Assembly: GCA_017440665.1 (NCBI GenBank)
Contig: JAFSGU010000073.1
Span: forward strand, 1 to 57,365
Length of the DNA: 57,365 nt
Source: Clostridia bacterium
Lineage (GTDB): Bacteria > Bacillota > Clostridia > Oscillospirales > CAG-272
Direction: 5' to 3'
Under the pieces are notes generated by a model. That model was not told the origin of the DNA, searched no databases, and was given only the letters and a program-made list of their open reading frames with translations. Below, in pieces: positions 1 to 57,365 of this stretch. Each line of letters starts with the position of its first letter. Position 1 is the first letter of the stretch. Position numbers and translations under genes: made by a program.

Positions 1-4
1 AAGC

Positions 5-30
5 GGGACGCCGAGGACGTCGTCCCCTAC
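5..30 (-). repeat. REP-like hairpin; on the minus strand GTAG + 9-bp stem (one mismatch) + 4-nt loop
   Basis: Plus strand reads gggacgccg-agga-cgtcgtccc followed by ctac. Same architecture as 41425-41450 and 41607-41632. Confidence 0.6.
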
Positions 31-133
31 AGGTATTTGTGCATTTTCATCTTAACACAACACCCTCTCTGCTTATTGATAAAGGGCTGTCTCAAATGCG
101 AAATATCGCATTTGAGACAGCCCTTTGTTTTAC

Positions 134-1912
134 TCAGATCATCTCCGCCATTTCGTCAACGGACTTGCCGAAGACTGCAAGAGCGCGGCGTACCGCGTCG
201 GGAGAGGTAAGGTCAATACCGGTGATCTTAAGCTCCTCAATGGGGTAATCACTGCCGCCCGTCTTAAGGAAGCTGAGGTAACGGGTAGCGTCGCCCGTGT
301 CAACGATCTCCTGCGCGATAGCCACCGCGGAACAGAAGCCCGTAGCATACTGATATACGTAGTACGCTCTGTAGAAGTGGGGGATTCTCGCCCACTCGAT
401 GGAGTGAAGCTCCGCTACGTCAACTCCGCTGTAGTAAAGCAGGTTCAGCTCGCGGTAAAGTGCGTTAAGGCTGTCGGCTGTAAGGGGTGTGCCTGCCTTA
501 TGCATGTCGTGTGCCTTTCTTTCAAACTCTGCAAAGAGAGTCTGACGGAATACGGTGGTACGGAAGCCCTCAAGAAAGTGATTCAGCACGTATGCGCGGC
601 GAGCCTTGTCACACTCCGTCTTAAGGAGATATTTCGTTAAAAGCACCTCGTTAACGGTGGACGCAACCTCTGCTACCATGATCTTATAGTCGTGGTTGAC
701 GTAATCCTGCGCCTCGCTTGAGAAGTAGGAGTGCATTGCGTGACCAAGCTCGTGAGCGAGGGTAAATACGTCGTCAAGAGTACCTGTGAAGTTGAGAAGC
801 ACGTAGGGATGTACGCCGTATACGCCGCAGGAGAATGCGCCGGTGGTCTTGCCGCGGTTTTCGTATACGTCGATCCACTTCTCGCTGAACGCGCGGTCAA
901 GAAGCTTTCCGTAAGTCTCACCGAGAGGCTCGCACGCCTTTTTAACAAGCTCACACGCTTCCTCGAAGGTGTAGGTGTTGTCAACGCCGGGGATGATGGG
1001 GCAGTAAAGGTCCTGCATACCGATCTTTTCCATGCCAAGGGCGCGGCATCTGAGATCCGTGTACTTTCTCATGTCGTCAAGACCGTCGTGGATAGCCTCG
1101 ATAAGGCTGTCGTAAACACTTACGGGAACGTTGGATGCGAAAAGAGCCGCCTCGCACGCGGATGCAAATCCGCGCACGTCCGCAAAGTAGGTGTCGAACT
1201 TAACGCTACCCGAGTACATAGCCGCGAAGGTGTTGATGTACTTTTTGAACTCGCCGAAATACTTTTCGTAAGCCTCAAGACGTACTGCGGGGTTCGGATC
1301 GTTAAGATGTACGATGAAGTTACCGTGGGAAAGACCGACGGTCTCACCGTTTCCGTCCTTGATATCGGGGAATGTCATGTCAACGCTCTCAAGCATACCG
1401 AAGGCGTCCTGTGGTGAGCCTGCCGCGTCTCCCAGCATGGCAAGCATCATCTCGCCCTTCTCGTCAAGAGTATGAGCTGCCGCGCGTGCGATATCGTGGA
1501 GAGTGTGTCTGTAGAGAGAAAGCGCATCACTTTCCATGTATGCGTTAAGCTTCTCTTCTCCGAGAGCAAGTATCTCGGGATTCATAAAGGATATCTGAGA
1601 GGAGAACTGCACGTACAGATTTACCGCTCTGCCTGCCATTTCCTGATACTCAGGCTCTCCGTTGTCAGCCTCCTTGTGGAGGAATGCGTAAAGATAAACC
1701 AGCTCAACCTTGCGGCCCGCCTCGAATATCTTGTCAAGACCGTCCTTCAGCGCGTCCTCGCCGTCAGCAAAGGTCCCCTTGATCGCTCCGAGAGCGGATA
1801 CAGCCTCAGCCGCCTCGGCATAAGCCGCCTCCCATGCTTCCTTGCTTTCAAAAATATGCGTAAAATCCCACATGTAACGGGGATCCATTTCACGTCTGCT
1901 TTTAAGTGCCAT
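134..1912 (-). CDS. pepF: oligoendopeptidase F (M3B metallopeptidase)
   Basis: HELGHAMH zinc motif and full-length M3-like ORF. Start chosen at MALKSRREMDPRYMWD with an upstream GAAAGG; the track ORF extends to 1957. Confidence 0.9.
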   Translation of the reverse strand: MALKSRREMDPRYMWDFTHIFESKEAWEAAYAEAAEAVSALGAIKGTFADGEDALKDGLDKIFEAGRKVELVYLYAFLHKEADNGEPEYQEMAGRAVNLYVQFSSQISFMNPEILALGEEKLNAYMESDALSLYRHTLHDIARAAAHTLDEKGEMMLAMLGDAAGSPQDAFGMLESVDMTFPDIKDGNGETVGLSHGNFIVHLNDPNPAVRLEAYEKYFGEFKKYINTFAAMYSGSVKFDTYFADVRGFASACEAALFASNVPVSVYDSLIEAIHDGLDDMRKYTDLRCRALGMEKIGMQDLYCPIIPGVDNTYTFEEACELVKKACEPLGETYGKLLDRAFSEKWIDVYENRGKTTGAFSCGVYGVHPYVLLNFTGTLDDVFTLAHELGHAMHSYFSSEAQDYVNHDYKIMVAEVASTVNEVLLTKYLLKTECDKARRAYVLNHFLEGFRTTVFRQTLFAEFERKAHDMHKAGTPLTADSLNALYRELNLLYYSGVDVAELHSIEWARIPHFYRAYYVYQYATGFCSAVAIAQEIVDTGDATRYLSFLKTGGSDYPIEELKITGIDLTSPDAVRRALAVFGKSVDEMAEMI

Positions 1913-2005
1913 ATATAAATGCCTTTCTTTTATATTATTTATTGTGTCAGCATACATTGTATCTGCATTTTTGCGGACAAGTATGCATACTCTTTAGCGT
2001 GAAGA

Positions 2006-2254
2006 TCAGAGAGCAGCCTTCTTAAGCTCCTCGATGCACTTCTTGCATATCTTCTTATCATTGTAGTTTACTATGTCCTCGACATCACCGCAGAAGATGC
2101 AGGAGGGCTCGTACTTCTTGAGGATCACGCGGTCCTTCTCAACGAATATCTCAACACCGTCACCGGAATTAAGCTCAAGTCTCTTTCTTGTTTCGATGGG
2201 AAGCACGATTCTTCCAAGCTCGTCAATTTTTCTTACGATTCCTAAAGATTTCAT
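2006..2254 (-). CDS. AbrB/SpoVT-family DNA-binding protein with C-terminal CxxC...CxxC zinc-ribbon-like tail
   Basis: N-terminus MKSLGIVRKIDELGRIVLPIETRKRL is a SpoVT-AbrB swapped-hairpin motif. C-terminus has CIFCG...CKKC. GGAGAC lies upstream of the internal ATG. Confidence 0.8.
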   Translation of the reverse strand: MKSLGIVRKIDELGRIVLPIETRKRLELNSGDGVEIFVEKDRVILKKYEPSCIFCGDVEDIVNYNDKKICKKCIEELKKAAL

Positions 2255-2419
2255 ATTTTGTCTCCTTTTTATCCGTTTTATTCCGTATTTCTCGGGATAT
2301 CCCCCATTTGTGACATATTTTACCACATATTGGCAGCGTTGTCAATGTCGAAAAAGGTAATATTTGTAAATAAACGGTTAAAAACCATATATATTGTGTT
2401 TTCTAAAACGGAGGGTACT

Positions 2420-3007
2420 ATGCTTGGTAAATGTTTTTTCCTGATATGTGTTATTTCCGTTGCCGCATCCGTCTTTACGGGTAACGTTTCAGCTCTGTCG
2501 GACGCCGTTCTCGAGGGCGCCGCACGCGGGGTGGAGCTTGTGTTGACCATGGCGGGAATGATGTGTCTGTGGGGCGGGATAATGGAGGTCTTCCGCACGG
2601 CGGGAGCGCTCGAAAAGCTTTCACGGCTGCTTTCACCCATCCTGAAGCGTATATTCCCCAAAGCCTTTTCCACAGGTGTGGGAAAAGAGGAGATCATCGC
2701 TACGGTGTCCGCCAATATGCTGGGGATATCCTCTGCCGCCACTCCCTTTGCGCTTAAAGCCATGGAGAAGCTTGACGAGGTGAACGACATCCCCCATACG
2801 GCAAGCGACGATATGGTAACTCTTGCCGTGCTCGGGTGCTCGTCAATAAGTCTGTTTCCCACCACGGTCATCGCTCTCCGCCACGCCGCAGGCTCTGCGG
2901 CGCCATACAGCGTAGTGGTACCCATATGGATATGCTCACTTATCTGTACCGCATCCGTCCTTCTGCTGTGCAGTCTGACCCGAAGAAAAAACAGGGGACA
3001 GCTATGA
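2420..3007 (+). CDS. spmA: spore maturation protein A (nucleoside-recognition domain membrane protein)
   Basis: Membrane protein resembling SpmA, with GGAGGG RBS before MLGKCFF. Its stop overlaps the start of the next gene. Confidence 0.8.
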   Translation: MLGKCFFLICVISVAASVFTGNVSALSDAVLEGAARGVELVLTMAGMMCLWGGIMEVFRTAGALEKLSRLLSPILKRIFPKAFSTGVGKEEIIATVSANMLGISSAATPFALKAMEKLDEVNDIPHTASDDMVTLAVLGCSSISLFPTTVIALRHAAGSAAPYSVVVPIWICSLICTASVLLLCSLTRRKNRGQL

Positions 3008-3537
3008 TCGGGCTTATATCATCACTTGTGATACCTGCGGTATTGCTGAGCGCAGGTATGTTGATGTTCCGTCGAGGTGAGTATTTCAACGCATTCGTCA
3101 AAGGGGCTATGGACGGGCTGAAATGCACAGCAGAGCTGGTGCCCACCATGGTCATTCTGATATCTGCCCTGTATATGTTCACGAAAGGCGGTGCCGCAGA
3201 GCTTTTGACAAGGCTTTTTACACCCTTATGCGAGTCCTTGCGCCTTCCCGCGGAGATCGTCCCCCTTGCGGTGACCCGTCCCGTGTCGGGCTCAGCCGCT
3301 ACGGCTACCTTTGCATCTCTGCTTGAGGTCTGCGGTGCTGACAGCTATCCCGCAATAACCGCCGCCATTATGATGGGCAGCTCCGACACTCTCGTTTACG
3401 TCATCGCTGTATACTTCAGCAAGACCCGCGTCAAAAGCACCGTCCGGGTATTTGCAATAGCCGCCATCGGAAGCCTGCTGTGTCTGTTTTTGTCATCCGT
3501 CCTTGCACGGGTATTTTTTTTAGGAGACTGTATATGA
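3004..3537 (+). CDS. spmB: spore maturation protein B
   Basis: ATGA overlap with spmA. Hydrophobic SpmB-like sequence MIGLISSLVIPAVLL... Confidence 0.8.
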   Translation: MIGLISSLVIPAVLLSAGMLMFRRGEYFNAFVKGAMDGLKCTAELVPTMVILISALYMFTKGGAAELLTRLFTPLCESLRLPAEIVPLAVTRPVSGSAATATFASLLEVCGADSYPAITAAIMMGSSDTLVYVIAVYFSKTRVKSTVRVFAIAAIGSLLCLFLSSVLARVFFLGDCI

Positions 3538-3872
3538 AAAGGCTGTCGGGGAAAAGATGGAATAAAACGGATACAAAGGAGAATGAAAACGTGGTACGCG
3601 GCTGTGAAAAACGAATTTATTACGTGAAAAATCCCGACAGCGAGATATTTGACGAGGCATATCTTATCCTCAGACGTCAGGAAAGGGGAAAGAGGATGTC
3701 CCCCCGTGACATCGAAAACGAGGCGATGCGGATACTGAGCAGTGCCACGGGAAGCGAAAGCCGTCCGTCAAACAGGCGTGACCGACGGCTGGTGAAGGCG
3801 TTTTTGGCGGGGGCATTGCTGTCCGCAGTCACTATTCTCGCCATCAGCCTTGTAATATGGCTCCTGCTTTGA
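3534..3872 (+). CDS. hypothetical protein with C-terminal transmembrane helix
   Basis: ATG overlaps the spmB stop, with a GGAGAC RBS. Basic N-terminus and a C-terminal hydrophobic segment LLSAVTILAISLVIWLLL. Confidence 0.5.
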   Translation: MKRLSGKRWNKTDTKENENVVRGCEKRIYYVKNPDSEIFDEAYLILRRQERGKRMSPRDIENEAMRILSSATGSESRPSNRRDRRLVKAFLAGALLSAVTILAISLVIWLLL

Positions 3873-3891
3873 TAAAAATAACATTTTTTCC

Positions 3892-3920
3892 TTGACCGCA
3901 GAGTGAATTTGCTGTATAAT
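3892..3920 (+). promoter_or_regulatory. sigma-A-type promoter candidate for the rnj leader
   Basis: TTGACC, 17-nt spacer, TATAAT. Confidence 0.5.
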
Positions 3921-4213
3921 AAAAGATGTAGTATTCTGCTCCCGTCTGCGTATGAGCGTTGTATCGCAGACCTTAACAAAAGGAGCCGAAATATCCTATA
4001 TTTTAAAATCGCACTTCCCGTATCGGGCACAGTCTCCGCCGCCTTCGGAGACGTGAGTGCGCAGTTTTCCCGTTATGCACGGCATCGCATCGGCTTTTTG
4101 CAGGGCGACAGTCGGGCGTTTTCTGCTGTGCTTTTTTAGTTATACATAGGTATAACGCTTAGTATTTTTACAGTGTGCGGCTACACCGCATGATCATGAA
4201 AGGACGGACAAAA

Positions 4214-5917
4214 GTGTCAAAAAAGAAAAACAAAGTTGAAAAGGTTACGGAAAAGCAGCCTGCTCAGAAGCTGAGAGTAATGATGCTGGGCGGTCTTAAC
4301 GAGATCGGAAAGAACCTGACCGTTATCGAATACGGCGACAATATCATAATCATCGACTGCGGTATCGCATTCCCCGATGAGGACATGCCGGGTATCGACC
4401 TTATCATCCCCGATTTCACATACCTTGAAAAGAATTTCGATAAGATACGCGGAATCCTTATCACCCACGGTCACGAGGACCATATCGGTGCCATTCCCTA
4501 TCTTCTGAAGCAGATAAACGTTCCCGTTTACGGAACGCGCCTTACCCACGGTATTCTCGAAAACAAGCTTGCCGAGCACAAACTTCTCGGTGAGCGTACT
4601 CTCGTCACCGTTGAAGCGGGCGACATTGTATCGCTGGGCGTATTCAAGGCTGAATTCATAAGAGTAAACCACTCCATCGCAGACGCTTGCTGTATCGCTG
4701 TCACCACCCCCGTGGGCGTTGTGTTCCATACGGGTGACTTCAAGCTTGACGTTTCCCCCGTAGCGGGAGAGATGATGGACCTGACCCGTATAGGCGAATA
4801 CGGCAGACAGGGAGTTCTCCTCATGCTTTGCGAATCCACCAACGTGGAGAGAAGCGGATTCACCCCCTCGGAAAGACGCGTCGGATTTTCTCTCGACAAC
4901 ATCTTCATGCAGAACCACGACAAGCGTATCATCATCGCCACGTTCTCCTCTAACGTACACCGCGTACAGCAGATCATCAATACCAGCGTGAAATTCGGAC
5001 GTAAGGTTGCCATCACCGGACGCAGTATGATAAACGTAGTAGGCGCGGCGACCCGTCTGGGCTACATGGAGGTTCCCGAAAACGTGCTTATCGACATTTC
5101 CGAGATAGGACGTTATCCTCAGGAAATGATAACCATCATCACCACCGGTTCTCAGGGTGAGCCTATGTCCGCTCTGTACCGCATGGCGTTCTCCGACCAC
5201 AACCAGGTGTCTCTCACCTCCCAGGATCTTGTGGTGCTTTCCTCCCACGCCATCCCCGGCAACGAAAAGCTGGTCGGCAGAGTTATCAACGAGATGTACC
5301 GCAGAGGTGTCAACGTATACCACGATGACGACGAGGTCCACGTATCGGGACACGCCTGCAGCGAAGAGCTAAAACTGATGCACGCCCTCGTAAGACCTAA
5401 GTTCTTCATGCCTATTCACGGTGAATACCGTCACCTGATGCAACACAAGGAGCTTGCGGAATTCATGGGTATGGATCCCCGCAACGTCTTCGTATGCGAC
5501 AACGGTCACGTTCTGGAGCTTGACCGTGAGACCTGTAAGCGCGGCGTACCCGTGCCCGCAGGCAGAACTCTTGTTGACGGATACGGCGTAGGTGATGTGG
5601 GCAACATCGTTCTCCGCGACAGACGCCACTTGGCGCAGGACGGTCTTATCGTTATTGTCGCTACCGTTGACGTTGATCAGAATTATCTTATCTCCGGTCC
5701 CGACATTATCTCACGCGGCTTCGTATACGTGAGAGAAAGCGAAGAGCTTATGGACGAGGTACGCGAGATCGCCCGTAACACTCTCACCGAAATGCTTGAC
5801 TCAGGTGTTACCGAATGGACACAGCTTAAGCAGAATACGAAGGACGCATTATCAAAATTCTTATATTCAAAGACCAAGCGCCGACCCATGATACTTCCCG
5901 TTATCATGAACGTGTGA
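4214..5917 (+). CDS. rnj: ribonuclease J
   Basis: Metallo-beta-lactamase motif HGHEDHIG and beta-CASP layout. GTG start chosen after AAAGGA; the track ORF begins at 4175, so the start is uncertain. Confidence 0.9.
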   Translation: MSKKKNKVEKVTEKQPAQKLRVMMLGGLNEIGKNLTVIEYGDNIIIIDCGIAFPDEDMPGIDLIIPDFTYLEKNFDKIRGILITHGHEDHIGAIPYLLKQINVPVYGTRLTHGILENKLAEHKLLGERTLVTVEAGDIVSLGVFKAEFIRVNHSIADACCIAVTTPVGVVFHTGDFKLDVSPVAGEMMDLTRIGEYGRQGVLLMLCESTNVERSGFTPSERRVGFSLDNIFMQNHDKRIIIATFSSNVHRVQQIINTSVKFGRKVAITGRSMINVVGAATRLGYMEVPENVLIDISEIGRYPQEMITIITTGSQGEPMSALYRMAFSDHNQVSLTSQDLVVLSSHAIPGNEKLVGRVINEMYRRGVNVYHDDDEVHVSGHACSEELKLMHALVRPKFFMPIHGEYRHLMQHKELAEFMGMDPRNVFVCDNGHVLELDRETCKRGVPVPAGRTLVDGYGVGDVGNIVLRDRRHLAQDGLIVIVATVDVDQNYLISGPDIISRGFVYVRESEELMDEVREIARNTLTEMLDSGVTEWTQLKQNTKDALSKFLYSKTKRRPMILPVIMNV

Positions 5918-5948
5918 GGTACAAAATTCCCCACGAGAGGACTTATAA

Positions 5949-7226
5949 ATGAAAAAGAAACCTGAACTTTTATCCCCTGCGGGGAATCCCGAAAAGCTGA
6001 GAGCCGCCGTTCTGTACGGCGCTGATGCTGTATACCTTGCGGGCAAGATGTTCGGTATGCGTGCCGCTTCAGGCAACTTCTCAAACGAGGAGCTTGAGTG
6101 GGCAGTATCCTACTGTCACGAAAGAGGCGTTAAAGTATACGTCACCCTTAACGTAATGCCCCGTACCGACGAATATCCCGCTCTCACCGAATACGTCACC
6201 TTCCTTCGCGATCTTGGCGCTGACGCAGTTATAGTCGGTGACCTGGGTGTTTTCTCCCTCGTACGCGAGATAGCGCCTGACCTTGACATACACGTATCAA
6301 CTCAGGCGTCAGCAGTATCCGCCGCGTCATGCATGGCGTGGTACAGAATGGGCGCAAAGCGAATCGTTCTCGCCCGCGAGCTTACCTTCCGCGAGATCAT
6401 GGATATAAAAAATAATATCCCCGATGACCTGGAGCTTGAAGCATTCGTTCACGGCGCTATGTGCATCTCCTACAGCGGAAGATGCCTGCTTTCCAACTAC
6501 TTCACGGGACGTGACGCCAACCACGGCACCTGCGTTCAGTCCTGCCGTTGGATATACTCCCCCGTTGCCGATCCCGCGCGTGAGATAAACCTCTCCGAGA
6601 CCAACAGACCCGCCCCTGCGGTTGCCGTTGCGGCTGTTGAAGACGGCGGTGACACCTTCTTCATGTCCTCACGCGACACATCCATGATAGAGCACATCCG
6701 TGAGCTTGAGGAGTCGGGAATCGCCTCCTATAAGATCGAGGGCAGAGTCAAGAGCGCGTATTACACAGCAGTAGTTACCAACACCTACCGTATGGCTCTC
6801 GACGAATACCGCCGCGATCCTGACGCTTACGTGACCCGTCCCGAGTGGATAGTTGAGCTTGACAGCGTAAGCCACAGAGAGTACGGCACAGGCTTCTACT
6901 TCACACCTCCCCATGAGGACGCAAACACCGTTACCATGCACGGCTACATCAGAGAAAAGGCGTACATCGGCACAGCCGTCAAAACTGTCGATACCCCAGA
7001 CGAGGACGGACTTTACGACGCATACTTTATTGAGCGCAACAAGCTGGTCCGCGGTGAGCGTGTGGAGATAATCTCCCCCGGCAAGATAGGACGCGGCTTT
7101 ACCGCAGACTCTCTCAGAGACGAAAAGGGCGAGGATATCGAGTCAGCCCCCCATCCCGGCATGATCTTCCGCGTGAAGGTCCCCTTCCCCGTTATGGAGG
7201 GTGACATCATCCGCGGCGGAAATTAA
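5949..7226 (+). CDS. peptidase U32 family protein
   Basis: U32 signature region EAFVHGAMCISYSGRCLLSNY. Confidence 0.85.
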   Translation: MKKKPELLSPAGNPEKLRAAVLYGADAVYLAGKMFGMRAASGNFSNEELEWAVSYCHERGVKVYVTLNVMPRTDEYPALTEYVTFLRDLGADAVIVGDLGVFSLVREIAPDLDIHVSTQASAVSAASCMAWYRMGAKRIVLARELTFREIMDIKNNIPDDLELEAFVHGAMCISYSGRCLLSNYFTGRDANHGTCVQSCRWIYSPVADPAREINLSETNRPAPAVAVAAVEDGGDTFFMSSRDTSMIEHIRELEESGIASYKIEGRVKSAYYTAVVTNTYRMALDEYRRDPDAYVTRPEWIVELDSVSHREYGTGFYFTPPHEDANTVTMHGYIREKAYIGTAVKTVDTPDEDGLYDAYFIERNKLVRGERVEIISPGKIGRGFTADSLRDEKGEDIESAPHPGMIFRVKVPFPVMEGDIIRGGN

Positions 7227-7238
7227 GGAGGCGTACAT

Positions 7239-8063
7239 ATGGTACAGTTTTTAGAAATACTCAGGACTCTCTTCCTCGGTATCGTTGAAGGTATCACCGA
7301 ATGGCTTCCCATCAGCAGTACCGGCCACATGATCTTAGTCAACGAATTTATCGGCGGGGAGGCAGGCTTCTTCGGAGAAGACCTTTTCCTGTACGGAATA
7401 CAGCTTGGCGCGATCTTAGCGATCGTAACGCTGTACTTCAAACGTCTTAATCCCTTTGCCCCCTCAAAAAGTGCAGACGAAAAGCGCGCCACCTGGCAGA
7501 TGTGGTTCAAAGTAATAGCCGCTTGCGTGCCTGCCGCCGTTATCGGTCTTGCACTGAACGACTTCATGGAAAAGTTCGAAAACTGGATGGTGATCAGCGC
7601 AATGCTTATCATCTACGGTATCGGCTTTATCGCAGTTGAGGCTTACAACCGCAAGAAAGGTGCTAAGATCACCTCCATCGATAACATGAGCTACAAGACA
7701 GCGCTCCTTATCGGTGCTTTCCAGGTGTTGTCCATAGTACCCGGCACCTCCCGCTCAGGCGCTACGATACTCGGTGCCATTATCCTCGGATGCTCCCGCG
7801 AGATCGCCGCTGAGTTCTCATTCTTCCTTGCTATACCCGTAATGTTCGGCGTAAGCTTTTTAAAGCTGGTCACAAACGACTACATAATGACAGGCTGGGA
7901 ATGGGTTATCCTCGGCGTCGCAATGGCTGTGGCTTACGTGGTCTCCATGGCCGCCGTAAAATTCCTCACAGACTTCGTGAAGAAGCATGACTTTAAGGTA
8001 TTCGGTTACTACCGCATCATACTTGGTGCAATAGTCATCGCATACTTCCTCATATTCGCATAA
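7239..8063 (+). CDS. uppP: undecaprenyl-diphosphate phosphatase
   Basis: EGITEWLPISSTGH and PGTSRSGATI motifs; polytopic membrane protein. Confidence 0.9.
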   Translation: MVQFLEILRTLFLGIVEGITEWLPISSTGHMILVNEFIGGEAGFFGEDLFLYGIQLGAILAIVTLYFKRLNPFAPSKSADEKRATWQMWFKVIAACVPAAVIGLALNDFMEKFENWMVISAMLIIYGIGFIAVEAYNRKKGAKITSIDNMSYKTALLIGAFQVLSIVPGTSRSGATILGAIILGCSREIAAEFSFFLAIPVMFGVSFLKLVTNDYIMTGWEWVILGVAMAVAYVVSMAAVKFLTDFVKKHDFKVFGYYRIILGAIVIAYFLIFA

Positions 8064-8197
8064 CACCTCACGTGATCGGTGCGCCTCGGTATTTCCGCGA
8101 CGCGCCGATTTTTCGTGCCGCCTCTGCTATTGACTTTACTCTTTGCGGAAGATATAATATTAACAGTATTAATTACCTGTTACAAAGGGAGAATAAA

Positions 8198-8620
8198 ATG
8201 GACTTATATAACAAACAGACGGACCTTCTTTTAAAAATCATGCTTGAAAACTCGCGGCTTCCCTATCAGGAGGAGTTGGCTGAATTCTCTCACGGAGAGC
8301 TCGCAATACTCGTATATCTGCGCAACGATTGCTCAGGGGTAACCTCGGGAGAGCTTGCCGATGCCCTTGCCATGACGCTCCCACGAATGTCCGCCGCCAT
8401 ATCGGGACTTATAAAAAAAGGACTCGTGTACAAATTGACCGATGAAGCCGACAGAAGAAAAACACGTATATATATCACCCCCGCAGGCATCACCCACGTT
8501 GGCGAAAAGGAAGCGAAGCTGAGAGATCAGACAGCAAATCTTATCACGGAGCTTGGGGAAAACGACGCCCGCGAATTCATCAGGATTTCCAAGCTGATAC
8601 ACAGCTTATGCAAGCTGTAA
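8198..8620 (+). CDS. MarR family transcriptional regulator
   Basis: Winged-helix region SGELADALAMTLPRMSAAISGLIKKGLV...DRRKTRIYITPAG. ATG follows AAAGGGAG. Confidence 0.8.
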   Translation: MDLYNKQTDLLLKIMLENSRLPYQEELAEFSHGELAILVYLRNDCSGVTSGELADALAMTLPRMSAAISGLIKKGLVYKLTDEADRRKTRIYITPAGITHVGEKEAKLRDQTANLITELGENDAREFIRISKLIHSLCKL

Positions 8621-8787
8621 AGCATCTGACAGAGATATTCCGTTTTTATTCCTTGAAGAAAATTTCCACTTTGGAACTGTCATTGACATTTTGATGTAAA
8701 TAGCCAAAATTTCTCCATTTTTGATAAATTTCTTGGCAATTTCTATGCTTTTTATACATAAATATTAGTATTTCTCCAATTTTTCTC

Positions 8788-8816
8788 TTGACTTTGAAAT
8801 TTCAATATGTTAAAAT
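8788..8816 (+). promoter_or_regulatory. sigma-A-type promoter candidate for the second abrB-like gene
   Basis: TTGACT, 17-nt spacer, TAAAAT, about 135 nt upstream of the ATG at 8954. Confidence 0.55.
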
Positions 8817-8953
8817 ATTATTGTATGAGTTAGCGCGTTAGACGCGCAAATAAAATCACTTGAAGGACAGATCTTCAACCGTACGGTCACGGCTTTTCCG
8901 CACAGAATGTTGGTATGTCCTCGCAGCAAATCATTTATTTTCAGGAGTTCTTT

Positions 8954-9175
8954 ATGGAAAGAAGAGTTGACGAACTGGGACGTGTCGTTATCCCAAATCA
9001 CATTAGAAAGGCACTCGAGCTTGAGCCTAAGACCAAGGTAAAGTTCGAGGTCAGCGGAAAATCTGTTATTGTCAGCAAGGCATATCCCACGTGCATCATC
9101 TGCGGAAGCGAAAAGGATCTTACCGAGGTAAAGGGTAAGCACGTTTGCGCCGATTGCAGAAGACAGCTCATCTAA
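8954..9175 (+). CDS. AbrB/SpoVT-family DNA-binding protein with C-terminal CxxC...CxxC tail (paralogue of 2006-2254)
   Basis: MERRVDELGRVVIPNHIRKALEL plus CIICG...CADC. CAGGAG RBS. Confidence 0.8.
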   Translation: MERRVDELGRVVIPNHIRKALELEPKTKVKFEVSGKSVIVSKAYPTCIICGSEKDLTEVKGKHVCADCRRQLI

Positions 9176-9188
9176 AGCAAACAGTAAA

Positions 9189-9233
9189 GATCCCCGAAAC
9201 TTCAGACGTGACTGAAGCTTCGGGGATTTTTAT
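9189..9233. terminator. bidirectional intrinsic terminator between convergent genes
   Basis: Long stem atccccgaa.cttcag / ctgaagcttcggggat followed by a T-run. Confidence 0.7.
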
Positions 9234-9234
9234 T

Positions 9235-9951
9235 TTATTCAAACAGATCCCAAGGATATCCGGACGGAAGAGCTGACAGCAGCTCTTCGTTTGCTCTCAG
9301 TGCATCTGCAAATGCGCGAAGACCACGCTTCCGAAGCGCAGCCGTGTCAAATCCGATGCGACGCGACCAAAGCACACATCCCGCCTTGTTATCCCGTCCG
9401 CCGTACTTTCCGTCGCCAAGGAGAGGATGACCGGCATGGGCAAGCTGTACCCTTATTTGATGGGTCCTGCCCGTCATAAGCCGTACTTTGACCAGCGTCA
9501 CCTCTCCTGCAACACATTCTGCGTGTCCCAACGGCTCGTATTCAAGAAGCGCCTTTTTCACACCGCGTCTCGCCTTACCATCCTTTACAACGAAAGATTT
9601 ATTCTTCCGTCTGTCGAAGAACAGCATATCCTCAAGCTTACCGCCCGTGGCGTTGCCGTGGACTGCGGCCAAATATTCCTTGTGCATACCTCCGTCCGCT
9701 ATTATCTGCGACAGCGCAGACGCCGCGGCAGACGTTTTAGCCGCCACCATCACGCCGCCCGTCGTCCTGTCAAGACGGTGCACGGGGTATACCTCACCGC
9801 CTGTGTAAGCGGACAGATATTCTATCACCGAGTCTTCTTTCCCGTCCTCCGCCTTCTGAGACAGAAGAAAGGGAGGCTTAACAAAGGAAAGCACCCGGTC
9901 GTCCTCATAAAGAATTATAACGTCTCCGTATTTGGTTTCTATCTTGTTCAT
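9235..9951 (-). CDS. RluA-family pseudouridine synthase
   Basis: Catalytic HRLDRTTGGVMV motif and GRTHQIRV. Start chosen at MNKIETKYG. Confidence 0.85.
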   Translation of the reverse strand: MNKIETKYGDVIILYEDDRVLSFVKPPFLLSQKAEDGKEDSVIEYLSAYTGGEVYPVHRLDRTTGGVMVAAKTSAAASALSQIIADGGMHKEYLAAVHGNATGGKLEDMLFFDRRKNKSFVVKDGKARRGVKKALLEYEPLGHAECVAGEVTLVKVRLMTGRTHQIRVQLAHAGHPLLGDGKYGGRDNKAGCVLWSRRIGFDTAALRKRGLRAFADALRANEELLSALPSGYPWDLFE

Positions 9952-10013
9952 ACGATTCTCCGAAAAAACCTCCGAAATTCTGCTTTGCGGAAATCCCGGA
10001 GGTTTTAGTATTA

Positions 10014-11423
10014 TTATCCGTTTACGATAGAGATGATCTTGGTGATGATTCCCTGAGCCCAGAATATCACGAGGGCGATGGGAAGCACGTACTTGGCGTA
10101 AAGTCCAAGCCACTTAGGGAAGCGGATTCCGCTGCCCGCGTTGACCTCTTCCATGAAGTTATCGTAACCCCATCCCTTCTTCGACGTACAGAACAGCACG
10201 TACACCGCACTGCCGAGGGGAAGGATATTGTTGGAGATGATGAAGTCTTCAAGGTCCAGGATAACGCTTCCCTCTCCGAGAGGATTAATGCCGGAGAGCA
10301 CGTTGAAGCCGAGAACGCAGGGCATTGAAAGAATGATAATGGCTATCATATTGACAATGCTTGATTTTCTTCTGCTCCATCCCTTCAGGTCCATCCCGAA
10401 GGAAACGATGTTCTCAAACACTGCGATAACAGTTGAGAACGCCGCAAAAAGCATAAAGAGGAAGAAGAGCGTACCCCACACGCGGGTTCCGCCGGGCATG
10501 GACTCAAACACGTAAGGAAGAGTCTTGAACACAAGGCCCGATCCCTCATCGGGGCGGATACCGAATGCAAAGCAAGCAGGAATCACGATAAGACCTGCCG
10601 TAAACGCTACGAAGGTGTCCAGCGCCGCAATGGTAACGGATTCACCTAAAAGTCTGCGGTCGCGGCTGATATAGCTTCCGAAGATAGCCATGCTTCCCAT
10701 ACCGATGGACAGCGTAAAGAACGCCTGACCGAGAGCGGCAAATATAACTTCACCGATGCCGTGTTCAGCCATCTTTTTGAAATCGGGCACCAGGTAATAT
10801 TTTATGCCTTCAACAGTGCCCGCCTCGGGAAGAGTAACGGAGCGCACCGCCAGCACGGAGATTATGGCAAGAAGAGCTATCATCATCACCTTGGTTATCT
10901 TCTCAACTCCGTTCTGAAGACCGAGAGAGCAGACAATGAATCCTGCAACAACGACCACCGTCATAAGCACGGTAAGGATCACGGGGGATGATACGAGATT
11001 ATCAAACTGCGCGTTGATAAGAGGCTGTGCCTCTGCCGCGGTCTCACCGAGAGCGGCAAAGTCTCCCTTCAGCATCTTGAAGAAATACGCAAGCATCCAA
11101 CCGGTGACGGTCGTATAGAACATGACCAGAAGGTAATTACCCGCCATACCGAACTTGCTGTACCAATGCCACTTGGTGCCACGGGGTTCAAGCTCGTTAA
11201 AGGAGGTTGCAATACTCTTCTTGGACGCTCTGCCCACGGAAAACTCCATTGCCATAATGGGCAGACCGAATATCACGAGGAACGCGGCGTAGATGAGGAT
11301 AAACGCCGCACCGCCGTATTTACCGACGATATAAGGGAAACGCCACACGTTTCCGAGGCCTATAGCACATCCCGCTGAGATAAGTATAAATCCAAGTCGG
11401 GAGCCGAAGCTTTCTCTTTTCAT
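10014..11423 (-). CDS. sodium-dependent transporter (NSS/SNF family)
   Basis: GLGNVWRFPY motif and about 11-12 hydrophobic segments. ATG at 11423 preferred over TTG at 11462. Confidence 0.9.
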   Translation of the reverse strand: MKRESFGSRLGFILISAGCAIGLGNVWRFPYIVGKYGGAAFILIYAAFLVIFGLPIMAMEFSVGRASKKSIATSFNELEPRGTKWHWYSKFGMAGNYLLVMFYTTVTGWMLAYFFKMLKGDFAALGETAAEAQPLINAQFDNLVSSPVILTVLMTVVVVAGFIVCSLGLQNGVEKITKVMMIALLAIISVLAVRSVTLPEAGTVEGIKYYLVPDFKKMAEHGIGEVIFAALGQAFFTLSIGMGSMAIFGSYISRDRRLLGESVTIAALDTFVAFTAGLIVIPACFAFGIRPDEGSGLVFKTLPYVFESMPGGTRVWGTLFFLFMLFAAFSTVIAVFENIVSFGMDLKGWSRRKSSIVNMIAIIILSMPCVLGFNVLSGINPLGEGSVILDLEDFIISNNILPLGSAVYVLFCTSKKGWGYDNFMEEVNAGSGIRFPKWLGLYAKYVLPIALVIFWAQGIITKIISIVNG

Positions 11424-11465
11424 GTGTAAAAAATCCTGCTTTCTTAATACTTCCTGAATCAAATT

Positions 11466-13190
11466 TTATTTGCCGCTCAGATATTCCTCAAGGCAAAGCC
11501 CTGTGGAGGATATCTCCCAAGCGGCGCTTCGTCCTACGTAACGCCAATGCCACGGTTCAAAGGAGATACCTGTTTTATCCGTCTTGTTCTCGGGATATCT
11601 GAGGATATAGCCGAACTTCCATGCGTTCTCGCTCAGCCACGTATACGCGCCCTGAGACGCGAAGGACACGTCAGCCGATGCAAGATTGTGCATATCAACG
11701 CAAAGTCCCGTCTGATGCTCACTTGTGCCTGCCGCCGAGGAATACGTAAGCACGAGCTGTCGTGCTGCCTCCCATGAGAGCGAGGGATCCTTAGCCATTT
11801 CCTGCAGGATATAATCGTTGTGCAGATAATCCTGCACCGCATATGAGCGGTATCCGCTCATTACAGACACGTCTGTGTATCCTGCGGCATACATTTCAGC
11901 ATACAGCGCCTCAAGCGCCTTTGCGGCGTATTCACGCAGCTGCTCGGTCTCGCGTCCGTCCTTGCGTGTTGCTTCAACACCCATAAGATCAGTTGGAACG
12001 TGACTTCCGTCAAGGGGACTGTTTGTGTTGACCAAAATCAGATATTCCGCAGATTCCTCAGGATCCATGTACAGCTCGTATGCGGACAGATCGGTAGCGA
12101 AGCTTATCTCAGGCATGGGAGAGAAGGTGATAGTCTCATTTTCTCCCTCTTCTCCGTCACCGGATCCGGGAATAGGAGAGGATTCCTTCAGCTTCAGTGA
12201 TACGTCAAGATATACCGGCTTTTTATCGGTGGAAAGAGCCTCGTCCTTCATTCTCGTGACAGATATTACCTTGTCATCCACAGTGACGGTAAGTCCGTTT
12301 GTAAACTCTTCGATAAAGTCTGTTGATACCCATACCTCTTCACCGTATAAAAAGCTTTCCGAGGGAAGAGTCATCTTTTGCGTATTGATAACCACGGTAC
12401 GGCTGTCCATCATAAAGGTAACACTGTCTTCGCTTCCGTCGCCCTCGCTTCCCACGTCGGCCGACTCCTTATACAGCACAAATCGCATGCTTTCCGTATC
12501 ACCCGTCACAGCCATTCCCAGAAATTCCGCCACGTCGTTGAAACAAACGTAGGTAAATCCGTTTTTGAATACGCTGTCTGTATCTGCCGTACGCACTACA
12601 GTACCCTTGTCACCGAAGGTATACTTCACCTTGTTTGGAATACTGTCGGGAGCGGCGGCAAAATGAATGGTGTATGCTGCCGCGGTAAATACCGCAAGTA
12701 TGGCAAATATGGCAAGACAAATGATCGCTCTGCCGAAGAAAAGCTTACGCGCGCGCTTTCGCTCTCGTTTACGCCTTATCTTTTCTTTTCTTCTGAATTC
12801 TTCTTCCATCTGAAGGCGGATCCTGCGAGCCTCTGCCATCTGCCTCTCATAAGCCATTCTGCGCTCGCGTTCCGCTCTGTATTCAGCCTCTCTGCGGCTG
12901 TTGACATAGCTCTCCGCTCTCGCATGGCGTGAGGCTTGTCCGCCGAAGCCTGATCCGTTCTGATAACCGTAGTGGGGATCGCCCCGTCCGTTACGGTACT
13001 GTCCGCCGTATGCACCTCCTGTGCGGGGATCTCGGCGCGGGTCTGTTCGTCTTCCTGTCAGTGGGCCTCTGCGGGGATCCATTCGTGGCTCTCCCCGTCC
13101 GTCACGGTACTGTCCGCCGTATCCCGCGGAACGGGAGTATCCGTCAGGCACAGCGTTCCCGCGTCCGGGGCGGTTATTCATTCTATCCAT
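11466..13190 (-). CDS. M15B (VanY-type) D-Ala-D-Ala carboxypeptidase with Arg/Gly-rich N-terminal tail and one TM helix
   Basis: C-terminal SGYRSY, SEHQTGLCVDM and FEPWHWRYVG motifs. The N-terminus carries an in-frame 30-nt direct repeat (12982-13011 and 13093-13122). Confidence 0.8.
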   Translation of the reverse strand: MDRMNNRPGRGNAVPDGYSRSAGYGGQYRDGRGEPRMDPRRGPLTGRRTDPRRDPRTGGAYGGQYRNGRGDPHYGYQNGSGFGGQASRHARAESYVNSRREAEYRAERERRMAYERQMAEARRIRLQMEEEFRRKEKIRRKRERKRARKLFFGRAIICLAIFAILAVFTAAAYTIHFAAAPDSIPNKVKYTFGDKGTVVRTADTDSVFKNGFTYVCFNDVAEFLGMAVTGDTESMRFVLYKESADVGSEGDGSEDSVTFMMDSRTVVINTQKMTLPSESFLYGEEVWVSTDFIEEFTNGLTVTVDDKVISVTRMKDEALSTDKKPVYLDVSLKLKESSPIPGSGDGEEGENETITFSPMPEISFATDLSAYELYMDPEESAEYLILVNTNSPLDGSHVPTDLMGVEATRKDGRETEQLREYAAKALEALYAEMYAAGYTDVSVMSGYRSYAVQDYLHNDYILQEMAKDPSLSWEAARQLVLTYSSAAGTSEHQTGLCVDMHNLASADVSFASQGAYTWLSENAWKFGYILRYPENKTDKTGISFEPWHWRYVGRSAAWEISSTGLCLEEYLSGK

Positions 13191-13221
13191 GGCTCACCGT
13201 TCCTTTCTAAAATTTCAGCAT

Positions 13222-13779
13222 TTAATGAGCCTTTTCGGCAACTATAAAGAATGGGCTGTCGGGAGAATTGAGAAGTCTGATCTGAGTGACCGAAAAGCTG
13301 TATCTTGAAATACCCGAGAAAAATTCGCAAAGCTCCCTTCCCTCAGCCGCACCCTCGGGATGACCGGGATACACGGCTACAAGAAGTATTCCCTCGGAAT
13401 CTATCATTTCAAGCGCAGACTTTACTGCGGGAAGCGTGGTGCGTCTTGCGGTAGTAAGCGCCTTGTTGCCGCTTCCGGGAAGATATCCCAAGTTAAAAAC
13501 TCCCGCCTTTATCTTGCCCTTGATAAATTCATTTGCTCTGTCATGAGACGCACATATAAGACGCCAGTTTTCGGGGCATCCGTTACGTCTCAGATTGGCT
13601 GAAGTGGATTCAAGCGCAGACGGCTGAATGTCAAAAGCCGTCACGCTTCCCCTCTCGCCCACGGCTTTTGACAGAAAAACCGTGTCGTATCCGTTACCCA
13701 TGGTAAAATCGGCAACGGCATCTCCCTCTTTTATGTGAGAGAGTAAAAATTCCTTTTGTAATGATAATAGATCGAGCAT
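13222..13779 (-). CDS. class I SAM-dependent methyltransferase, YtqB/MnmM-like
   Basis: DFTMGNGYDT SAM-binding region and about 185 aa, resembling the YtqB-type 'putative rRNA methylase' family. GGAG RBS before MLDLLSL. Confidence 0.65.
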   Translation of the reverse strand: MLDLLSLQKEFLLSHIKEGDAVADFTMGNGYDTVFLSKAVGERGSVTAFDIQPSALESTSANLRRNGCPENWRLICASHDRANEFIKGKIKAGVFNLGYLPGSGNKALTTARRTTLPAVKSALEMIDSEGILLVAVYPGHPEGAAEGRELCEFFSGISRYSFSVTQIRLLNSPDSPFFIVAEKAH

Positions 13780-13807
13780 AATAAAGCTCCGTTCTCTGAT
13801 GTATGAT

Positions 13808-15730
13808 TTACGCTTCAAGGGTTGCGCGAAGCTCTTCCTCTTCCTCGTAAAGCTCCAGCATCAAGTCCTCCGCCGCGGCTCTTTCCTCGGAAAGAGCTGC
13901 CGCCTTTTTATAGTCACTGCCAGCGGGACCCGAAAGCTCCTCGTCTATCTGAGAGATGCGCAGATCAAGCTTTTCGCATTCCTTCTCAATCGCCGCAAGT
14001 CTCTTTTCTGCCTTACGGATACGGGCGTTTTCCGCCTTACGGTTAAGGTACGCTTCTTTTCCTACGCTCTCAGCCTGCTTAGTCTCAGTCTGTACTGCGG
14101 CGCTTCTTATCTCGAGGCTTCTGCGGTATGAGTCATAGTCTCCGAAGTGGGAAAGACATCCCTTGTCAGACAGCGTGACAAATCTTGTCGCCAGCTTACG
14201 CACGAAATAACGGTCGTGGGACACGGCGATCACCGTGCCGGGGAAGGCGGTCAGCGCATTCTCAAGCGCCTCTCGTGAGCCTATATCAAGATGGTTTGTC
14301 GGCTCGTCAAGTATCAGCAGATTCATTTTGGAAAGGATGAGTCTTGCAATGGTAAGTCTCGCCCTCTCGCCGCCGCTGAGTACCGCTACCTTTTTCTCTA
14401 TATCGTCTCCCTTGAACTGGAACAGCGCAAGGGTGTTTCTGATCTCCGTTTGAGTAAGACCGGGATACGCGTTCCACAGCTCGTCGAGAACGGTGTTATC
14501 GGGATCAAGGCTCTGGTTTTCCTGAGCATAATAGCCAACGGTCACGTTGTAGCCGAATTCCACCTCACCCTCCGACGGGTTCGCCTGTCCGAGAAGAATA
14601 CGGATAAGCGTGGACTTTCCGCATCCGTTTGGACCTGCAATAAAAAGTCTGTCACCCTTCTTCAGAAGGAAGCTGAGATCGCTGAAAAGCTCCCGTCCCG
14701 GGAAACGTACGCCCAGCGACTTTACGGTAAGCACGTCGTTACCGCTCTCTCCCGAGGAATCGATCTTAAAGCGTATGGACTCGGGGGAATCCGCGGGGCG
14801 CTCTACCTTTTCCATACGGGCGATAGCCTTCTCTCGGCTTTCCGCCGCTATGATGTTTCGCTCACGGTTCCATCGTCTCTGCTGTTCGATATAAGCCTCA
14901 AGTCGGGCGATCTCCTTCTGCTGAAGCTCATACTTTTTCTCTGCAATCTCCCTTTCCCTCTGCTTTTCGTCCACGAATCTTGAATAAGGGCAGGCGTACA
15001 GCTTCGCCGTACGGTTCTCAACGTCAAGAGTCTTTGTGGTAACACGGTCAAGGAAATATCTGTCGTGGGACACCACGATGACAGTTTTTTTGTATGAGGA
15101 AAGATGCTCCTCCAACCACTCCAGCGTAACGTCGTCAAGATGGTTGGTAGGCTCGTCAAGGAGAAGCAGGTCGGGCTCTCTTGCAAGAAGTCTTGCGAGA
15201 GCGATACGGGTACGCTGTCCTCCGCTCATGGACGCCATGGGAAGTGTGTGAAACTCTTCGCCGAATCCGAGGGAAGTCAGCATACTGCGGCACTTAGAGC
15301 GGAAGTAAAGTCCGCCGCCGTCGGAGTAACGGGTGTTAAGTCTGACAAGCTCCTCGCTGAGACGGGTTATGGTCGCGTTATCGTCAGCTACGGCAAGCCC
15401 CGCTTCCGTTTCGCGTATCCTCTCCTCCAGAGAGAGAAGCTCGGGAAAAGCGGCGTACATCTGTCCGAGAACGGTATCGTCCGTCATAGCGGAAATATTA
15501 AAAGTATCATCCTGATGCAAAAGTCCTATACTTTTGTCCTTTGAAATGAACACCTCTCCCTCGTCGGGCTCGTATTCGCCCGCAAGAAGGCGCATCAGAG
15601 TGGATTTACCGCTTCCGTTTACGCCAACGATACCAAGCCTGTCTCCGTCCTCCAAGGTAAAAGTGACGTTTTCAAGTATGGTATTGACACCGATGCGGTA
15701 CGCTAAGTTATTAGTAGCAATTGATGCCAT
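13808..15730 (-). CDS. ABC-F family ATPase (translation-associated)
   Basis: Two Walker A motifs (GVNGSGKST, GPNGCGKST) and two signatures (LSGGQRTR, LSGGERAR). No TM domain; C-terminal coiled coil. Confidence 0.9.
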   Translation of the reverse strand: MASIATNNLAYRIGVNTILENVTFTLEDGDRLGIVGVNGSGKSTLMRLLAGEYEPDEGEVFISKDKSIGLLHQDDTFNISAMTDDTVLGQMYAAFPELLSLEERIRETEAGLAVADDNATITRLSEELVRLNTRYSDGGGLYFRSKCRSMLTSLGFGEEFHTLPMASMSGGQRTRIALARLLAREPDLLLLDEPTNHLDDVTLEWLEEHLSSYKKTVIVVSHDRYFLDRVTTKTLDVENRTAKLYACPYSRFVDEKQREREIAEKKYELQQKEIARLEAYIEQQRRWNRERNIIAAESREKAIARMEKVERPADSPESIRFKIDSSGESGNDVLTVKSLGVRFPGRELFSDLSFLLKKGDRLFIAGPNGCGKSTLIRILLGQANPSEGEVEFGYNVTVGYYAQENQSLDPDNTVLDELWNAYPGLTQTEIRNTLALFQFKGDDIEKKVAVLSGGERARLTIARLILSKMNLLILDEPTNHLDIGSREALENALTAFPGTVIAVSHDRYFVRKLATRFVTLSDKGCLSHFGDYDSYRRSLEIRSAAVQTETKQAESVGKEAYLNRKAENARIRKAEKRLAAIEKECEKLDLRISQIDEELSGPAGSDYKKAAALSEERAAAEDLMLELYEEEEELRATLEA

Positions 15731-15948
15731 GTTTGTGACTATGCCTTTCTTTGATTGTGACGTTTTTTCCGGGCCCTGAGGCTGAGGAAAATGCCGACCG
15801 CCTTTTGTCGGCAAGACACAACTGGGTTTGAAAAAGCTGTCATACGCTTTGTGCGCACTTTATTTTCAAACTTATTCTTTATAAATTACTGTTTTAACGG
15901 TAGTATTCCCGCCCGTACTCCATTTGGAATACGCGCGGGAAGCTATGA

Positions 15949-17046
15949 TCACTTTCTGTCACGTGACTTCATTGCCGCCTTTATGTCGGCTGTGTTTATC
16001 TGTATGGTAGCGGCTGATGACACCTGTCTGTTATCATTCCGCACGGGACGGCTGCCGCCACCGGGAACTCTGTTTATGACCTGAGTGGAGTCACCTGCGC
16101 TTCTCTGACGCTGAACGTTTTCGGGATATCTGCGGGCAGCAGAATTCATGCCGTTCTGTCCGTGGGCGGGCACAGCCCCATCTCTGCGGGGGGCCTGTCC
16201 TCTGCCCTGAGCATTGCCGCCACGTACCGGACGTCCGTCATTACCCATGGGGCGTCTGCCGTTCGGAGCAGAGCGTCTGTCGCCGGACGCTCCCGAGGGA
16301 CTTCTGTTACCGTAGGCGCCTGAGGGGCGTCTGCCGCGGGGGTCTCTGCCCATGCCGTTCATAAGCATTCTGCGGCGTGCTTCCATCTCCTCACGTCTGC
16401 GGCGCGCCTGTCTCTTCTCAAGGAAGATAAGAAGGGCGTATCCGCCTGCAACCACAACAACGATGATCGCCGCGATAACGATGAGCACGATAGCCCATAC
16501 GGGCATTCCCTTTTTAGCTTCACCGAATCCTTCGGGGAGGTTCGTTCCAAGGAAGCTTGAAACAGCGTTCACAGCCGCGGTAACTCCTCCTGAGTAATCT
16601 CTGTCCGTTATAGCGGGACCGAGAGTGGAATTGATGATCTCAGACAGCTTTTCGTTCGTCAGTATCTCGGACACAGAGTTGCTCTGTACCGCGTAAAAAT
16701 CGTCTGTCTCGACGGAAACGAGGATCAGCACTCCGTGGCCTACACGCCACTTTTCAAAGAGTACTCTTGCATAGTCTCCAATGTTTACTCCGTCGGTATT
16801 AAGCACCGTACATACCGCAATGCTTGCGTTTCTGTTTTCACGAAGCTTTGCTGACGCCGCCTTGACGCCGTTTTCGCATCCTTCGTCAAGTATTACAGCC
16901 GCGTCGCTGACAAGATCCTTATGCGAAGGATATGCCGCCATAGCCACAGTAGCAAGAAGCATCGCCGCAATAAGTGCCGTTACAAAATATTTAACTATCC
17001 ATCCGTTTTTTCTGCGTTCTGTCATTTCCCGCCTGTTCCTTTCCAT
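15949..17046 (-). CDS. TPM-domain membrane protein with Arg/Gly/Pro-rich cytoplasmic tail
   Basis: N-terminal TM, TPM-like core (IAVCTV...GDYARVLFEKWRVG...GVLILVS), a second TM, then about 150 aa of RG-rich low complexity. Start uncertain (17046 or 17025). Confidence 0.7.
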   Translation of the reverse strand: MERNRREMTERRKNGWIVKYFVTALIAAMLLATVAMAAYPSHKDLVSDAAVILDEGCENGVKAASAKLRENRNASIAVCTVLNTDGVNIGDYARVLFEKWRVGHGVLILVSVETDDFYAVQSNSVSEILTNEKLSEIINSTLGPAITDRDYSGGVTAAVNAVSSFLGTNLPEGFGEAKKGMPVWAIVLIVIAAIIVVVVAGGYALLIFLEKRQARRRREEMEARRRMLMNGMGRDPRGRRPSGAYGNRSPSGASGDRRSAPNGRRPMGNDGRPVRGGNAQGRGQAPRRDGAVPAHGQNGMNSAARRYPENVQRQRSAGDSTQVINRVPGGGSRPVRNDNRQVSSAATIQINTADIKAAMKSRDRK

Positions 17047-17050
17047 CGTT

Positions 17051-18097
17051 TCATTTAAGGTTTGCGGCCGCAACAAGCAGCTGCTTAAGCTCGGATTCGG
17101 CTACGCGAAGCTCTGCCTCTGTCCGCGCCCTCTCCTCGCCGACTTTTCCGTATCTTTCTATTACTGAACCAAGGAAGTCTATCATCTCGGTGTTGATCGT
17201 ACGTAAAAACTCTCTGTCAAATGCGTTACCCGGCATTTTCACGGCACTGCCCACCTTATCGATACCGAGAGCAGATGCGGCATGACGCTTCCATACGCTC
17301 AGCGCGTTTGCATTGATCTCGCCGATCATCTCGCGCATTGCCGCACAGTTGTTTCTTACAAGCATGATACGGGGAGCGATCTGCATCATGAGAGCACGAG
17401 TCTGCTCGATCGAGGTGATACGCTCGCCAAAGCGGCGGCACATCTCCGCAAAATCGCTTGCCGCGTCAACGTCGGACTCCTCTCCGCTGTTCTTTGCAAA
17501 TTCGCATATCTTCACAAGGGTCACGTCTCTCTCTCGAGTAAGCTTCATCTTACCCGACGCGATGTACATGGTCAGCTCCTTGATGCAGTTAAGACATGCA
17601 TCGTAAAGCTCGCTCAAAACTTTTGCATCAGTCGCTGCGACCTCTTTGTCCGCGTCAAGAGCAAGACTTACCTCATCGGCAACAGGCTCCGCCAGCTCAT
17701 ACTTTTTACTAAGCTCATCCAGCTTTCCGCTCTTAGTCTTGAATATGCCGAGGATACCCGCTTTTTCCCCTTCGGGAGACTCCATGTCTTCTATGAGTCC
17801 TGCAAGCTCCCTCATAATACCGACAGCATTACTGTCGAATCCGCCTGCGGCGCCGAGAGATGCCGCCGCGGCAATATCAGCGGCTTTTTTCTGCACAGAC
17901 AGTCCGAAGCCGGCAAGCACGCTTTCGTCGGTAACGTTTATCTTTCCGGCGTATTCTTCGATAAGCTTTATCTCCTCAGGTGTAAAAAGCTCCTCATAAG
18001 GATTTTTGTCAGCCTTTTCCGTCACTTCCGCGGTGTTGTCCGCATCTTCAAAAGCCGCAACGTTTTCCGCCTGACCTTTTTCAAAACCGTTTTCCAT
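17051..18097 (-). CDS. TelA/YaaN-like toxic anion resistance protein
   Basis: Length and helical sequence resemble the TelA family; it sits immediately upstream of the TPM gene. Confidence 0.75.
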   Translation of the reverse strand: MENGFEKGQAENVAAFEDADNTAEVTEKADKNPYEELFTPEEIKLIEEYAGKINVTDESVLAGFGLSVQKKAADIAAAASLGAAGGFDSNAVGIMRELAGLIEDMESPEGEKAGILGIFKTKSGKLDELSKKYELAEPVADEVSLALDADKEVAATDAKVLSELYDACLNCIKELTMYIASGKMKLTRERDVTLVKICEFAKNSGEESDVDAASDFAEMCRRFGERITSIEQTRALMMQIAPRIMLVRNNCAAMREMIGEINANALSVWKRHAASALGIDKVGSAVKMPGNAFDREFLRTINTEMIDFLGSVIERYGKVGEERARTEAELRVAESELKQLLVAAANLK

Positions 18098-18164
18098 AAA
18101 TATCTCCTTTCAGTTTTGGACTGTACGGGATACGGCAGAACACAGTTCCGCCTTATTATGTTGA

Positions 18165-19121
18165 TTATTCGTTTTCCTCAGTTTTTTCGTTTTCTGCTTC
18201 CTCTCCCACGTAAACGCAGGTACCGTCCTCGTCGATGTATGCGATAACGCCCTTGTCTGCGTCTTCATCCGTGTACCCGGGATCGGTTATAACGTCGCCT
18301 GCCTCATCCTCCGCAAGTCTTGACTCAAAGGAAATGAGACGGGTAAGAGCAAGTGCCGACACGGAGAAGAATATGATGTTCTCCATAAGCGAGGGAACGT
18401 TGTGATCGGCAATAATGCCGAGTACGATACGTGCCGTGGACACACCGCCTGCGATACCGAAGGCAGATACGCTTCCCAGCCAATAAACAGGTGTATTCGC
18501 AACACCCAGCGCACTTCTGCTTTCGGAAAGCATGAAGATGACTATGGCAGAAATGCAGATAGTCGTCACCGACAGCTCAGGGTCGTTAAGAGGCATTTCT
18601 TCAAGGTCAAAATAATATTTGAAAAGGAGGAACACTCCCCATATAACGGGAACGAATGACGCCGCTCCGTGAACGAAACTGCCTCTCAGCTTGTCGGACA
18701 CCGCACATACGAAGGGGACTGCCGACAGGATGGCAAGGGGGCCGATCGCCTTAGCGCTGAACGCGGCAAGGGGAGACATCCCCTCTGCTGTATACACGGG
18801 CACGTCGGGAGACGCAACGGTAAGCACTCCGTAGCAGATGAACATAAATGCACAAAGCCAGAGCACAAAGCTCTCTATCTGATTTGCGCCCTGCTCCACC
18901 ATCTTCTGACGTCTGAAGCAGAAGCAGAAGCCAACGTTCAAAAGAACGGTCAGTACAGCAAATACCACGAATGCAGTCACTACCGCAGACGCGTTGAAAT
19001 GACGGATAGAGACGTCGTAGAACGACTTATAAGACACCGCGTACAGCACGGATGCGGCAATTGCCATGATAACGGAAGCGACCGTGCCTATGCGGAACAA
19101 AAGCATGTTTTTCTCTTTCAT
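18165..19121 (-). CDS. hypothetical polytopic membrane protein with acidic C-terminal tail
   Basis: About 8 hydrophobic segments. No family recognised. Confidence 0.5.
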   Translation of the reverse strand: MKEKNMLLFRIGTVASVIMAIAASVLYAVSYKSFYDVSIRHFNASAVVTAFVVFAVLTVLLNVGFCFCFRRQKMVEQGANQIESFVLWLCAFMFICYGVLTVASPDVPVYTAEGMSPLAAFSAKAIGPLAILSAVPFVCAVSDKLRGSFVHGAASFVPVIWGVFLLFKYYFDLEEMPLNDPELSVTTICISAIVIFMLSESRSALGVANTPVYWLGSVSAFGIAGGVSTARIVLGIIADHNVPSLMENIIFFSVSALALTRLISFESRLAEDEAGDVITDPGYTDEDADKGVIAYIDEDGTCVYVGEEAENEKTEENE

Positions 19122-19331
19122 TGCAGAGTATCCTTTCAGGTATCAAAAGAAACGAATAAATGTATTTGACTACAAAAATATAAATAGTTATATATAGTAT
19201 ATAATATCACAAATCGCTCCCAACTTCAACAGATACGCGGAATATTTATAAAAAAACATTTTCCTGCGGTCTGCAAATGCGAATTTTTAGTAAAAAAAGC
19301 GCTGTCTCGGGCAAAACCTTTCCCAATCTCG

Positions 19332-19360
19332 TTGACATATCGCAAAAAATATATTAAAAT
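19332..19360 (+). promoter_or_regulatory. sigma-A-type promoter candidate for the transketolase operon
   Basis: TTGACA, 17-nt spacer, TAAAAT, about 90 nt upstream of the ATG at 19451. Confidence 0.55.
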
Positions 19361-19450
19361 AGAAGTAGTCTATGTTCGCGCCCTATATACTTTACAGGGG
19401 ACGCGTACGATCCCGACGTACAAACGGGACTATAAGAAAGGTGAAAAACT

Positions 19451-20275
19451 ATGGATACCAAAAAGCTTGAATTCCTCAAGGAAACAGCAAGACGTGTCCG
19501 TGTCGGTATTATCGACGCGGTATTCTCCGCAGCGTCCGGACATCCCGGCGGATCACTCTCCATCGCAGACGTGGTCACATATCTCTATTTTGAAAAGCTG
19601 AACGTAGACCCTGCTGACCCTCAGAAGGCAGACCGTGACAGACTCGTTCTCTCCAAGGGTCACTGCGCACCCGCGCTTTACTCCGTTCTCGCTCAGAAGG
19701 GATTTTTGCCCGTCGAGGACCTCAAAACACTCCGTAAGACTGCAAGTTATTTGCAGGGTCATCCCGACATGAAGCACACCCCCGGTGTTGATATGTCCTC
19801 CGGTTCTCTCGGTCAGGGCACGTCCGTTTCCTGCGGTATGGCTCTCAGCGCAAAGCTTGACGGCGCTGACTACAAGGTATACGCCATCCTCGGTGACGGT
19901 GAGACTCAGGAAGGTCAGGTATGGGAGGCGGCTATGTTCGCAGGACATTACGGTCTTTCCAACCTCTGTTGGCTGGTTGACCTTAACGGTCTTCAGATCG
20001 ACGGCCCTATCGCTGAGGTTATGAATCCCGCTCCTCACGAGGACAAGTTCCGCGCATTCGGCTGGAACGTTGTTCACTGTGACGCTCACGACTTTGAATC
20101 CATCGAGGCGGCTTACAAGGCATTCGACGAGTGCTCTGACAAGCCCACAGTTATCATTTCCCACAGCGTTAAGGGTAAGGGCGTTTCCTTCATGGAAAAC
20201 AACGTAAACTGGCACGGCGCTGCTCCCAATGCAGAGCAGTACGAGATCGCTATGGCTGATCTCGGCGAGAGATAA
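19451..20275 (+). CDS. tkt: transketolase, N-terminal subunit
   Basis: SGHPGGSLS and GDGETQEGQVWEA thiamine-diphosphate-binding motifs. Confidence 0.9.
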   Translation: MDTKKLEFLKETARRVRVGIIDAVFSAASGHPGGSLSIADVVTYLYFEKLNVDPADPQKADRDRLVLSKGHCAPALYSVLAQKGFLPVEDLKTLRKTASYLQGHPDMKHTPGVDMSSGSLGQGTSVSCGMALSAKLDGADYKVYAILGDGETQEGQVWEAAMFAGHYGLSNLCWLVDLNGLQIDGPIAEVMNPAPHEDKFRAFGWNVVHCDAHDFESIEAAYKAFDECSDKPTVIISHSVKGKGVSFMENNVNWHGAAPNAEQYEIAMADLGER

Positions 20276-20299
20276 TCGAAGGAAGAGAGGACATTTACA

Positions 20300-21241
20300 A
20301 TGGCAGAAAAGATTGCAACCCGCGAAGCCTACGGTAAGGCTCTCGCTGAATTCGGCGCTGAGTATGAAAACTTAGTAGTTCTTGATGCTGACCTTGCGGC
20401 AGCTACAAAGACAGGTATTTTTAAGAAGGCATTCCCCGAGAGATTCTTTGACTGCGGTATCGCTGAGAACAACATGATCGGCGTTGCGGCAGGTCTCGCT
20501 CTCACAGGCAAGATCCCCTTCGCTTCTTCCTTCGCAATGTTTGCGGCAGGCAGATCTTACGAGCAGGTAAGAAACACTGTTGGATATCCCCACATCAACG
20601 TTAAGATCGGCGCAACTCACGCAGGTATCACCGTAGGTGAAGACGGCGCAACACACCAGTGCTGCGAGGACCTCGCTCTCATGCGCACCATCCCCGGTAT
20701 GGTTGTCATAAACCCCGCTGACGCAGTTGAAGCAAGACTTGCTGTTAAGGCTGCGATCGAGCACGACGGCCCCGTATACCTCCGTTTCGGCAGAATGGCT
20801 GTTCCGGTAGTAAACGGCGACGATTACAAGTTCGAGATCGGCAAGGGCGTTAAGCTTGCTGACGGCTGTGACGTTGCTCTCATCGCAACAGGTATCGAGG
20901 TTGAGCAGGCGCTTCTCGCACGCGACATCCTCGCGGCTGAGGGAATCAAGGCATCAGTCGTAAACATCCACACAATCAAGCCTCTTGACGAGGAGCTGGT
21001 TATCGCTGAAGCTAAGGCTTGTGGCGCAGTGGTTACTTGCGAAGAGCACTCCATCATCGGCGGTCTCGGTTCCGCTGTAGCTGAAGTTCTCAGCGAAAAG
21101 TGCCCCACACCCGTACTTAAGGTTGGTGTAAACGACGAGTTTGGTAGAAGCGGTCCCGCTAAGGAGCTCGTTTCCTACTTCCATCTTGACGCTGAGTCCA
21201 TCGCGGCTAAGGCTCGCGAGGCTATCGCTCTCAAGAAGTAA
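20300..21241 (+). CDS. tkt: transketolase, C-terminal subunit
   Basis: Pyrimidine-binding and C-terminal domains (FFDCGIAENNMIG..., HSIIGGLGSAV). Confidence 0.9.
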   Translation: MAEKIATREAYGKALAEFGAEYENLVVLDADLAAATKTGIFKKAFPERFFDCGIAENNMIGVAAGLALTGKIPFASSFAMFAAGRSYEQVRNTVGYPHINVKIGATHAGITVGEDGATHQCCEDLALMRTIPGMVVINPADAVEARLAVKAAIEHDGPVYLRFGRMAVPVVNGDDYKFEIGKGVKLADGCDVALIATGIEVEQALLARDILAAEGIKASVVNIHTIKPLDEELVIAEAKACGAVVTCEEHSIIGGLGSAVAEVLSEKCPTPVLKVGVNDEFGRSGPAKELVSYFHLDAESIAAKAREAIALKK

Positions 21242-21258
21242 TTTCAAATAATCGGATC

Positions 21259-21281
21259 CTCCGCGGGGTCTCCCCGCGGAG
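21259..21281. other. perfect 10-bp GC-rich hairpin after tkt (terminator-like but no T-run)
   Basis: ctccgcgggg-tct-ccccgcggag. Confidence 0.6.
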
Positions 21282-21645
21282 AGCATCCCACGATCTCGGT
21301 CTCCCGATGTATGGCTTACGCCATAAATTGAAGCTTCGGATGACCCCGTTGCCCCACGCCCCGTGCTACGCCTCTCAGGAAGAGGAAAAACGTGCACGGA
21401 AAACGAAGGCATCGAAACCCTGTCTTCAGAAATGGAAGAACCCCCCCGATCTTGCATGACGGCGGCAATGACGCCGATATGTAAAGAATACTCCGTCAGA
21501 CTTTGCGTACATACGGAAAAGCTCTGCGGATATAACCTGAAACACGTATGTGACCTGTCCCTGATGCCGGATATGCGGTGTTGATACCCATGCCCGACTA
21601 TACGAATAATAACACAAACATATATTTTTGGAGGACACATATAAA

Positions 21646-22923
21646 ATGAGTTCAGGTGATTTAACCACAATATTATTTATGGCGTTTCTCGTGGTGATGT
21701 CAGCATATTTTTCCGCCACGGAAACCGCATTTTCAACTATCAACAAAACCAGACTTCGCACCCTTGCAGATAAGGGTGACAAAAAAGCCGAGCGTGTCTT
21801 AGCGCTGGCAGATAAGTACGACTCTCTTCTTTCCACGATCCTCGTGGGAAATAACATAGTAAACATCCTGCTGTCATCTGTAGCGACCCTTTTCTTTATC
21901 GGTCTGATAAAGGACAGGAGCACAGCCGCTACCGTTTCAACGGCAGTTATCACCGCTGTAGTTCTTGTTTTCGGTGAGATCTCTCCCAAGAGCCTTGCCA
22001 AGGAGGCTCCCGAAAAGTTTGCTTCTTTTTCCGCGCCCCTTATTACCGTTTTCATGTGGATACTTACTCCCGTGAACTTCATATTCGGACTTTGGAAGAA
22101 GCTTCTTTCCCTCATCTTCAAATTCTCCGAGGAAAAGGGCATGACCTCCGACGAGTTCATCACTCTCATTGATGCAGTTGAAGAGGGCGGTGACATCGAC
22201 AGCGAAGAGGGCGACCTTCTCCGATCTGCCGTTGAGTTCAACGATCTTGAGGCGCAGGATATCCTCACTCCCCGAGTTGACGTTGTGGGTGTAGAGGACG
22301 ATACTCCCATGGATGAGATCGCCGAGGTATTCACGGCTACGGGTTATTCCCGTCTGCCCGTATACAAGGATTCTCTCGACCACATTGTCGGTATCGTCCA
22401 TCAGAAGGACTTTTATAACGGTCCCCGCGTAACCGATAAGCCTCTTTCCGAGATCATGAAGTCTCCCGTATACGTAACGCCTTCCATGAAGATACACGAT
22501 ATTCTGAAGGATCTTCAAAAGGAAAAGTCTCACATCGCCATCATCACCGACGAATACGGCGGTACTCTCGGTATCGTAACGATGGAAGATATTCTTGAAG
22601 AGCTTGTAGGCGACATTTGGGACGAGCACGACGAGATCATCGAGCGCTTCACAAAGGTCGCAGACGATACGTACCGTATCAAGTGTACGGCTGACCTTGA
22701 CGAAATGTTCGAGCTTTTCGAGCTTGAATGTGACGACGAATACGATGCTACTACCGTCAGCGGATGGGTAATGGAGCACGTGGGCAGAATTCCCGTAAAC
22801 GGCGACACATTTGAAGCAGACGGACTTTCGGTTATCGTCACCGACACGGATGAAAAGCGTGTTCTTGAAATTGAAGTAACGCTTCTCGTACCCGAGGACG
22901 ATGACGAGGACGACGAGGATTAA
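21646..22923 (+). CDS. CNNM/HlyC/CorC-family transporter (DUF21 + CBS pair + CorC C-terminal domain)
   Basis: N-terminal four-TM DUF21-like region, central CBS-like region, C-terminal CorC_HlyC-like region and an acidic tail. GGAGGA RBS. Confidence 0.85.
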   Translation: MSSGDLTTILFMAFLVVMSAYFSATETAFSTINKTRLRTLADKGDKKAERVLALADKYDSLLSTILVGNNIVNILLSSVATLFFIGLIKDRSTAATVSTAVITAVVLVFGEISPKSLAKEAPEKFASFSAPLITVFMWILTPVNFIFGLWKKLLSLIFKFSEEKGMTSDEFITLIDAVEEGGDIDSEEGDLLRSAVEFNDLEAQDILTPRVDVVGVEDDTPMDEIAEVFTATGYSRLPVYKDSLDHIVGIVHQKDFYNGPRVTDKPLSEIMKSPVYVTPSMKIHDILKDLQKEKSHIAIITDEYGGTLGIVTMEDILEELVGDIWDEHDEIIERFTKVADDTYRIKCTADLDEMFELFELECDDEYDATTVSGWVMEHVGRIPVNGDTFEADGLSVIVTDTDEKRVLEIEVTLLVPEDDDEDDED

Positions 22924-22951
22924 GGCTGTCCGAATAACGTTAATATAAGCA

Positions 22952-22988
22952 AAAAAACGGCAGAAGAAATTCTGTCGTTTTTTGATTT
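22952..22988 (+). terminator. intrinsic terminator of the CNNM gene
   Basis: acggcagaa-gaaa-ttctgtcgt stem followed by tttttgatttt. Confidence 0.7.
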
Positions 22989-23004
22989 TCTCTGATTCGG
23001 ACAA

Positions 23005-23198
23005 ACGTCCCAAACCACCGTAACGGGACGTTGAGCCTCCCTCCGGGAGGGAGGTGGCATGGCGTAAGCCATGACGGAAGGAGAGTGCGGCATGAAAGAT
23101 TCTGAATTTTGTTAAGATTGTAGCAATCCTACAAATAAGAATCCATTGTAACGCATTCTCCCTCACCCGCAAGCGGGAGCTCCCTCCCGGAGGGAGCC
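23005..23198. repeat. non-coding multi-hairpin element (at least six stems, nested)
   Basis: Stems: 23005-11/23025-31, 23037-43/23048-54, 23058-63/23068-73 (GTAA loop), 23080-89/23152-61 enclosing 23098-103/23138-143 and 23116-20/23124-28, then 23166-70/23173-77 and 23179-85/23191-97. Confidence 0.55.
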
Positions 23199-23275
23199 AT
23201 ATTATAGTACTTCACACAAAACACCCCGACAGACAAAAATCTATCGGGGTATTGTTATATGTGATGAACTCGAAA

Positions 23276-23593
23276 TTATCTGCCTTGTTCAAATTTCACT
23301 TTAGAGGGGTATCTGCCTTCGTTCATCTCGGATTTCACTTTTGCTACCTGCTCTATATCAATGTCATATATATTGGCAATGGCTAAAGCGTAATAAATGA
23401 CATCAAATAATTCCTCGTCTACTGTGCCCAAAATGTCAGTATTGTTTTGTGCTTTCAGTCCTTTTCTCATTGCACGGGAAAGTTCTCCTACTTCCTCGGA
23501 TAATTTCAAAAAGTAATCTTTCAAAAGCTCAGGATGATAGTCTTTTTCTTTGATGTAAGTCTGTAAGTATTTTATCGTTGTTTTTCCATCCAT
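23276..23593 (-). CDS. MazG-like nucleotide pyrophosphohydrolase domain protein
   Basis: EEVGELSRA and EELFDVIYYALAIAN helices typical of small MazG-type proteins. ATG at 23593 preferred over TTG at 23611. Confidence 0.7.
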   Translation of the reverse strand: MDGKTTIKYLQTYIKEKDYHPELLKDYFLKLSEEVGELSRAMRKGLKAQNNTDILGTVDEELFDVIYYALAIANIYDIDIEQVAKVKSEMNEGRYPSKVKFEQGR

Positions 23594-23629
23594 AGAGTTT
23601 GCATCCTTCAACCTTCATCGCCTGTTTTC

Positions 23630-24274
23630 TCATTCCAAATAACGCACCACATCGCGGATATCATCCGCTACGGGAACACCCAAGCTTTCAAGCCGCGCCC
23701 GTGACATATGCCCTCTTGCCACAAGCAAGCAGTCGCATCCGCAAGCGGCGGCAAGCTCAGCGTCATGCTCCATGTCACCGACAAACAAAATCTTATTCGC
23801 AGGTATACCCGTGGAGTTCACGAAACCCTGACCAAGTGCTATCTTCCCGTCTCCGCGGTTGTCTCCCTTACCGATAATATCGGTAAAATAGGTGTCGATA
23901 CCGCGATTTTTCACCTCGCATCTCAGTCTGTCTCCGTCAGCTGCGGACACTATCGCCTGACGAACACCCATACCGCGCACCGCTTCAAGCACCTCGCGCG
24001 TTCCGTCATATAGACCCGCATCCCGTGCCTCCGCATTATATACGTTTATGTAATCGTCCGCAATGTCCGAAAAGTTTTCAACATCGGTGTTGAAACCGAG
24101 CTCGCGGTAATAGTCTATCACGGGGAAACGGAAACGTTCAAGATACGCTTCCCTTGATGGAATAGTAGGTATCCCTCTTTTGTGGAGAAGAATGTTAATT
24201 GTACGCACGTTCACGTCAACGTCAGAAAGAAGCGTGCCGTTCCAATCCCATATTACAAGGTCATATTTGCTCAT
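23630..24274 (-). CDS. HAD-superfamily hydrolase
   Basis: N-terminal IWDWNGTLLSD and C-terminal VGDMEHD motifs. Confidence 0.8.
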   Translation of the reverse strand: MSKYDLVIWDWNGTLLSDVDVNVRTINILLHKRGIPTIPSREAYLERFRFPVIDYYRELGFNTDVENFSDIADDYINVYNAEARDAGLYDGTREVLEAVRGMGVRQAIVSAADGDRLRCEVKNRGIDTYFTDIIGKGDNRGDGKIALGQGFVNSTGIPANKILFVGDMEHDAELAAACGCDCLLVARGHMSRARLESLGVPVADDIRDVVRYLE

Positions 24275-24813
24275 TTCACAAGCGCCTTTACGATCTCACA
24301 CACGTACATCTTGTGCATTCCGTCGGTACGGTAAAATTCAAGGGGCATAGTGTCGCAGAATGCGCCCGTATCAAGGGGAGCAGCGTACATTTTACGGAGG
24401 AGAAGTACCTTTTCCGCTTCCTCAAAATACACGTGACGTCCGCCCTCAGCCTCTGCAAATACAGGTGTAAAGCCGCACTCCTTTGCCTTGTCTGTCTCTC
24501 GTCCGCTTGTTCTGCCGCAGAGGGTAAGCTCTTCCCTCTTCTCGCCTCCGAAGAAGGAAAGCGTCATATACTCGCCATCCTCCGCAAAGGTGTAGGTGTG
24601 TCTTTCGGGACGGATGAAAACGAAAGCAACAGGCTTATTCCACAGCACGCCCACGCCTCCCCATGAGGCTGTCATGGTGTTGTAGTCCCCTCCGAACCTT
24701 TCGCCTTCCTCAGCCGCCGCAGAAACGAGCATCCATTCCTTGCCTATCTCACGTATAAAATTCCCTTCAAGCTCATAGGGAGATACTTCACGAAAACTAC
24801 TCATATCTACCAT
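24271..24813 (-). CDS. flavin reductase-like domain protein
   Basis: NTMTASWGGVGVLWNKPVAFVFIRPERHTY resembles the flavin reductase-like fold. Overlaps the downstream gene by 4 nt. Confidence 0.7.
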   Translation of the reverse strand: MVDMSSFREVSPYELEGNFIREIGKEWMLVSAAAEEGERFGGDYNTMTASWGGVGVLWNKPVAFVFIRPERHTYTFAEDGEYMTLSFFGGEKREELTLCGRTSGRETDKAKECGFTPVFAEAEGGRHVYFEEAEKVLLLRKMYAAPLDTGAFCDTMPLEFYRTDGMHKMYVCEIVKALVK

Positions 24814-24818
24814 CCCTC

Positions 24819-25160
24819 TCAGAAATTCATCTTGTTCCAGCCCCAGTGGTCTACTTCCTCGTACTTTACGTACACTCTGTCGCAGGGAATATCAAGTGCT
24901 TCTCCAACAGACTCGCAAAGTGCCGCGGTAAGTGCGTCATACGCATCGTTTGTCGCCTTGCCGAAGAGGGCAACCTCAACTATAGCGCATCCTGCGGTGT
25001 CTCCGCCGAATGACATAGACTTGTCACCCACAACGTCGGTCATAAGCCAACGCTCTGTCTTGCCGGGGATGAGGGTTATCTTCTCTCCCAGCATATGGTG
25101 CAGTTCATCTTTTACGCTTTCTTTCACGTGTACGTTTGTTTTGATCTCAATATAAGGCAT
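24819..25160 (-). CDS. MIF/tautomerase-superfamily protein
   Basis: Begins MP (Pro-1), about 113 aa, beta-alpha-beta pattern like phenylpyruvate tautomerase/MIF. Confidence 0.55.
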   Translation of the reverse strand: MPYIEIKTNVHVKESVKDELHHMLGEKITLIPGKTERWLMTDVVGDKSMSFGGDTAGCAIVEVALFGKATNDAYDALTAALCESVGEALDIPCDRVYVKYEEVDHWGWNKMNF

Positions 25161-25177
25161 TGTATAAAACCTCCGAT

Positions 25178-25759
25178 TTATTTCTTTCTGTTTTTCGTCT
25201 GCTTCTTCTTAACGGAATATCCGAATGAGCCTATCTTCTTGCCCAGGGCAAAATACGAACCGTGGGCATACGCCGCAAGTGAACACTGCTCTATGCGGAG
25301 CTTTCCCTTTTCGTCGATATATCTTTCGTCCACGTTTACAGCGATGATGTCAGCCATAAACATGTCGTGCGTGCCAAGCTTGATAATATCGGTAACGCGG
25401 CACTCGATGGATATGGGACTTTCCGCCACGGCGGGACACGCCACCTGCGTCGCCTTTTCCTTGGTGAGTCTGCATTCCTTGAATTTATCAAGCTTTCGTC
25501 CGCTTCGCACACCGCAGAAGTCAATGGAGCGGATGATATGTGACGAGGGGAGATTTATGATAAACTCACGGCTTTTTGATATTATCTCATAGGAAAATCT
25601 TTCGGGACGAAGAGATATATACGTCTTTGCAGGCTCGGTGCATATGATACCGGTCCAGCCTACGGTAATAAGATTGTCGCGCTCTCCGTCGGAGCATGAT
25701 ACCAAAACGGGCGGTACGGGAGACAGCATTGCCCCCGCTTTCCAGCTTACTTTTGCCAT
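25178..25759 (-). CDS. flavin reductase-like domain protein
   Basis: NLITVGWTGIICTEPAKTYISLRPERFSYEII; basic C-terminal tail. Confidence 0.7.
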   Translation of the reverse strand: MAKVSWKAGAMLSPVPPVLVSCSDGERDNLITVGWTGIICTEPAKTYISLRPERFSYEIISKSREFIINLPSSHIIRSIDFCGVRSGRKLDKFKECRLTKEKATQVACPAVAESPISIECRVTDIIKLGTHDMFMADIIAVNVDERYIDEKGKLRIEQCSLAAYAHGSYFALGKKIGSFGYSVKKKQTKNRKK

Positions 25760-25855
25760 AACAACGTTCCTTTTCAAGTATATTTGTCTATATGATTAAA
25801 TTATACATCAATTTTCACGGAAATACAAGGGATGAGCGGACGTTTTATATATACA

Positions 25856-25888
25856 AAAAGAGGCTCCCTCCGGGAGGTAGCCTCTTTT
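25856..25888. terminator. bidirectional terminator-like hairpin
   Basis: aaaagaggct...agcctctttt outer stem with an inner cctcc-g-ggagg stem. Confidence 0.65.
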
Positions 25889-25975
25889 ATCTTCTCTTTT
25901 TTCAACTATATAACTCGGCAGGAGCCGAATATAACTGCGAAGCATTATATCTCGCCAACGGCGATCATAACTCTT

Positions 25976-27082
25976 TTATCTTCCGTCCCACTTATCCTCA
26001 AGAATGTCGGCAATACGACGGCACGCCTGTCCGTCACCGTAGGGATTGGACGCATGGCTCATAGCATCGTAAGCTTCACGGCTTTCGAGAAGCTCCTTGA
26101 AATTGTTGTAGATAACAGTCTCATCAGTACCGACCAGCTTAAGAGTTCCGGCCTTGATACCCTCGGGACGCTCGGTGGTGTCACGCATTACGAGAACGGG
26201 CTTACCGAGAGAGGGAGCCTCCTCCTGGATTCCGCCGCTGTCCGTAAGGATCATGTAGCTGCGTGCAAGGAAATTGTGGAAGTCAAGCACGTCGAGAGGC
26301 TCGATAATACGTATTCGGTCGCAATCGCCAAGCTCTTCCTCTGCCGCCTTACGCACCACGGGATTCATATGGATGGGGTAGATCGCCTTAACGTCGGGAT
26401 GCTCGTCGATGATACGGCGGATAGCGCGGAACATACTGTGCATGGGCTCACCCAGATTCTCACGTCTGTGAGCGGTGATCATGATAAGGCGGGAATCAGA
26501 CGCCCACTCAAGCTCAGGATGTGTGTAGTCTTCCTTAACGGTCGTTTTGAGAGCGTCGATGGCAGTGTTACCGGTAACGTAGATGAACTCCTCATGCTTA
26601 CCCTCGGAAATCAGGTTCTCGCGAGCCATTTCGGTAGGAGCAAAGTTATAGCGAGCAACGATGCCTACAGCCTGACGGTTGAATTCCTCCGGGAAGGGAG
26701 AGTAGATGTTGTAGGTGCGAAGTCCCGCTTCAACGTGGCCTACGGGGATCTGCAGGTAGAAGCAGGCGAGAGCCGTTACGAAGGTGGTGGAAGTGTCGCC
26801 GTGTACGAGAACCACGTCGGGCTTCGCTTCCTCGAGAACAGCCTTGATCCTCTCAAGAATGTTTACGGTAACGTCGAAGAGGGTCTGCCCCTGCTTCATT
26901 ATCGCAAGGTCGTAATCGGGAACAACTTCAAAAGCTCCAAGTACCATGTCAAGCATCTGACGGTGCTGACCTGTCACGCATACTACGGTCTCAAGGCCCT
27001 CGCGGGACTTAAGCTCATTTACGAGAGGACACATCTTAATGGCCTCGGGACGTGTTCCGAACACAAGCATTACTTTTTTCAT
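25976..27082 (-). CDS. wecB: UDP-N-acetylglucosamine 2-epimerase (non-hydrolysing)
   Basis: FGTRPEAIKM and DSGGIQEEAPSLGKPVLV motifs. GGAG RBS before MKKVMLV. Confidence 0.9.
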   Translation of the reverse strand: MKKVMLVFGTRPEAIKMCPLVNELKSREGLETVVCVTGQHRQMLDMVLGAFEVVPDYDLAIMKQGQTLFDVTVNILERIKAVLEEAKPDVVLVHGDTSTTFVTALACFYLQIPVGHVEAGLRTYNIYSPFPEEFNRQAVGIVARYNFAPTEMARENLISEGKHEEFIYVTGNTAIDALKTTVKEDYTHPELEWASDSRLIMITAHRRENLGEPMHSMFRAIRRIIDEHPDVKAIYPIHMNPVVRKAAEEELGDCDRIRIIEPLDVLDFHNFLARSYMILTDSGGIQEEAPSLGKPVLVMRDTTERPEGIKAGTLKLVGTDETVIYNNFKELLESREAYDAMSHASNPYGDGQACRRIADILEDKWDGR

Positions 27083-27171
27083 AACAAACTCCATTCAGCC
27101 GCAAAGCGGCGACATAATGATCCGCGATCGGTGCGGTATTTCACTTTATTTTAAAAATTCCGTGGTCTTTC

Positions 27172-27762
27172 TCATTCAAGAGGCTGGACCCATATGTTTC
27201 TGAAGCTTACGGGGCATCCGTGATCCTGAAGAAGGAGAGGTCCGCGCTCTACGACCTTATCAAAATGGCCGGGGGTGTTCGTGTGCAAGGTAAAGTTGTT
27301 GTGAACCACCTGTCCGTTGTGGATAACGGTAATAATTGCGGGCGCCTTGATGCTTCCGTCCTCATTAAGCTTGGCAGCTCTGATAATGATATCGTAGGTC
27401 TGCCAAGTCTCCTCGGGAAGAGATGCGTTCACAATAGGAGCGGCAAGTGTGTATATACCTCCGCACTCATCATAGCGCGGCTCGTTACCGTAGGAATCAA
27501 GTATCTGTATCTCATAGCAGCCGTGGACGTACACGCCGCTGTTGCCCTTCCACTGTCCGTGCGCATACGGCATATGAGGGATCTTGAATTCCAGGTGGAT
27601 GTGCGCGTCACCAAACTCATATCTTGAAACCAAATCATGACGGGTAACCGTAAGAGAGCCATCCTCAAGGAGGAGCCATCTTGTCGCCTCACCGGTCTGA
27701 AGAGCGTAAAAATTCCCAAGACTCTCGGGAGTTCCATCAAAAAGAATCACTTTATCCTGCAT
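27172..27762 (-). CDS. DUF1080 (3-keto-disaccharide hydrolase-like) domain protein
   Basis: C-terminal LLLQDHGCPVSFRNIWV is typical of DUF1080. Confidence 0.65.
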   Translation of the reverse strand: MQDKVILFDGTPESLGNFYALQTGEATRWLLLEDGSLTVTRHDLVSRYEFGDAHIHLEFKIPHMPYAHGQWKGNSGVYVHGCYEIQILDSYGNEPRYDECGGIYTLAAPIVNASLPEETWQTYDIIIRAAKLNEDGSIKAPAIITVIHNGQVVHNNFTLHTNTPGHFDKVVERGPLLLQDHGCPVSFRNIWVQPLE

Positions 27763-27948
27763 AAAAACCTCCGATATGTACGACCTTCGCCGTTGTAATT
27801 ATCATATTACGTATAGGATATCATAAAATTCAAAAAAAATCAATAGCACAGCGGATTTATTGTGTAATTCGGATGTTTTTTGGATGTGTGCCCAATTTTT
27901 CCACAGCATTTTTAGCACGAACAAATTTTCTTTTTGTGTAAATCTCCC

Positions 27949-27977
27949 TTGAAAAAAATGCCCCTGTATGGTACAAT
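27949..27977 (+). promoter_or_regulatory. sigma-A-type promoter candidate (extended -10) for ygiQ
   Basis: TTGAAA, 17-nt spacer ending in TGG, TACAAT. Confidence 0.55.
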
Positions 27978-28014
27978 ATTATTATAGACTATTTTCATCA
28001 TGGAGGGCCCCAAA

Positions 28015-30030
28015 ATGCCGTTTTTACCCGTTACACCTGAGGAAGTAAGAGAGAGAGGATATCAGCAGCCCGACTTCGTTTACGTATGCGGAGATGCCTA
28101 CGTTGATCACCCCTCCTTCGGCGCGGCTATAATCACCCGTGTTCTTGAAGAAGCGGGATTTTTATGCGCCGTACTCCCCCAGCCGGACTGGAGAAACACA
28201 GATGATTTCAAGCGCTTCGGCAGACCGAGACTCGGCTTTCTCGTTTCTTCGGGCAATATTGACTCCATGGTGGCGCATTACACCGCAGCGAAGCGCAAGA
28301 GAAACGATGATTACTACTCACCCGGAGGAGTTGCAGGCAAGCGTCCCGACCGCGCGCTTATCGTATACTGCAACCGCATCCGCGAGGCTTACGGTGACGT
28401 GCCGATACTTATCGGCGGACTTGAAGCGTCCCTCAGACGCTTTGCACATTACGACTACTGGTCGGACAAGGTGAGACGAAGCATCCTGATCGACTCCCGC
28501 GCTGACATACTTATGTACGGTATGGGTGAAAATACTATCGTGCGCCTTGCAAAGCTCCTTGACCGCGGAATCCCCGTAAAAAAGCTCCGCGACGTGAGAG
28601 GCACAGCATACGTGTGCAAGACAGCGGACGGAGTGGAAACACACTTTCCCGTTGACAGAGCGACTGATGAAGATCCTGCTCCCGGTTATGATTACGACGA
28701 ACTAAAGGAAAACCGTGAAGTATACGCCGAGGCGTTCAGACGTCAGTACAGAAATAATGATGCCGTCTACGGAAAAGCTATTATCGAGTACTACGGAGAC
28801 CGCGCGGTGGTGGTAAACCCGCCTATGCCTCCCCTTGAGAGAGAGGAGCTTGACCGCGTTTACGCCCTCCCCTTCATGCGTGACTATCATCCCATGTACG
28901 AAAAGGACGGAGGAGTCCCCGCGATCCGCGAGGTGAAATTCTCCATCACTCACAACAGAGGCTGCTTCGGCGGATGTAATTTCTGTGCGCTTGCGTTCCA
29001 TCAGGGACGTGCAGTACGTTCGAGAAGCATTGAGTCCGTAGTGGCAGAAGCAGAAAAGATCGCCGCAATGCCCGACTTCAAGGGATACATCCACGATGTT
29101 GGCGGTCCCACCGCAAACTTCCGTTATCCCGCTTGCGAAAAGCAGAAGGAGCACGGCGTTTGCCCCGACAGAAAGTGTCTCGCACCAAGACCCTGTAAGA
29201 ATCTTGTAGCGGACCAAAGCGAGTACGCCGAGCTGCTCCGCAGAGTTGAAGCTGTACCCGGTGTAAAGAAGGTGTTCGTCCGTTCGGGCATCCGCTTTGA
29301 CTACATGCTTTGCGACAGAGACAACACATTCTTCCGTCAGCTCGTGTCACGCCACGTAAGCGGACAGCTTAAGGTGGCGCCCGAGCATTGCTCCGACGCG
29401 GTGCTCCGCATGATGGGCAAGCCCTCTATCGGAACCTACGACCGTTTCAGAGAAAAATTCTTCGACTATTCAGCAGACGCGGGACTTGAGCAGTACCTTG
29501 TGCCTTACCTCATGTCAAGCCATCCCGGCAGCACCATGGACGATGCCGCAGAGCTTGCGCTGTATACCAAGAAGATAGGTCTTGCCCCCGAGCAGGTACA
29601 GGACTTTTATCCCACACCCGGTACTGCCTCCACAGTCATGTTTTATACAGGTATTGACCCCTTCACGGGCCGCGAGATATACACTCCCACCGACTACAGA
29701 GAAAAGCAGCTTCAGCGCGCCCTTCTGCAGTGGAGACGGAGAGAAAACCGACCGCTCATAAAAGAAGCTGAAAAGTATTGTACCGAGCGCGGTAAAAAGA
29801 TGCTGGCAGAGCTTCTTGAAGGAGCTCCCGTACAGAACAGCGGCAGCAAGAAGTCTCATAAGTCTGCGGGAGACAAAAACAAGGCGCAGAATAAAGACAA
29901 AAAACAGACTAAAAAGACTGATACACCCGACAAGCCACGCAAGGTGCGCGCTGACGAAAAGCGCGCAAAAGGCTGGGCGGTATCAAAGAAACCGAAAAAC
30001 GGCGCCAAAAAGGGCGTCAAAAAGAAATAA
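28015..30030 (+). CDS. ygiQ: YgiQ-family radical SAM protein with Lys-rich C-terminal tail
   Basis: CFGGCNFC radical-SAM cluster motif and N-terminal PFLPVTPEE...CGDAYVDHPSFG typical of UPF0313. GGAGGG RBS. Confidence 0.85.
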   Translation: MPFLPVTPEEVRERGYQQPDFVYVCGDAYVDHPSFGAAIITRVLEEAGFLCAVLPQPDWRNTDDFKRFGRPRLGFLVSSGNIDSMVAHYTAAKRKRNDDYYSPGGVAGKRPDRALIVYCNRIREAYGDVPILIGGLEASLRRFAHYDYWSDKVRRSILIDSRADILMYGMGENTIVRLAKLLDRGIPVKKLRDVRGTAYVCKTADGVETHFPVDRATDEDPAPGYDYDELKENREVYAEAFRRQYRNNDAVYGKAIIEYYGDRAVVVNPPMPPLEREELDRVYALPFMRDYHPMYEKDGGVPAIREVKFSITHNRGCFGGCNFCALAFHQGRAVRSRSIESVVAEAEKIAAMPDFKGYIHDVGGPTANFRYPACEKQKEHGVCPDRKCLAPRPCKNLVADQSEYAELLRRVEAVPGVKKVFVRSGIRFDYMLCDRDNTFFRQLVSRHVSGQLKVAPEHCSDAVLRMMGKPSIGTYDRFREKFFDYSADAGLEQYLVPYLMSSHPGSTMDDAAELALYTKKIGLAPEQVQDFYPTPGTASTVMFYTGIDPFTGREIYTPTDYREKQLQRALLQWRRRENRPLIKEAEKYCTERGKKMLAELLEGAPVQNSGSKKSHKSAGDKNKAQNKDKKQTKKTDTPDKPRKVRADEKRAKGWAVSKKPKNGAKKGVKKK

Positions 30031-30169
30031 CAAAGTCTGAAAACCACATTGGCTGCCCCGTCTGCAACACTACCGCAGATATGGTAACAACTTTCGTAAT
30101 AACTGTAATCCTTAGAAAGACCCATCTCAAGCGCCGAAGTTTCCTCGCTTCGCTCACCTCCTTGGCTGA

Positions 30170-30204
30170 TTCTTATCTTTTTTGCTTCGCAAAAAAGATA
30201 AGAA
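30170..30204. repeat. perfect 16-bp AT-rich inverted repeat with 3-nt loop
   Basis: ttcttatcttttttgc-ttc-gcaaaaaagataagaa. Confidence 0.85.
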
Positions 30205-30374
30205 AAGAAAACCAATAATTAGCGTGCTTTTTTCACATCATATTTTTGCTTTGCTAAAATTCTACTCATAGAAAAGCCACTTAGCTTTGCCAACATCGTT
30301 GGCAGTTTATCGGTACAAAAAATTAAATCGTCTGAAAAACGAAACACATCAAACCGAAAGGTACGGTAAAGAAT

Positions 30375-31754
30375 TTGAACACAGACAGAATTCCACGCAG
30401 AGTTCTCGGAACTTTGCTTTCCTCCGTATCCGCGGGAGTAGTTCCCCGTACGGGAGGACCGTATATAGCTATCGGCAGAGTGGACGAGATCGCATCCCTT
30501 GCTGATGACCTGAACCGCGTAGCCGACGGCGAGGGAGCGACCCGCTTCATCATCGGACGTTACGGCTCGGGTAAGAGCTTTCTTATACAGCTTATGCGCG
30601 GACATGCCGCAGATCGCGGATTCGTCACAGCCGACTGTGACCTTTCCCCCGAGAGACGTCTCAGCGGTCCCGGCGGTCTTGCTACGTACCGTGAGCTTAT
30701 CAGAAACCTCTCCTGCAAATCATCTCCCGACGGAGGTGCGCTCCCCGCTATCATCGGACGATGGTACTCCGGAGTTGCCGAGCGTGTTACCGCGTCGGGC
30801 ATCCCCCACACCTCCCCCGAGTTCTCCGCACGTGTCACATCGGAAATAATCGCAGACGCCCGCTCCCTTGAAGCAGGCGTGGGCGGATTCGACTTTGCAC
30901 TTGTGGTAAGCGAATACTGCAAGGCCTACGGCGAGGGGGATGACGCTAAGATGTCCGCGTGTCTGCGCTGGCTGAGAGGCGAGTACGGTACGAAGACCGA
31001 GGCAAGGGCTGCCATCGGCATCCGATCCCTCTCCGTTATAAACGACGTGAACTGGTACGACCACATGAAGCTCATCTGCGCTCTCGTGCGTAAGGTTGGC
31101 TACAAGGGCCTTTGTATATTCATCGACGAGGGAGTAAATCTTTACAAGATATCCAACCGCATTTCCCGCGAGGCGAATTACGAAAAGATACTCTCCATGT
31201 ACAACGATACCATGCAGGGTAAGGCTGAGGGACTTATGCTCATCTTCGGCGGAACACCCCAGTTTTTGGAGGACACCCGACGCGGACTTTTCAGTTACGA
31301 GGCACTACGCAGCCGTCTTTGCGACAGCAGATTTGTTTCGGGCGAAAACGGCGCTCCCCTTAAGAGCATGATGGGTCCCGTTATAAGACTGAAAAGGCTG
31401 TCCGACTCGGAGCTTTTGGCGCTTATGATGCGTCTCACCGCACTTCACTCCAAGTATCACGGAGTTGAAGCCCGAATCACCGACGACGAGATGGCGGAGT
31501 TTTTGAAGAATTCACTCTCCCGTGCAGGGGCTGAGGAAATGATCACTCCCCGTGAGATAATCAGAGATTACGTGTCTCTGCTGGATCTGCTGCTGCAGAA
31601 TCCCGACAAGTCCTATCGTGACATCGTAGGCAAAAAAACAGAGGTACCCGTTCAAGCTTCCACCGCGTCCGCAAGCTCACAAAACGATGAAACGCCACCT
31701 GCAAACGGCGGATATACACCGAGAAAAGTCACCATCGACGATATCGTATTTTGA
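30375..31754 (+). CDS. P-loop ATPase, BrxD/DUF2791-like
   Basis: Walker A GRYGSGKSF and Walker B-like LCIFIDEG. The N-terminal region before the P-loop resembles BrxC/BrxD-type ATPases. The only available start is TTG with a weak RBS. Confidence 0.6.
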   Translation: MNTDRIPRRVLGTLLSSVSAGVVPRTGGPYIAIGRVDEIASLADDLNRVADGEGATRFIIGRYGSGKSFLIQLMRGHAADRGFVTADCDLSPERRLSGPGGLATYRELIRNLSCKSSPDGGALPAIIGRWYSGVAERVTASGIPHTSPEFSARVTSEIIADARSLEAGVGGFDFALVVSEYCKAYGEGDDAKMSACLRWLRGEYGTKTEARAAIGIRSLSVINDVNWYDHMKLICALVRKVGYKGLCIFIDEGVNLYKISNRISREANYEKILSMYNDTMQGKAEGLMLIFGGTPQFLEDTRRGLFSYEALRSRLCDSRFVSGENGAPLKSMMGPVIRLKRLSDSELLALMMRLTALHSKYHGVEARITDDEMAEFLKNSLSRAGAEEMITPREIIRDYVSLLDLLLQNPDKSYRDIVGKKTEVPVQASTASASSQNDETPPANGGYTPRKVTIDDIVF

Positions 31755-31785
31755 TAAATATTAAATGATCAGAAAGGAGCGCGCC

Positions 31786-34053
31786 ATGACAGCCGAGCAG
31801 ATATTTTATTCCTACTCCCCATTTATCCGTGAGTTTATCTATTCCCGCGGATGGGAAACTCTTCATGAAATGCAGCTTGAAGCGGCGCGGGTTATCTTCA
31901 ACTCGGAAGATAATCTTCTCCTGTCCTCGTCAACCGCATCGGGAAAGACGGAAGCCGCTCTTTTCCCCATACTGTCACAGTTTCACGAGGATCCCCCCGC
32001 AACCTTCGGAGCTTTGTATATAGCTCCTCTTAAATCCCTTATTAACGACCAGTTTATGAGAATAACCGAGCTTTGCGACGGCGCTCATATTCCCGTATAT
32101 CATTGGCACGGTGACGTGGCGGCGTCTCACAAGAACCGTGCTCTCGACCGTCCTGCGGGACTTTTACAGATAACCCCCGAGTCTCTTGAAGCTATGCTCA
32201 TCCGCCGTCACAACGACCTGCCGCGGCTTTTCGGAGACCTCAGGTACGTGATAATCGATGAGATACACACCCTCACGGGCACCGACCGCGGAAATCAGAT
32301 AATATGCCAGCTTTCCCGTCTGTGCGAAGCCGCAGGTATAAACCCGAGACGCATCGGTCTTTCCGCTACTATCGGAGATCTTAGCATCGCGGCAGACTGG
32401 TTGTCGGCAGGTACGGGCAGAGACTCTGCCGTTCCGACGGCAACAAACAAAAGCATACGCATGCGTCTCGGAATGGAGCATTTCTTCATTAACAACGCTC
32501 CCGTATCCACCGAAGCCACGGACAACGTACGTCTTACCGTGGAAGGCACGGACGTCATTCCCGAGGAAGTATCCGAAGTCAAAACGGACAGCAAAGAGAC
32601 CTTCCACATTGACGACGGCTTTGAGTACGTATACGATTGCGTACGGGACAAAAAATCCCTTGTTTTCTCCAATTCACGAGAGGAAACGGAATACGTTACC
32701 GCTACTCTCCGTCAGATAGCGGACTACAGAGGTGAGGACGATATCTTCCTCATCCACCACGGAAACCTTTCCGCCGCCCTGAGAGAGGATGCGGAAATGA
32801 AAATGAAAGCAGAGGACGTTCACGCCGTCACCTGTGCCACCGTGACCCTTGAGCTTGGTGTTGACATCGGCAAGCTGGAGCGAGTGGTACAGATGGGTGC
32901 GCCCACAACGGTGTCCTCCTTCCTGCAAAGACTCGGACGCTCGGGCAGACGAGGTGACGTTTCGGAGATGATGATGGTCTTCCGCGAGGAAGAACCCCTT
33001 CCAAACGCACCTTTGCCCGCACTTATCCCATGGGAGCTTCTCCGCGCCATCGCGGTAGTACAGCTTTACATTGAAGAAAGGTTTATCGAGCCTCCTCGCA
33101 GAGTGAGATGTCCCTACAGCCTTCTTTTCCAGCAGACTCTTTCCACCCTTGCGGGAAGCGGAGCCATGACTCCCGCCCGACTTGCGTCAAAGATATTCGC
33201 CATGCCCCCCTTTGAATTTGTGGAAAAGGAAGACTATAAAACTCTGCTTTACCACATGATAGAAAACGACTACCTTGAAATGACCGACGAGGGCGAGCTC
33301 ATCGTAGGTCTCAAGGGAGAAAAGCTGACCTCATCATTCAAGTTTTTCGCGGTGTTCAAGGACAGCGAGGATTTCACGGTAAGATGTGAGTCCGAGGAAA
33401 TAGGCACCATCACCACCGCTCCCCCTGCAGGAGACCGTTTTGCTCTTGCGGGAAGAGTTTGGGAGGTGGAAGAATGTGACGTTGCCCGCCGTCTCGTATA
33501 CGTTCATCCCGTAAAGGGTAAAATGGAGGTGTCATGGCCGGGCGACTTCGGCGAGATACACACCCGTATACTTGAAAGAATGCGTCAGGTGCTGACGGAG
33601 GACGTGGAATACCCATACCTCAAACCCGACGCTTTGAAGAGACTTCGCACAGCCCGTGCCGTCGCCCGTAACACGGGAATGACCGCCCGTGACATGATAT
33701 GCATCGGCGGCTCCACCTGGGTATATTTCCCATGGCTCGGCACAAGAAGTTTTCGCACAATGCGCCGCTTCGTAGCAAAGAACGGTGCCGCCTTCGGACT
33801 TCACGATATGGAATTTGAAGGATGCTGCTACATGACTTTCAAGCTTGAACGCGGAGGCGGCGAGGCTTTACTAAAACATCTTGCAAAAATATCCCGTGAG
33901 GGAATTGATCCCGAGGATATCGTCGCTGTGAGCGAAGCCCCCGCCTTTAATAAATATGACCCATACCTGCCCCGTGAGCTGCTAAGACAGGCGTACATCC
34001 GCGACCGCCTCAGATGTGACGAGGTGGAAGCAAGACTGGCAAGGTATAGGTGA
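31786..34053 (+). CDS. Lhr-like SF2 (DEAD/DEAH-box) helicase
   Basis: Motif I STASGKTEA, II IIDEIH, III LSATIGD, VI QRLGRSGRRG, plus an extension of about 330 aa C-terminal to the helicase core. AAAGGAG RBS before ATG 31786. Confidence 0.8.
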   Translation: MTAEQIFYSYSPFIREFIYSRGWETLHEMQLEAARVIFNSEDNLLLSSSTASGKTEAALFPILSQFHEDPPATFGALYIAPLKSLINDQFMRITELCDGAHIPVYHWHGDVAASHKNRALDRPAGLLQITPESLEAMLIRRHNDLPRLFGDLRYVIIDEIHTLTGTDRGNQIICQLSRLCEAAGINPRRIGLSATIGDLSIAADWLSAGTGRDSAVPTATNKSIRMRLGMEHFFINNAPVSTEATDNVRLTVEGTDVIPEEVSEVKTDSKETFHIDDGFEYVYDCVRDKKSLVFSNSREETEYVTATLRQIADYRGEDDIFLIHHGNLSAALREDAEMKMKAEDVHAVTCATVTLELGVDIGKLERVVQMGAPTTVSSFLQRLGRSGRRGDVSEMMMVFREEEPLPNAPLPALIPWELLRAIAVVQLYIEERFIEPPRRVRCPYSLLFQQTLSTLAGSGAMTPARLASKIFAMPPFEFVEKEDYKTLLYHMIENDYLEMTDEGELIVGLKGEKLTSSFKFFAVFKDSEDFTVRCESEEIGTITTAPPAGDRFALAGRVWEVEECDVARRLVYVHPVKGKMEVSWPGDFGEIHTRILERMRQVLTEDVEYPYLKPDALKRLRTARAVARNTGMTARDMICIGGSTWVYFPWLGTRSFRTMRRFVAKNGAAFGLHDMEFEGCCYMTFKLERGGGEALLKHLAKISREGIDPEDIVAVSEAPAFNKYDPYLPRELLRQAYIRDRLRCDEVEARLARYR

Positions 34054-34159
34054 AGAGATAATGTATAAAGGATGCTGTAATCTCTCATCGAAAACAGTAG
34101 TCATATCGTAAACGATGTGGTGTTAGTAGCCGTAAAGATTTCTATTCCCTTTCGTTTTC

Positions 34160-34182
34160 GGGAGCACACAGTGCTCCCCTAC
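34160..34182 (-). repeat. REP-like hairpin; on the minus strand GTAG + 8-bp stem + TGT loop
   Basis: Plus strand gggagcac-aca-gtgctccc-ctac, ending 24 nt before the RAYT start codon. Confidence 0.65.
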
Positions 34183-34205
34183 AGAAATTATCATGGAGAT
34201 GCTGT

Positions 34206-34748
34206 ATGGGTAACGATAGTAACTTTCCAATAAGAAAAAATACCCGTCTCAAAAATTTTGATTACAGCAAGCCAGGTGCATACTTTTTGACAATATGTAC
34301 CAAGAATCGGCAGAATTATTTTTGGAACTGCGAAATTAATCCGCAAGAAATAACATGGATATCTGTAGGGACGAACTGTGTTCGTCCGCATGGTTTACCC
34401 TTATCCAAAATAGGCCAGCTTGTATTTGAGGAACTTGATGCTTGGCATACCATATATGAACCCGTTTCAATCCGCTCATTTGTTATAATGCCCGATCATA
34501 TTCACTTGATCGTTGCGATCTTGCCGAAAGATTCCGGACAACCACAGGTCGCTCCTACGGTTGAACGGATGGTTAAACAGTTCAAGGGTATGGTAACAAA
34601 ACGTGTTGGTTTTCCCATTTGGCAAAACTCTTTCTATGACCACATCATCAGAAACCCTGACGACTACCACGAATGTACCCAATATATCATTAACAATCCA
34701 CTGCGTTATTATTACCGGAAGCTTAGTTCACTCGAGGAAAACAAATGA
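34206..34748 (+). CDS. REP-associated tyrosine transposase (RAYT)/IS200-like Y1 transposase family protein
   Basis: HUH motif in VIMPDHIHLIV. C-terminal SFYDHIIRNPDDY...YIINNPLRYY carries the catalytic-Tyr region typical of COG1943-type proteins. Confidence 0.75.
   Translation: MGNDSNFPIRKNTRLKNFDYSKPGAYFLTICTKNRQNYFWNCEINPQEITWISVGTNCVRPHGLPLSKIGQLVFEELDAWHTIYEPVSIRSFVIMPDHIHLIVAILPKDSGQPQVAPTVERMVKQFKGMVTKRVGFPIWQNSFYDHIIRNPDDYHECTQYIINNPLRYYYRKLSSLEENK
34365..34387 (+). repeat. REP-like hairpin inside the RAYT coding sequence: GTAG + 8-bp stem + TGT loop
   Basis: gtag-ggacgaac-tgt-gttcgtcc encodes VGTNCVRP (codons 54-61). Inverted relative to 34160-34182. Confidence 0.65.
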
Positions 34749-35449
34749 AAATTCATTGTATTTGGGAACACAACGGGAACGATACCCTGCTTTATTCCAG
34801 GGATTATATCGGCGCGTTTACACGCGGCAGTTCCTTGGAAGAAGCACTTTCGAAAATGCCACAAGAGATACTCGCATACTCGCGCTGGATCGGTCAAAGC
34901 ATAACTGAGGATATCATTCCCATCGTTGCAGAAGAACACATATCTTCGCTTGATATTTGTGATGCTGATTCTGATGTGATTTTCGATTCAGAAAAACAAT
35001 CTTTAACGATGGAAGAATATCTGCATCTAAAGACTATAACTTTAAAATCCGCAGAAGATTTTTTGAAAATGCATGATTCCATATCAGACAAGCACTCAAG
35101 CTCGTTAAAACCTAAAAATACTTTTATCGGTCCGAGACCCAGAACAGCACACGAAATGTATGAGCATACAAAATGCGTAAACAGTTATTATTTCGGAGAA
35201 ATCGGCGTCTCTGTATCTAATGATGGTTCCATACTTCAGTGTAGAAAAAACGGTTTTGAACTTCTGGAAAAACAAACAGGGTTCTTGTCAAATACTGTTT
35301 TGACAGGCAGCTATGACGAAAAATGGTCGCTTAGAAAGGTCTTGCGTCGTTTCATTTGGCACGACAGAATACACGGAAAAGCTATGTATAGAATGGCAAC
35401 TCTCACATTCGGTAAAAATTCCGTGGATAATACGTTCGGTTTTAACTGA
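34745..35449 (+). CDS. hypothetical protein: HicB-like N-terminal fold fused to a DinB-like helical domain (tentative)
   Basis: ATGA overlap with the RAYT stop. N-terminus [33 protein letters not shown] resembles UPF0150/HicB. C-terminus [16 protein letters not shown] resembles DinB-type His motifs. Confidence 0.45.
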
Positions 35450-35480
35450 TAAATCCCCCCATAACAAATCGGAGTTAAAA

Positions 35481-38309
35481 ATGCAGAAAAATATTGTCAT
35501 CCGCGGTGCGCGGGTAAATAATCTTAAAAATATAGACGCTACCATCCCCCGTGATAAGCTTGTCATATTGACCGGTCTGTCGGGATGCGGAAAATCCTCC
35601 CTTGCCTTTGACACTCTCTACGCAGAGGGTCACAGACGGTTCGTGGAAAGCCTTTCCTCATACGCCCGTATGTTCCTCGGTCAGCTTGACAAGCCCGACG
35701 TGGATTCCATTGAAGGGCTCTCCCCCGCTATATCCATCGACCAGAAGACCACTTCAAAAAATCCCCGTTCCACGGTGGGAACGGTTACCGAAATATACGA
35801 CTACCTCCGTCTCCTATACGCAAGACTTGGCGTGCCTCACTGCCCCGTCTGCGGCAAGGAGATAAGACAGATCTCCCCCGATCAGATAATCGACAAGATC
35901 ATGGCTATGCCCGAGGGCACACGCTTTATGATTCTTGCCCCCGTTGTAAGAGGCAAAAAGGGACGCCATGAAAAGGTAATAAATGACGCCCGTAAAAACG
36001 GATACGTCCGTCTCCGCGTTGACGGTGTCATATACGGCGACGGAGAAGAGATCGAGCTTGATAAAAATCTCAAGCATACCGTGGAGATCGTGGTGGACCG
36101 TCTCGTAATGAAGGACGGTATCCGCGGAAGAGTTACCGATTCCGTGGAATGTGCTCTCCGCGAGGCTGAGGGGTACGTGCTGTGTGAGACCGCTCCCCGC
36201 GAGGGAGAGGCGGAAAAGATGAATTTTTCCACCAACTACGCATGCGACGAGCACGGTATCAGCTTCGGTGAGCTTGAACCCCGCATGTTCTCCTTCAACA
36301 ATCCCTTCGGAGCCTGCCCCAAATGCTCGGGTCTCGGCTCTCAGAGAAGCATTTCACCCGACAAGATCATCCCCGACAAGTCCCTCTCCCTATCCGAGGG
36401 AGGTATCGCCGTAAACGGATTCAAGTCCCTGACTGAGGACTCCTGGAACGGTCCTCTTGTAAAAGCTGTGATCGAATCCTACGGTGCCGATCTCAACACC
36501 CCCATTGAAAACTTCTCCAAAGAAGCACTTGACGCGCTTCTTTACGGTACCGACAAAAAGTTTGACGTTGTCCGCTTTTTCGGCGGAGAATCCACAAGGC
36601 AGACTACCGCCAAGTTCGACGGTCTTATCAAAATAATCGAAGAGAGAGCGAGCTGGGGCGGAGATTCCTCTGACTACTACGACCAGTTCTTCCTTGACGT
36701 GGAATGTCCCGAATGTCACGGAATGAGACTTAACCGCGAGGTGCTTTCGGTCACCGTTGGCGGCAAAAACATTTCCGAATACTGTAACATGTCCGTCACC
36801 GATGCGCTTGACTTTACCGAAAGTCTCGCTTTCGAGGGCGGAGAAGCGGTGATCGCCCATGAGATCGTGAAAGAGATAAAGAGCCGTCTTGGCTTCTTAC
36901 GCTCGGTTGGCCTTGAATATCTTACTCTTTCGAGAAAATCAGGCTCTCTGTCAGGCGGTGAGGCACAGCGTATCCGTCTTGCGACCCAGATAGGCTCGTC
37001 CCTCACGGGAGTTTTGTACATCCTTGACGAGCCCTCTATAGGTCTTCATCAGAGAGATAACTCAAAGCTCATTGCCACGCTGAAAAAGCTCCGCGACCTT
37101 GGAAACAGTGTTATAGTTGTAGAGCACGACGAGGAAACCATGCGCGAATCCGACTATATCATCGATATAGGCCCCGGCGCGGGTATACATGGTGGAGAGA
37201 TCGTTGCCGCCGGCACACCTGCTGAGGTTGCCGCAAATGAAAATTCCGTCACGGGAGATTTTCTGTCGGGCAGACGCAAAATTGCCGTACCCGAAACGAG
37301 ACGCTCCGGAAACGGCAAATTCCTCAAAATAGTGGGTGCGGCTGAAAACAACCTCAAAAACGTAAACGTGAAGATTCCCCTCGGTTGCTTCGTATGCGTA
37401 ACGGGCGTTTCCGGTTCGGGAAAGTCCTCACTTATAAATTCAATTCTGCTCAAAAGTCTGTCTGCCACCCTTAATAAAGCAGTAACCAACCCGGGACGGC
37501 ATAAAAAGATCGAGGGAGTAGAGCATCTCGACAAGGTGATCGCCATCGACCAGAGCCCCATCGGACGCACGCCACGTTCAAATCCCGCCACCTACACGGG
37601 TCTTTTCACCGACATACGCGACCTGTTTGCTAAGACGCCCGGCGCGAAGCTACGCGGCTATAAATCGGGACGCTTCAGCTTTAACGTGCGCGGCGGAAGA
37701 TGCGAGGCATGTGAGGGTGACGGCGTAAAGAAGATAGAAATGCACTTTTTGCCCGACGTATACGTCACATGTGACGTATGCCACGGCAAGAGATACAACC
37801 GCGAGACCCTTGACGTTAAGTTCAAGGGTAAGAGCATCGCTGACGTGCTTGAAATGACCTGCGAGGAGGGTGCTGAGTTCTTCTCCGATATTCCCCGTAT
37901 CGCAAACCGTCTTCGTATGCTTTGCGACGTAGGACTTGGGTACATCAAGATAGGACAGTCATCCACCACTCTTTCGGGAGGTGAGGCTCAGAGAGTTAAG
38001 CTTGCGACCGAGCTTTCCAAGCGTCCCACGGGAAGGACAGTCTACATCCTTGACGAGCCTACCACGGGTCTGCACACTGCCGACGTTGAAAGACTTATCA
38101 CCGTGCTCAACCGTCTTATCGAAAGCGGAAATTCCGTTATTGTCATCGAGCACAATCTTGACATGATAAAGACCGCCGATCATATTATAGACCTTGGTCC
38201 CGAGGGAGGCGACGGCGGAGGAACACTTGTTGCTCAGGGTACACCGGAAGAGGTCGCAAAGGTAGAAAAGTCGTACACGGGCAAATACCTCAAAGAATTG
38301 CTTGGGTAA
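35481..38309 (+). CDS. uvrA: excinuclease ABC subunit A
   Basis: Two ABC modules ([18 protein letters not shown]), zinc-finger Cys clusters, LSGGEAQR signatures twice. GGAG RBS. Confidence 0.95.
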
Positions 38310-38324
38310 CGTTGGAGGTTTAAA

Positions 38325-39077
38325 GTGGAACTTGTATTATTGACAGCCCTGGGCGTTGGCGGTGCCACGCTGTTCGGCGTTATCATCGGATTCCTTTTCA
38401 AAAACATTTCACACCGCTTTTCAGACATAACCCTTGCCTTTGCGGCGGGGGTCATGCTGGCGGCGGCTGTACTTGGACTTATCGTTCCCTCCGTTGAATA
38501 CGGGGGAAGATACGGAGTGATCGTCACCGTTGCAGGCATCTTTACAGGTGCGGCGGCGCTCCATCTTATCGATAAGCTTGTCCCCCATCTTCACAAATTT
38601 GTGGGAACGTCCCCCGAGGGCGAAGGCGGCGAAAAACTGAACCGTGTTCTGCTTTTCGTCCTCGCCATCGCCATACATAATCTCCCCGAGGGTATTGCGG
38701 CAGGTGTAGGCTTCGGCTCGGGAGACACCTCTCAGGCTCTACTCATCGCGGGCGGTATTGCATTGCAGAACATCCCCGAGGGTATGGTAATAATCGCACC
38801 CATGCTTGCGGCGGGAATAAAGCCCCGTACCACCTTCCTCTGCGCTGCCCTTACGGGCGCCGTTGAGATAGTAGGTACCCTTCTCGGATACTTTGCCGTC
38901 AGCATCTCTCAGGCAATCCTTCCCTTTGCTCTCGCTTTTGCGGGAGGTACGATGCTGTACGTGGTCAGCGACGAGATGATCCCCGAAACTCACGCACACG
39001 GATGCGAAAGGGGTGCCACGTGGTCGCTGCTCGTCGGCTTCTGCGTGATGCTCGTCACAGACGTTCTGCTGGGATGA
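38325..39077 (+). CDS. ZIP-family metal transporter
   Basis: HNLPEGIA and NIPEGM motifs, about 8 TM segments. GTG start after GGAGG. Confidence 0.85.
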   Translation: MELVLLTALGVGGATLFGVIIGFLFKNISHRFSDITLAFAAGVMLAAAVLGLIVPSVEYGGRYGVIVTVAGIFTGAAALHLIDKLVPHLHKFVGTSPEGEGGEKLNRVLLFVLAIAIHNLPEGIAAGVGFGSGDTSQALLIAGGIALQNIPEGMVIIAPMLAAGIKPRTTFLCAALTGAVEIVGTLLGYFAVSISQAILPFALAFAGGTMLYVVSDEMIPETHAHGCERGATWSLLVGFCVMLVTDVLLG

Positions 39078-39083
39078 GAAAGA

Positions 39084-39127
39084 AAAAAGCTATAGCGTGC
39101 CGGGCACGCTATAGCTTTTTATTTTAT
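39084..39127. terminator. bidirectional intrinsic terminator
   Basis: aaaaagctatagcgtgcc-gg-gcacgctatagcttttt with flanking A- and T-runs. Confidence 0.8.
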
Positions 39128-39137
39128 ACCGCAAATA

Positions 39138-40511
39138 TTAGTATCCGTACTGCATAATACCGTAGAGCTGTGAGCCGATCTCGGAATTCACGAAATCCTC
39201 AATAAGAGCATAGAAATCATCCTCGTCCATATCGGTGATATCCTTATATTCAGGCATATCTTCAACGTTGACCTCCGCACCGGTATTGATAGAGTAAGAG
39301 AATTTAACGTCAACGTCATCGTTGTTTACGATGATCTTATCAAGGCTGACAGCAAACTTTTCGTCGCTTACCTCAAGAGTTCCGCTTGTCGAAAATACTG
39401 CACTGCCGTCGGAAACAACTTCGATTTCAAGAGTCTTATCCTTAACGTCATAATTCAGAGATGCACCGCTTGTACGCTCTCCGTTTTCGTCGGTCGCCTT
39501 AACGTCAAAGCAGATGTCAACGCTTTGAGTCGTTGCCTCTTCCTTCAGTGTTGCGATAACCTTTTCATCGTCTGCATTACCGGAAAGAGTGATGTTAAGA
39601 GGATTTGCAAGGTCTGCGCTGTAGTCAACGGTGATCTTATCTTCACCTGATGTCATAACGCTCTTGTAGATAGCACCGCTCTTCTTTGCTATGTAGAATT
39701 TTAAGCTTATATCGTCGATATCGTCATAATCGGTCGTATCTGAAAAGTCAACATCGGGCATGATATCTTCAAGTTCTGCCTTGAGCGTATCCATAAAGTC
39801 ATCGATAATATCTTTAACTTCATCCTTTGTAAGCTTGTACTCAACGCTGATACAGTCAACGTCGCCTACACTTTCTTCACTTACAACCGGAGTTATATCT
39901 TCAATAGTCTTCTTCACGTCATCGGCGTACTTGTCAAGCTTCTCGCCGTCAATGTTATTCTGCAGATTCCCCATAAGCTCATCTACAGACATATCAAAAG
40001 AATCTTCAACAAGATCTTTTATAGCATCCCGGAAATCCTCAAATGTAAATTCATCGTTGAACATGGGAGATTCCTTTACGTCATCCTTAAACGTGGAAAG
40101 GTTTACTCCGTACTTGTCGTTACCGAGAAGCTCGGGAAGGCTGATCGCAAGCTTTTCTCCGTCGCTCCAAACCTTAAGGTTTGCATCGATCTCGGATACA
40201 GAAATCTTTATGTCAGCAGCATAGTTTTCCTCTGCGTCAACGTCCATACCGATCTCAGCATCTCCCAGATCCTTCATGGAAAACGTCAGCTTCTGTCTGC
40301 TTGCCTCGGTATCTACTTCGTCAAACGCGTCAAAGAATTTGCCGTACTTTCCGTCGATAGCATCCGCGTATTTTTCAAATGCAGTCTCAACGGCAGCTAA
40401 CGGGTCTTCAGTTACGTCATCTACGGAAATACCCTTTCCGCATGAGGTAACTGCGAAGAGGCAAAGCACGAGTGCGATGCCGACAGCTAATAGTTTAAAA
40501 TAGTTTTTCAT
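39138..40511 (-). CDS. acidic lipoprotein, function unknown
   Basis: Signal peptide ending LFAVTSCGKG (lipobox-like Cys). Very Asp/Glu-rich mature part. Confidence 0.6.
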   Translation of the reverse strand: MKNYFKLLAVGIALVLCLFAVTSCGKGISVDDVTEDPLAAVETAFEKYADAIDGKYGKFFDAFDEVDTEASRQKLTFSMKDLGDAEIGMDVDAEENYAADIKISVSEIDANLKVWSDGEKLAISLPELLGNDKYGVNLSTFKDDVKESPMFNDEFTFEDFRDAIKDLVEDSFDMSVDELMGNLQNNIDGEKLDKYADDVKKTIEDITPVVSEESVGDVDCISVEYKLTKDEVKDIIDDFMDTLKAELEDIMPDVDFSDTTDYDDIDDISLKFYIAKKSGAIYKSVMTSGEDKITVDYSADLANPLNITLSGNADDEKVIATLKEEATTQSVDICFDVKATDENGERTSGASLNYDVKDKTLEIEVVSDGSAVFSTSGTLEVSDEKFAVSLDKIIVNNDDVDVKFSYSINTGAEVNVEDMPEYKDITDMDEDDFYALIEDFVNSEIGSQLYGIMQYGY

Positions 40512-40543
40512 TGTGTCTTTTCTCCTTTTTATATATTTTTTTA

Positions 40544-41086
40544 TTATAATCTAATCTCAAAATCGGGCTCGTACTTGCCGCCCGAATATGCGTACACTGC
40601 CTTATTTGGGAAAACTCCCGTATATACCAGATACACAGTCTCACCGCATTCGGTCTCGTCGTAGATCCTGTCGGCTATGGCTTTTGAATCGTACTTCCCT
40701 GCGGCGGAAAAATACACTTCTTTATAAGTTTGCATTGAAATTCCGCCATGTCTTCGTCTTCTGCGGTATTTTGTCACCGTCTCCTTGCGGTACATCACGT
40801 CACGAACAACGTAAAGCTGTCCGTTCTTTGCCCTGTTCACGCAGAGATAGGAAATGACCGTACTATATCCGAGAAGAGCCTCAATCAAAACGGTCAAAGC
40901 GATAATGACACCGATAACTGCCATCAGCGGGACGAATTTGCTAAAAGCGGCGAGAGCCAGAAAGAAAAACTCCATAAAAATCACCACCGCTAATGCGACA
41001 ACAAAAACGATACCGGACTTATAACCTTGCTCGCTAACCTCAATAACGTCAGCGCATACCTTTTGAAACGTCAGTTTTTCTTTCAT
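40544..41086 (-). CDS. hypothetical membrane protein
   Basis: Two central hydrophobic helices. Start chosen at MKEKLTF. Confidence 0.5.
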   Translation of the reverse strand: MKEKLTFQKVCADVIEVSEQGYKSGIVFVVALAVVIFMEFFFLALAAFSKFVPLMAVIGVIIALTVLIEALLGYSTVISYLCVNRAKNGQLYVVRDVMYRKETVTKYRRRRRHGGISMQTYKEVYFSAAGKYDSKAIADRIYDETECGETVYLVYTGVFPNKAVYAYSGGKYEPDFEIRL

Positions 41087-41424
41087 ACCGCACCTCCGCG
41101 ACTGCAGCAACATTTGTCAATATAGACAAAACCCGAACATTTTTGCCACTTTAACTCATTATATCACATGAAATTACATTTTTCAAGTGGAATATTGGGG
41201 ACGAATGAGGAAATGTTGTTTAACCATTTAATACGTTTCTTTACTTGTTTAACTGTTCATAGTACCTTTTTCGCGGATTTTCATGAATATAGCGTACGTT
41301 TCTTTCGTAATCAACTTTATCCCGTATGATATGTTCATAATATCCCCTCTGAAAAATATTCCTTCCAATTTCTTTATTACAAAAACGTTTGAACGTTGAA
41401 ATAACATGCGGTAACATTTCATTT

Positions 41425-41450
41425 GTAGGGGTCGGCGCCCTCGACGACCC
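41425..41450 (+). repeat. REP-like hairpin inside the RAYT pseudogene: GTAG + 9-bp stem (one mismatch) + CCCT loop
   Basis: gtag-gggtcggcg-ccct-cgacgaccc. Confidence 0.6.
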
Positions 41451-41606
41451 ATCACTGTGTTTCGCATATTTTTCCGGTTCAAGAATAATTATTGCATGTA
41501 TATGATCGGCATTATTACATAGCGGTCAATGATTACGCCGGATATGTTCTCACTTGATAATAAATATTTCTCAATAAATTCACCGCACGAAGACAACCTT
41601 ACTTGC

Positions 41607-41632
41607 GGGGCGTCGAGGGCGCCGCCCCCTAC
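41607..41632 (-). repeat. REP-like hairpin inside the RAYT pseudogene, inverted copy
   Basis: Plus strand ggggcgtcg-aggg-cgccgcccc-ctac encodes VGGGALDAP (codons 47-55 of the pseudogene). Confidence 0.6.
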
Positions 41633-41828
41633 GGGATAAATTATTCTCGAAAGAATCTGTTTCCTGTCCTTAATACATATAGTAACAAAGTATGCCCCGC
41701 CTCTACTATAATTGTATTCTTTTACCCGCAGTTCTTTTCTTCTTGACCTTTTATTTTCTTCATTCATCACAGTTCTCTTATATACGTTTCACCCCCGATC
41801 TGTAACAGACCGAGGGTGAAAATAATAT

Positions 41829-44210
41829 TTACAGCTTCATGCTGATGCCGTCTGCGGCAAGCTTTGCAACGATGGAATCGCTGACAGCCTGTACCTCTTC
41901 ACGTGTAAGGGTACGGTCGTCGCAGGAGAAGGTTATTCTTACTGTGATGGAGTTACCCTCCTCGCCTGCGTAAAGGTCAACTACGCCCACCTTCTTGATA
42001 AGGGGTGAGTTTTCGGAAGCGATAGCCGCCTTGATGGGAGCGTAAGAATCGGAAAGGAACGTAAGGTCTACCTCCATACCCGGATACTTGGACGCCTCCT
42101 CATAGTGGATGCCCGCGTCTGCGATCTCGCTGATAAGAGCTACGTCAAGCTCAGCGTAAACGATAGACGCCTTCTTGTCGATCTTCTTGGAAACAGCGGG
42201 ATGAACGATACCGATCTCACCGAGAGCTACGCCGTCGCAGATAACTGCGTTAAGGTTCTTCGGATGCTGGTAATCATGGGCAGCCTCGATGGGAGCGAAA
42301 GTGATCTCGCGGTGTCTCATCTCGTCGATGGCAACGGCGATCATGTCTCTCAGGCGGAAGTAAAGCTCCTTGACGGATGCAGTCTTGCTGAAGAGAGTGA
42401 TAGCAAGCTTCTTGCGCTCGTCGCAAAGTCCGTCTGCCTTAAGGCCGTTTACAACGCGTCCGATCTCGAAAATACCGAACTCGGGAGCGTATCCTGTGTT
42501 CACCTTAACCTGGCAAAGCTGGGTGGGAACGATGGAACGGCGGAGAGTTTCAAGGTTGGGGTTGGTCGCGTTAAGGATCTTTACGTTGTCCTCAACCTCC
42601 ATGCCAAGCTTCTTGTAATCGTCGTGGTATGCCCAAAGGTAGGAATGTACCTCGTGGAGAGAGAAGCGCTTAACGAGAATGTCCTTGAGATCGTTCTCTG
42701 CGCTCTTCTCTACGCCCATACGCACGGGGTAAAGGGGAGACTTTGCTGTGTGGGGAACGAAATTGTCGTATCCGTAGATACGGGTGATCTCTTCGATAAG
42801 GTCAGCCTTCAAGGTAACGTCCTTGGTAGCGCGCCATGAGGGAACGGTCACCGTGAATTTATCGTCCTCGCGGATAACGTCAAAGCCGAGAGCCTTCAGC
42901 GTGGTCTCGATGTGCTCGCAGGTGATAGCGTCGCCGATACCTGTGTAGCGGTCAACGTAAGCCTTGTCAATGGTAAGTGTCTTGCGCTCGTAGGTTCTGC
43001 GGAAATCGTCTGTAAGGCGGGAGATAACCTTTGCACCGCTGTCGATATCTGTAAGAAGCTTAACGAAGCGGGCGATGGCAACGGGTGTCATCTCGGGATC
43101 AAGAGTCTTTTCGTAGCGCTGAGAAGCGTCGGTACGGTGAGCCATTCTTGACGCGGACTTACGGATGGAAACGGGATCGAAGCAAGCTGATTCGAGAGTG
43201 AGAGACGTGGTGTCATCCACGATCTCGGAGTCAAGACCGCCCATGATACCTGCGATAGCCACAGGCTCGTCACCGTTGCAGATCATAAGAGTATTGGAGT
43301 CAATTGCTCTGTCAACACCGTCGAGTGTGCGGAAGGTAAAGGGATCTGCAAACTTCTTGATGCGGATAGCTTCAACCTTGCGTGAGTCGAACGCATGCAT
43401 AGGCTGACCCATCTCAAGCATGAGATAGTTGGTCATGTCAGCAAGGAAGTTGATAGCGCGCATACCGCAGTAGAACAGACGGATACGCATATTAACAGGG
43501 CTGACGTTTACGGACACGTTGTCAAACTTGAGACCTGAGTAACGGAGGCAGTCGTCGTCCTCGATCTTGATGTCGAGTTTGGGAAGGCTGTCGTATACTG
43601 AAAGGTCTACAGTTTCAAGCTTTTTAAGAGGTCTGCCGGAGAGAGCCGCAAACTCGCGGGCGATACCGTAGTGACCCCAAAGGTCGGGACGGTTTGTGAG
43701 GGACTTGTTGTCAACCTCGAACACGATATCGTCGATCTCGAAAACGTCCTTGATGTCCGTGCCGTTTGCAAGAGCAGGGTCAAGGTCCATAATACCTGAA
43801 TTGTCATCGCTGATGCCGATCTCCTTTTCGGAGCAGCACATACCGAAGGACTCAAAGCCTGCTACGGGGCGGGGCGCAATGTTGATCTCTCCGAGGCGTG
43901 CGCCAACCTTGGCAAAGGCTGTCTTCATACCAACGCGTACGTTGGGAGCGCCGCAGACTACGTCAACGAGCTGAGGCTCGCCATCTTTAACGTCACCTGC
44001 GTCAACCTTGAGAAGGTGAAGCTTCTTGGAATTCGGATGGTTTTCAATAGACTTGATCTCAGCAACAACTACGCCGCAAAGATCGCTGCCCTTGTAGAAA
44101 ATTTCGTTTTCAACCTCTGCAGTAGACAGAGAGAACTGATGTATAAGCTTGTTAAGATCAAGACCTGAGAGATCCACGAAATCTCTGATCCAATTCATTG
44201 AAATATACAT
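41829..44210 (-). CDS. pheT: phenylalanine--tRNA ligase beta subunit
   Basis: Full-length PheT-like ORF directly downstream of pheS. Confidence 0.95.
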   Translation of the reverse strand: MYISMNWIRDFVDLSGLDLNKLIHQFSLSTAEVENEIFYKGSDLCGVVVAEIKSIENHPNSKKLHLLKVDAGDVKDGEPQLVDVVCGAPNVRVGMKTAFAKVGARLGEINIAPRPVAGFESFGMCCSEKEIGISDDNSGIMDLDPALANGTDIKDVFEIDDIVFEVDNKSLTNRPDLWGHYGIAREFAALSGRPLKKLETVDLSVYDSLPKLDIKIEDDDCLRYSGLKFDNVSVNVSPVNMRIRLFYCGMRAINFLADMTNYLMLEMGQPMHAFDSRKVEAIRIKKFADPFTFRTLDGVDRAIDSNTLMICNGDEPVAIAGIMGGLDSEIVDDTTSLTLESACFDPVSIRKSASRMAHRTDASQRYEKTLDPEMTPVAIARFVKLLTDIDSGAKVISRLTDDFRRTYERKTLTIDKAYVDRYTGIGDAITCEHIETTLKALGFDVIREDDKFTVTVPSWRATKDVTLKADLIEEITRIYGYDNFVPHTAKSPLYPVRMGVEKSAENDLKDILVKRFSLHEVHSYLWAYHDDYKKLGMEVEDNVKILNATNPNLETLRRSIVPTQLCQVKVNTGYAPEFGIFEIGRVVNGLKADGLCDERKKLAITLFSKTASVKELYFRLRDMIAVAIDEMRHREITFAPIEAAHDYQHPKNLNAVICDGVALGEIGIVHPAVSKKIDKKASIVYAELDVALISEIADAGIHYEEASKYPGMEVDLTFLSDSYAPIKAAIASENSPLIKKVGVVDLYAGEEGNSITVRITFSCDDRTLTREEVQAVSDSIVAKLAADGISMKL

Positions 44211-44228
44211 TGTATCACACCTCTTTCA

Positions 44229-45284
44229 TTACTTGTCATCGGTGAACTGGCTCATAGCAGTCAGCGCACCGCTGTTAAGGTCACGGATATCCTTTACGCC
44301 GTACTTCATCATCGCAAGTCTTGTAAGACCGAGACCGAAAGCAAAGCCTGTGTACTCATCGGGGTCGATACCGCCCTCACGGAGTACGTTGGGGTGGATC
44401 ATACCGCAGGGACAAAGCTCAAGCCAGCCGCTGTGCTTACATGAGGGGCATCCCTCACCGCCGCAGATCTGACAGCTGATGTCAAGCTCAAAGCCGGGCT
44501 CCACGAAGGGGAAGAAGCCGGGACGGAGACGAACCTTCAGACCGTAGTTGTCGAAAACCTCGCTGAGCATGGTCTTCATAGAGTATATAAGGTTGGCAAT
44601 AGAGATATCCTTGCCCACCATAACGCCTTCCATTTGGAAGAATGTGTTCTCGTGGCACGCGTCGGTAGCCTCGTTACGGAAACAACGGCCGGGGAATACA
44701 GCCTTGATGGTCTTACCCTCGTTTATGAGCGCGTCGCGGTACTTCTTGTAGATAGCGTTCTGCGCCGCAGAGGTCTGAGTCTTAAGAAGCTGACCGTTGT
44801 CAAGGTAGTAGGTATCCTGCATATCTCTTGCGGGATGGAAGGGAGGGATGTTAAGAGACTCGAAGCACTCGTAGTCCGTAACGATCTCGCTGTAGTCCTC
44901 AACAGCGAAGCCCATAGTGCGGAAGACCTCCTCGCATCTTCTCTGTACGAGAGTTACGGGGTGGTATGAGCCGCGGTCAAGCACTGGAGGAAGAGAGATG
45001 TCGAAAAGCTCAACAGCGTCGAGCTCGCGCTGAAGCTCAGCCTTCTGCAAAGCCTCAAACTTTTCTGCGATAGCGTCAGTCGCGTATCCCTTAAGGGTGT
45101 TTACTTCGCTTCCGAAGGTCTTCTTCTCTTCGGGAGAAAGCTTACCCATGTTCTTAAGGAGAGCCGTAATAAGACCCTTCTTACCAAGATATTCAACCTT
45201 CAGAGTCTCAAGATCTGCAAGTGTCGAAACTGCAAGAAGAGCGTCATTGAACTGCTCTCTCAGGTTGCAAATTGATTCGTTCAT
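44229..45284 (-). CDS. pheS: phenylalanine--tRNA ligase alpha subunit
   Basis: Class II aaRS motifs (FPGRCFRNE, GFAFGLGLTRLAM). GGAGAA RBS before MNESICN. Confidence 0.95.
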   Translation of the reverse strand: MNESICNLREQFNDALLAVSTLADLETLKVEYLGKKGLITALLKNMGKLSPEEKKTFGSEVNTLKGYATDAIAEKFEALQKAELQRELDAVELFDISLPPVLDRGSYHPVTLVQRRCEEVFRTMGFAVEDYSEIVTDYECFESLNIPPFHPARDMQDTYYLDNGQLLKTQTSAAQNAIYKKYRDALINEGKTIKAVFPGRCFRNEATDACHENTFFQMEGVMVGKDISIANLIYSMKTMLSEVFDNYGLKVRLRPGFFPFVEPGFELDISCQICGGEGCPSCKHSGWLELCPCGMIHPNVLREGGIDPDEYTGFAFGLGLTRLAMMKYGVKDIRDLNSGALTAMSQFTDDK

Positions 45285-45342
45285 GATATTCTCCAATCTG
45301 CCTTGGGAGGCACAATTAATTACTTTTTTGCCGTGTGGTAAA

Positions 45343-45585
45343 ACAAAAAAATTCCGTCTCAAAACATGAGACGGAATGCTCCGCGGTACCACTCAATTTG
45401 CGGCATACGCCGCCACTCGGTCATGCTTTAATGCAGCATCTACATTCTGCAGTGCAGAAAAACTCACGGGGTGAAATTCCGTATGCGTGTCCCCGCGGTC
45501 TCTCACCAAACGACCGCTCTCTGAGGCAGGAGCAACGCCACGTACTGTGCCGCACGGCACCCGATCAACGTTTACTTTATATATA
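45343..45585 (-). promoter_or_regulatory. T-box riboswitch leader (Phe, UUC specifier) with terminator
   Basis: Minus strand has AATTGAGTGGTACCGCGGAG (T-box, 45381-45399). Terminator attccgtctc...gagacggaat + T7 lies at 45343-45377. Stem I has AGAGA and GGTGAGA elements, and the specifier loop GGAATTTCAC places TTC at 45473-45475. Confidence 0.85.
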
Positions 45586-45594
45586 ACAAAACTT

Positions 45595-45623
45595 ATTATA
45601 GCATAACTTTTCCGATAAATCAA
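45595..45623 (-). promoter_or_regulatory. sigma-A-type promoter candidate for the pheST T-box leader
   Basis: Minus strand: TTGATT, 17-nt spacer, TATAAT. Confidence 0.6.
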
Positions 45624-45667
45624 GGGAAAAATCAAATTTATTGGGCAGTCATACGACAAAACAAACG

Positions 45668-46351
45668 TTACTTGCCGTTTTCCAATGCGTGTACGTTATA
45701 ATACACAGCAGTCGTTTTTTCATCAATATCTGCATCAACGTGCCAATGCCCGAAGTACCAGTGTCTGTACTCCGCGCTGTACATGACCCATTCAAGAAAC
45801 CCCGTCAGCTCTGCGTCGTGTACGTTGGGAAATTCCCCCATTCTCCGTATTATCTCCGACGGCGCCGTGTGGCTTATGATTACGTCCACCTTATTATCTC
45901 TCGCCTTTAAGTTCTCTGCCGCCGTGCGATATTCCTCATCACACGGGATCTCTTCCCTCCAATAGGAATATCCCAGCTGTCTCATATATCTGTCAATGCT
46001 GTAAGCTCCACCCATTGCAAATACGCTCTTACCGTCGACGTCAAACACCTGTCCTCGTATCAGGTGATAAATGTTTTTCCTTATTCTATGGACTTTTCCA
46101 CCGTTCCACTCCTCTTCTGGATAAGAATAAAGCGCGTTGAAATTTTCGTGATTTCCGTCACAAAAGCAAATGGTGTACGGCTTTGTCTCAAGATAATCAA
46201 GCACTTTTTTCTCGGTTTCATCGTTCAAAAACACAAACCCGAAGTCACCGCAAATAATGAGGTGATCTCTATCCGTCCATTCCCCGTCACACATATTATG
46301 TTCCAGAAATCTCGCCACCTCGCCGTGGGTATCCCCCGTCACGTATATCAT
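45668..46351 (-). CDS. metallophosphoesterase (calcineurin-like)
   Basis: GDTHG, GDFGF and GNHEN motifs. Confidence 0.8.
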   Translation of the reverse strand: MIYVTGDTHGEVARFLEHNMCDGEWTDRDHLIICGDFGFVFLNDETEKKVLDYLETKPYTICFCDGNHENFNALYSYPEEEWNGGKVHRIRKNIYHLIRGQVFDVDGKSVFAMGGAYSIDRYMRQLGYSYWREEIPCDEEYRTAAENLKARDNKVDVIISHTAPSEIIRRMGEFPNVHDAELTGFLEWVMYSAEYRHWYFGHWHVDADIDEKTTAVYYNVHALENGK

Positions 46352-46382
46352 AATTTATCACCGCCTCTGCATATTATCCGAG

Positions 46383-47093
46383 TCAAACGTAAAACTCTTC
46401 TCCCGTGTCAAGGCAAAGGCATGCGAGCCTTCCGCCCCGATCCTCGAACACCGCACCGCAGTCGATAGCGATAACGTTGCCGCGGCCGTGGTATATTTCC
46501 GCCTTCCCGCTGCCTATGGTCATCGTGGGAGTATGTCCCACGATGAGATACGTACTGCCGTCGTCACAGTAGCTTCCGTCAAAATTCGGCCTTGTCCAAA
46601 GAAGGTCGGCGGGCGACACGTCTTCAATGTTCATGTCTTCGGTAAAACTTCCAAGTCCGCCGTGGACGATAACGTAACGTTTATCTTCCACAGTTACTAT
46701 CTTATACAGAGGAAGACTTTTAATAAAATCAAGAATACGCCAGCGGTCCTCTTCGGTTTCATATGACAGGGATTTGACCGTCCTGTCTCCGCCATTGGAA
46801 AACCAAGTCCAAAGATCACGTCTGCCAAGCAGATACATAACTTCAATGCTGTAACCGCGGTATTCTTCAAATAAGCGCTCAAGATCGATCTCAGCCATGA
46901 CCTCGTGGTTACCCTTGATGACTTCAACGTTATCCCTTCCCATAACGTCAAGATATATCTCAGCAGCCCTGGGTCCGCGGTCACAGATATCTCCGTTTAT
47001 GATAAGTGTGTCCTCGTCCGAAAAGCCGATAACGTCAAGCATTTGAATATATTTTTCGTACATACCGTGCAGGTCTGACATTACGTAAGTCAT
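46383..47093 (-). CDS. metallophosphoesterase, Ser/Thr phosphatase/ApaH-like
   Basis: SDLHG, GDICDRGP and GNHE motifs. Confidence 0.8.
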   Translation of the reverse strand: MTYVMSDLHGMYEKYIQMLDVIGFSDEDTLIINGDICDRGPRAAEIYLDVMGRDNVEVIKGNHEVMAEIDLERLFEEYRGYSIEVMYLLGRRDLWTWFSNGGDRTVKSLSYETEEDRWRILDFIKSLPLYKIVTVEDKRYVIVHGGLGSFTEDMNIEDVSPADLLWTRPNFDGSYCDDGSTYLIVGHTPTMTIGSGKAEIYHGRGNVIAIDCGAVFEDRGGRLACLCLDTGEEFYV

Positions 47094-47130
47094 ATCGCAC
47101 CTCCTTGCTGTCTCATAATTTTATGTTCGT

Positions 47131-47337
47131 TCAGTTTTCCGATATAAGTGTAAATCTGGAAACAGACGTACCGTTTACCTTTACCTTTTCGTCCCACATA
47201 TGCTTGGGGCGCGCCCAGTATTCATTAGTGTTAACGTTTCTGTAAATAATAAGCTCTTCCATAGTCTCGCTGTGTCTTGCAACATCAACAAGCTCGTATA
47301 CGCCGCCTTTATAATGTTTGTATATTCCACGCTTCAT
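47131..47337 (-). CDS. DUF1653 domain protein
   Basis: YKHYKGGVYELV...YRNVNTNEYWARP pattern. Start at MKRGIYK. Confidence 0.7.
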   Translation of the reverse strand: MKRGIYKHYKGGVYELVDVARHSETMEELIIYRNVNTNEYWARPKHMWDEKVKVNGTSVSRFTLISEN

Positions 47338-47468
47338 TTGGCACCTCCGTACTGGGGAATAAGGAAAAAACACGGCGATGAAAAAAAGCTTATCATCGCC
47401 GGAAATTATCAAAAGTCAATATTAGTGGGATAACATTATAACCCATGAAGAAAAATTTGTCAAGAGCG

Positions 47469-47507
47469 ATAACAACACCCGAGCAAAATGTACTCGGGTG
47501 TTGTTAT
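47469..47507. terminator. terminator-like hairpin overlapping the stop codon of 47504-48106
   Basis: ataacaacacccgag / ctcgggtgttgttat, 15-bp stem. Confidence 0.55.
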
Positions 47508-48106
47508 TTATCTGATATCTGAACACACTTGTCTGCTGTGTTTGTATCCGTCTCATATTTCTCCTTATACCTGACTCCGACATATGTGTCAAAGAGCACC
47601 TTATCGTCCGCCGTGTCTATTTTTCCGTCGATCTCATAGGGAGTATCGGCATAGGTAAAGTCGCTTCCCTTTTCGGCAGAGCGCAGAAGATATTTTACAT
47701 ACGCAAGACGAACTTTTTCTCCGTTATCACCCGCATCCGAAAAGCTTATCCTTTTCAGCTTGCGCTTTTTCTTTTTGCCCCGCCTGAAGCTGTGTCCTAC
47801 GTACTCAAAACGGTCTGTGCCGACCACATAACTACTGTTTTTCAGCATACGGCGGGACATCCTGCCGGCAATCGGCGCAAAAAAACGCATTATAAATCTG
47901 CCAAGTGTGCCCATCACCTTGTCTTCCACACGTCTGTAACGTTCCATTATCATGGAGTACACGGTGTATAAAAGCAGTATTGCGCAGATTCCTTGAAAGA
48001 AAACTATTATGAAGCTAGCGGGTCCGCCGTTATTGAAAAGATCGGCAACAACTATAAGTACTATGTATATTACCGCACGTACTTTTTTATCCGATAGGTA
48101 TTTCAC
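47504..48106 (-). CDS. membrane protein, DUF4129-like C-terminal region (tentative)
   Basis: Two N-terminal TM helices. C-terminal FTYADTPYEI resembles the DUF4129 signature. 4-nt overlap with the DUF58 gene. Confidence 0.45.
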   Translation of the reverse strand: MKYLSDKKVRAVIYIVLIVVADLFNNGGPASFIIVFFQGICAILLLYTVYSMIMERYRRVEDKVMGTLGRFIMRFFAPIAGRMSRRMLKNSSYVVGTDRFEYVGHSFRRGKKKKRKLKRISFSDAGDNGEKVRLAYVKYLLRSAEKGSDFTYADTPYEIDGKIDTADDKVLFDTYVGVRYKEKYETDTNTADKCVQISDK

Positions 48107-49191
48107 AGCTCCACCACCTTTACAGTGTTGTATCTCTTAAGCTTACCAATAGCCTCGTCGGTGTTTTCATCCATACAGGTAGTCAGTATATATATTTCCG
48201 CCTCTTTAAGGTTTGCTTCCGCGCCGTTGTCAAGCAGTGCCGGAAACGAGCATCCAGGAAGAAGCCACACCTTGGACATTTCCATAAGTAACTCGCTCAC
48301 GTGCTGTTTTCCGCTCATGATCGGCATGGACAGGCTTTGCCGTCCGTCGAGCATCCTGCAGTTTGCGGCATACCCAACCTTATACCCGTTTTCCAAAGCC
48401 ATCTGAACAGCTGAAGCGGTAAGAGAAAGGGCACTTTCCATGCTGTTTTCGTATTCCGCACCGGTTGTCTTTTCCGAGTCGTGGGTAAAATCAAGGTAAA
48501 ACATAATTATTCTGTCCGAACAGTTATCATATTTGTTCACCTTAATATTCACGTTACCGCCTACAGAGCTTCTTGCGGTTGCTTTAAAATTGACGGAGTT
48601 AAACGGGTCGCCGTGCATATAGTCCCGCACTCCTGCCACGGAAAACGGGTCGCTTACAACGGGTCGCCGTGTAAAGCTTTCGCCGAATACGGTATTCACT
48701 GGGGACAGGTAACCTATCCTGTCAAGAAGCTTGGGATAAACAAACAGCTCCGCAGAAAACTGAAAGCTTTTGACACTTTCCGCGAATATACTTTTTGTCA
48801 GCACCGTTGCAGTGGTCATGATATAATACCCGCGGTGAGCGCATTTCACCTTGTAGGTTCGGGTAAGCTTGGTAAACGGCGGCAGTTGAAATCGGCTTAT
48901 AACGAGCTGCATACCCTCTGAAGTGTCACGACCCTCAATCCTCAGATTTGAGTGGATATAGGTTTCCACGTCCACGTTAAAAAGCGGAACGGGGAGTGGA
49001 TTTGTTAGGGTCTCGATTATCTCAACAGTATCTTCCTCGAAAACTCCCAAAGAAGAAAACTCCCTGCTGTACAAAAGCTTGTTAACAAGACGAATTTTAA
49101 TAAGACAGTATATTTCCCGCACCGTCAAAAACAGCAATATAAAAGGAAGCAAATAAAGAAACAGCTTTAACAGAATTATAAGAATTCTCAT
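48103..49191 (-). CDS. DUF58 domain protein
   Basis: VRDYMHGDPFNSVNFKATARS matches the DUF58 R-x-Y-x-x-G-D...W-K-A-T-A-R signature. Directly downstream of MoxR. Confidence 0.75.
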   Translation of the reverse strand: MRILIILLKLFLYLLPFILLFLTVREIYCLIKIRLVNKLLYSREFSSLGVFEEDTVEIIETLTNPLPVPLFNVDVETYIHSNLRIEGRDTSEGMQLVISRFQLPPFTKLTRTYKVKCAHRGYYIMTTATVLTKSIFAESVKSFQFSAELFVYPKLLDRIGYLSPVNTVFGESFTRRPVVSDPFSVAGVRDYMHGDPFNSVNFKATARSSVGGNVNIKVNKYDNCSDRIIMFYLDFTHDSEKTTGAEYENSMESALSLTASAVQMALENGYKVGYAANCRMLDGRQSLSMPIMSGKQHVSELLMEMSKVWLLPGCSFPALLDNGAEANLKEAEIYILTTCMDENTDEAIGKLKRYNTVKVVEL

Positions 49192-49228
49192 GCGATGTCT
49201 CCGGTATAATTTTTAGATTGTTGTTTTG

Positions 49229-50185
49229 TCACAGCTTATACTTGTCAAGGTCTTCCGTGGGAACGTTTACGAATGTGAGAATTTCTCTGACTGCATCCTC
49301 AGCCGCGTCTTTAACGGTGCTGAGAGAGGTCTTCAAGACCAATCGGTGAGCGATGACGGGAACTGCCACCTTCTTTACGTCATCGGGAATAACGTAATCT
49401 CTTCCGCTTATAAGTGCCATCGCCTTTGACGCTTTCAAAAGTGCGATACAGCTTCTTGTACTGGCGCCCATTACAACACCCTGCTTATATCTTGTGAATT
49501 CCACGATCTCCGATATGTAAGAAAGCAGGTCGGGGTGTACGTAAACACCCTTTACTTCTTCCCTTGCCTTCAATATGGAGGCGGCATCCGCCACGGGAAC
49601 AAGTTCTGCCAACGGGTCATCCTTTTCGAAGCGGGACAAAATACGGATATTTTCGTCTCTCGTGGGATAACCCATTTTCAGTTTAAGAAGGAAACGGTCA
49701 AGCTGAGCCTCGGGCAGAGGGAAAACGCCCATACTCTCGATGGGATTCTGAGTAGCAATTACCATAAAAGGAGACGGAAGCTCAAACGTCTCACCGTCAA
49801 CGGTTACGGTATGCTCTTCCATACATTCGAGAAGACCCGACTGTGTTTTGGGAGTACCGCGGTTGATCTCGTCCGCTAAGATTACGTTTGCGAATACGGG
49901 ACCGGGTATGAATTCAAACTCGGAACTTTTCATATTGTAGTATTTAACACCCGTAATATCCGCAGGTAGTAGGTCGGGCGTAAACTGAACGCGTTTAAAA
50001 GAAACTCCGAGAGAAGCCGCAAATGACTTTGCGAGCACGGTCTTGCCCGAACCCGGCACGTCCTCTATGAGAATATGACCGTCGGACAAAAGTCCGACCA
50101 TCAGAAGCTCTATCACGTCTTCTTTCCCGACTATAACGCGGCAAATATTTTCTTTAATTTTTGATATCAGTTCATGTGCTGACAT
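49229..50185 (-). CDS. MoxR-family AAA+ ATPase
   Basis: DVPGSGKT Walker A and ILADEINRGTPKTQSGLLECMEE. Start at MSAHELISKIKENI. Confidence 0.9.
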   Translation of the reverse strand: MSAHELISKIKENICRVIVGKEDVIELLMVGLLSDGHILIEDVPGSGKTVLAKSFAASLGVSFKRVQFTPDLLPADITGVKYYNMKSSEFEFIPGPVFANVILADEINRGTPKTQSGLLECMEEHTVTVDGETFELPSPFMVIATQNPIESMGVFPLPEAQLDRFLLKLKMGYPTRDENIRILSRFEKDDPLAELVPVADAASILKAREEVKGVYVHPDLLSYISEIVEFTRYKQGVVMGASTRSCIALLKASKAMALISGRDYVIPDDVKKVAVPVIAHRLVLKTSLSTVKDAAEDAVREILTFVNVPTEDLDKYKL

Positions 50186-50806
50186 ATCTTGTGTCCTTTC
50201 TGGGTTGTGGTTCACATATTTATTGTAGCACAAACCTGATGAAAAGTCAACTCTTCCCATTTTTTTGTCAGGATGTGACATTGTTCGCTTTAATATCTTT
50301 TATGCCCCGAGTGACGAATAAAATAAATAATCATACACAAAGAATGAAAACTGACTCCGCATGTAAAGCGGAGTCGGTTTTTACTTATTGCTTCAAGTTA
50401 TAAATCGCAGTCTGTCAGATCGTACCCGTTACGGTAAGAACAGACTCACCGGGTGTTACGGTCCAAATACCGCTTACAGGATCCTGCGTAAAGGTTGCCG
50501 CAGGAATGGTGATCTGACCGGGAATGGTCGCAAACACGCCGGTCGCCTCGTCATAGGTGTAGTTCACACCCTCTGCAAGGATGGTACCGTTGTAAGTTAC
50601 CGAAATATCCGATAAGATTGGATCAAAGGTATCAGTAAGAGACACGTTATCATCTGCACCCGCTTCGGTATTACCGCTGTTTCTGAGAACAAAGGTATAA
50701 GTTACCGTTCCGTTTTCAACAACAGTTGTGGGACTTACGGATTTTATGATGCTAAGCTCGGGACTGAGGGAAGCTGTAACAGTTGCGCTGTCAAAGATAT
50801 TCACAG
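50052..50806. repeat. direct repeat copy A (5' end of moxR + intergenic region + terminator + 3' part of a DUF11 gene)
   Basis: Collinear with 53638-54398, offset 3586-3592 nt. Aligned 60-nt stretches in the DUF11 part show 3-7 mismatches; the intergenic part is more diverged. Confidence 0.8.
50347..50382. terminator. hairpin terminator, AAAACTGACTCCG family
   Basis: aaaactgactccgc-atgtaaa-gcggagtcggtttt. Confidence 0.7.
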
Positions 50807-51050
50807 CTTTGAAACCTGTCTGCATATTCAAGTAAAATCGACTTAAATCGTTCCTCTCCGCCAATACTTTTTTACTTGCTGACATTATATCTTCCACAAC
50901 GTCGTCGCACAGTAATACAGCACATCTGCCTTTATGCTCATATTTTAACACATTAAGCAATGCCGTTTTTCCCGAGCACGTGTCGCCCTCAAGCACATAT
51001 AAGTTGCTTTTACCGCTGATTATTTTTTTATAAGCTTCGTAAAGCTTCAT
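50415..51050 (-). CDS. chimeric ORF: P-loop (DnaA/Hda-like?) N-terminal fragment fused to one DUF11 repeat domain
   Basis: The first about 82 aa (LEGDTCSGKTALL...) have no counterpart in 54007-54855. The last about 129 aa (from Val83 VNIFDSATVTAS...) match the C-terminus of that protein; I count 5 aa changes over the final 121 aligned residues. Confidence 0.55.
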   Translation of the reverse strand: MKLYEAYKKIISGKSNLYVLEGDTCSGKTALLNVLKYEHKGRCAVLLCDDVVEDIMSASKKVLAERNDLSRFYLNMQTGFKAVNIFDSATVTASLSPELSIIKSVSPTTVVENGTVTYTFVLRNSGNTEAGADDNVSLTDTFDPILSDISVTYNGTILAEGVNYTYDEATGVFATIPGQITIPAATFTQDPVSGIWTVTPGESVLTVTGTI

Positions 51051-51333
51051 TCACATTACTCCTTTTCAAAATTTATATTTGCCGATTTCCATTAAACCGT
51101 GATTATATGATATCACTTGATATGGAACAATATAATACCACAGCCTTAAGGAAAAATCAATATTGTAATTGCTGTGTTTTATTTTTTACTATACATATAT
51201 GCCGCCTCTCTGTAGCTCTTATTTTCGCAAATCATATTGCAAGTAGCATCGTTATGTGGTAAAATCAATACATGATCTAACCATTATTCTCAAGTGGTGC
51301 TTTGTGCGTCTATCTTATTTAACAGGGGGCAAT

Positions 51334-52221
51334 ATGGAATTCATATCCTTGGAAATTTCAATAATCACACTTCTGCCGTCTCTTTTCCTATGCGGATTTA
51401 TTTACTACAAAGACCGTATCGAAAAAGAACCTATTGGTCTGCTGATCTTACTGTTCGCCTTAGGTGCGGTATGCTATTATCCGTCATTCATGGGAGAAAA
51501 GCTTATTCTCGGCGGAATAGACAAGCTTTTCAGTGAGACCATATCCGTTTCCGCAGACGGAGCGTTAACCTACAGCTCTCCTGCTTTTATGCTGCTGCAC
51601 AAATTCCTGTGCTCATTTATAGGTTTTGCGCTTATCGAAACAGGATTAAAATGGGCTGTACTCTTTTTCTCCACACGAAATAATAAGCATTTCAATTACC
51701 TCTTCGATGGTATCGTATATTCGGTATTCATTTCCCTTGGATTTGCGACTGTGGAAAACATCCGCTATGCATGGGTAAACGGCTGGGATACATTGGTATT
51801 GCGTTCAGTTTCTTCTCTTCCTTGCCACCTCATTATGGGTATTATCATGGGATACTTCTACAGCACGTGGAATGCTCATCGAAATGCAAAAAAACTTGAA
51901 GAGGAATACCTCGAAAAAAAGCTGATTACGGAAGAGCACATCAAAAAGCCCGTAGGACTTTTCCTCTCAAGCCTCATCATTCCGTATACTGTTTCGGCGG
52001 TATATATGTTTGCTTCCTCAATCAATTCAAGAGCGATAAACACGATATTCTATTTCGCTGTATTCTCCATATATGGCATCAGCTTTATTACTGTAGACCG
52101 TATTTCATCAAAAGACAGTGACGCAGACAAATTTTCCAAAAAGCTCTTTTATACTAAGCATCCCGAACTTGATCTTGCCGAGCCTGAGCAAGCTCACGCT
52201 TCAGACGACGCGGAAAGGTAA
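51334..52221 (+). CDS. PrsW-family intramembrane protease-like protein
   Basis: Polytopic membrane protein with YKDRIEKEP, GFATVENIRY and HLIMGIIMG motifs resembling PrsW. Confidence 0.7.
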   Translation: MEFISLEISIITLLPSLFLCGFIYYKDRIEKEPIGLLILLFALGAVCYYPSFMGEKLILGGIDKLFSETISVSADGALTYSSPAFMLLHKFLCSFIGFALIETGLKWAVLFFSTRNNKHFNYLFDGIVYSVFISLGFATVENIRYAWVNGWDTLVLRSVSSLPCHLIMGIIMGYFYSTWNAHRNAKKLEEEYLEKKLITEEHIKKPVGLFLSSLIIPYTVSAVYMFASSINSRAINTIFYFAVFSIYGISFITVDRISSKDSDADKFSKKLFYTKHPELDLAEPEQAHASDDAER

Positions 52222-52226
52222 CATAC

Positions 52227-53459
52227 ATGAAGAAAAAAGGATGTTCATCATACATAATCATATTAATTATAGCATTTGTTGCCGCGTACTGGATAGCGGG
52301 ATTCTCTGAAGATTCACAGATCGACTTTCCCGATGCGAATGACACCTCGTCACTGTATCCAGATGACAGCTCCTTTTCGGACGGTGAAAACGGTCAAAAT
52401 ATCCAATCAGGTCTGACCGGCAAACTTGGATTTACCTATTACGAACAGCTCAGCACCGACGAGAAAAACATATATAACGTTTTTCTTGAGGGAGTTAAAA
52501 ACGGAGACACAAGCTACAAATTCAATAACGTCGACTGCAACACATTCGAAGATTCATGTTTCCAAGCGATACGCGCACTGACTTACGATCATCCCGAGTA
52601 TTTTTGGGTGGCGTGCGGTTACAGCTACCGTGCAAATACTTCGTTATTTGGAAATATCGGTTCAGCAGAGGTGCAACTTGCTCAATATAGCTTTTGGAAT
52701 TATAATATGTCCAAGAAGCAGAAAATTGACGAGCTTGAGGCGGCTGTTAATAACGTCGCATATCTTGCGTCACAAAAGGGCTCCGATTTCGAAAAAATTC
52801 AGTTTGTGCACGATTATCTCATTGAAAACGCAATTTACGATCACGACGGCTTAAACGAATATTACAAGACCTATCACGACGCATCATGTGAATATATTTT
52901 CACAGCATACGGATGTCTTGTTAACAAAAAAACTGTTTGTTCCGGATACGCAAAGGCCTTCCAGCTTATTATGGAAAAGATGGGCTACGACTGCCTTTAC
53001 GTCGTCGGTTACGCGGGAGAATCTCACGCATGGAACATGGTCTTCATCGAGGGAGAGAGCTACTACGTTGACATTACTTGGGACGACGCGGATTTTGACA
53101 GGGGAGAAACGCCGCTATACGATTATTTCGGTATCACCACTGATTCTCTTGAAAAGACGCACACCATCGGAAATGAGTTCTCAGTGCCTGAGTGCAACGG
53201 TAACAAGTACGACTACTTCAATTACACGGGAAGACACCTCTCCGTCTACGACTATTACAGTGCTAAAAGTATTATAGAATCTCAGCGATACAATGACGTT
53301 ATCTATATCCGCTTCAGCTCGGCTTACGAGTTTGAGCGAGCAAAGCAGGATCTTTTAACTAACCAAAAAATATACACTATAGAACCATTCGCAACAGGTA
53401 GATCATGCCGTTACGTTGCCAATGACAACCACTATATATTAACAATGTTCCCTAATTAA
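52227..53459 (+). CDS. membrane-anchored transglutaminase-like cysteine protease domain protein
   Basis: N-terminal TM. CSGYAKAF...HAWNMVF...VDITWDD looks like a Cys-His-Asp triad region. Confidence 0.75.
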   Translation: MKKKGCSSYIIILIIAFVAAYWIAGFSEDSQIDFPDANDTSSLYPDDSSFSDGENGQNIQSGLTGKLGFTYYEQLSTDEKNIYNVFLEGVKNGDTSYKFNNVDCNTFEDSCFQAIRALTYDHPEYFWVACGYSYRANTSLFGNIGSAEVQLAQYSFWNYNMSKKQKIDELEAAVNNVAYLASQKGSDFEKIQFVHDYLIENAIYDHDGLNEYYKTYHDASCEYIFTAYGCLVNKKTVCSGYAKAFQLIMEKMGYDCLYVVGYAGESHAWNMVFIEGESYYVDITWDDADFDRGETPLYDYFGITTDSLEKTHTIGNEFSVPECNGNKYDYFNYTGRHLSVYDYYSAKSIIESQRYNDVIYIRFSSAYEFERAKQDLLTNQKIYTIEPFATGRSCRYVANDNHYILTMFPN

Positions 53460-53636
53460 TGCATCCGAACGATATATATTGATACCATACGGCCATTGAT
53501 CGAAATGCACGACGCACGAGGGCAACAGCCACTTTTCTATTTAAGTTACTTCGTGTCCCACCTGCCAACTGAGCTAAAGAGTAACGATACAGCAGAGATT
53601 CTTAGGAACCTCTGCTGTGTTGGCATCTACCTATCT

Positions 53637-53771
53637 TCCCGGCACGTCCGCAATAAGAACATGACCGTCCGACAAAAGTCCAAAGTGCAAAAGCTCGATC
53701 ACATCCTCTTTACCGACTATTACACGTCAAATATTTTCTTTGATTTTCGAAGCAATGTCATATGCCGACAT
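53637..53771 (-). pseudogene. truncated moxR 5' fragment (45 codons) with in-frame stop
   Basis: Minus strand translates MSAYDIASKIKENI*RVIVGKEDVIELLHFGLLSDGHVLIADVPG, versus MoxR MSAHELISKIKENICRVIVGKEDVIELLMVGLLSDGHILIEDVPG. Homology stops inside the Walker A motif. The TGA is at 53727-53729. Confidence 0.8.
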
Positions 53772-54398
53772 ATATTTTATCCTTTAATTCGGTGTTAACT
53801 TACATATATATTGTATAAACCCAACGAAATGTCAAACTTCCAATTCTATAATTGCTTTAATCAGCTAAAAAAATTTGAGAACTGCAGATGCGCGCATTAA
53901 GGGGATGGATACGGTAAACATAAAAAATGTAAAACTGACTCCGCTAAATAATTGGAGTCAGTTTGCAGTTAAATATCGCGTTAAACGCAGAAAGTTATTC
54001 TATACGTCAGATAGTACCAGTTACTGTAAGAACAGACTCACCGGGTGCTACAGTCCAAATACCGCTTACAGGATCCTGCGTAAAGGTTGCTGCAGGAATC
54101 GTGATCTGACCGGGAACCGTCGCAAAAACGCCGGTTGCTTCGTCATAGGTGTAATTCACACCCTCTGCAAGGAGGGTACCGTTGTACGTTACCGAAATAT
54201 CCGATAGGATAGGATCAAAGGTATCAGTAAGAGACACGTTATCATCGGCTACAGCTTCAGTATTACCGCTGTTTCTGAGAACGAAGGTATAAGTTACAGT
54301 TCCGTTTTCAACAACGGTTGTGGGACTTACAGATTTGATAATACTAAGCTCGGGGCTGAGAGAAGCAGTAATAGTAGCGCTGTCAGAGATATTCACAG
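53638..54398. repeat. direct repeat copy B
   Basis: See copy A (50052-50806). Confidence 0.8.
53931..53964. terminator. hairpin terminator, AAAACTGACTCC family
   Basis: aaaactgactcc-gctaaataatt-ggagtcagttt. Confidence 0.65.
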
Positions 54399-54855
54399 AG
54401 TCACCGGTAACACTTGCGGTGTTTGTAACACTACCCGTACCAATGGGAGGTGCGGAATTATTGGTACGTGCGGTATACAGTATAAGGGCGTTTCCGCCGC
54501 CGGGAACCGTGATTCCCGTAACGGTGAGGGGAGGGCCAACCGTTACCGCAGGGGTAGGCTGAAGCGTACCGTTAATATAATACTTCACGCTGTTCTCAAC
54601 GTAGTCAAGGGGTGTAAGCGTCAAAGTCCCGAAGGTATACTGTCCCAGATCGTCTGTTATGGTGAGACCGGAAAATTCCGTAACACCCGTATTCACGATA
54701 CTTACTGCATAGGTTACGTCACCATCTGCAGTATATTCGGAAACAACGGGAGTTTTCGTTACAGAAAGAACCTCAACTATCTCTCCGGAGGTAACGTTAG
54801 AGATAACACTGCCGCCGTTATAAGTCAAAGTCGCCTGATTATAGAAAGTTGCCAT
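54007..54855 (-). CDS. DUF11 (conserved repeat domain) protein, two repeats, no signal peptide seen
   Basis: MATFYNQATLTYNG start and two Ig-like repeat units (...SVTKTPVV..., ...SIIKSVSPTTV...) typical of DUF11/TIGR01451-type repeats. Confidence 0.7.
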   Translation of the reverse strand: MATFYNQATLTYNGGSVISNVTSGEIVEVLSVTKTPVVSEYTADGDVTYAVSIVNTGVTEFSGLTITDDLGQYTFGTLTLTPLDYVENSVKYYINGTLQPTPAVTVGPPLTVTGITVPGGGNALILYTARTNNSAPPIGTGSVTNTASVTGDSVNISDSATITASLSPELSIIKSVSPTTVVENGTVTYTFVLRNSGNTEAVADDNVSLTDTFDPILSDISVTYNGTLLAEGVNYTYDEATGVFATVPGQITIPAATFTQDPVSGIWTVAPGESVLTVTGTI

Positions 54856-55030
54856 TTTATAATTCCTTTATTATTCGTTAATTAACTTTTTCCGGAGGAA
54901 AATATCCTCAGAGATAGTATATGCACGATCAATAAAGGCGGTTACTAAAGGCAAAATAGATCGAGAAATAAAGATCGGCAGAGTGAAAGGTAAGTAAGTT
55001 AAAGTTGCTTGGGTATAAACTCACGTAGAG

Positions 55031-55064
55031 AAAACTGACTCCGTTCAGACGGAGTCAGTTTTTT
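55031..55064. terminator. hairpin terminator, AAAACTGACTCCG family
   Basis: aaaactgactccg-ttcaga-cggagtcagtttt, overlapping the stop of the kinase gene. Confidence 0.7.
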
Positions 55065-55617
55065 ATTTGGAAATATACTTGAAGATCATATCCCGTACAG
55101 TGGAAGTATCTGCGGCACCATTGACGATAAAATCAGCCGTCCATTTAGTCGACTCTACATATTGATCGTGTCTGAAACGCACCATATCAAGATATACATT
55201 CGTTATTTGTTCAAAGCTCTGTCCCCAAGTCATATTTCTTTTGATCCTACGGATGATCCTTTCATCAGCTCTGCAGTCAACAAAAATCTTTAGGTTAAGT
55301 TTTGACTTAATATATTCATCCCACAAAACCAGAATGCCTTCGACTATGATAATATCGAATTCACCTGAAGAAACAACCTCATCAAATTTAGCATGAAACG
55401 CCTGCCAGTCGATCGTATCTGGACAGTTATCGTCTGTATACATATTTTCATTAATATGTGATTTCACATATGGGCGGAATTCTTCGGGTTTAAAGAAGCC
55501 GTCGATATGTAATGAACGCACTGTTAAACCTTCCCTAATAAATTTTTCCTCAAGCAAGTCGCAAAGTGTAGATTTGCCGCTCGCACTTCCACCGCCTATA
55601 CCAATAATATAAGTCAT
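55063..55617 (-). CDS. uridine kinase-family P-loop nucleoside kinase
   Basis: IGIGGGSASGKSTL Walker A and IIIVEGILVL. Start at MTYIIGI. Confidence 0.7.
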   Translation of the reverse strand: MTYIIGIGGGSASGKSTLCDLLEEKFIREGLTVRSLHIDGFFKPEEFRPYVKSHINENMYTDDNCPDTIDWQAFHAKFDEVVSSGEFDIIIVEGILVLWDEYIKSKLNLKIFVDCRADERIIRRIKRNMTWGQSFEQITNVYLDMVRFRHDQYVESTKWTADFIVNGAADTSTVRDMIFKYISK

Positions 55618-55726
55618 AAGAACACCTCGAAACAACATAATTGTCAAATATATCTTTACATAATAATAAAATGAATTCAATATGCTATTTACAGTATTAT
55701 ATCACAAGAATTAGTAATTTTTTATC

Positions 55727-55768
55727 TACAGAAGTGATCGTGCAAGTTTTCACACAATCACTTCTGTA
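55727..55768. repeat. perfect 12-bp inverted repeat with 18-nt spacer
   Basis: tacagaagtgat ... atcacttctgta, between the methyltransferase stop and the kinase start. Confidence 0.8.
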
Positions 55769-55785
55769 AATTGGGATTTGACGGT

Positions 55786-56436
55786 TTATTTAACTGCCTT
55801 AATCGTGTATGTTGCTCCCCAATTTTTCAACACCTCAACAGAAGAAAAGCCCGCTTGCAGAAGTACTTCGGTTTCGTGTTTTACAGTAAGAGGGGTGTCA
55901 TAATGGTAAAATGCATCATCAGCAATTCCTTGCTCTGTTTTCAATGCAATCAAATTTTGTCGGTGCATCTGTTCTTCTTCATCGGATAATGAGAAGTAGT
56001 CTGTTAGTACAAAATATCCACCGTCTTTTAATGCCTTATGCAGTTTTGTATATAAAGGGACTTTTTCTTCCTTTGTAAAATGGTGCAAACTCTCCACCGA
56101 TACCGCACCATCAAACAAAGACACGTCAAAAGGTACATCAAAATAGGAATCGCAAATCAAAGTAATGTCTTTGTCGGGAAATTTCTTTTTTAGAGCCGAC
56201 AGCATTCCTTGCGATAAATCAATACCCATTACTCTTGCAGACGGATTTAGCAGATAGTATTCTTCCAACTCTAATCCTGTGCCACAACCCAAATCAAGTA
56301 TGTGGCAATTCTCGGTAGTTGGTAATTGCTTCGCCGTAAAGGGATAAAATTCTTCTGCGGATTCTATGTTGGTCAGCATATGCTCATCATACCCGTCAAG
56401 TCTTGCTTCAAAGAAATCACTCATCTTTTCAAGCAT
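55786..56436 (-). CDS. class I SAM-dependent methyltransferase
   Basis: ILDLGCGTGLE motif I and GGYFVLTD. Confidence 0.8.
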   Translation of the reverse strand: MLEKMSDFFEARLDGYDEHMLTNIESAEEFYPFTAKQLPTTENCHILDLGCGTGLELEEYYLLNPSARVMGIDLSQGMLSALKKKFPDKDITLICDSYFDVPFDVSLFDGAVSVESLHHFTKEEKVPLYTKLHKALKDGGYFVLTDYFSLSDEEEQMHRQNLIALKTEQGIADDAFYHYDTPLTVKHETEVLLQAGFSSVEVLKNWGATYTIKAVK

Positions 56437-56511
56437 ATCTTACCTCCGTCAAATTCAAGTTTGTCGAGAATATTATAGCATAAACAGCAGGAACGCAAAA
56501 GACGAACACAG

Positions 56512-57228
56512 TTACAAATATCGCCAGTTGGGTTGAACCTTCAGATACGTCACGTTGCCAGTCCACGAGATCGTGCTGTTCCCGGGCGGCAAAGTTGGAA
56601 AGTCACCGCTCATGCAGCTGTTCATGGGTGTCATACCGGAATATGCTTCCTGGAGCATAGAATCAATCGTGATCTCACCGTTCACATCAGAAAGCTCCAC
56701 AATGGTCATGTCAACGAACAGAGTAATCTCTCCGTTTCCGGTCACAGTAATGATCGGCTCAGAGGGCACATTCCCCGGATTCTGTATGGTGACATATCCG
56801 CTGGTACTGCCGCTGGCGGGCTGGATGTTCTTGGGTGCTACATCTGCCTCATACCAGAATGGCTTGCAGCGAAAGTTGATAGCGAAGGTTCTATGAGGAT
56901 TGCCGCGGAGGATCTTCTCAAACGGAATCTGGTTGATGATCCGGGCATAATAAAAGCCACCATCGCGGTTGGCGAAGGTGACGGTTCCGGAGCCGCGCAG
57001 CCACCCGGCGATCTCCTGGATTCTATCAGGGTCAGAGATCACACAGGTGGCTGTCAGCACCATATCCTCATATACATAGTCCCCTTCAAGAGTGGTCAGC
57101 GAACCGCTCCGTCCGGGGACATTGGTGAATGTGACACGCTCCTCCGGAATCGTGGGCGGAGGCTGTTCGGTCACGTAGATCCCATAGTCGGTGCATTTCA
57201 CACCGTTCCATTCAAACCATTCGTTCAT
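56512..57228 (-). CDS. phage distal tail protein (Dit, siphovirus tail component)
   Basis: MNEWFEWNGVKCTDYGIYV...NVPGRSGSL...FYYARI pattern typical of the phage tail family/Sipho_tail. ATGA-type overlap with the upstream ORF. Confidence 0.75.
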   Translation of the reverse strand: MNEWFEWNGVKCTDYGIYVTEQPPPTIPEERVTFTNVPGRSGSLTTLEGDYVYEDMVLTATCVISDPDRIQEIAGWLRGSGTVTFANRDGGFYYARIINQIPFEKILRGNPHRTFAINFRCKPFWYEADVAPKNIQPASGSTSGYVTIQNPGNVPSEPIITVTGNGEITLFVDMTIVELSDVNGEITIDSMLQEAYSGMTPMNSCMSGDFPTLPPGNSTISWTGNVTYLKVQPNWRYL

Positions 57229-57365
57229 GCCATTCTCAGCCCCTTTCCGCGCTGCTGGCGGCGCGTAAGCGTTGCAATCTCTACAGCAAGGGAACGGATA
57301 TCCTGTTCATCCCGGATGACCATCTGCGCCACCTGGATCGTAGAGCTTACATTATTATTGTAGGT
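57225..57365 (-). CDS. C-terminal end of a phage tape measure-like protein (partial; continues beyond the window)
   Basis: Open minus-strand frame ...TYNNNVSSTIQVAQMVIRDEQDIRSLAVEIATLTRRQQRGKGLRMA*. Position directly upstream of Dit. Confidence 0.5.
   Translation of the reverse strand, partial: TYNNNVSSTIQVAQMVIRDEQDIRSLAVEIATLTRRQQRGKGLRMA

Follow-up and report, generated by a model that had tools for sequence, protein, structure and literature searches.

A Shango ATPase-helicase gene pair in a Clostridia bacterium whose sngA partner probably lies some 33 kb upstream

Do an ATPase gene and a helicase gene that sit side by side among housekeeping genes form a defense system of their own, or do they belong to a larger one? 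The question is raised by a 57,365-nucleotide stretch of DNA from a Clostridia bacterium (contig JAFSGU010000073.1; here, the window), in which an earlier note, made from the sequence alone, had described such a pair as an orphan, self-contained two-gene system. Both open reading frames (ORFs) were confirmed as intact and located on the forward strand where the note had placed them. The first (30375 to 31754) starts with TTG and encodes a P-loop ATPase of 459 amino acids (aa), a length identical in close homologues; the product of the TTG start is the same protein in public gene calls. After a spacer of 31 nt, which the note had given as about 30 nt, the second (31786 to 34053) encodes a superfamily 2 (SF2) helicase of 755 aa. 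Its ATG at 31786, with AAAGGAG 7 nt upstream, is a likelier start than the in-frame ATG at 31765. All motifs quoted previously were present in the translations, namely, GRYGSGKSF (Walker A, GRYGSGKS) and CIFIDEG (Walker B) in the ATPase and GKT (within SGKT), DEIH, SAT, and QRLGRSGRRG in the helicase, which carries a C-terminal extension of ∼350 aa. The pair indeed lies between ygiQ (28000 to 30030, forward strand; Radical_SAM_N and DUF3362 by precomputed Pfam annotation of identical or near-identical genes) and uvrA (35481 to 38309, forward strand; true start at ∼35481; an identical gene on another contig, L092, has UvrA domains).

Shango consists of a TerB-like protein, an ATPase, and a DEAD/DEAH helicase and is phage protective, protection having been described only for proteobacterial systems, in Pseudomonas aeruginosa and Escherichia coli (10.1101/2022.11.11.516204; 10.1101/2022.05.11.491447). 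Judged by profile comparison, the pair is sngB and sngC of Shango and not a part of BREX, since both proteins gave full-length top matches to the PADLOC Shango models, each with a score two to three times that of its BREX counterpart. SngB scored 512.7 bits (2.2e-154) with the SngB model, with residues 1 to 427 aligning to profile positions 1 to 419 of 439, and 160.7 bits with the BrxD model, which places it with the Shango ATPases. SngC scored 801.8 bits (1.9e-241) with the SngC model, with residues 5 to 747 aligning to positions 4 to 713 of 720, and 411.8 bits with the BrxHI model, which places it with the Shango helicases. The assignment of the ATPase to the DUF2791/BrxD type was borne out by Pfam PF10923 (BrxC_BrxD, DUF2791), which matched SngB at 3.8e-142. 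With the NCBIfam BREX_BrxD equivalog (NF033438), however, SngB reached only 162.4 bits versus a cutoff of 350 and so falls outside BrxD. Of the two kinships that the note had suggested, the one to Shango thus holds and the one to BREX does not, its relation to the pair being family-level similarity only. In agreement with the note, no BREX component was found among the 30 window ORFs scanned with PADLOC, and no ORF resembled PglX, PglZ, or PglW. As no listed ORF exceeds 998 aa (ORFs of at least 80 aa in the region from 24 to 42 kb and the window-wide gene list), none is of PglX or BrxC size. A literature search on the combination of DUF2791, TerB, and Lhr found nothing relevant.

The helicase also proved to be of the Lhr type, as proposed. 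Pfam detected DEAD and Helicase_C domains in SngC, together with a weak, subthreshold Lhr winged-helix match (WH_Lhr) after the RecA domains, and the closest solved structures, by sequence as well as by predicted fold, were MrfA/YprA (6znp) and Lhr (5v9x). SngC has been grouped with BrxHI, DruE, and DpdJ (PMC12278908). Unlike the repair helicases Lhr and MrfA, it lacks a DUF1998 Zn finger and a ligase or MrfB partner, being paired with SngB instead; structural alignments to them reached only ∼18 to 19% identity, and its equivalog scores lay far below the cutoffs (TIGR04121, ligase-associated DEXH, 222 versus 850 bits; PRK13767, 172 versus 849; PRK09751, 90 versus 1496). The two structure models were mediocre (pLDDT of 71 and 69). 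Since the RecA2 domain of SngC was poorly predicted and TM-scores were low, its model confirms the Lhr/MrfA kinship only, and no nuclease-like domain could be assigned in its confident C-terminal part. A fold search with the SngB model yielded no significant PDB match (best, RdrA, E = 0.014; further matches, Orc1/Cdc6 and BrxC, E = 0.16 to 0.7), and the model adds little beyond an AAA+/STAND-like P-loop.

The third Shango gene, sngA, is absent from the window, where the note had likewise seen no TerB gene: tblastn with 72 SngA proteins returned noise (best E = 0.011), an SngA HMM found no match in any of the six frames, and no sngA remnant was detected in the 344-nt spacer between ygiQ and sngB. 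The reason is probably that the window stops at an assembly break before reaching sngA. Metagenome contig L089 matches window positions 5 to 3775 (∼3.8 kb) at 99.84% identity and encodes the exact PepF protein of the window; it runs beyond the left end of the window and carries there a gene for a 164-aa protein, a gene for a 778-aa glycosyltransferase (GT778), and sngA. This sngA (L089 positions 6731 to 8422, reverse strand; about −4646 to −2955, forward strand, in window coordinates) adjoins the glycosyltransferase gene with a gap of 35 nt and encodes an intact SngA of 563 aa with TerB_N and TerB_C domains (PADLOC SngA, 2.4e-45). Its position, ∼3 kb past the left end of the window and, in the same orientation as sngB, ∼33 kb upstream of it, is read from the contig of a near-identical strain and from co-occurrence in one sample, rather than from the window's own molecule; in that sample (ERZ28019142), a second contig encodes the exact SngB of the window beside SngC. 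The window begins with a palindromic hairpin (1 to 26), its first ∼26 nt being the reverse complement relative to L089, and we read this inversion as a fold-back artifact of the contig end. Near this hairpin, the similarity of two further contigs to the window also breaks off, at position 87 for L090 and at position 105 for L091. With an intact SngA probably just outside, the idea of a self-contained two-gene system finds no support; the "minimal" system would be an effect of where the contig happens to end.

Close relatives were found in at least 566 matching stretches of GTDB species-representative genomes. In 76 of the 79 informative loci from related GTDB species, sngA lies immediately upstream of sngB. 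These upstream neighbors are SngA by PADLOC and TerB_N/TerB_C proteins by Pfam, and in the case checked (L082), sngA and sngB overlap by 4 nt. The slot that sngA holds in most relatives is filled here by the housekeeping gene ygiQ, and the ygiQ-sngB junction is common to the window, L001, L084, and L085. In L085, the order is SngA-GT-MazE-PsiU-NaPi-YgiQ-SngB-o155-SngC, with sngA and sngB 8 kb apart; going by gene order, this locus is an intermediate state of the sngA-sngB separation. SngA-GT778 pairs without an adjoining SngB were seen in L086 to L088, and, in all, five lineages retain SngA and GT778 as neighbors. In ten other species, sngAB occurs without sngC within 10 kb, and about 15% of related species have sngC more than 10 kb from sngAB.

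We consider it probable that sngB and sngC are the part of a Shango system whose sngA was split off by a chromosomal rearrangement and now lies ∼33 kb upstream. The ancestral layout, retained in most related gut Clostridia, would have been sngA-sngB-sngC. The arrival between sngA and sngB of a housekeeping block ending in ygiQ, which puts them 8 kb apart in L085 and ∼33 kb apart in the window's lineage, would then have left sngBC with an upstream region of its own and sngA followed by the glycosyltransferase gene. On this reading, what we describe is a known system in an unusual, scattered layout and no new two-gene system. As in known Shango systems (for instance, PA14_RS11735-RS11745 of P. 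aeruginosa and the E. coli system described by Millman et al. 2022), full-length profile matches are obtained for SngB and SngC, SngA of this lineage has TerB_N and TerB_C domains and matches the SngA profile, and the ancestral order was A-B-C on one strand. Unlike in those systems, the genes are dispersed here, the locus sits among housekeeping genes rather than in a defense hotspot or island, and the system, whose role in defense is putative, has apparently been inherited vertically across many gut Clostridia.

Purifying selection acts on each of the three genes. The dN/dS ratio was 0.055 to 0.11 for SngB and 0.05 for SngC (dS, 0.4 to 2) and 0.09 to 0.18 for SngA within the split clade, compared with 0.04 to 0.10 for controls, and SngA was intact in every split lineage examined. 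There was also no acceleration of SngA relative to SngB after the split: at SngB identities of 0.83 to 0.84, SngA identity was 0.50 to 0.61 in unsplit species pairs and 0.54 in the split pair. As all three genes are intact and constrained, conservation suggests that the three proteins most likely still act together in trans. Selection persisting after separation would provide natural-experiment evidence for joint action of the Shango components in trans and for a need for SngA. In such a system, SngC, as an Lhr/MrfA-like SF2 helicase and, by analogy, a 3'-5' translocase, might engage phage DNA or replication intermediates, with SngB, a BrxC/BrxD-type P-loop ATPase, serving as its nucleotide-dependent switch or loader and SngA as a sensor or scaffold, possibly close to the membrane. 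A nuclease domain was found in neither SngB nor SngC; interference would thus not involve direct cleavage, and phage replication would instead be displaced or blocked, or host nucleases would be recruited.

The locus itself is not an island, although the note had seen typical island context there. The GC content of the pair equals that of its flanks, its neighbors are housekeeping genes, window ORFs beyond the 30 scanned with PADLOC are annotated as housekeeping by Pfam, and no mobile or defense genes were seen beside the pair in the PADLOC scan of window ORFs. Synteny with uvrA was found by tblastn in L001, L005 to L011, L013, L016 to L018, L020, and L021, an adjacency confined to one subclade and explained by shared descent, and pairwise SngB and UvrA identities correlate (r = 0.95; 12 genomes), which indicates vertical inheritance. 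A conserved locus without island association is, moreover, what the note itself had named as speaking against its proposal. Elsewhere in the window, PADLOC matches to an ABC-F protein (mad3) and a MoxR ATPase (IetA) were generic and represent no defense system, and a 227-aa ORF (PDC-S10, 2.3e-9) was rejected as a defense gene, the match being generic or weak. Such a housekeeping setting, combined with vertical inheritance in a clostridial clade, is atypical of defense systems.

Could SngB and SngC nevertheless work as an autonomous module, alone or with a host factor, while SngA has been repurposed, for example, in the envelope together with the glycosyltransferase? Its tight linkage to the glycosyltransferase gene could point to a changed role, the adjacency having been retained across the five lineages; there is also no physical, and almost certainly no transcriptional, coupling of sngA to sngBC in either the window's lineage or L085, and the ten species with sngAB but no nearby sngC show that the cluster tolerates separation. 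We still think this quite unlikely, given that SngA is intact and constrained in the split lineages and has kept the same divergence relative to SngB as in unsplit species, which would be unexpected had its partner changed or been lost; the glycosyltransferase adjacency simply marks the rearrangement breakpoint. Decay of a Shango operon that has lost sngA, with pseudogenization under way, would fit the absence of sngA from the 57-kb window but is very improbable, as both ORFs are full length compared with the profiles, dN/dS is 0.05 to 0.11 at dS of 0.4 to 2, and the arrangement persists across lineages down to 78% SngB identity (L001, L085, and the window). That the pair is a detached BrxD-BrxHI accessory pair of type 2 BREX (Pgl) can be practically dismissed. 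Type 2 BREX likewise has an adjacent PF10923 P-loop ATPase and Lhr-like SF2 helicase, and the BrxD and BrxHI models do match significantly, but they are outscored by the Sng models, and in relatives a TerB-type gene, with no Pgl genes, adjoins the pair.

Another reading takes the trio as a vertically inherited chromosomal module for DNA maintenance, a repair or replication helper for which the proximity of uvrA is functional. Its wide occurrence in species-representative genomes, the SngB-UvrA correlation, the lack of mobile or defense genes next to the locus, and flanks that are often DNA related (uvrA, nrdD, nrdR, a DinG-like helicase, and FtsK) agree with this idea, as does the fact that the nearest solved helicases are repair enzymes. 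It is, however, unlikely in view of the full-length matches to defense-derived SngA, SngB, and SngC models and the repair-helicase equivalog scores far below their cutoffs; uvrA is adjacent in one subclade only, and correlated divergence of linked genes is expected at any long-resident locus. We entertain, though only tentatively, that across a large gut clostridial clade (Oscillospiraceae-like metagenome-assembled genomes) the trio is an ancient, vertically inherited, scatter-tolerant fixture and no mobile immune cassette. This would imply either a "domesticated," always-on immunity acting in trans or an endogenous DNA maintenance role of the TerB-ATPase-helicase machinery; defense systems do not usually sit in a vertically inherited, housekeeping-gene setting shared by hundreds of gut species.

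The separation of sngA favored here also bears on detection. The Shango rule of PADLOC and DefenseFinder calls for three genes colocalized as one cluster, which is not the case with sngA ∼33 kb from sngB. Detectors based on colocalization should therefore miss Shango in the window's lineage and in the related species with a distant sngC (about 15%), and for this reason Shango in gut Clostridia may be undercounted in defense censuses.

Two smaller features flank the pair. Between sngC and uvrA lies a two-ORF cassette (34206 to 35449, forward strand; 180 and 234 aa), which is context and no part of Shango. Its lower GC content, pointed out in the note, was confirmed (0.42 to 0.45 over 34 to 36 kb), while its designation as a RAYT cassette hangs on a single subthreshold Pfam match of the 180-aa, weakly IS200/Y1-transposase-like ORF (Y1_Tnp, E = 6.5e-4; 20.3 bits versus a cutoff of 23). 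The 234-aa ORF belongs to no Pfam family, and neither ORF had a PADLOC match; a homologue of the 234-aa ORF (70% identity) lies downstream of sngC in L085 too. Between ygiQ and sngB, an insertion of ∼290 nt (30036 to 30340) has direct repeats of 11 nt, GTCTGAAAA(C)C, on either side and had no Rfam match and no second copy within the window. It carries a 35-nt inverted repeat (30170 to 30204) and a promoter-like site (30232 to 30260, forward strand; TTCACA, 17 nt, TAAAAT, with an extended −10 TG) ∼115 nt ahead of the sngB TTG, whose 10 of 12 consensus matches in a consensus scan are a pattern match only, the region containing 10 such sites in total versus 6.7 expected. In an alignment with the 90%-identical relative L084, the insertion is absent, and ygiQ and sngB are separated there by 46 nt.

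Both open reading frames described in the earlier note were recovered, and every motif quoted for them was found in the translations. The first (30375-31754, +) encodes a 459-residue ATPase from a TTG start, and the second (31786-34053, +), 31 nt 3' of it, encodes a 755-residue helicase whose ATG is preceded by AAAGGAG. In Pfam and PADLOC profile searches, which that note had proposed, the ATPase fell within PF10923 (BrxC_BrxD; 3.8e-142), and both proteins scored best on models of Shango, an anti-phage system described as a TerB-like protein, an ATPase, and a DEAD/DEAH helicase that together give modest to good phage protection (10.1101/2022.11.11.516204, 10.1101/2022.05.11.491447). The part played by TerB domains in defense was still called unclear in a 2025 preprint. 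The SngB model matched the ATPase over its full length (2.2e-154, 512.7 bits, versus 160.7 bits for BrxD), and the SngC model matched the helicase at 1.9e-241 (801.8 bits, versus 411.8 bits for BrxHI). Since the Sng models thus outscored BrxD and BrxHI, and since the NCBIfam BrxD equivalog reached 162 bits against a cutoff of 350, we rejected a BREX accessory pair and assigned the two genes as sngB and sngC of Shango. The helicase carries Pfam DEAD and Helicase_C domains with a subthreshold WH_Lhr match, and the NCBIfam equivalogs for Lhr and repair helicases all scored far under their cutoffs on it.

Scanning of GTDB species genomes yielded at least 566 stretches with close SngB relatives, nearly all from uncultured gut Clostridia, Eubacteriales, or Oscillospiraceae MAGs, and 80 loci were fetched. 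A gene of 530 to 720 codons lies directly 5' of sngB on the same strand in 76 of 79 informative loci; its products match PADLOC SngA (1e-46 to 5e-26) and contain TerB_N, with TerB_C as well in three of the four tested. Adjoining sngA was missing only from the window, from L001 (its 78% relative), and from the unrelated loci L055 and L070. The helicase gene lies within 10 kb of sngB in 57 of 68 informative loci; among the other 11, sngA abuts sngB in 10, and L070 has neither partner. Metabolic genes (for a CBM9 protein, an APH-type kinase, a polysaccharide deacetylase, or EutH) stand between Shango genes in about a dozen loci. In one subclade (L047, L058, L067, L071, and L073; ∼10000-15300 of 21-kb loci), a short ORF on the opposite strand, bacA, and ftsK come after sngA-sngB, and sngC lies nowhere within 10 kb; here the cluster has been split independently, between sngB and sngC.

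The statement in the earlier note that the window holds no TerB-domain gene was upheld, as tblastn with 72 SngA proteins returned only noise and an SngA HMM found no match in any of the six frames. In L085, a relative with 83% identical SngB, the order is SngA, a GT4/pyruvyl-transferase gene, a MazE-like gene, pseudouridine synthase, an Na/Pi transporter, YgiQ, SngB, a 155-aa ORF, and SngC; sngA is here 8 kb upstream of sngB, an intermediate state between adjoining and far-separated genes. The closest homologues of this SngA, on L086 to L088, are each followed by the same 778-aa glycosyltransferase (GT778) and not by sngB. Because L087 aligned to window positions 138-4308 at 82% DNA identity, we suspected sngA just beyond the left end of the window. 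Using the product of the pepF gene (134-1912, −) as a query for matching contigs, we found L089, a metagenome contig of 19.8 kb. It shares 99.84% identity with window positions 5-3775 and runs past this end. In window orientation it encodes SngA (563 aa; PADLOC SngA 2.4e-45; TerB_N and TerB_C), GT778, and a 164-aa protein before the window starts, which would put the sngA stop codon ∼2.95 kb left of position 1, with sngA in the same orientation as sngB and ∼33 kb ahead of it. Sample ERZ28019142, the source of L089, also contains a contig (L093) with the exact SngB of the window beside SngC, and in sample ERZ28653886, too, L090 and L094 occur together.

Over its first ∼26 nt (1-26) the window shows a palindromic hairpin (GGGACGACGTCCTCGGCGTCCC) in reverse-complement orientation relative to L089, which we read as a fold-back artifact at the contig end. 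The window matches contigs L090 and L091 no farther than positions 87 and 105, near this hairpin, which suggests a reason for the absence of sngA from the window. The orphan minimal system proposed earlier is probably an edge effect of assembly, and the locus belongs to the known Shango family, its three genes most likely being dispersed. Throughout the split clade (L089:4359-8422; also L085 to L088), sngA lies ∼35 to 60 nt ahead of the 778-aa GT4 plus polysaccharide-pyruvyl-transferase fusion gene.

Nor did the locus prove to be in the typical island context that had been described for it. The GC content of sngBC (0.51 to 0.535) does not differ from that of the chromosome on either side, and a lower value (0.42 to 0.45) is confined to the small cassette that separates sngC from uvrA (34 to 36 kb). 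The neighbors are transketolase, CNNM, HAD hydrolase, flavin reductase, epimerase, and ygiQ genes on one side and, on the other, a weak IS200-like ORF, an ORF of no known family, uvrA, a ZIP transporter gene, and pheST. Synteny of sngBC with uvrA is kept in 15 species. Pairwise identities of SngB and UvrA correlate at r = 0.95 (12 genomes), as expected if the two had long been inherited together vertically. Other subclades, too, have housekeeping genes as flanks (nrdD, nrdR, a DinG-like helicase, aminoacyl-tRNA synthetase, and aspartate aminotransferase genes, ftsK). Lack of island association is something that the earlier note had itself named as speaking against its proposal. The low-GC cassette (34206-35449) comprises a 180-aa ORF with a subthreshold IS200/Y1 transposase match, to which a 93-aa fragment at 41489-41770 (−) is related, and a 234-aa ORF without family, a homologue of which also lies 3' of sngC in L085. 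The longest uvrA ORF (35313-38309) aligns with homologues only from 35481 (MQKNIVIRG...), and its first 56 codons, which would overlap the 234-aa ORF, are probably not translated.

The ygiQ-sngB gap measures 46 to 49 nt in L085 and in L084, a relative with 90% DNA identity, and 344 nt in the window because of a ∼290-nt insertion (30036-30340) absent from L084. Direct repeats of 11 nt, GTCTGAAAA(C)C, flank this insertion (30036-30046 and 30330-30340). Within it lie an inverted repeat of 35 nt (30170-30204) and, by pattern match, a promoter-like TTCACA-17-TAAAAT with an extended −10 (30232-30260); the insertion had no Rfam match and no second copy in the window. It resembles a small mobile element of the non-autonomous kind and, judging from the pattern, may supply sngBC with a promoter of their own.

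By the Nei-Gojobori method, dN/dS for SngB was 0.055 between the window and L084 (dS 0.40) and up to 0.11 in more distant pairs. SngC gave 0.05 in all pairs, the controls YgiQ, PepF, and GT778 gave 0.04 to 0.10, and SngA gave 0.09 to 0.18 in split-clade pairs with unsaturated dS. SngA always evolved faster than SngB: in species with adjoining genes, SngA identity was 0.50 to 0.61 at SngB identities of 0.83 to 0.84. The value for the split pair, the window lineage versus L085 (0.54), falls inside this range, so selection on SngA shows no hint of having been relaxed or redirected since the genes came apart. Taken most simply, these comparisons would mean that the three proteins still function together and that co-transcription is dispensable; tolerance of separated genes is supported by the other lineages with distant sngC, inserted metabolic genes, or the bacA-ftsK arrangement. 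The dispersed layout is mildly new and should escape detectors that need co-localization. Also mildly new are the natural-experiment evidence that unlinked sngA stays constrained and the housekeeping-embedded, apparently vertically inherited Shango of many gut Clostridia, features that make an endogenous DNA-maintenance role conceivable, if improbable.

The SF2 motor of SngC is intact, and among solved structures MrfA/YprA and Lhr lie closest to it (phmmer, 1.9e-27 and 5.3e-22; Foldseek, 2e-18 and 3.8e-21). In SngB, the Walker A and B motifs are canonical and the fold is of the BrxC/BrxD family; structure-database searches found no solved close relative of it. Pfam, with Foldseek for SngC, detected no nuclease domain in either protein. 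The AF2 models are moderate (pLDDT, 71 and 69), and nothing finer was drawn from them. SngC could act as a DNA translocase, with 3'-5' polarity assumed by analogy to Lhr, SngB as an ATP-dependent switch or loader, and SngA as a sensor or scaffold; interference might then rest on the blocking or remodeling of intermediates in phage replication, or on recruited nucleases.

Elsewhere in the window, a cluster at 15949-19121 (−), 12 kb from sngB, carries a TelA (toxic anion resistance) gene, a TPM-domain gene, and an unannotated 318-aa ORF; it is related to Ter stress and contains no TerB gene. PADLOC gave no convincing match for 20 further ORFs, a 227-aa ORF matching candidate PDC-S10 weakly (2.3e-9). 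A low-GC cluster (48103-53459) encodes a MoxR-type AAA_3 ATPase, a DUF58 protein, and a transglutaminase-like protein; the weak IetA match of the ATPase (9e-6) looks like generic ATPase similarity, and it was rejected as defense on this ground, as was the mad3 match (2e-56) of a double-ABC ATPase of ABC-F type (13808-15814, −). With its ordinary Pfam architecture of two ABC_tran domains and ABC_tran_Xtn, the latter is probably a housekeeping ABC-F factor.
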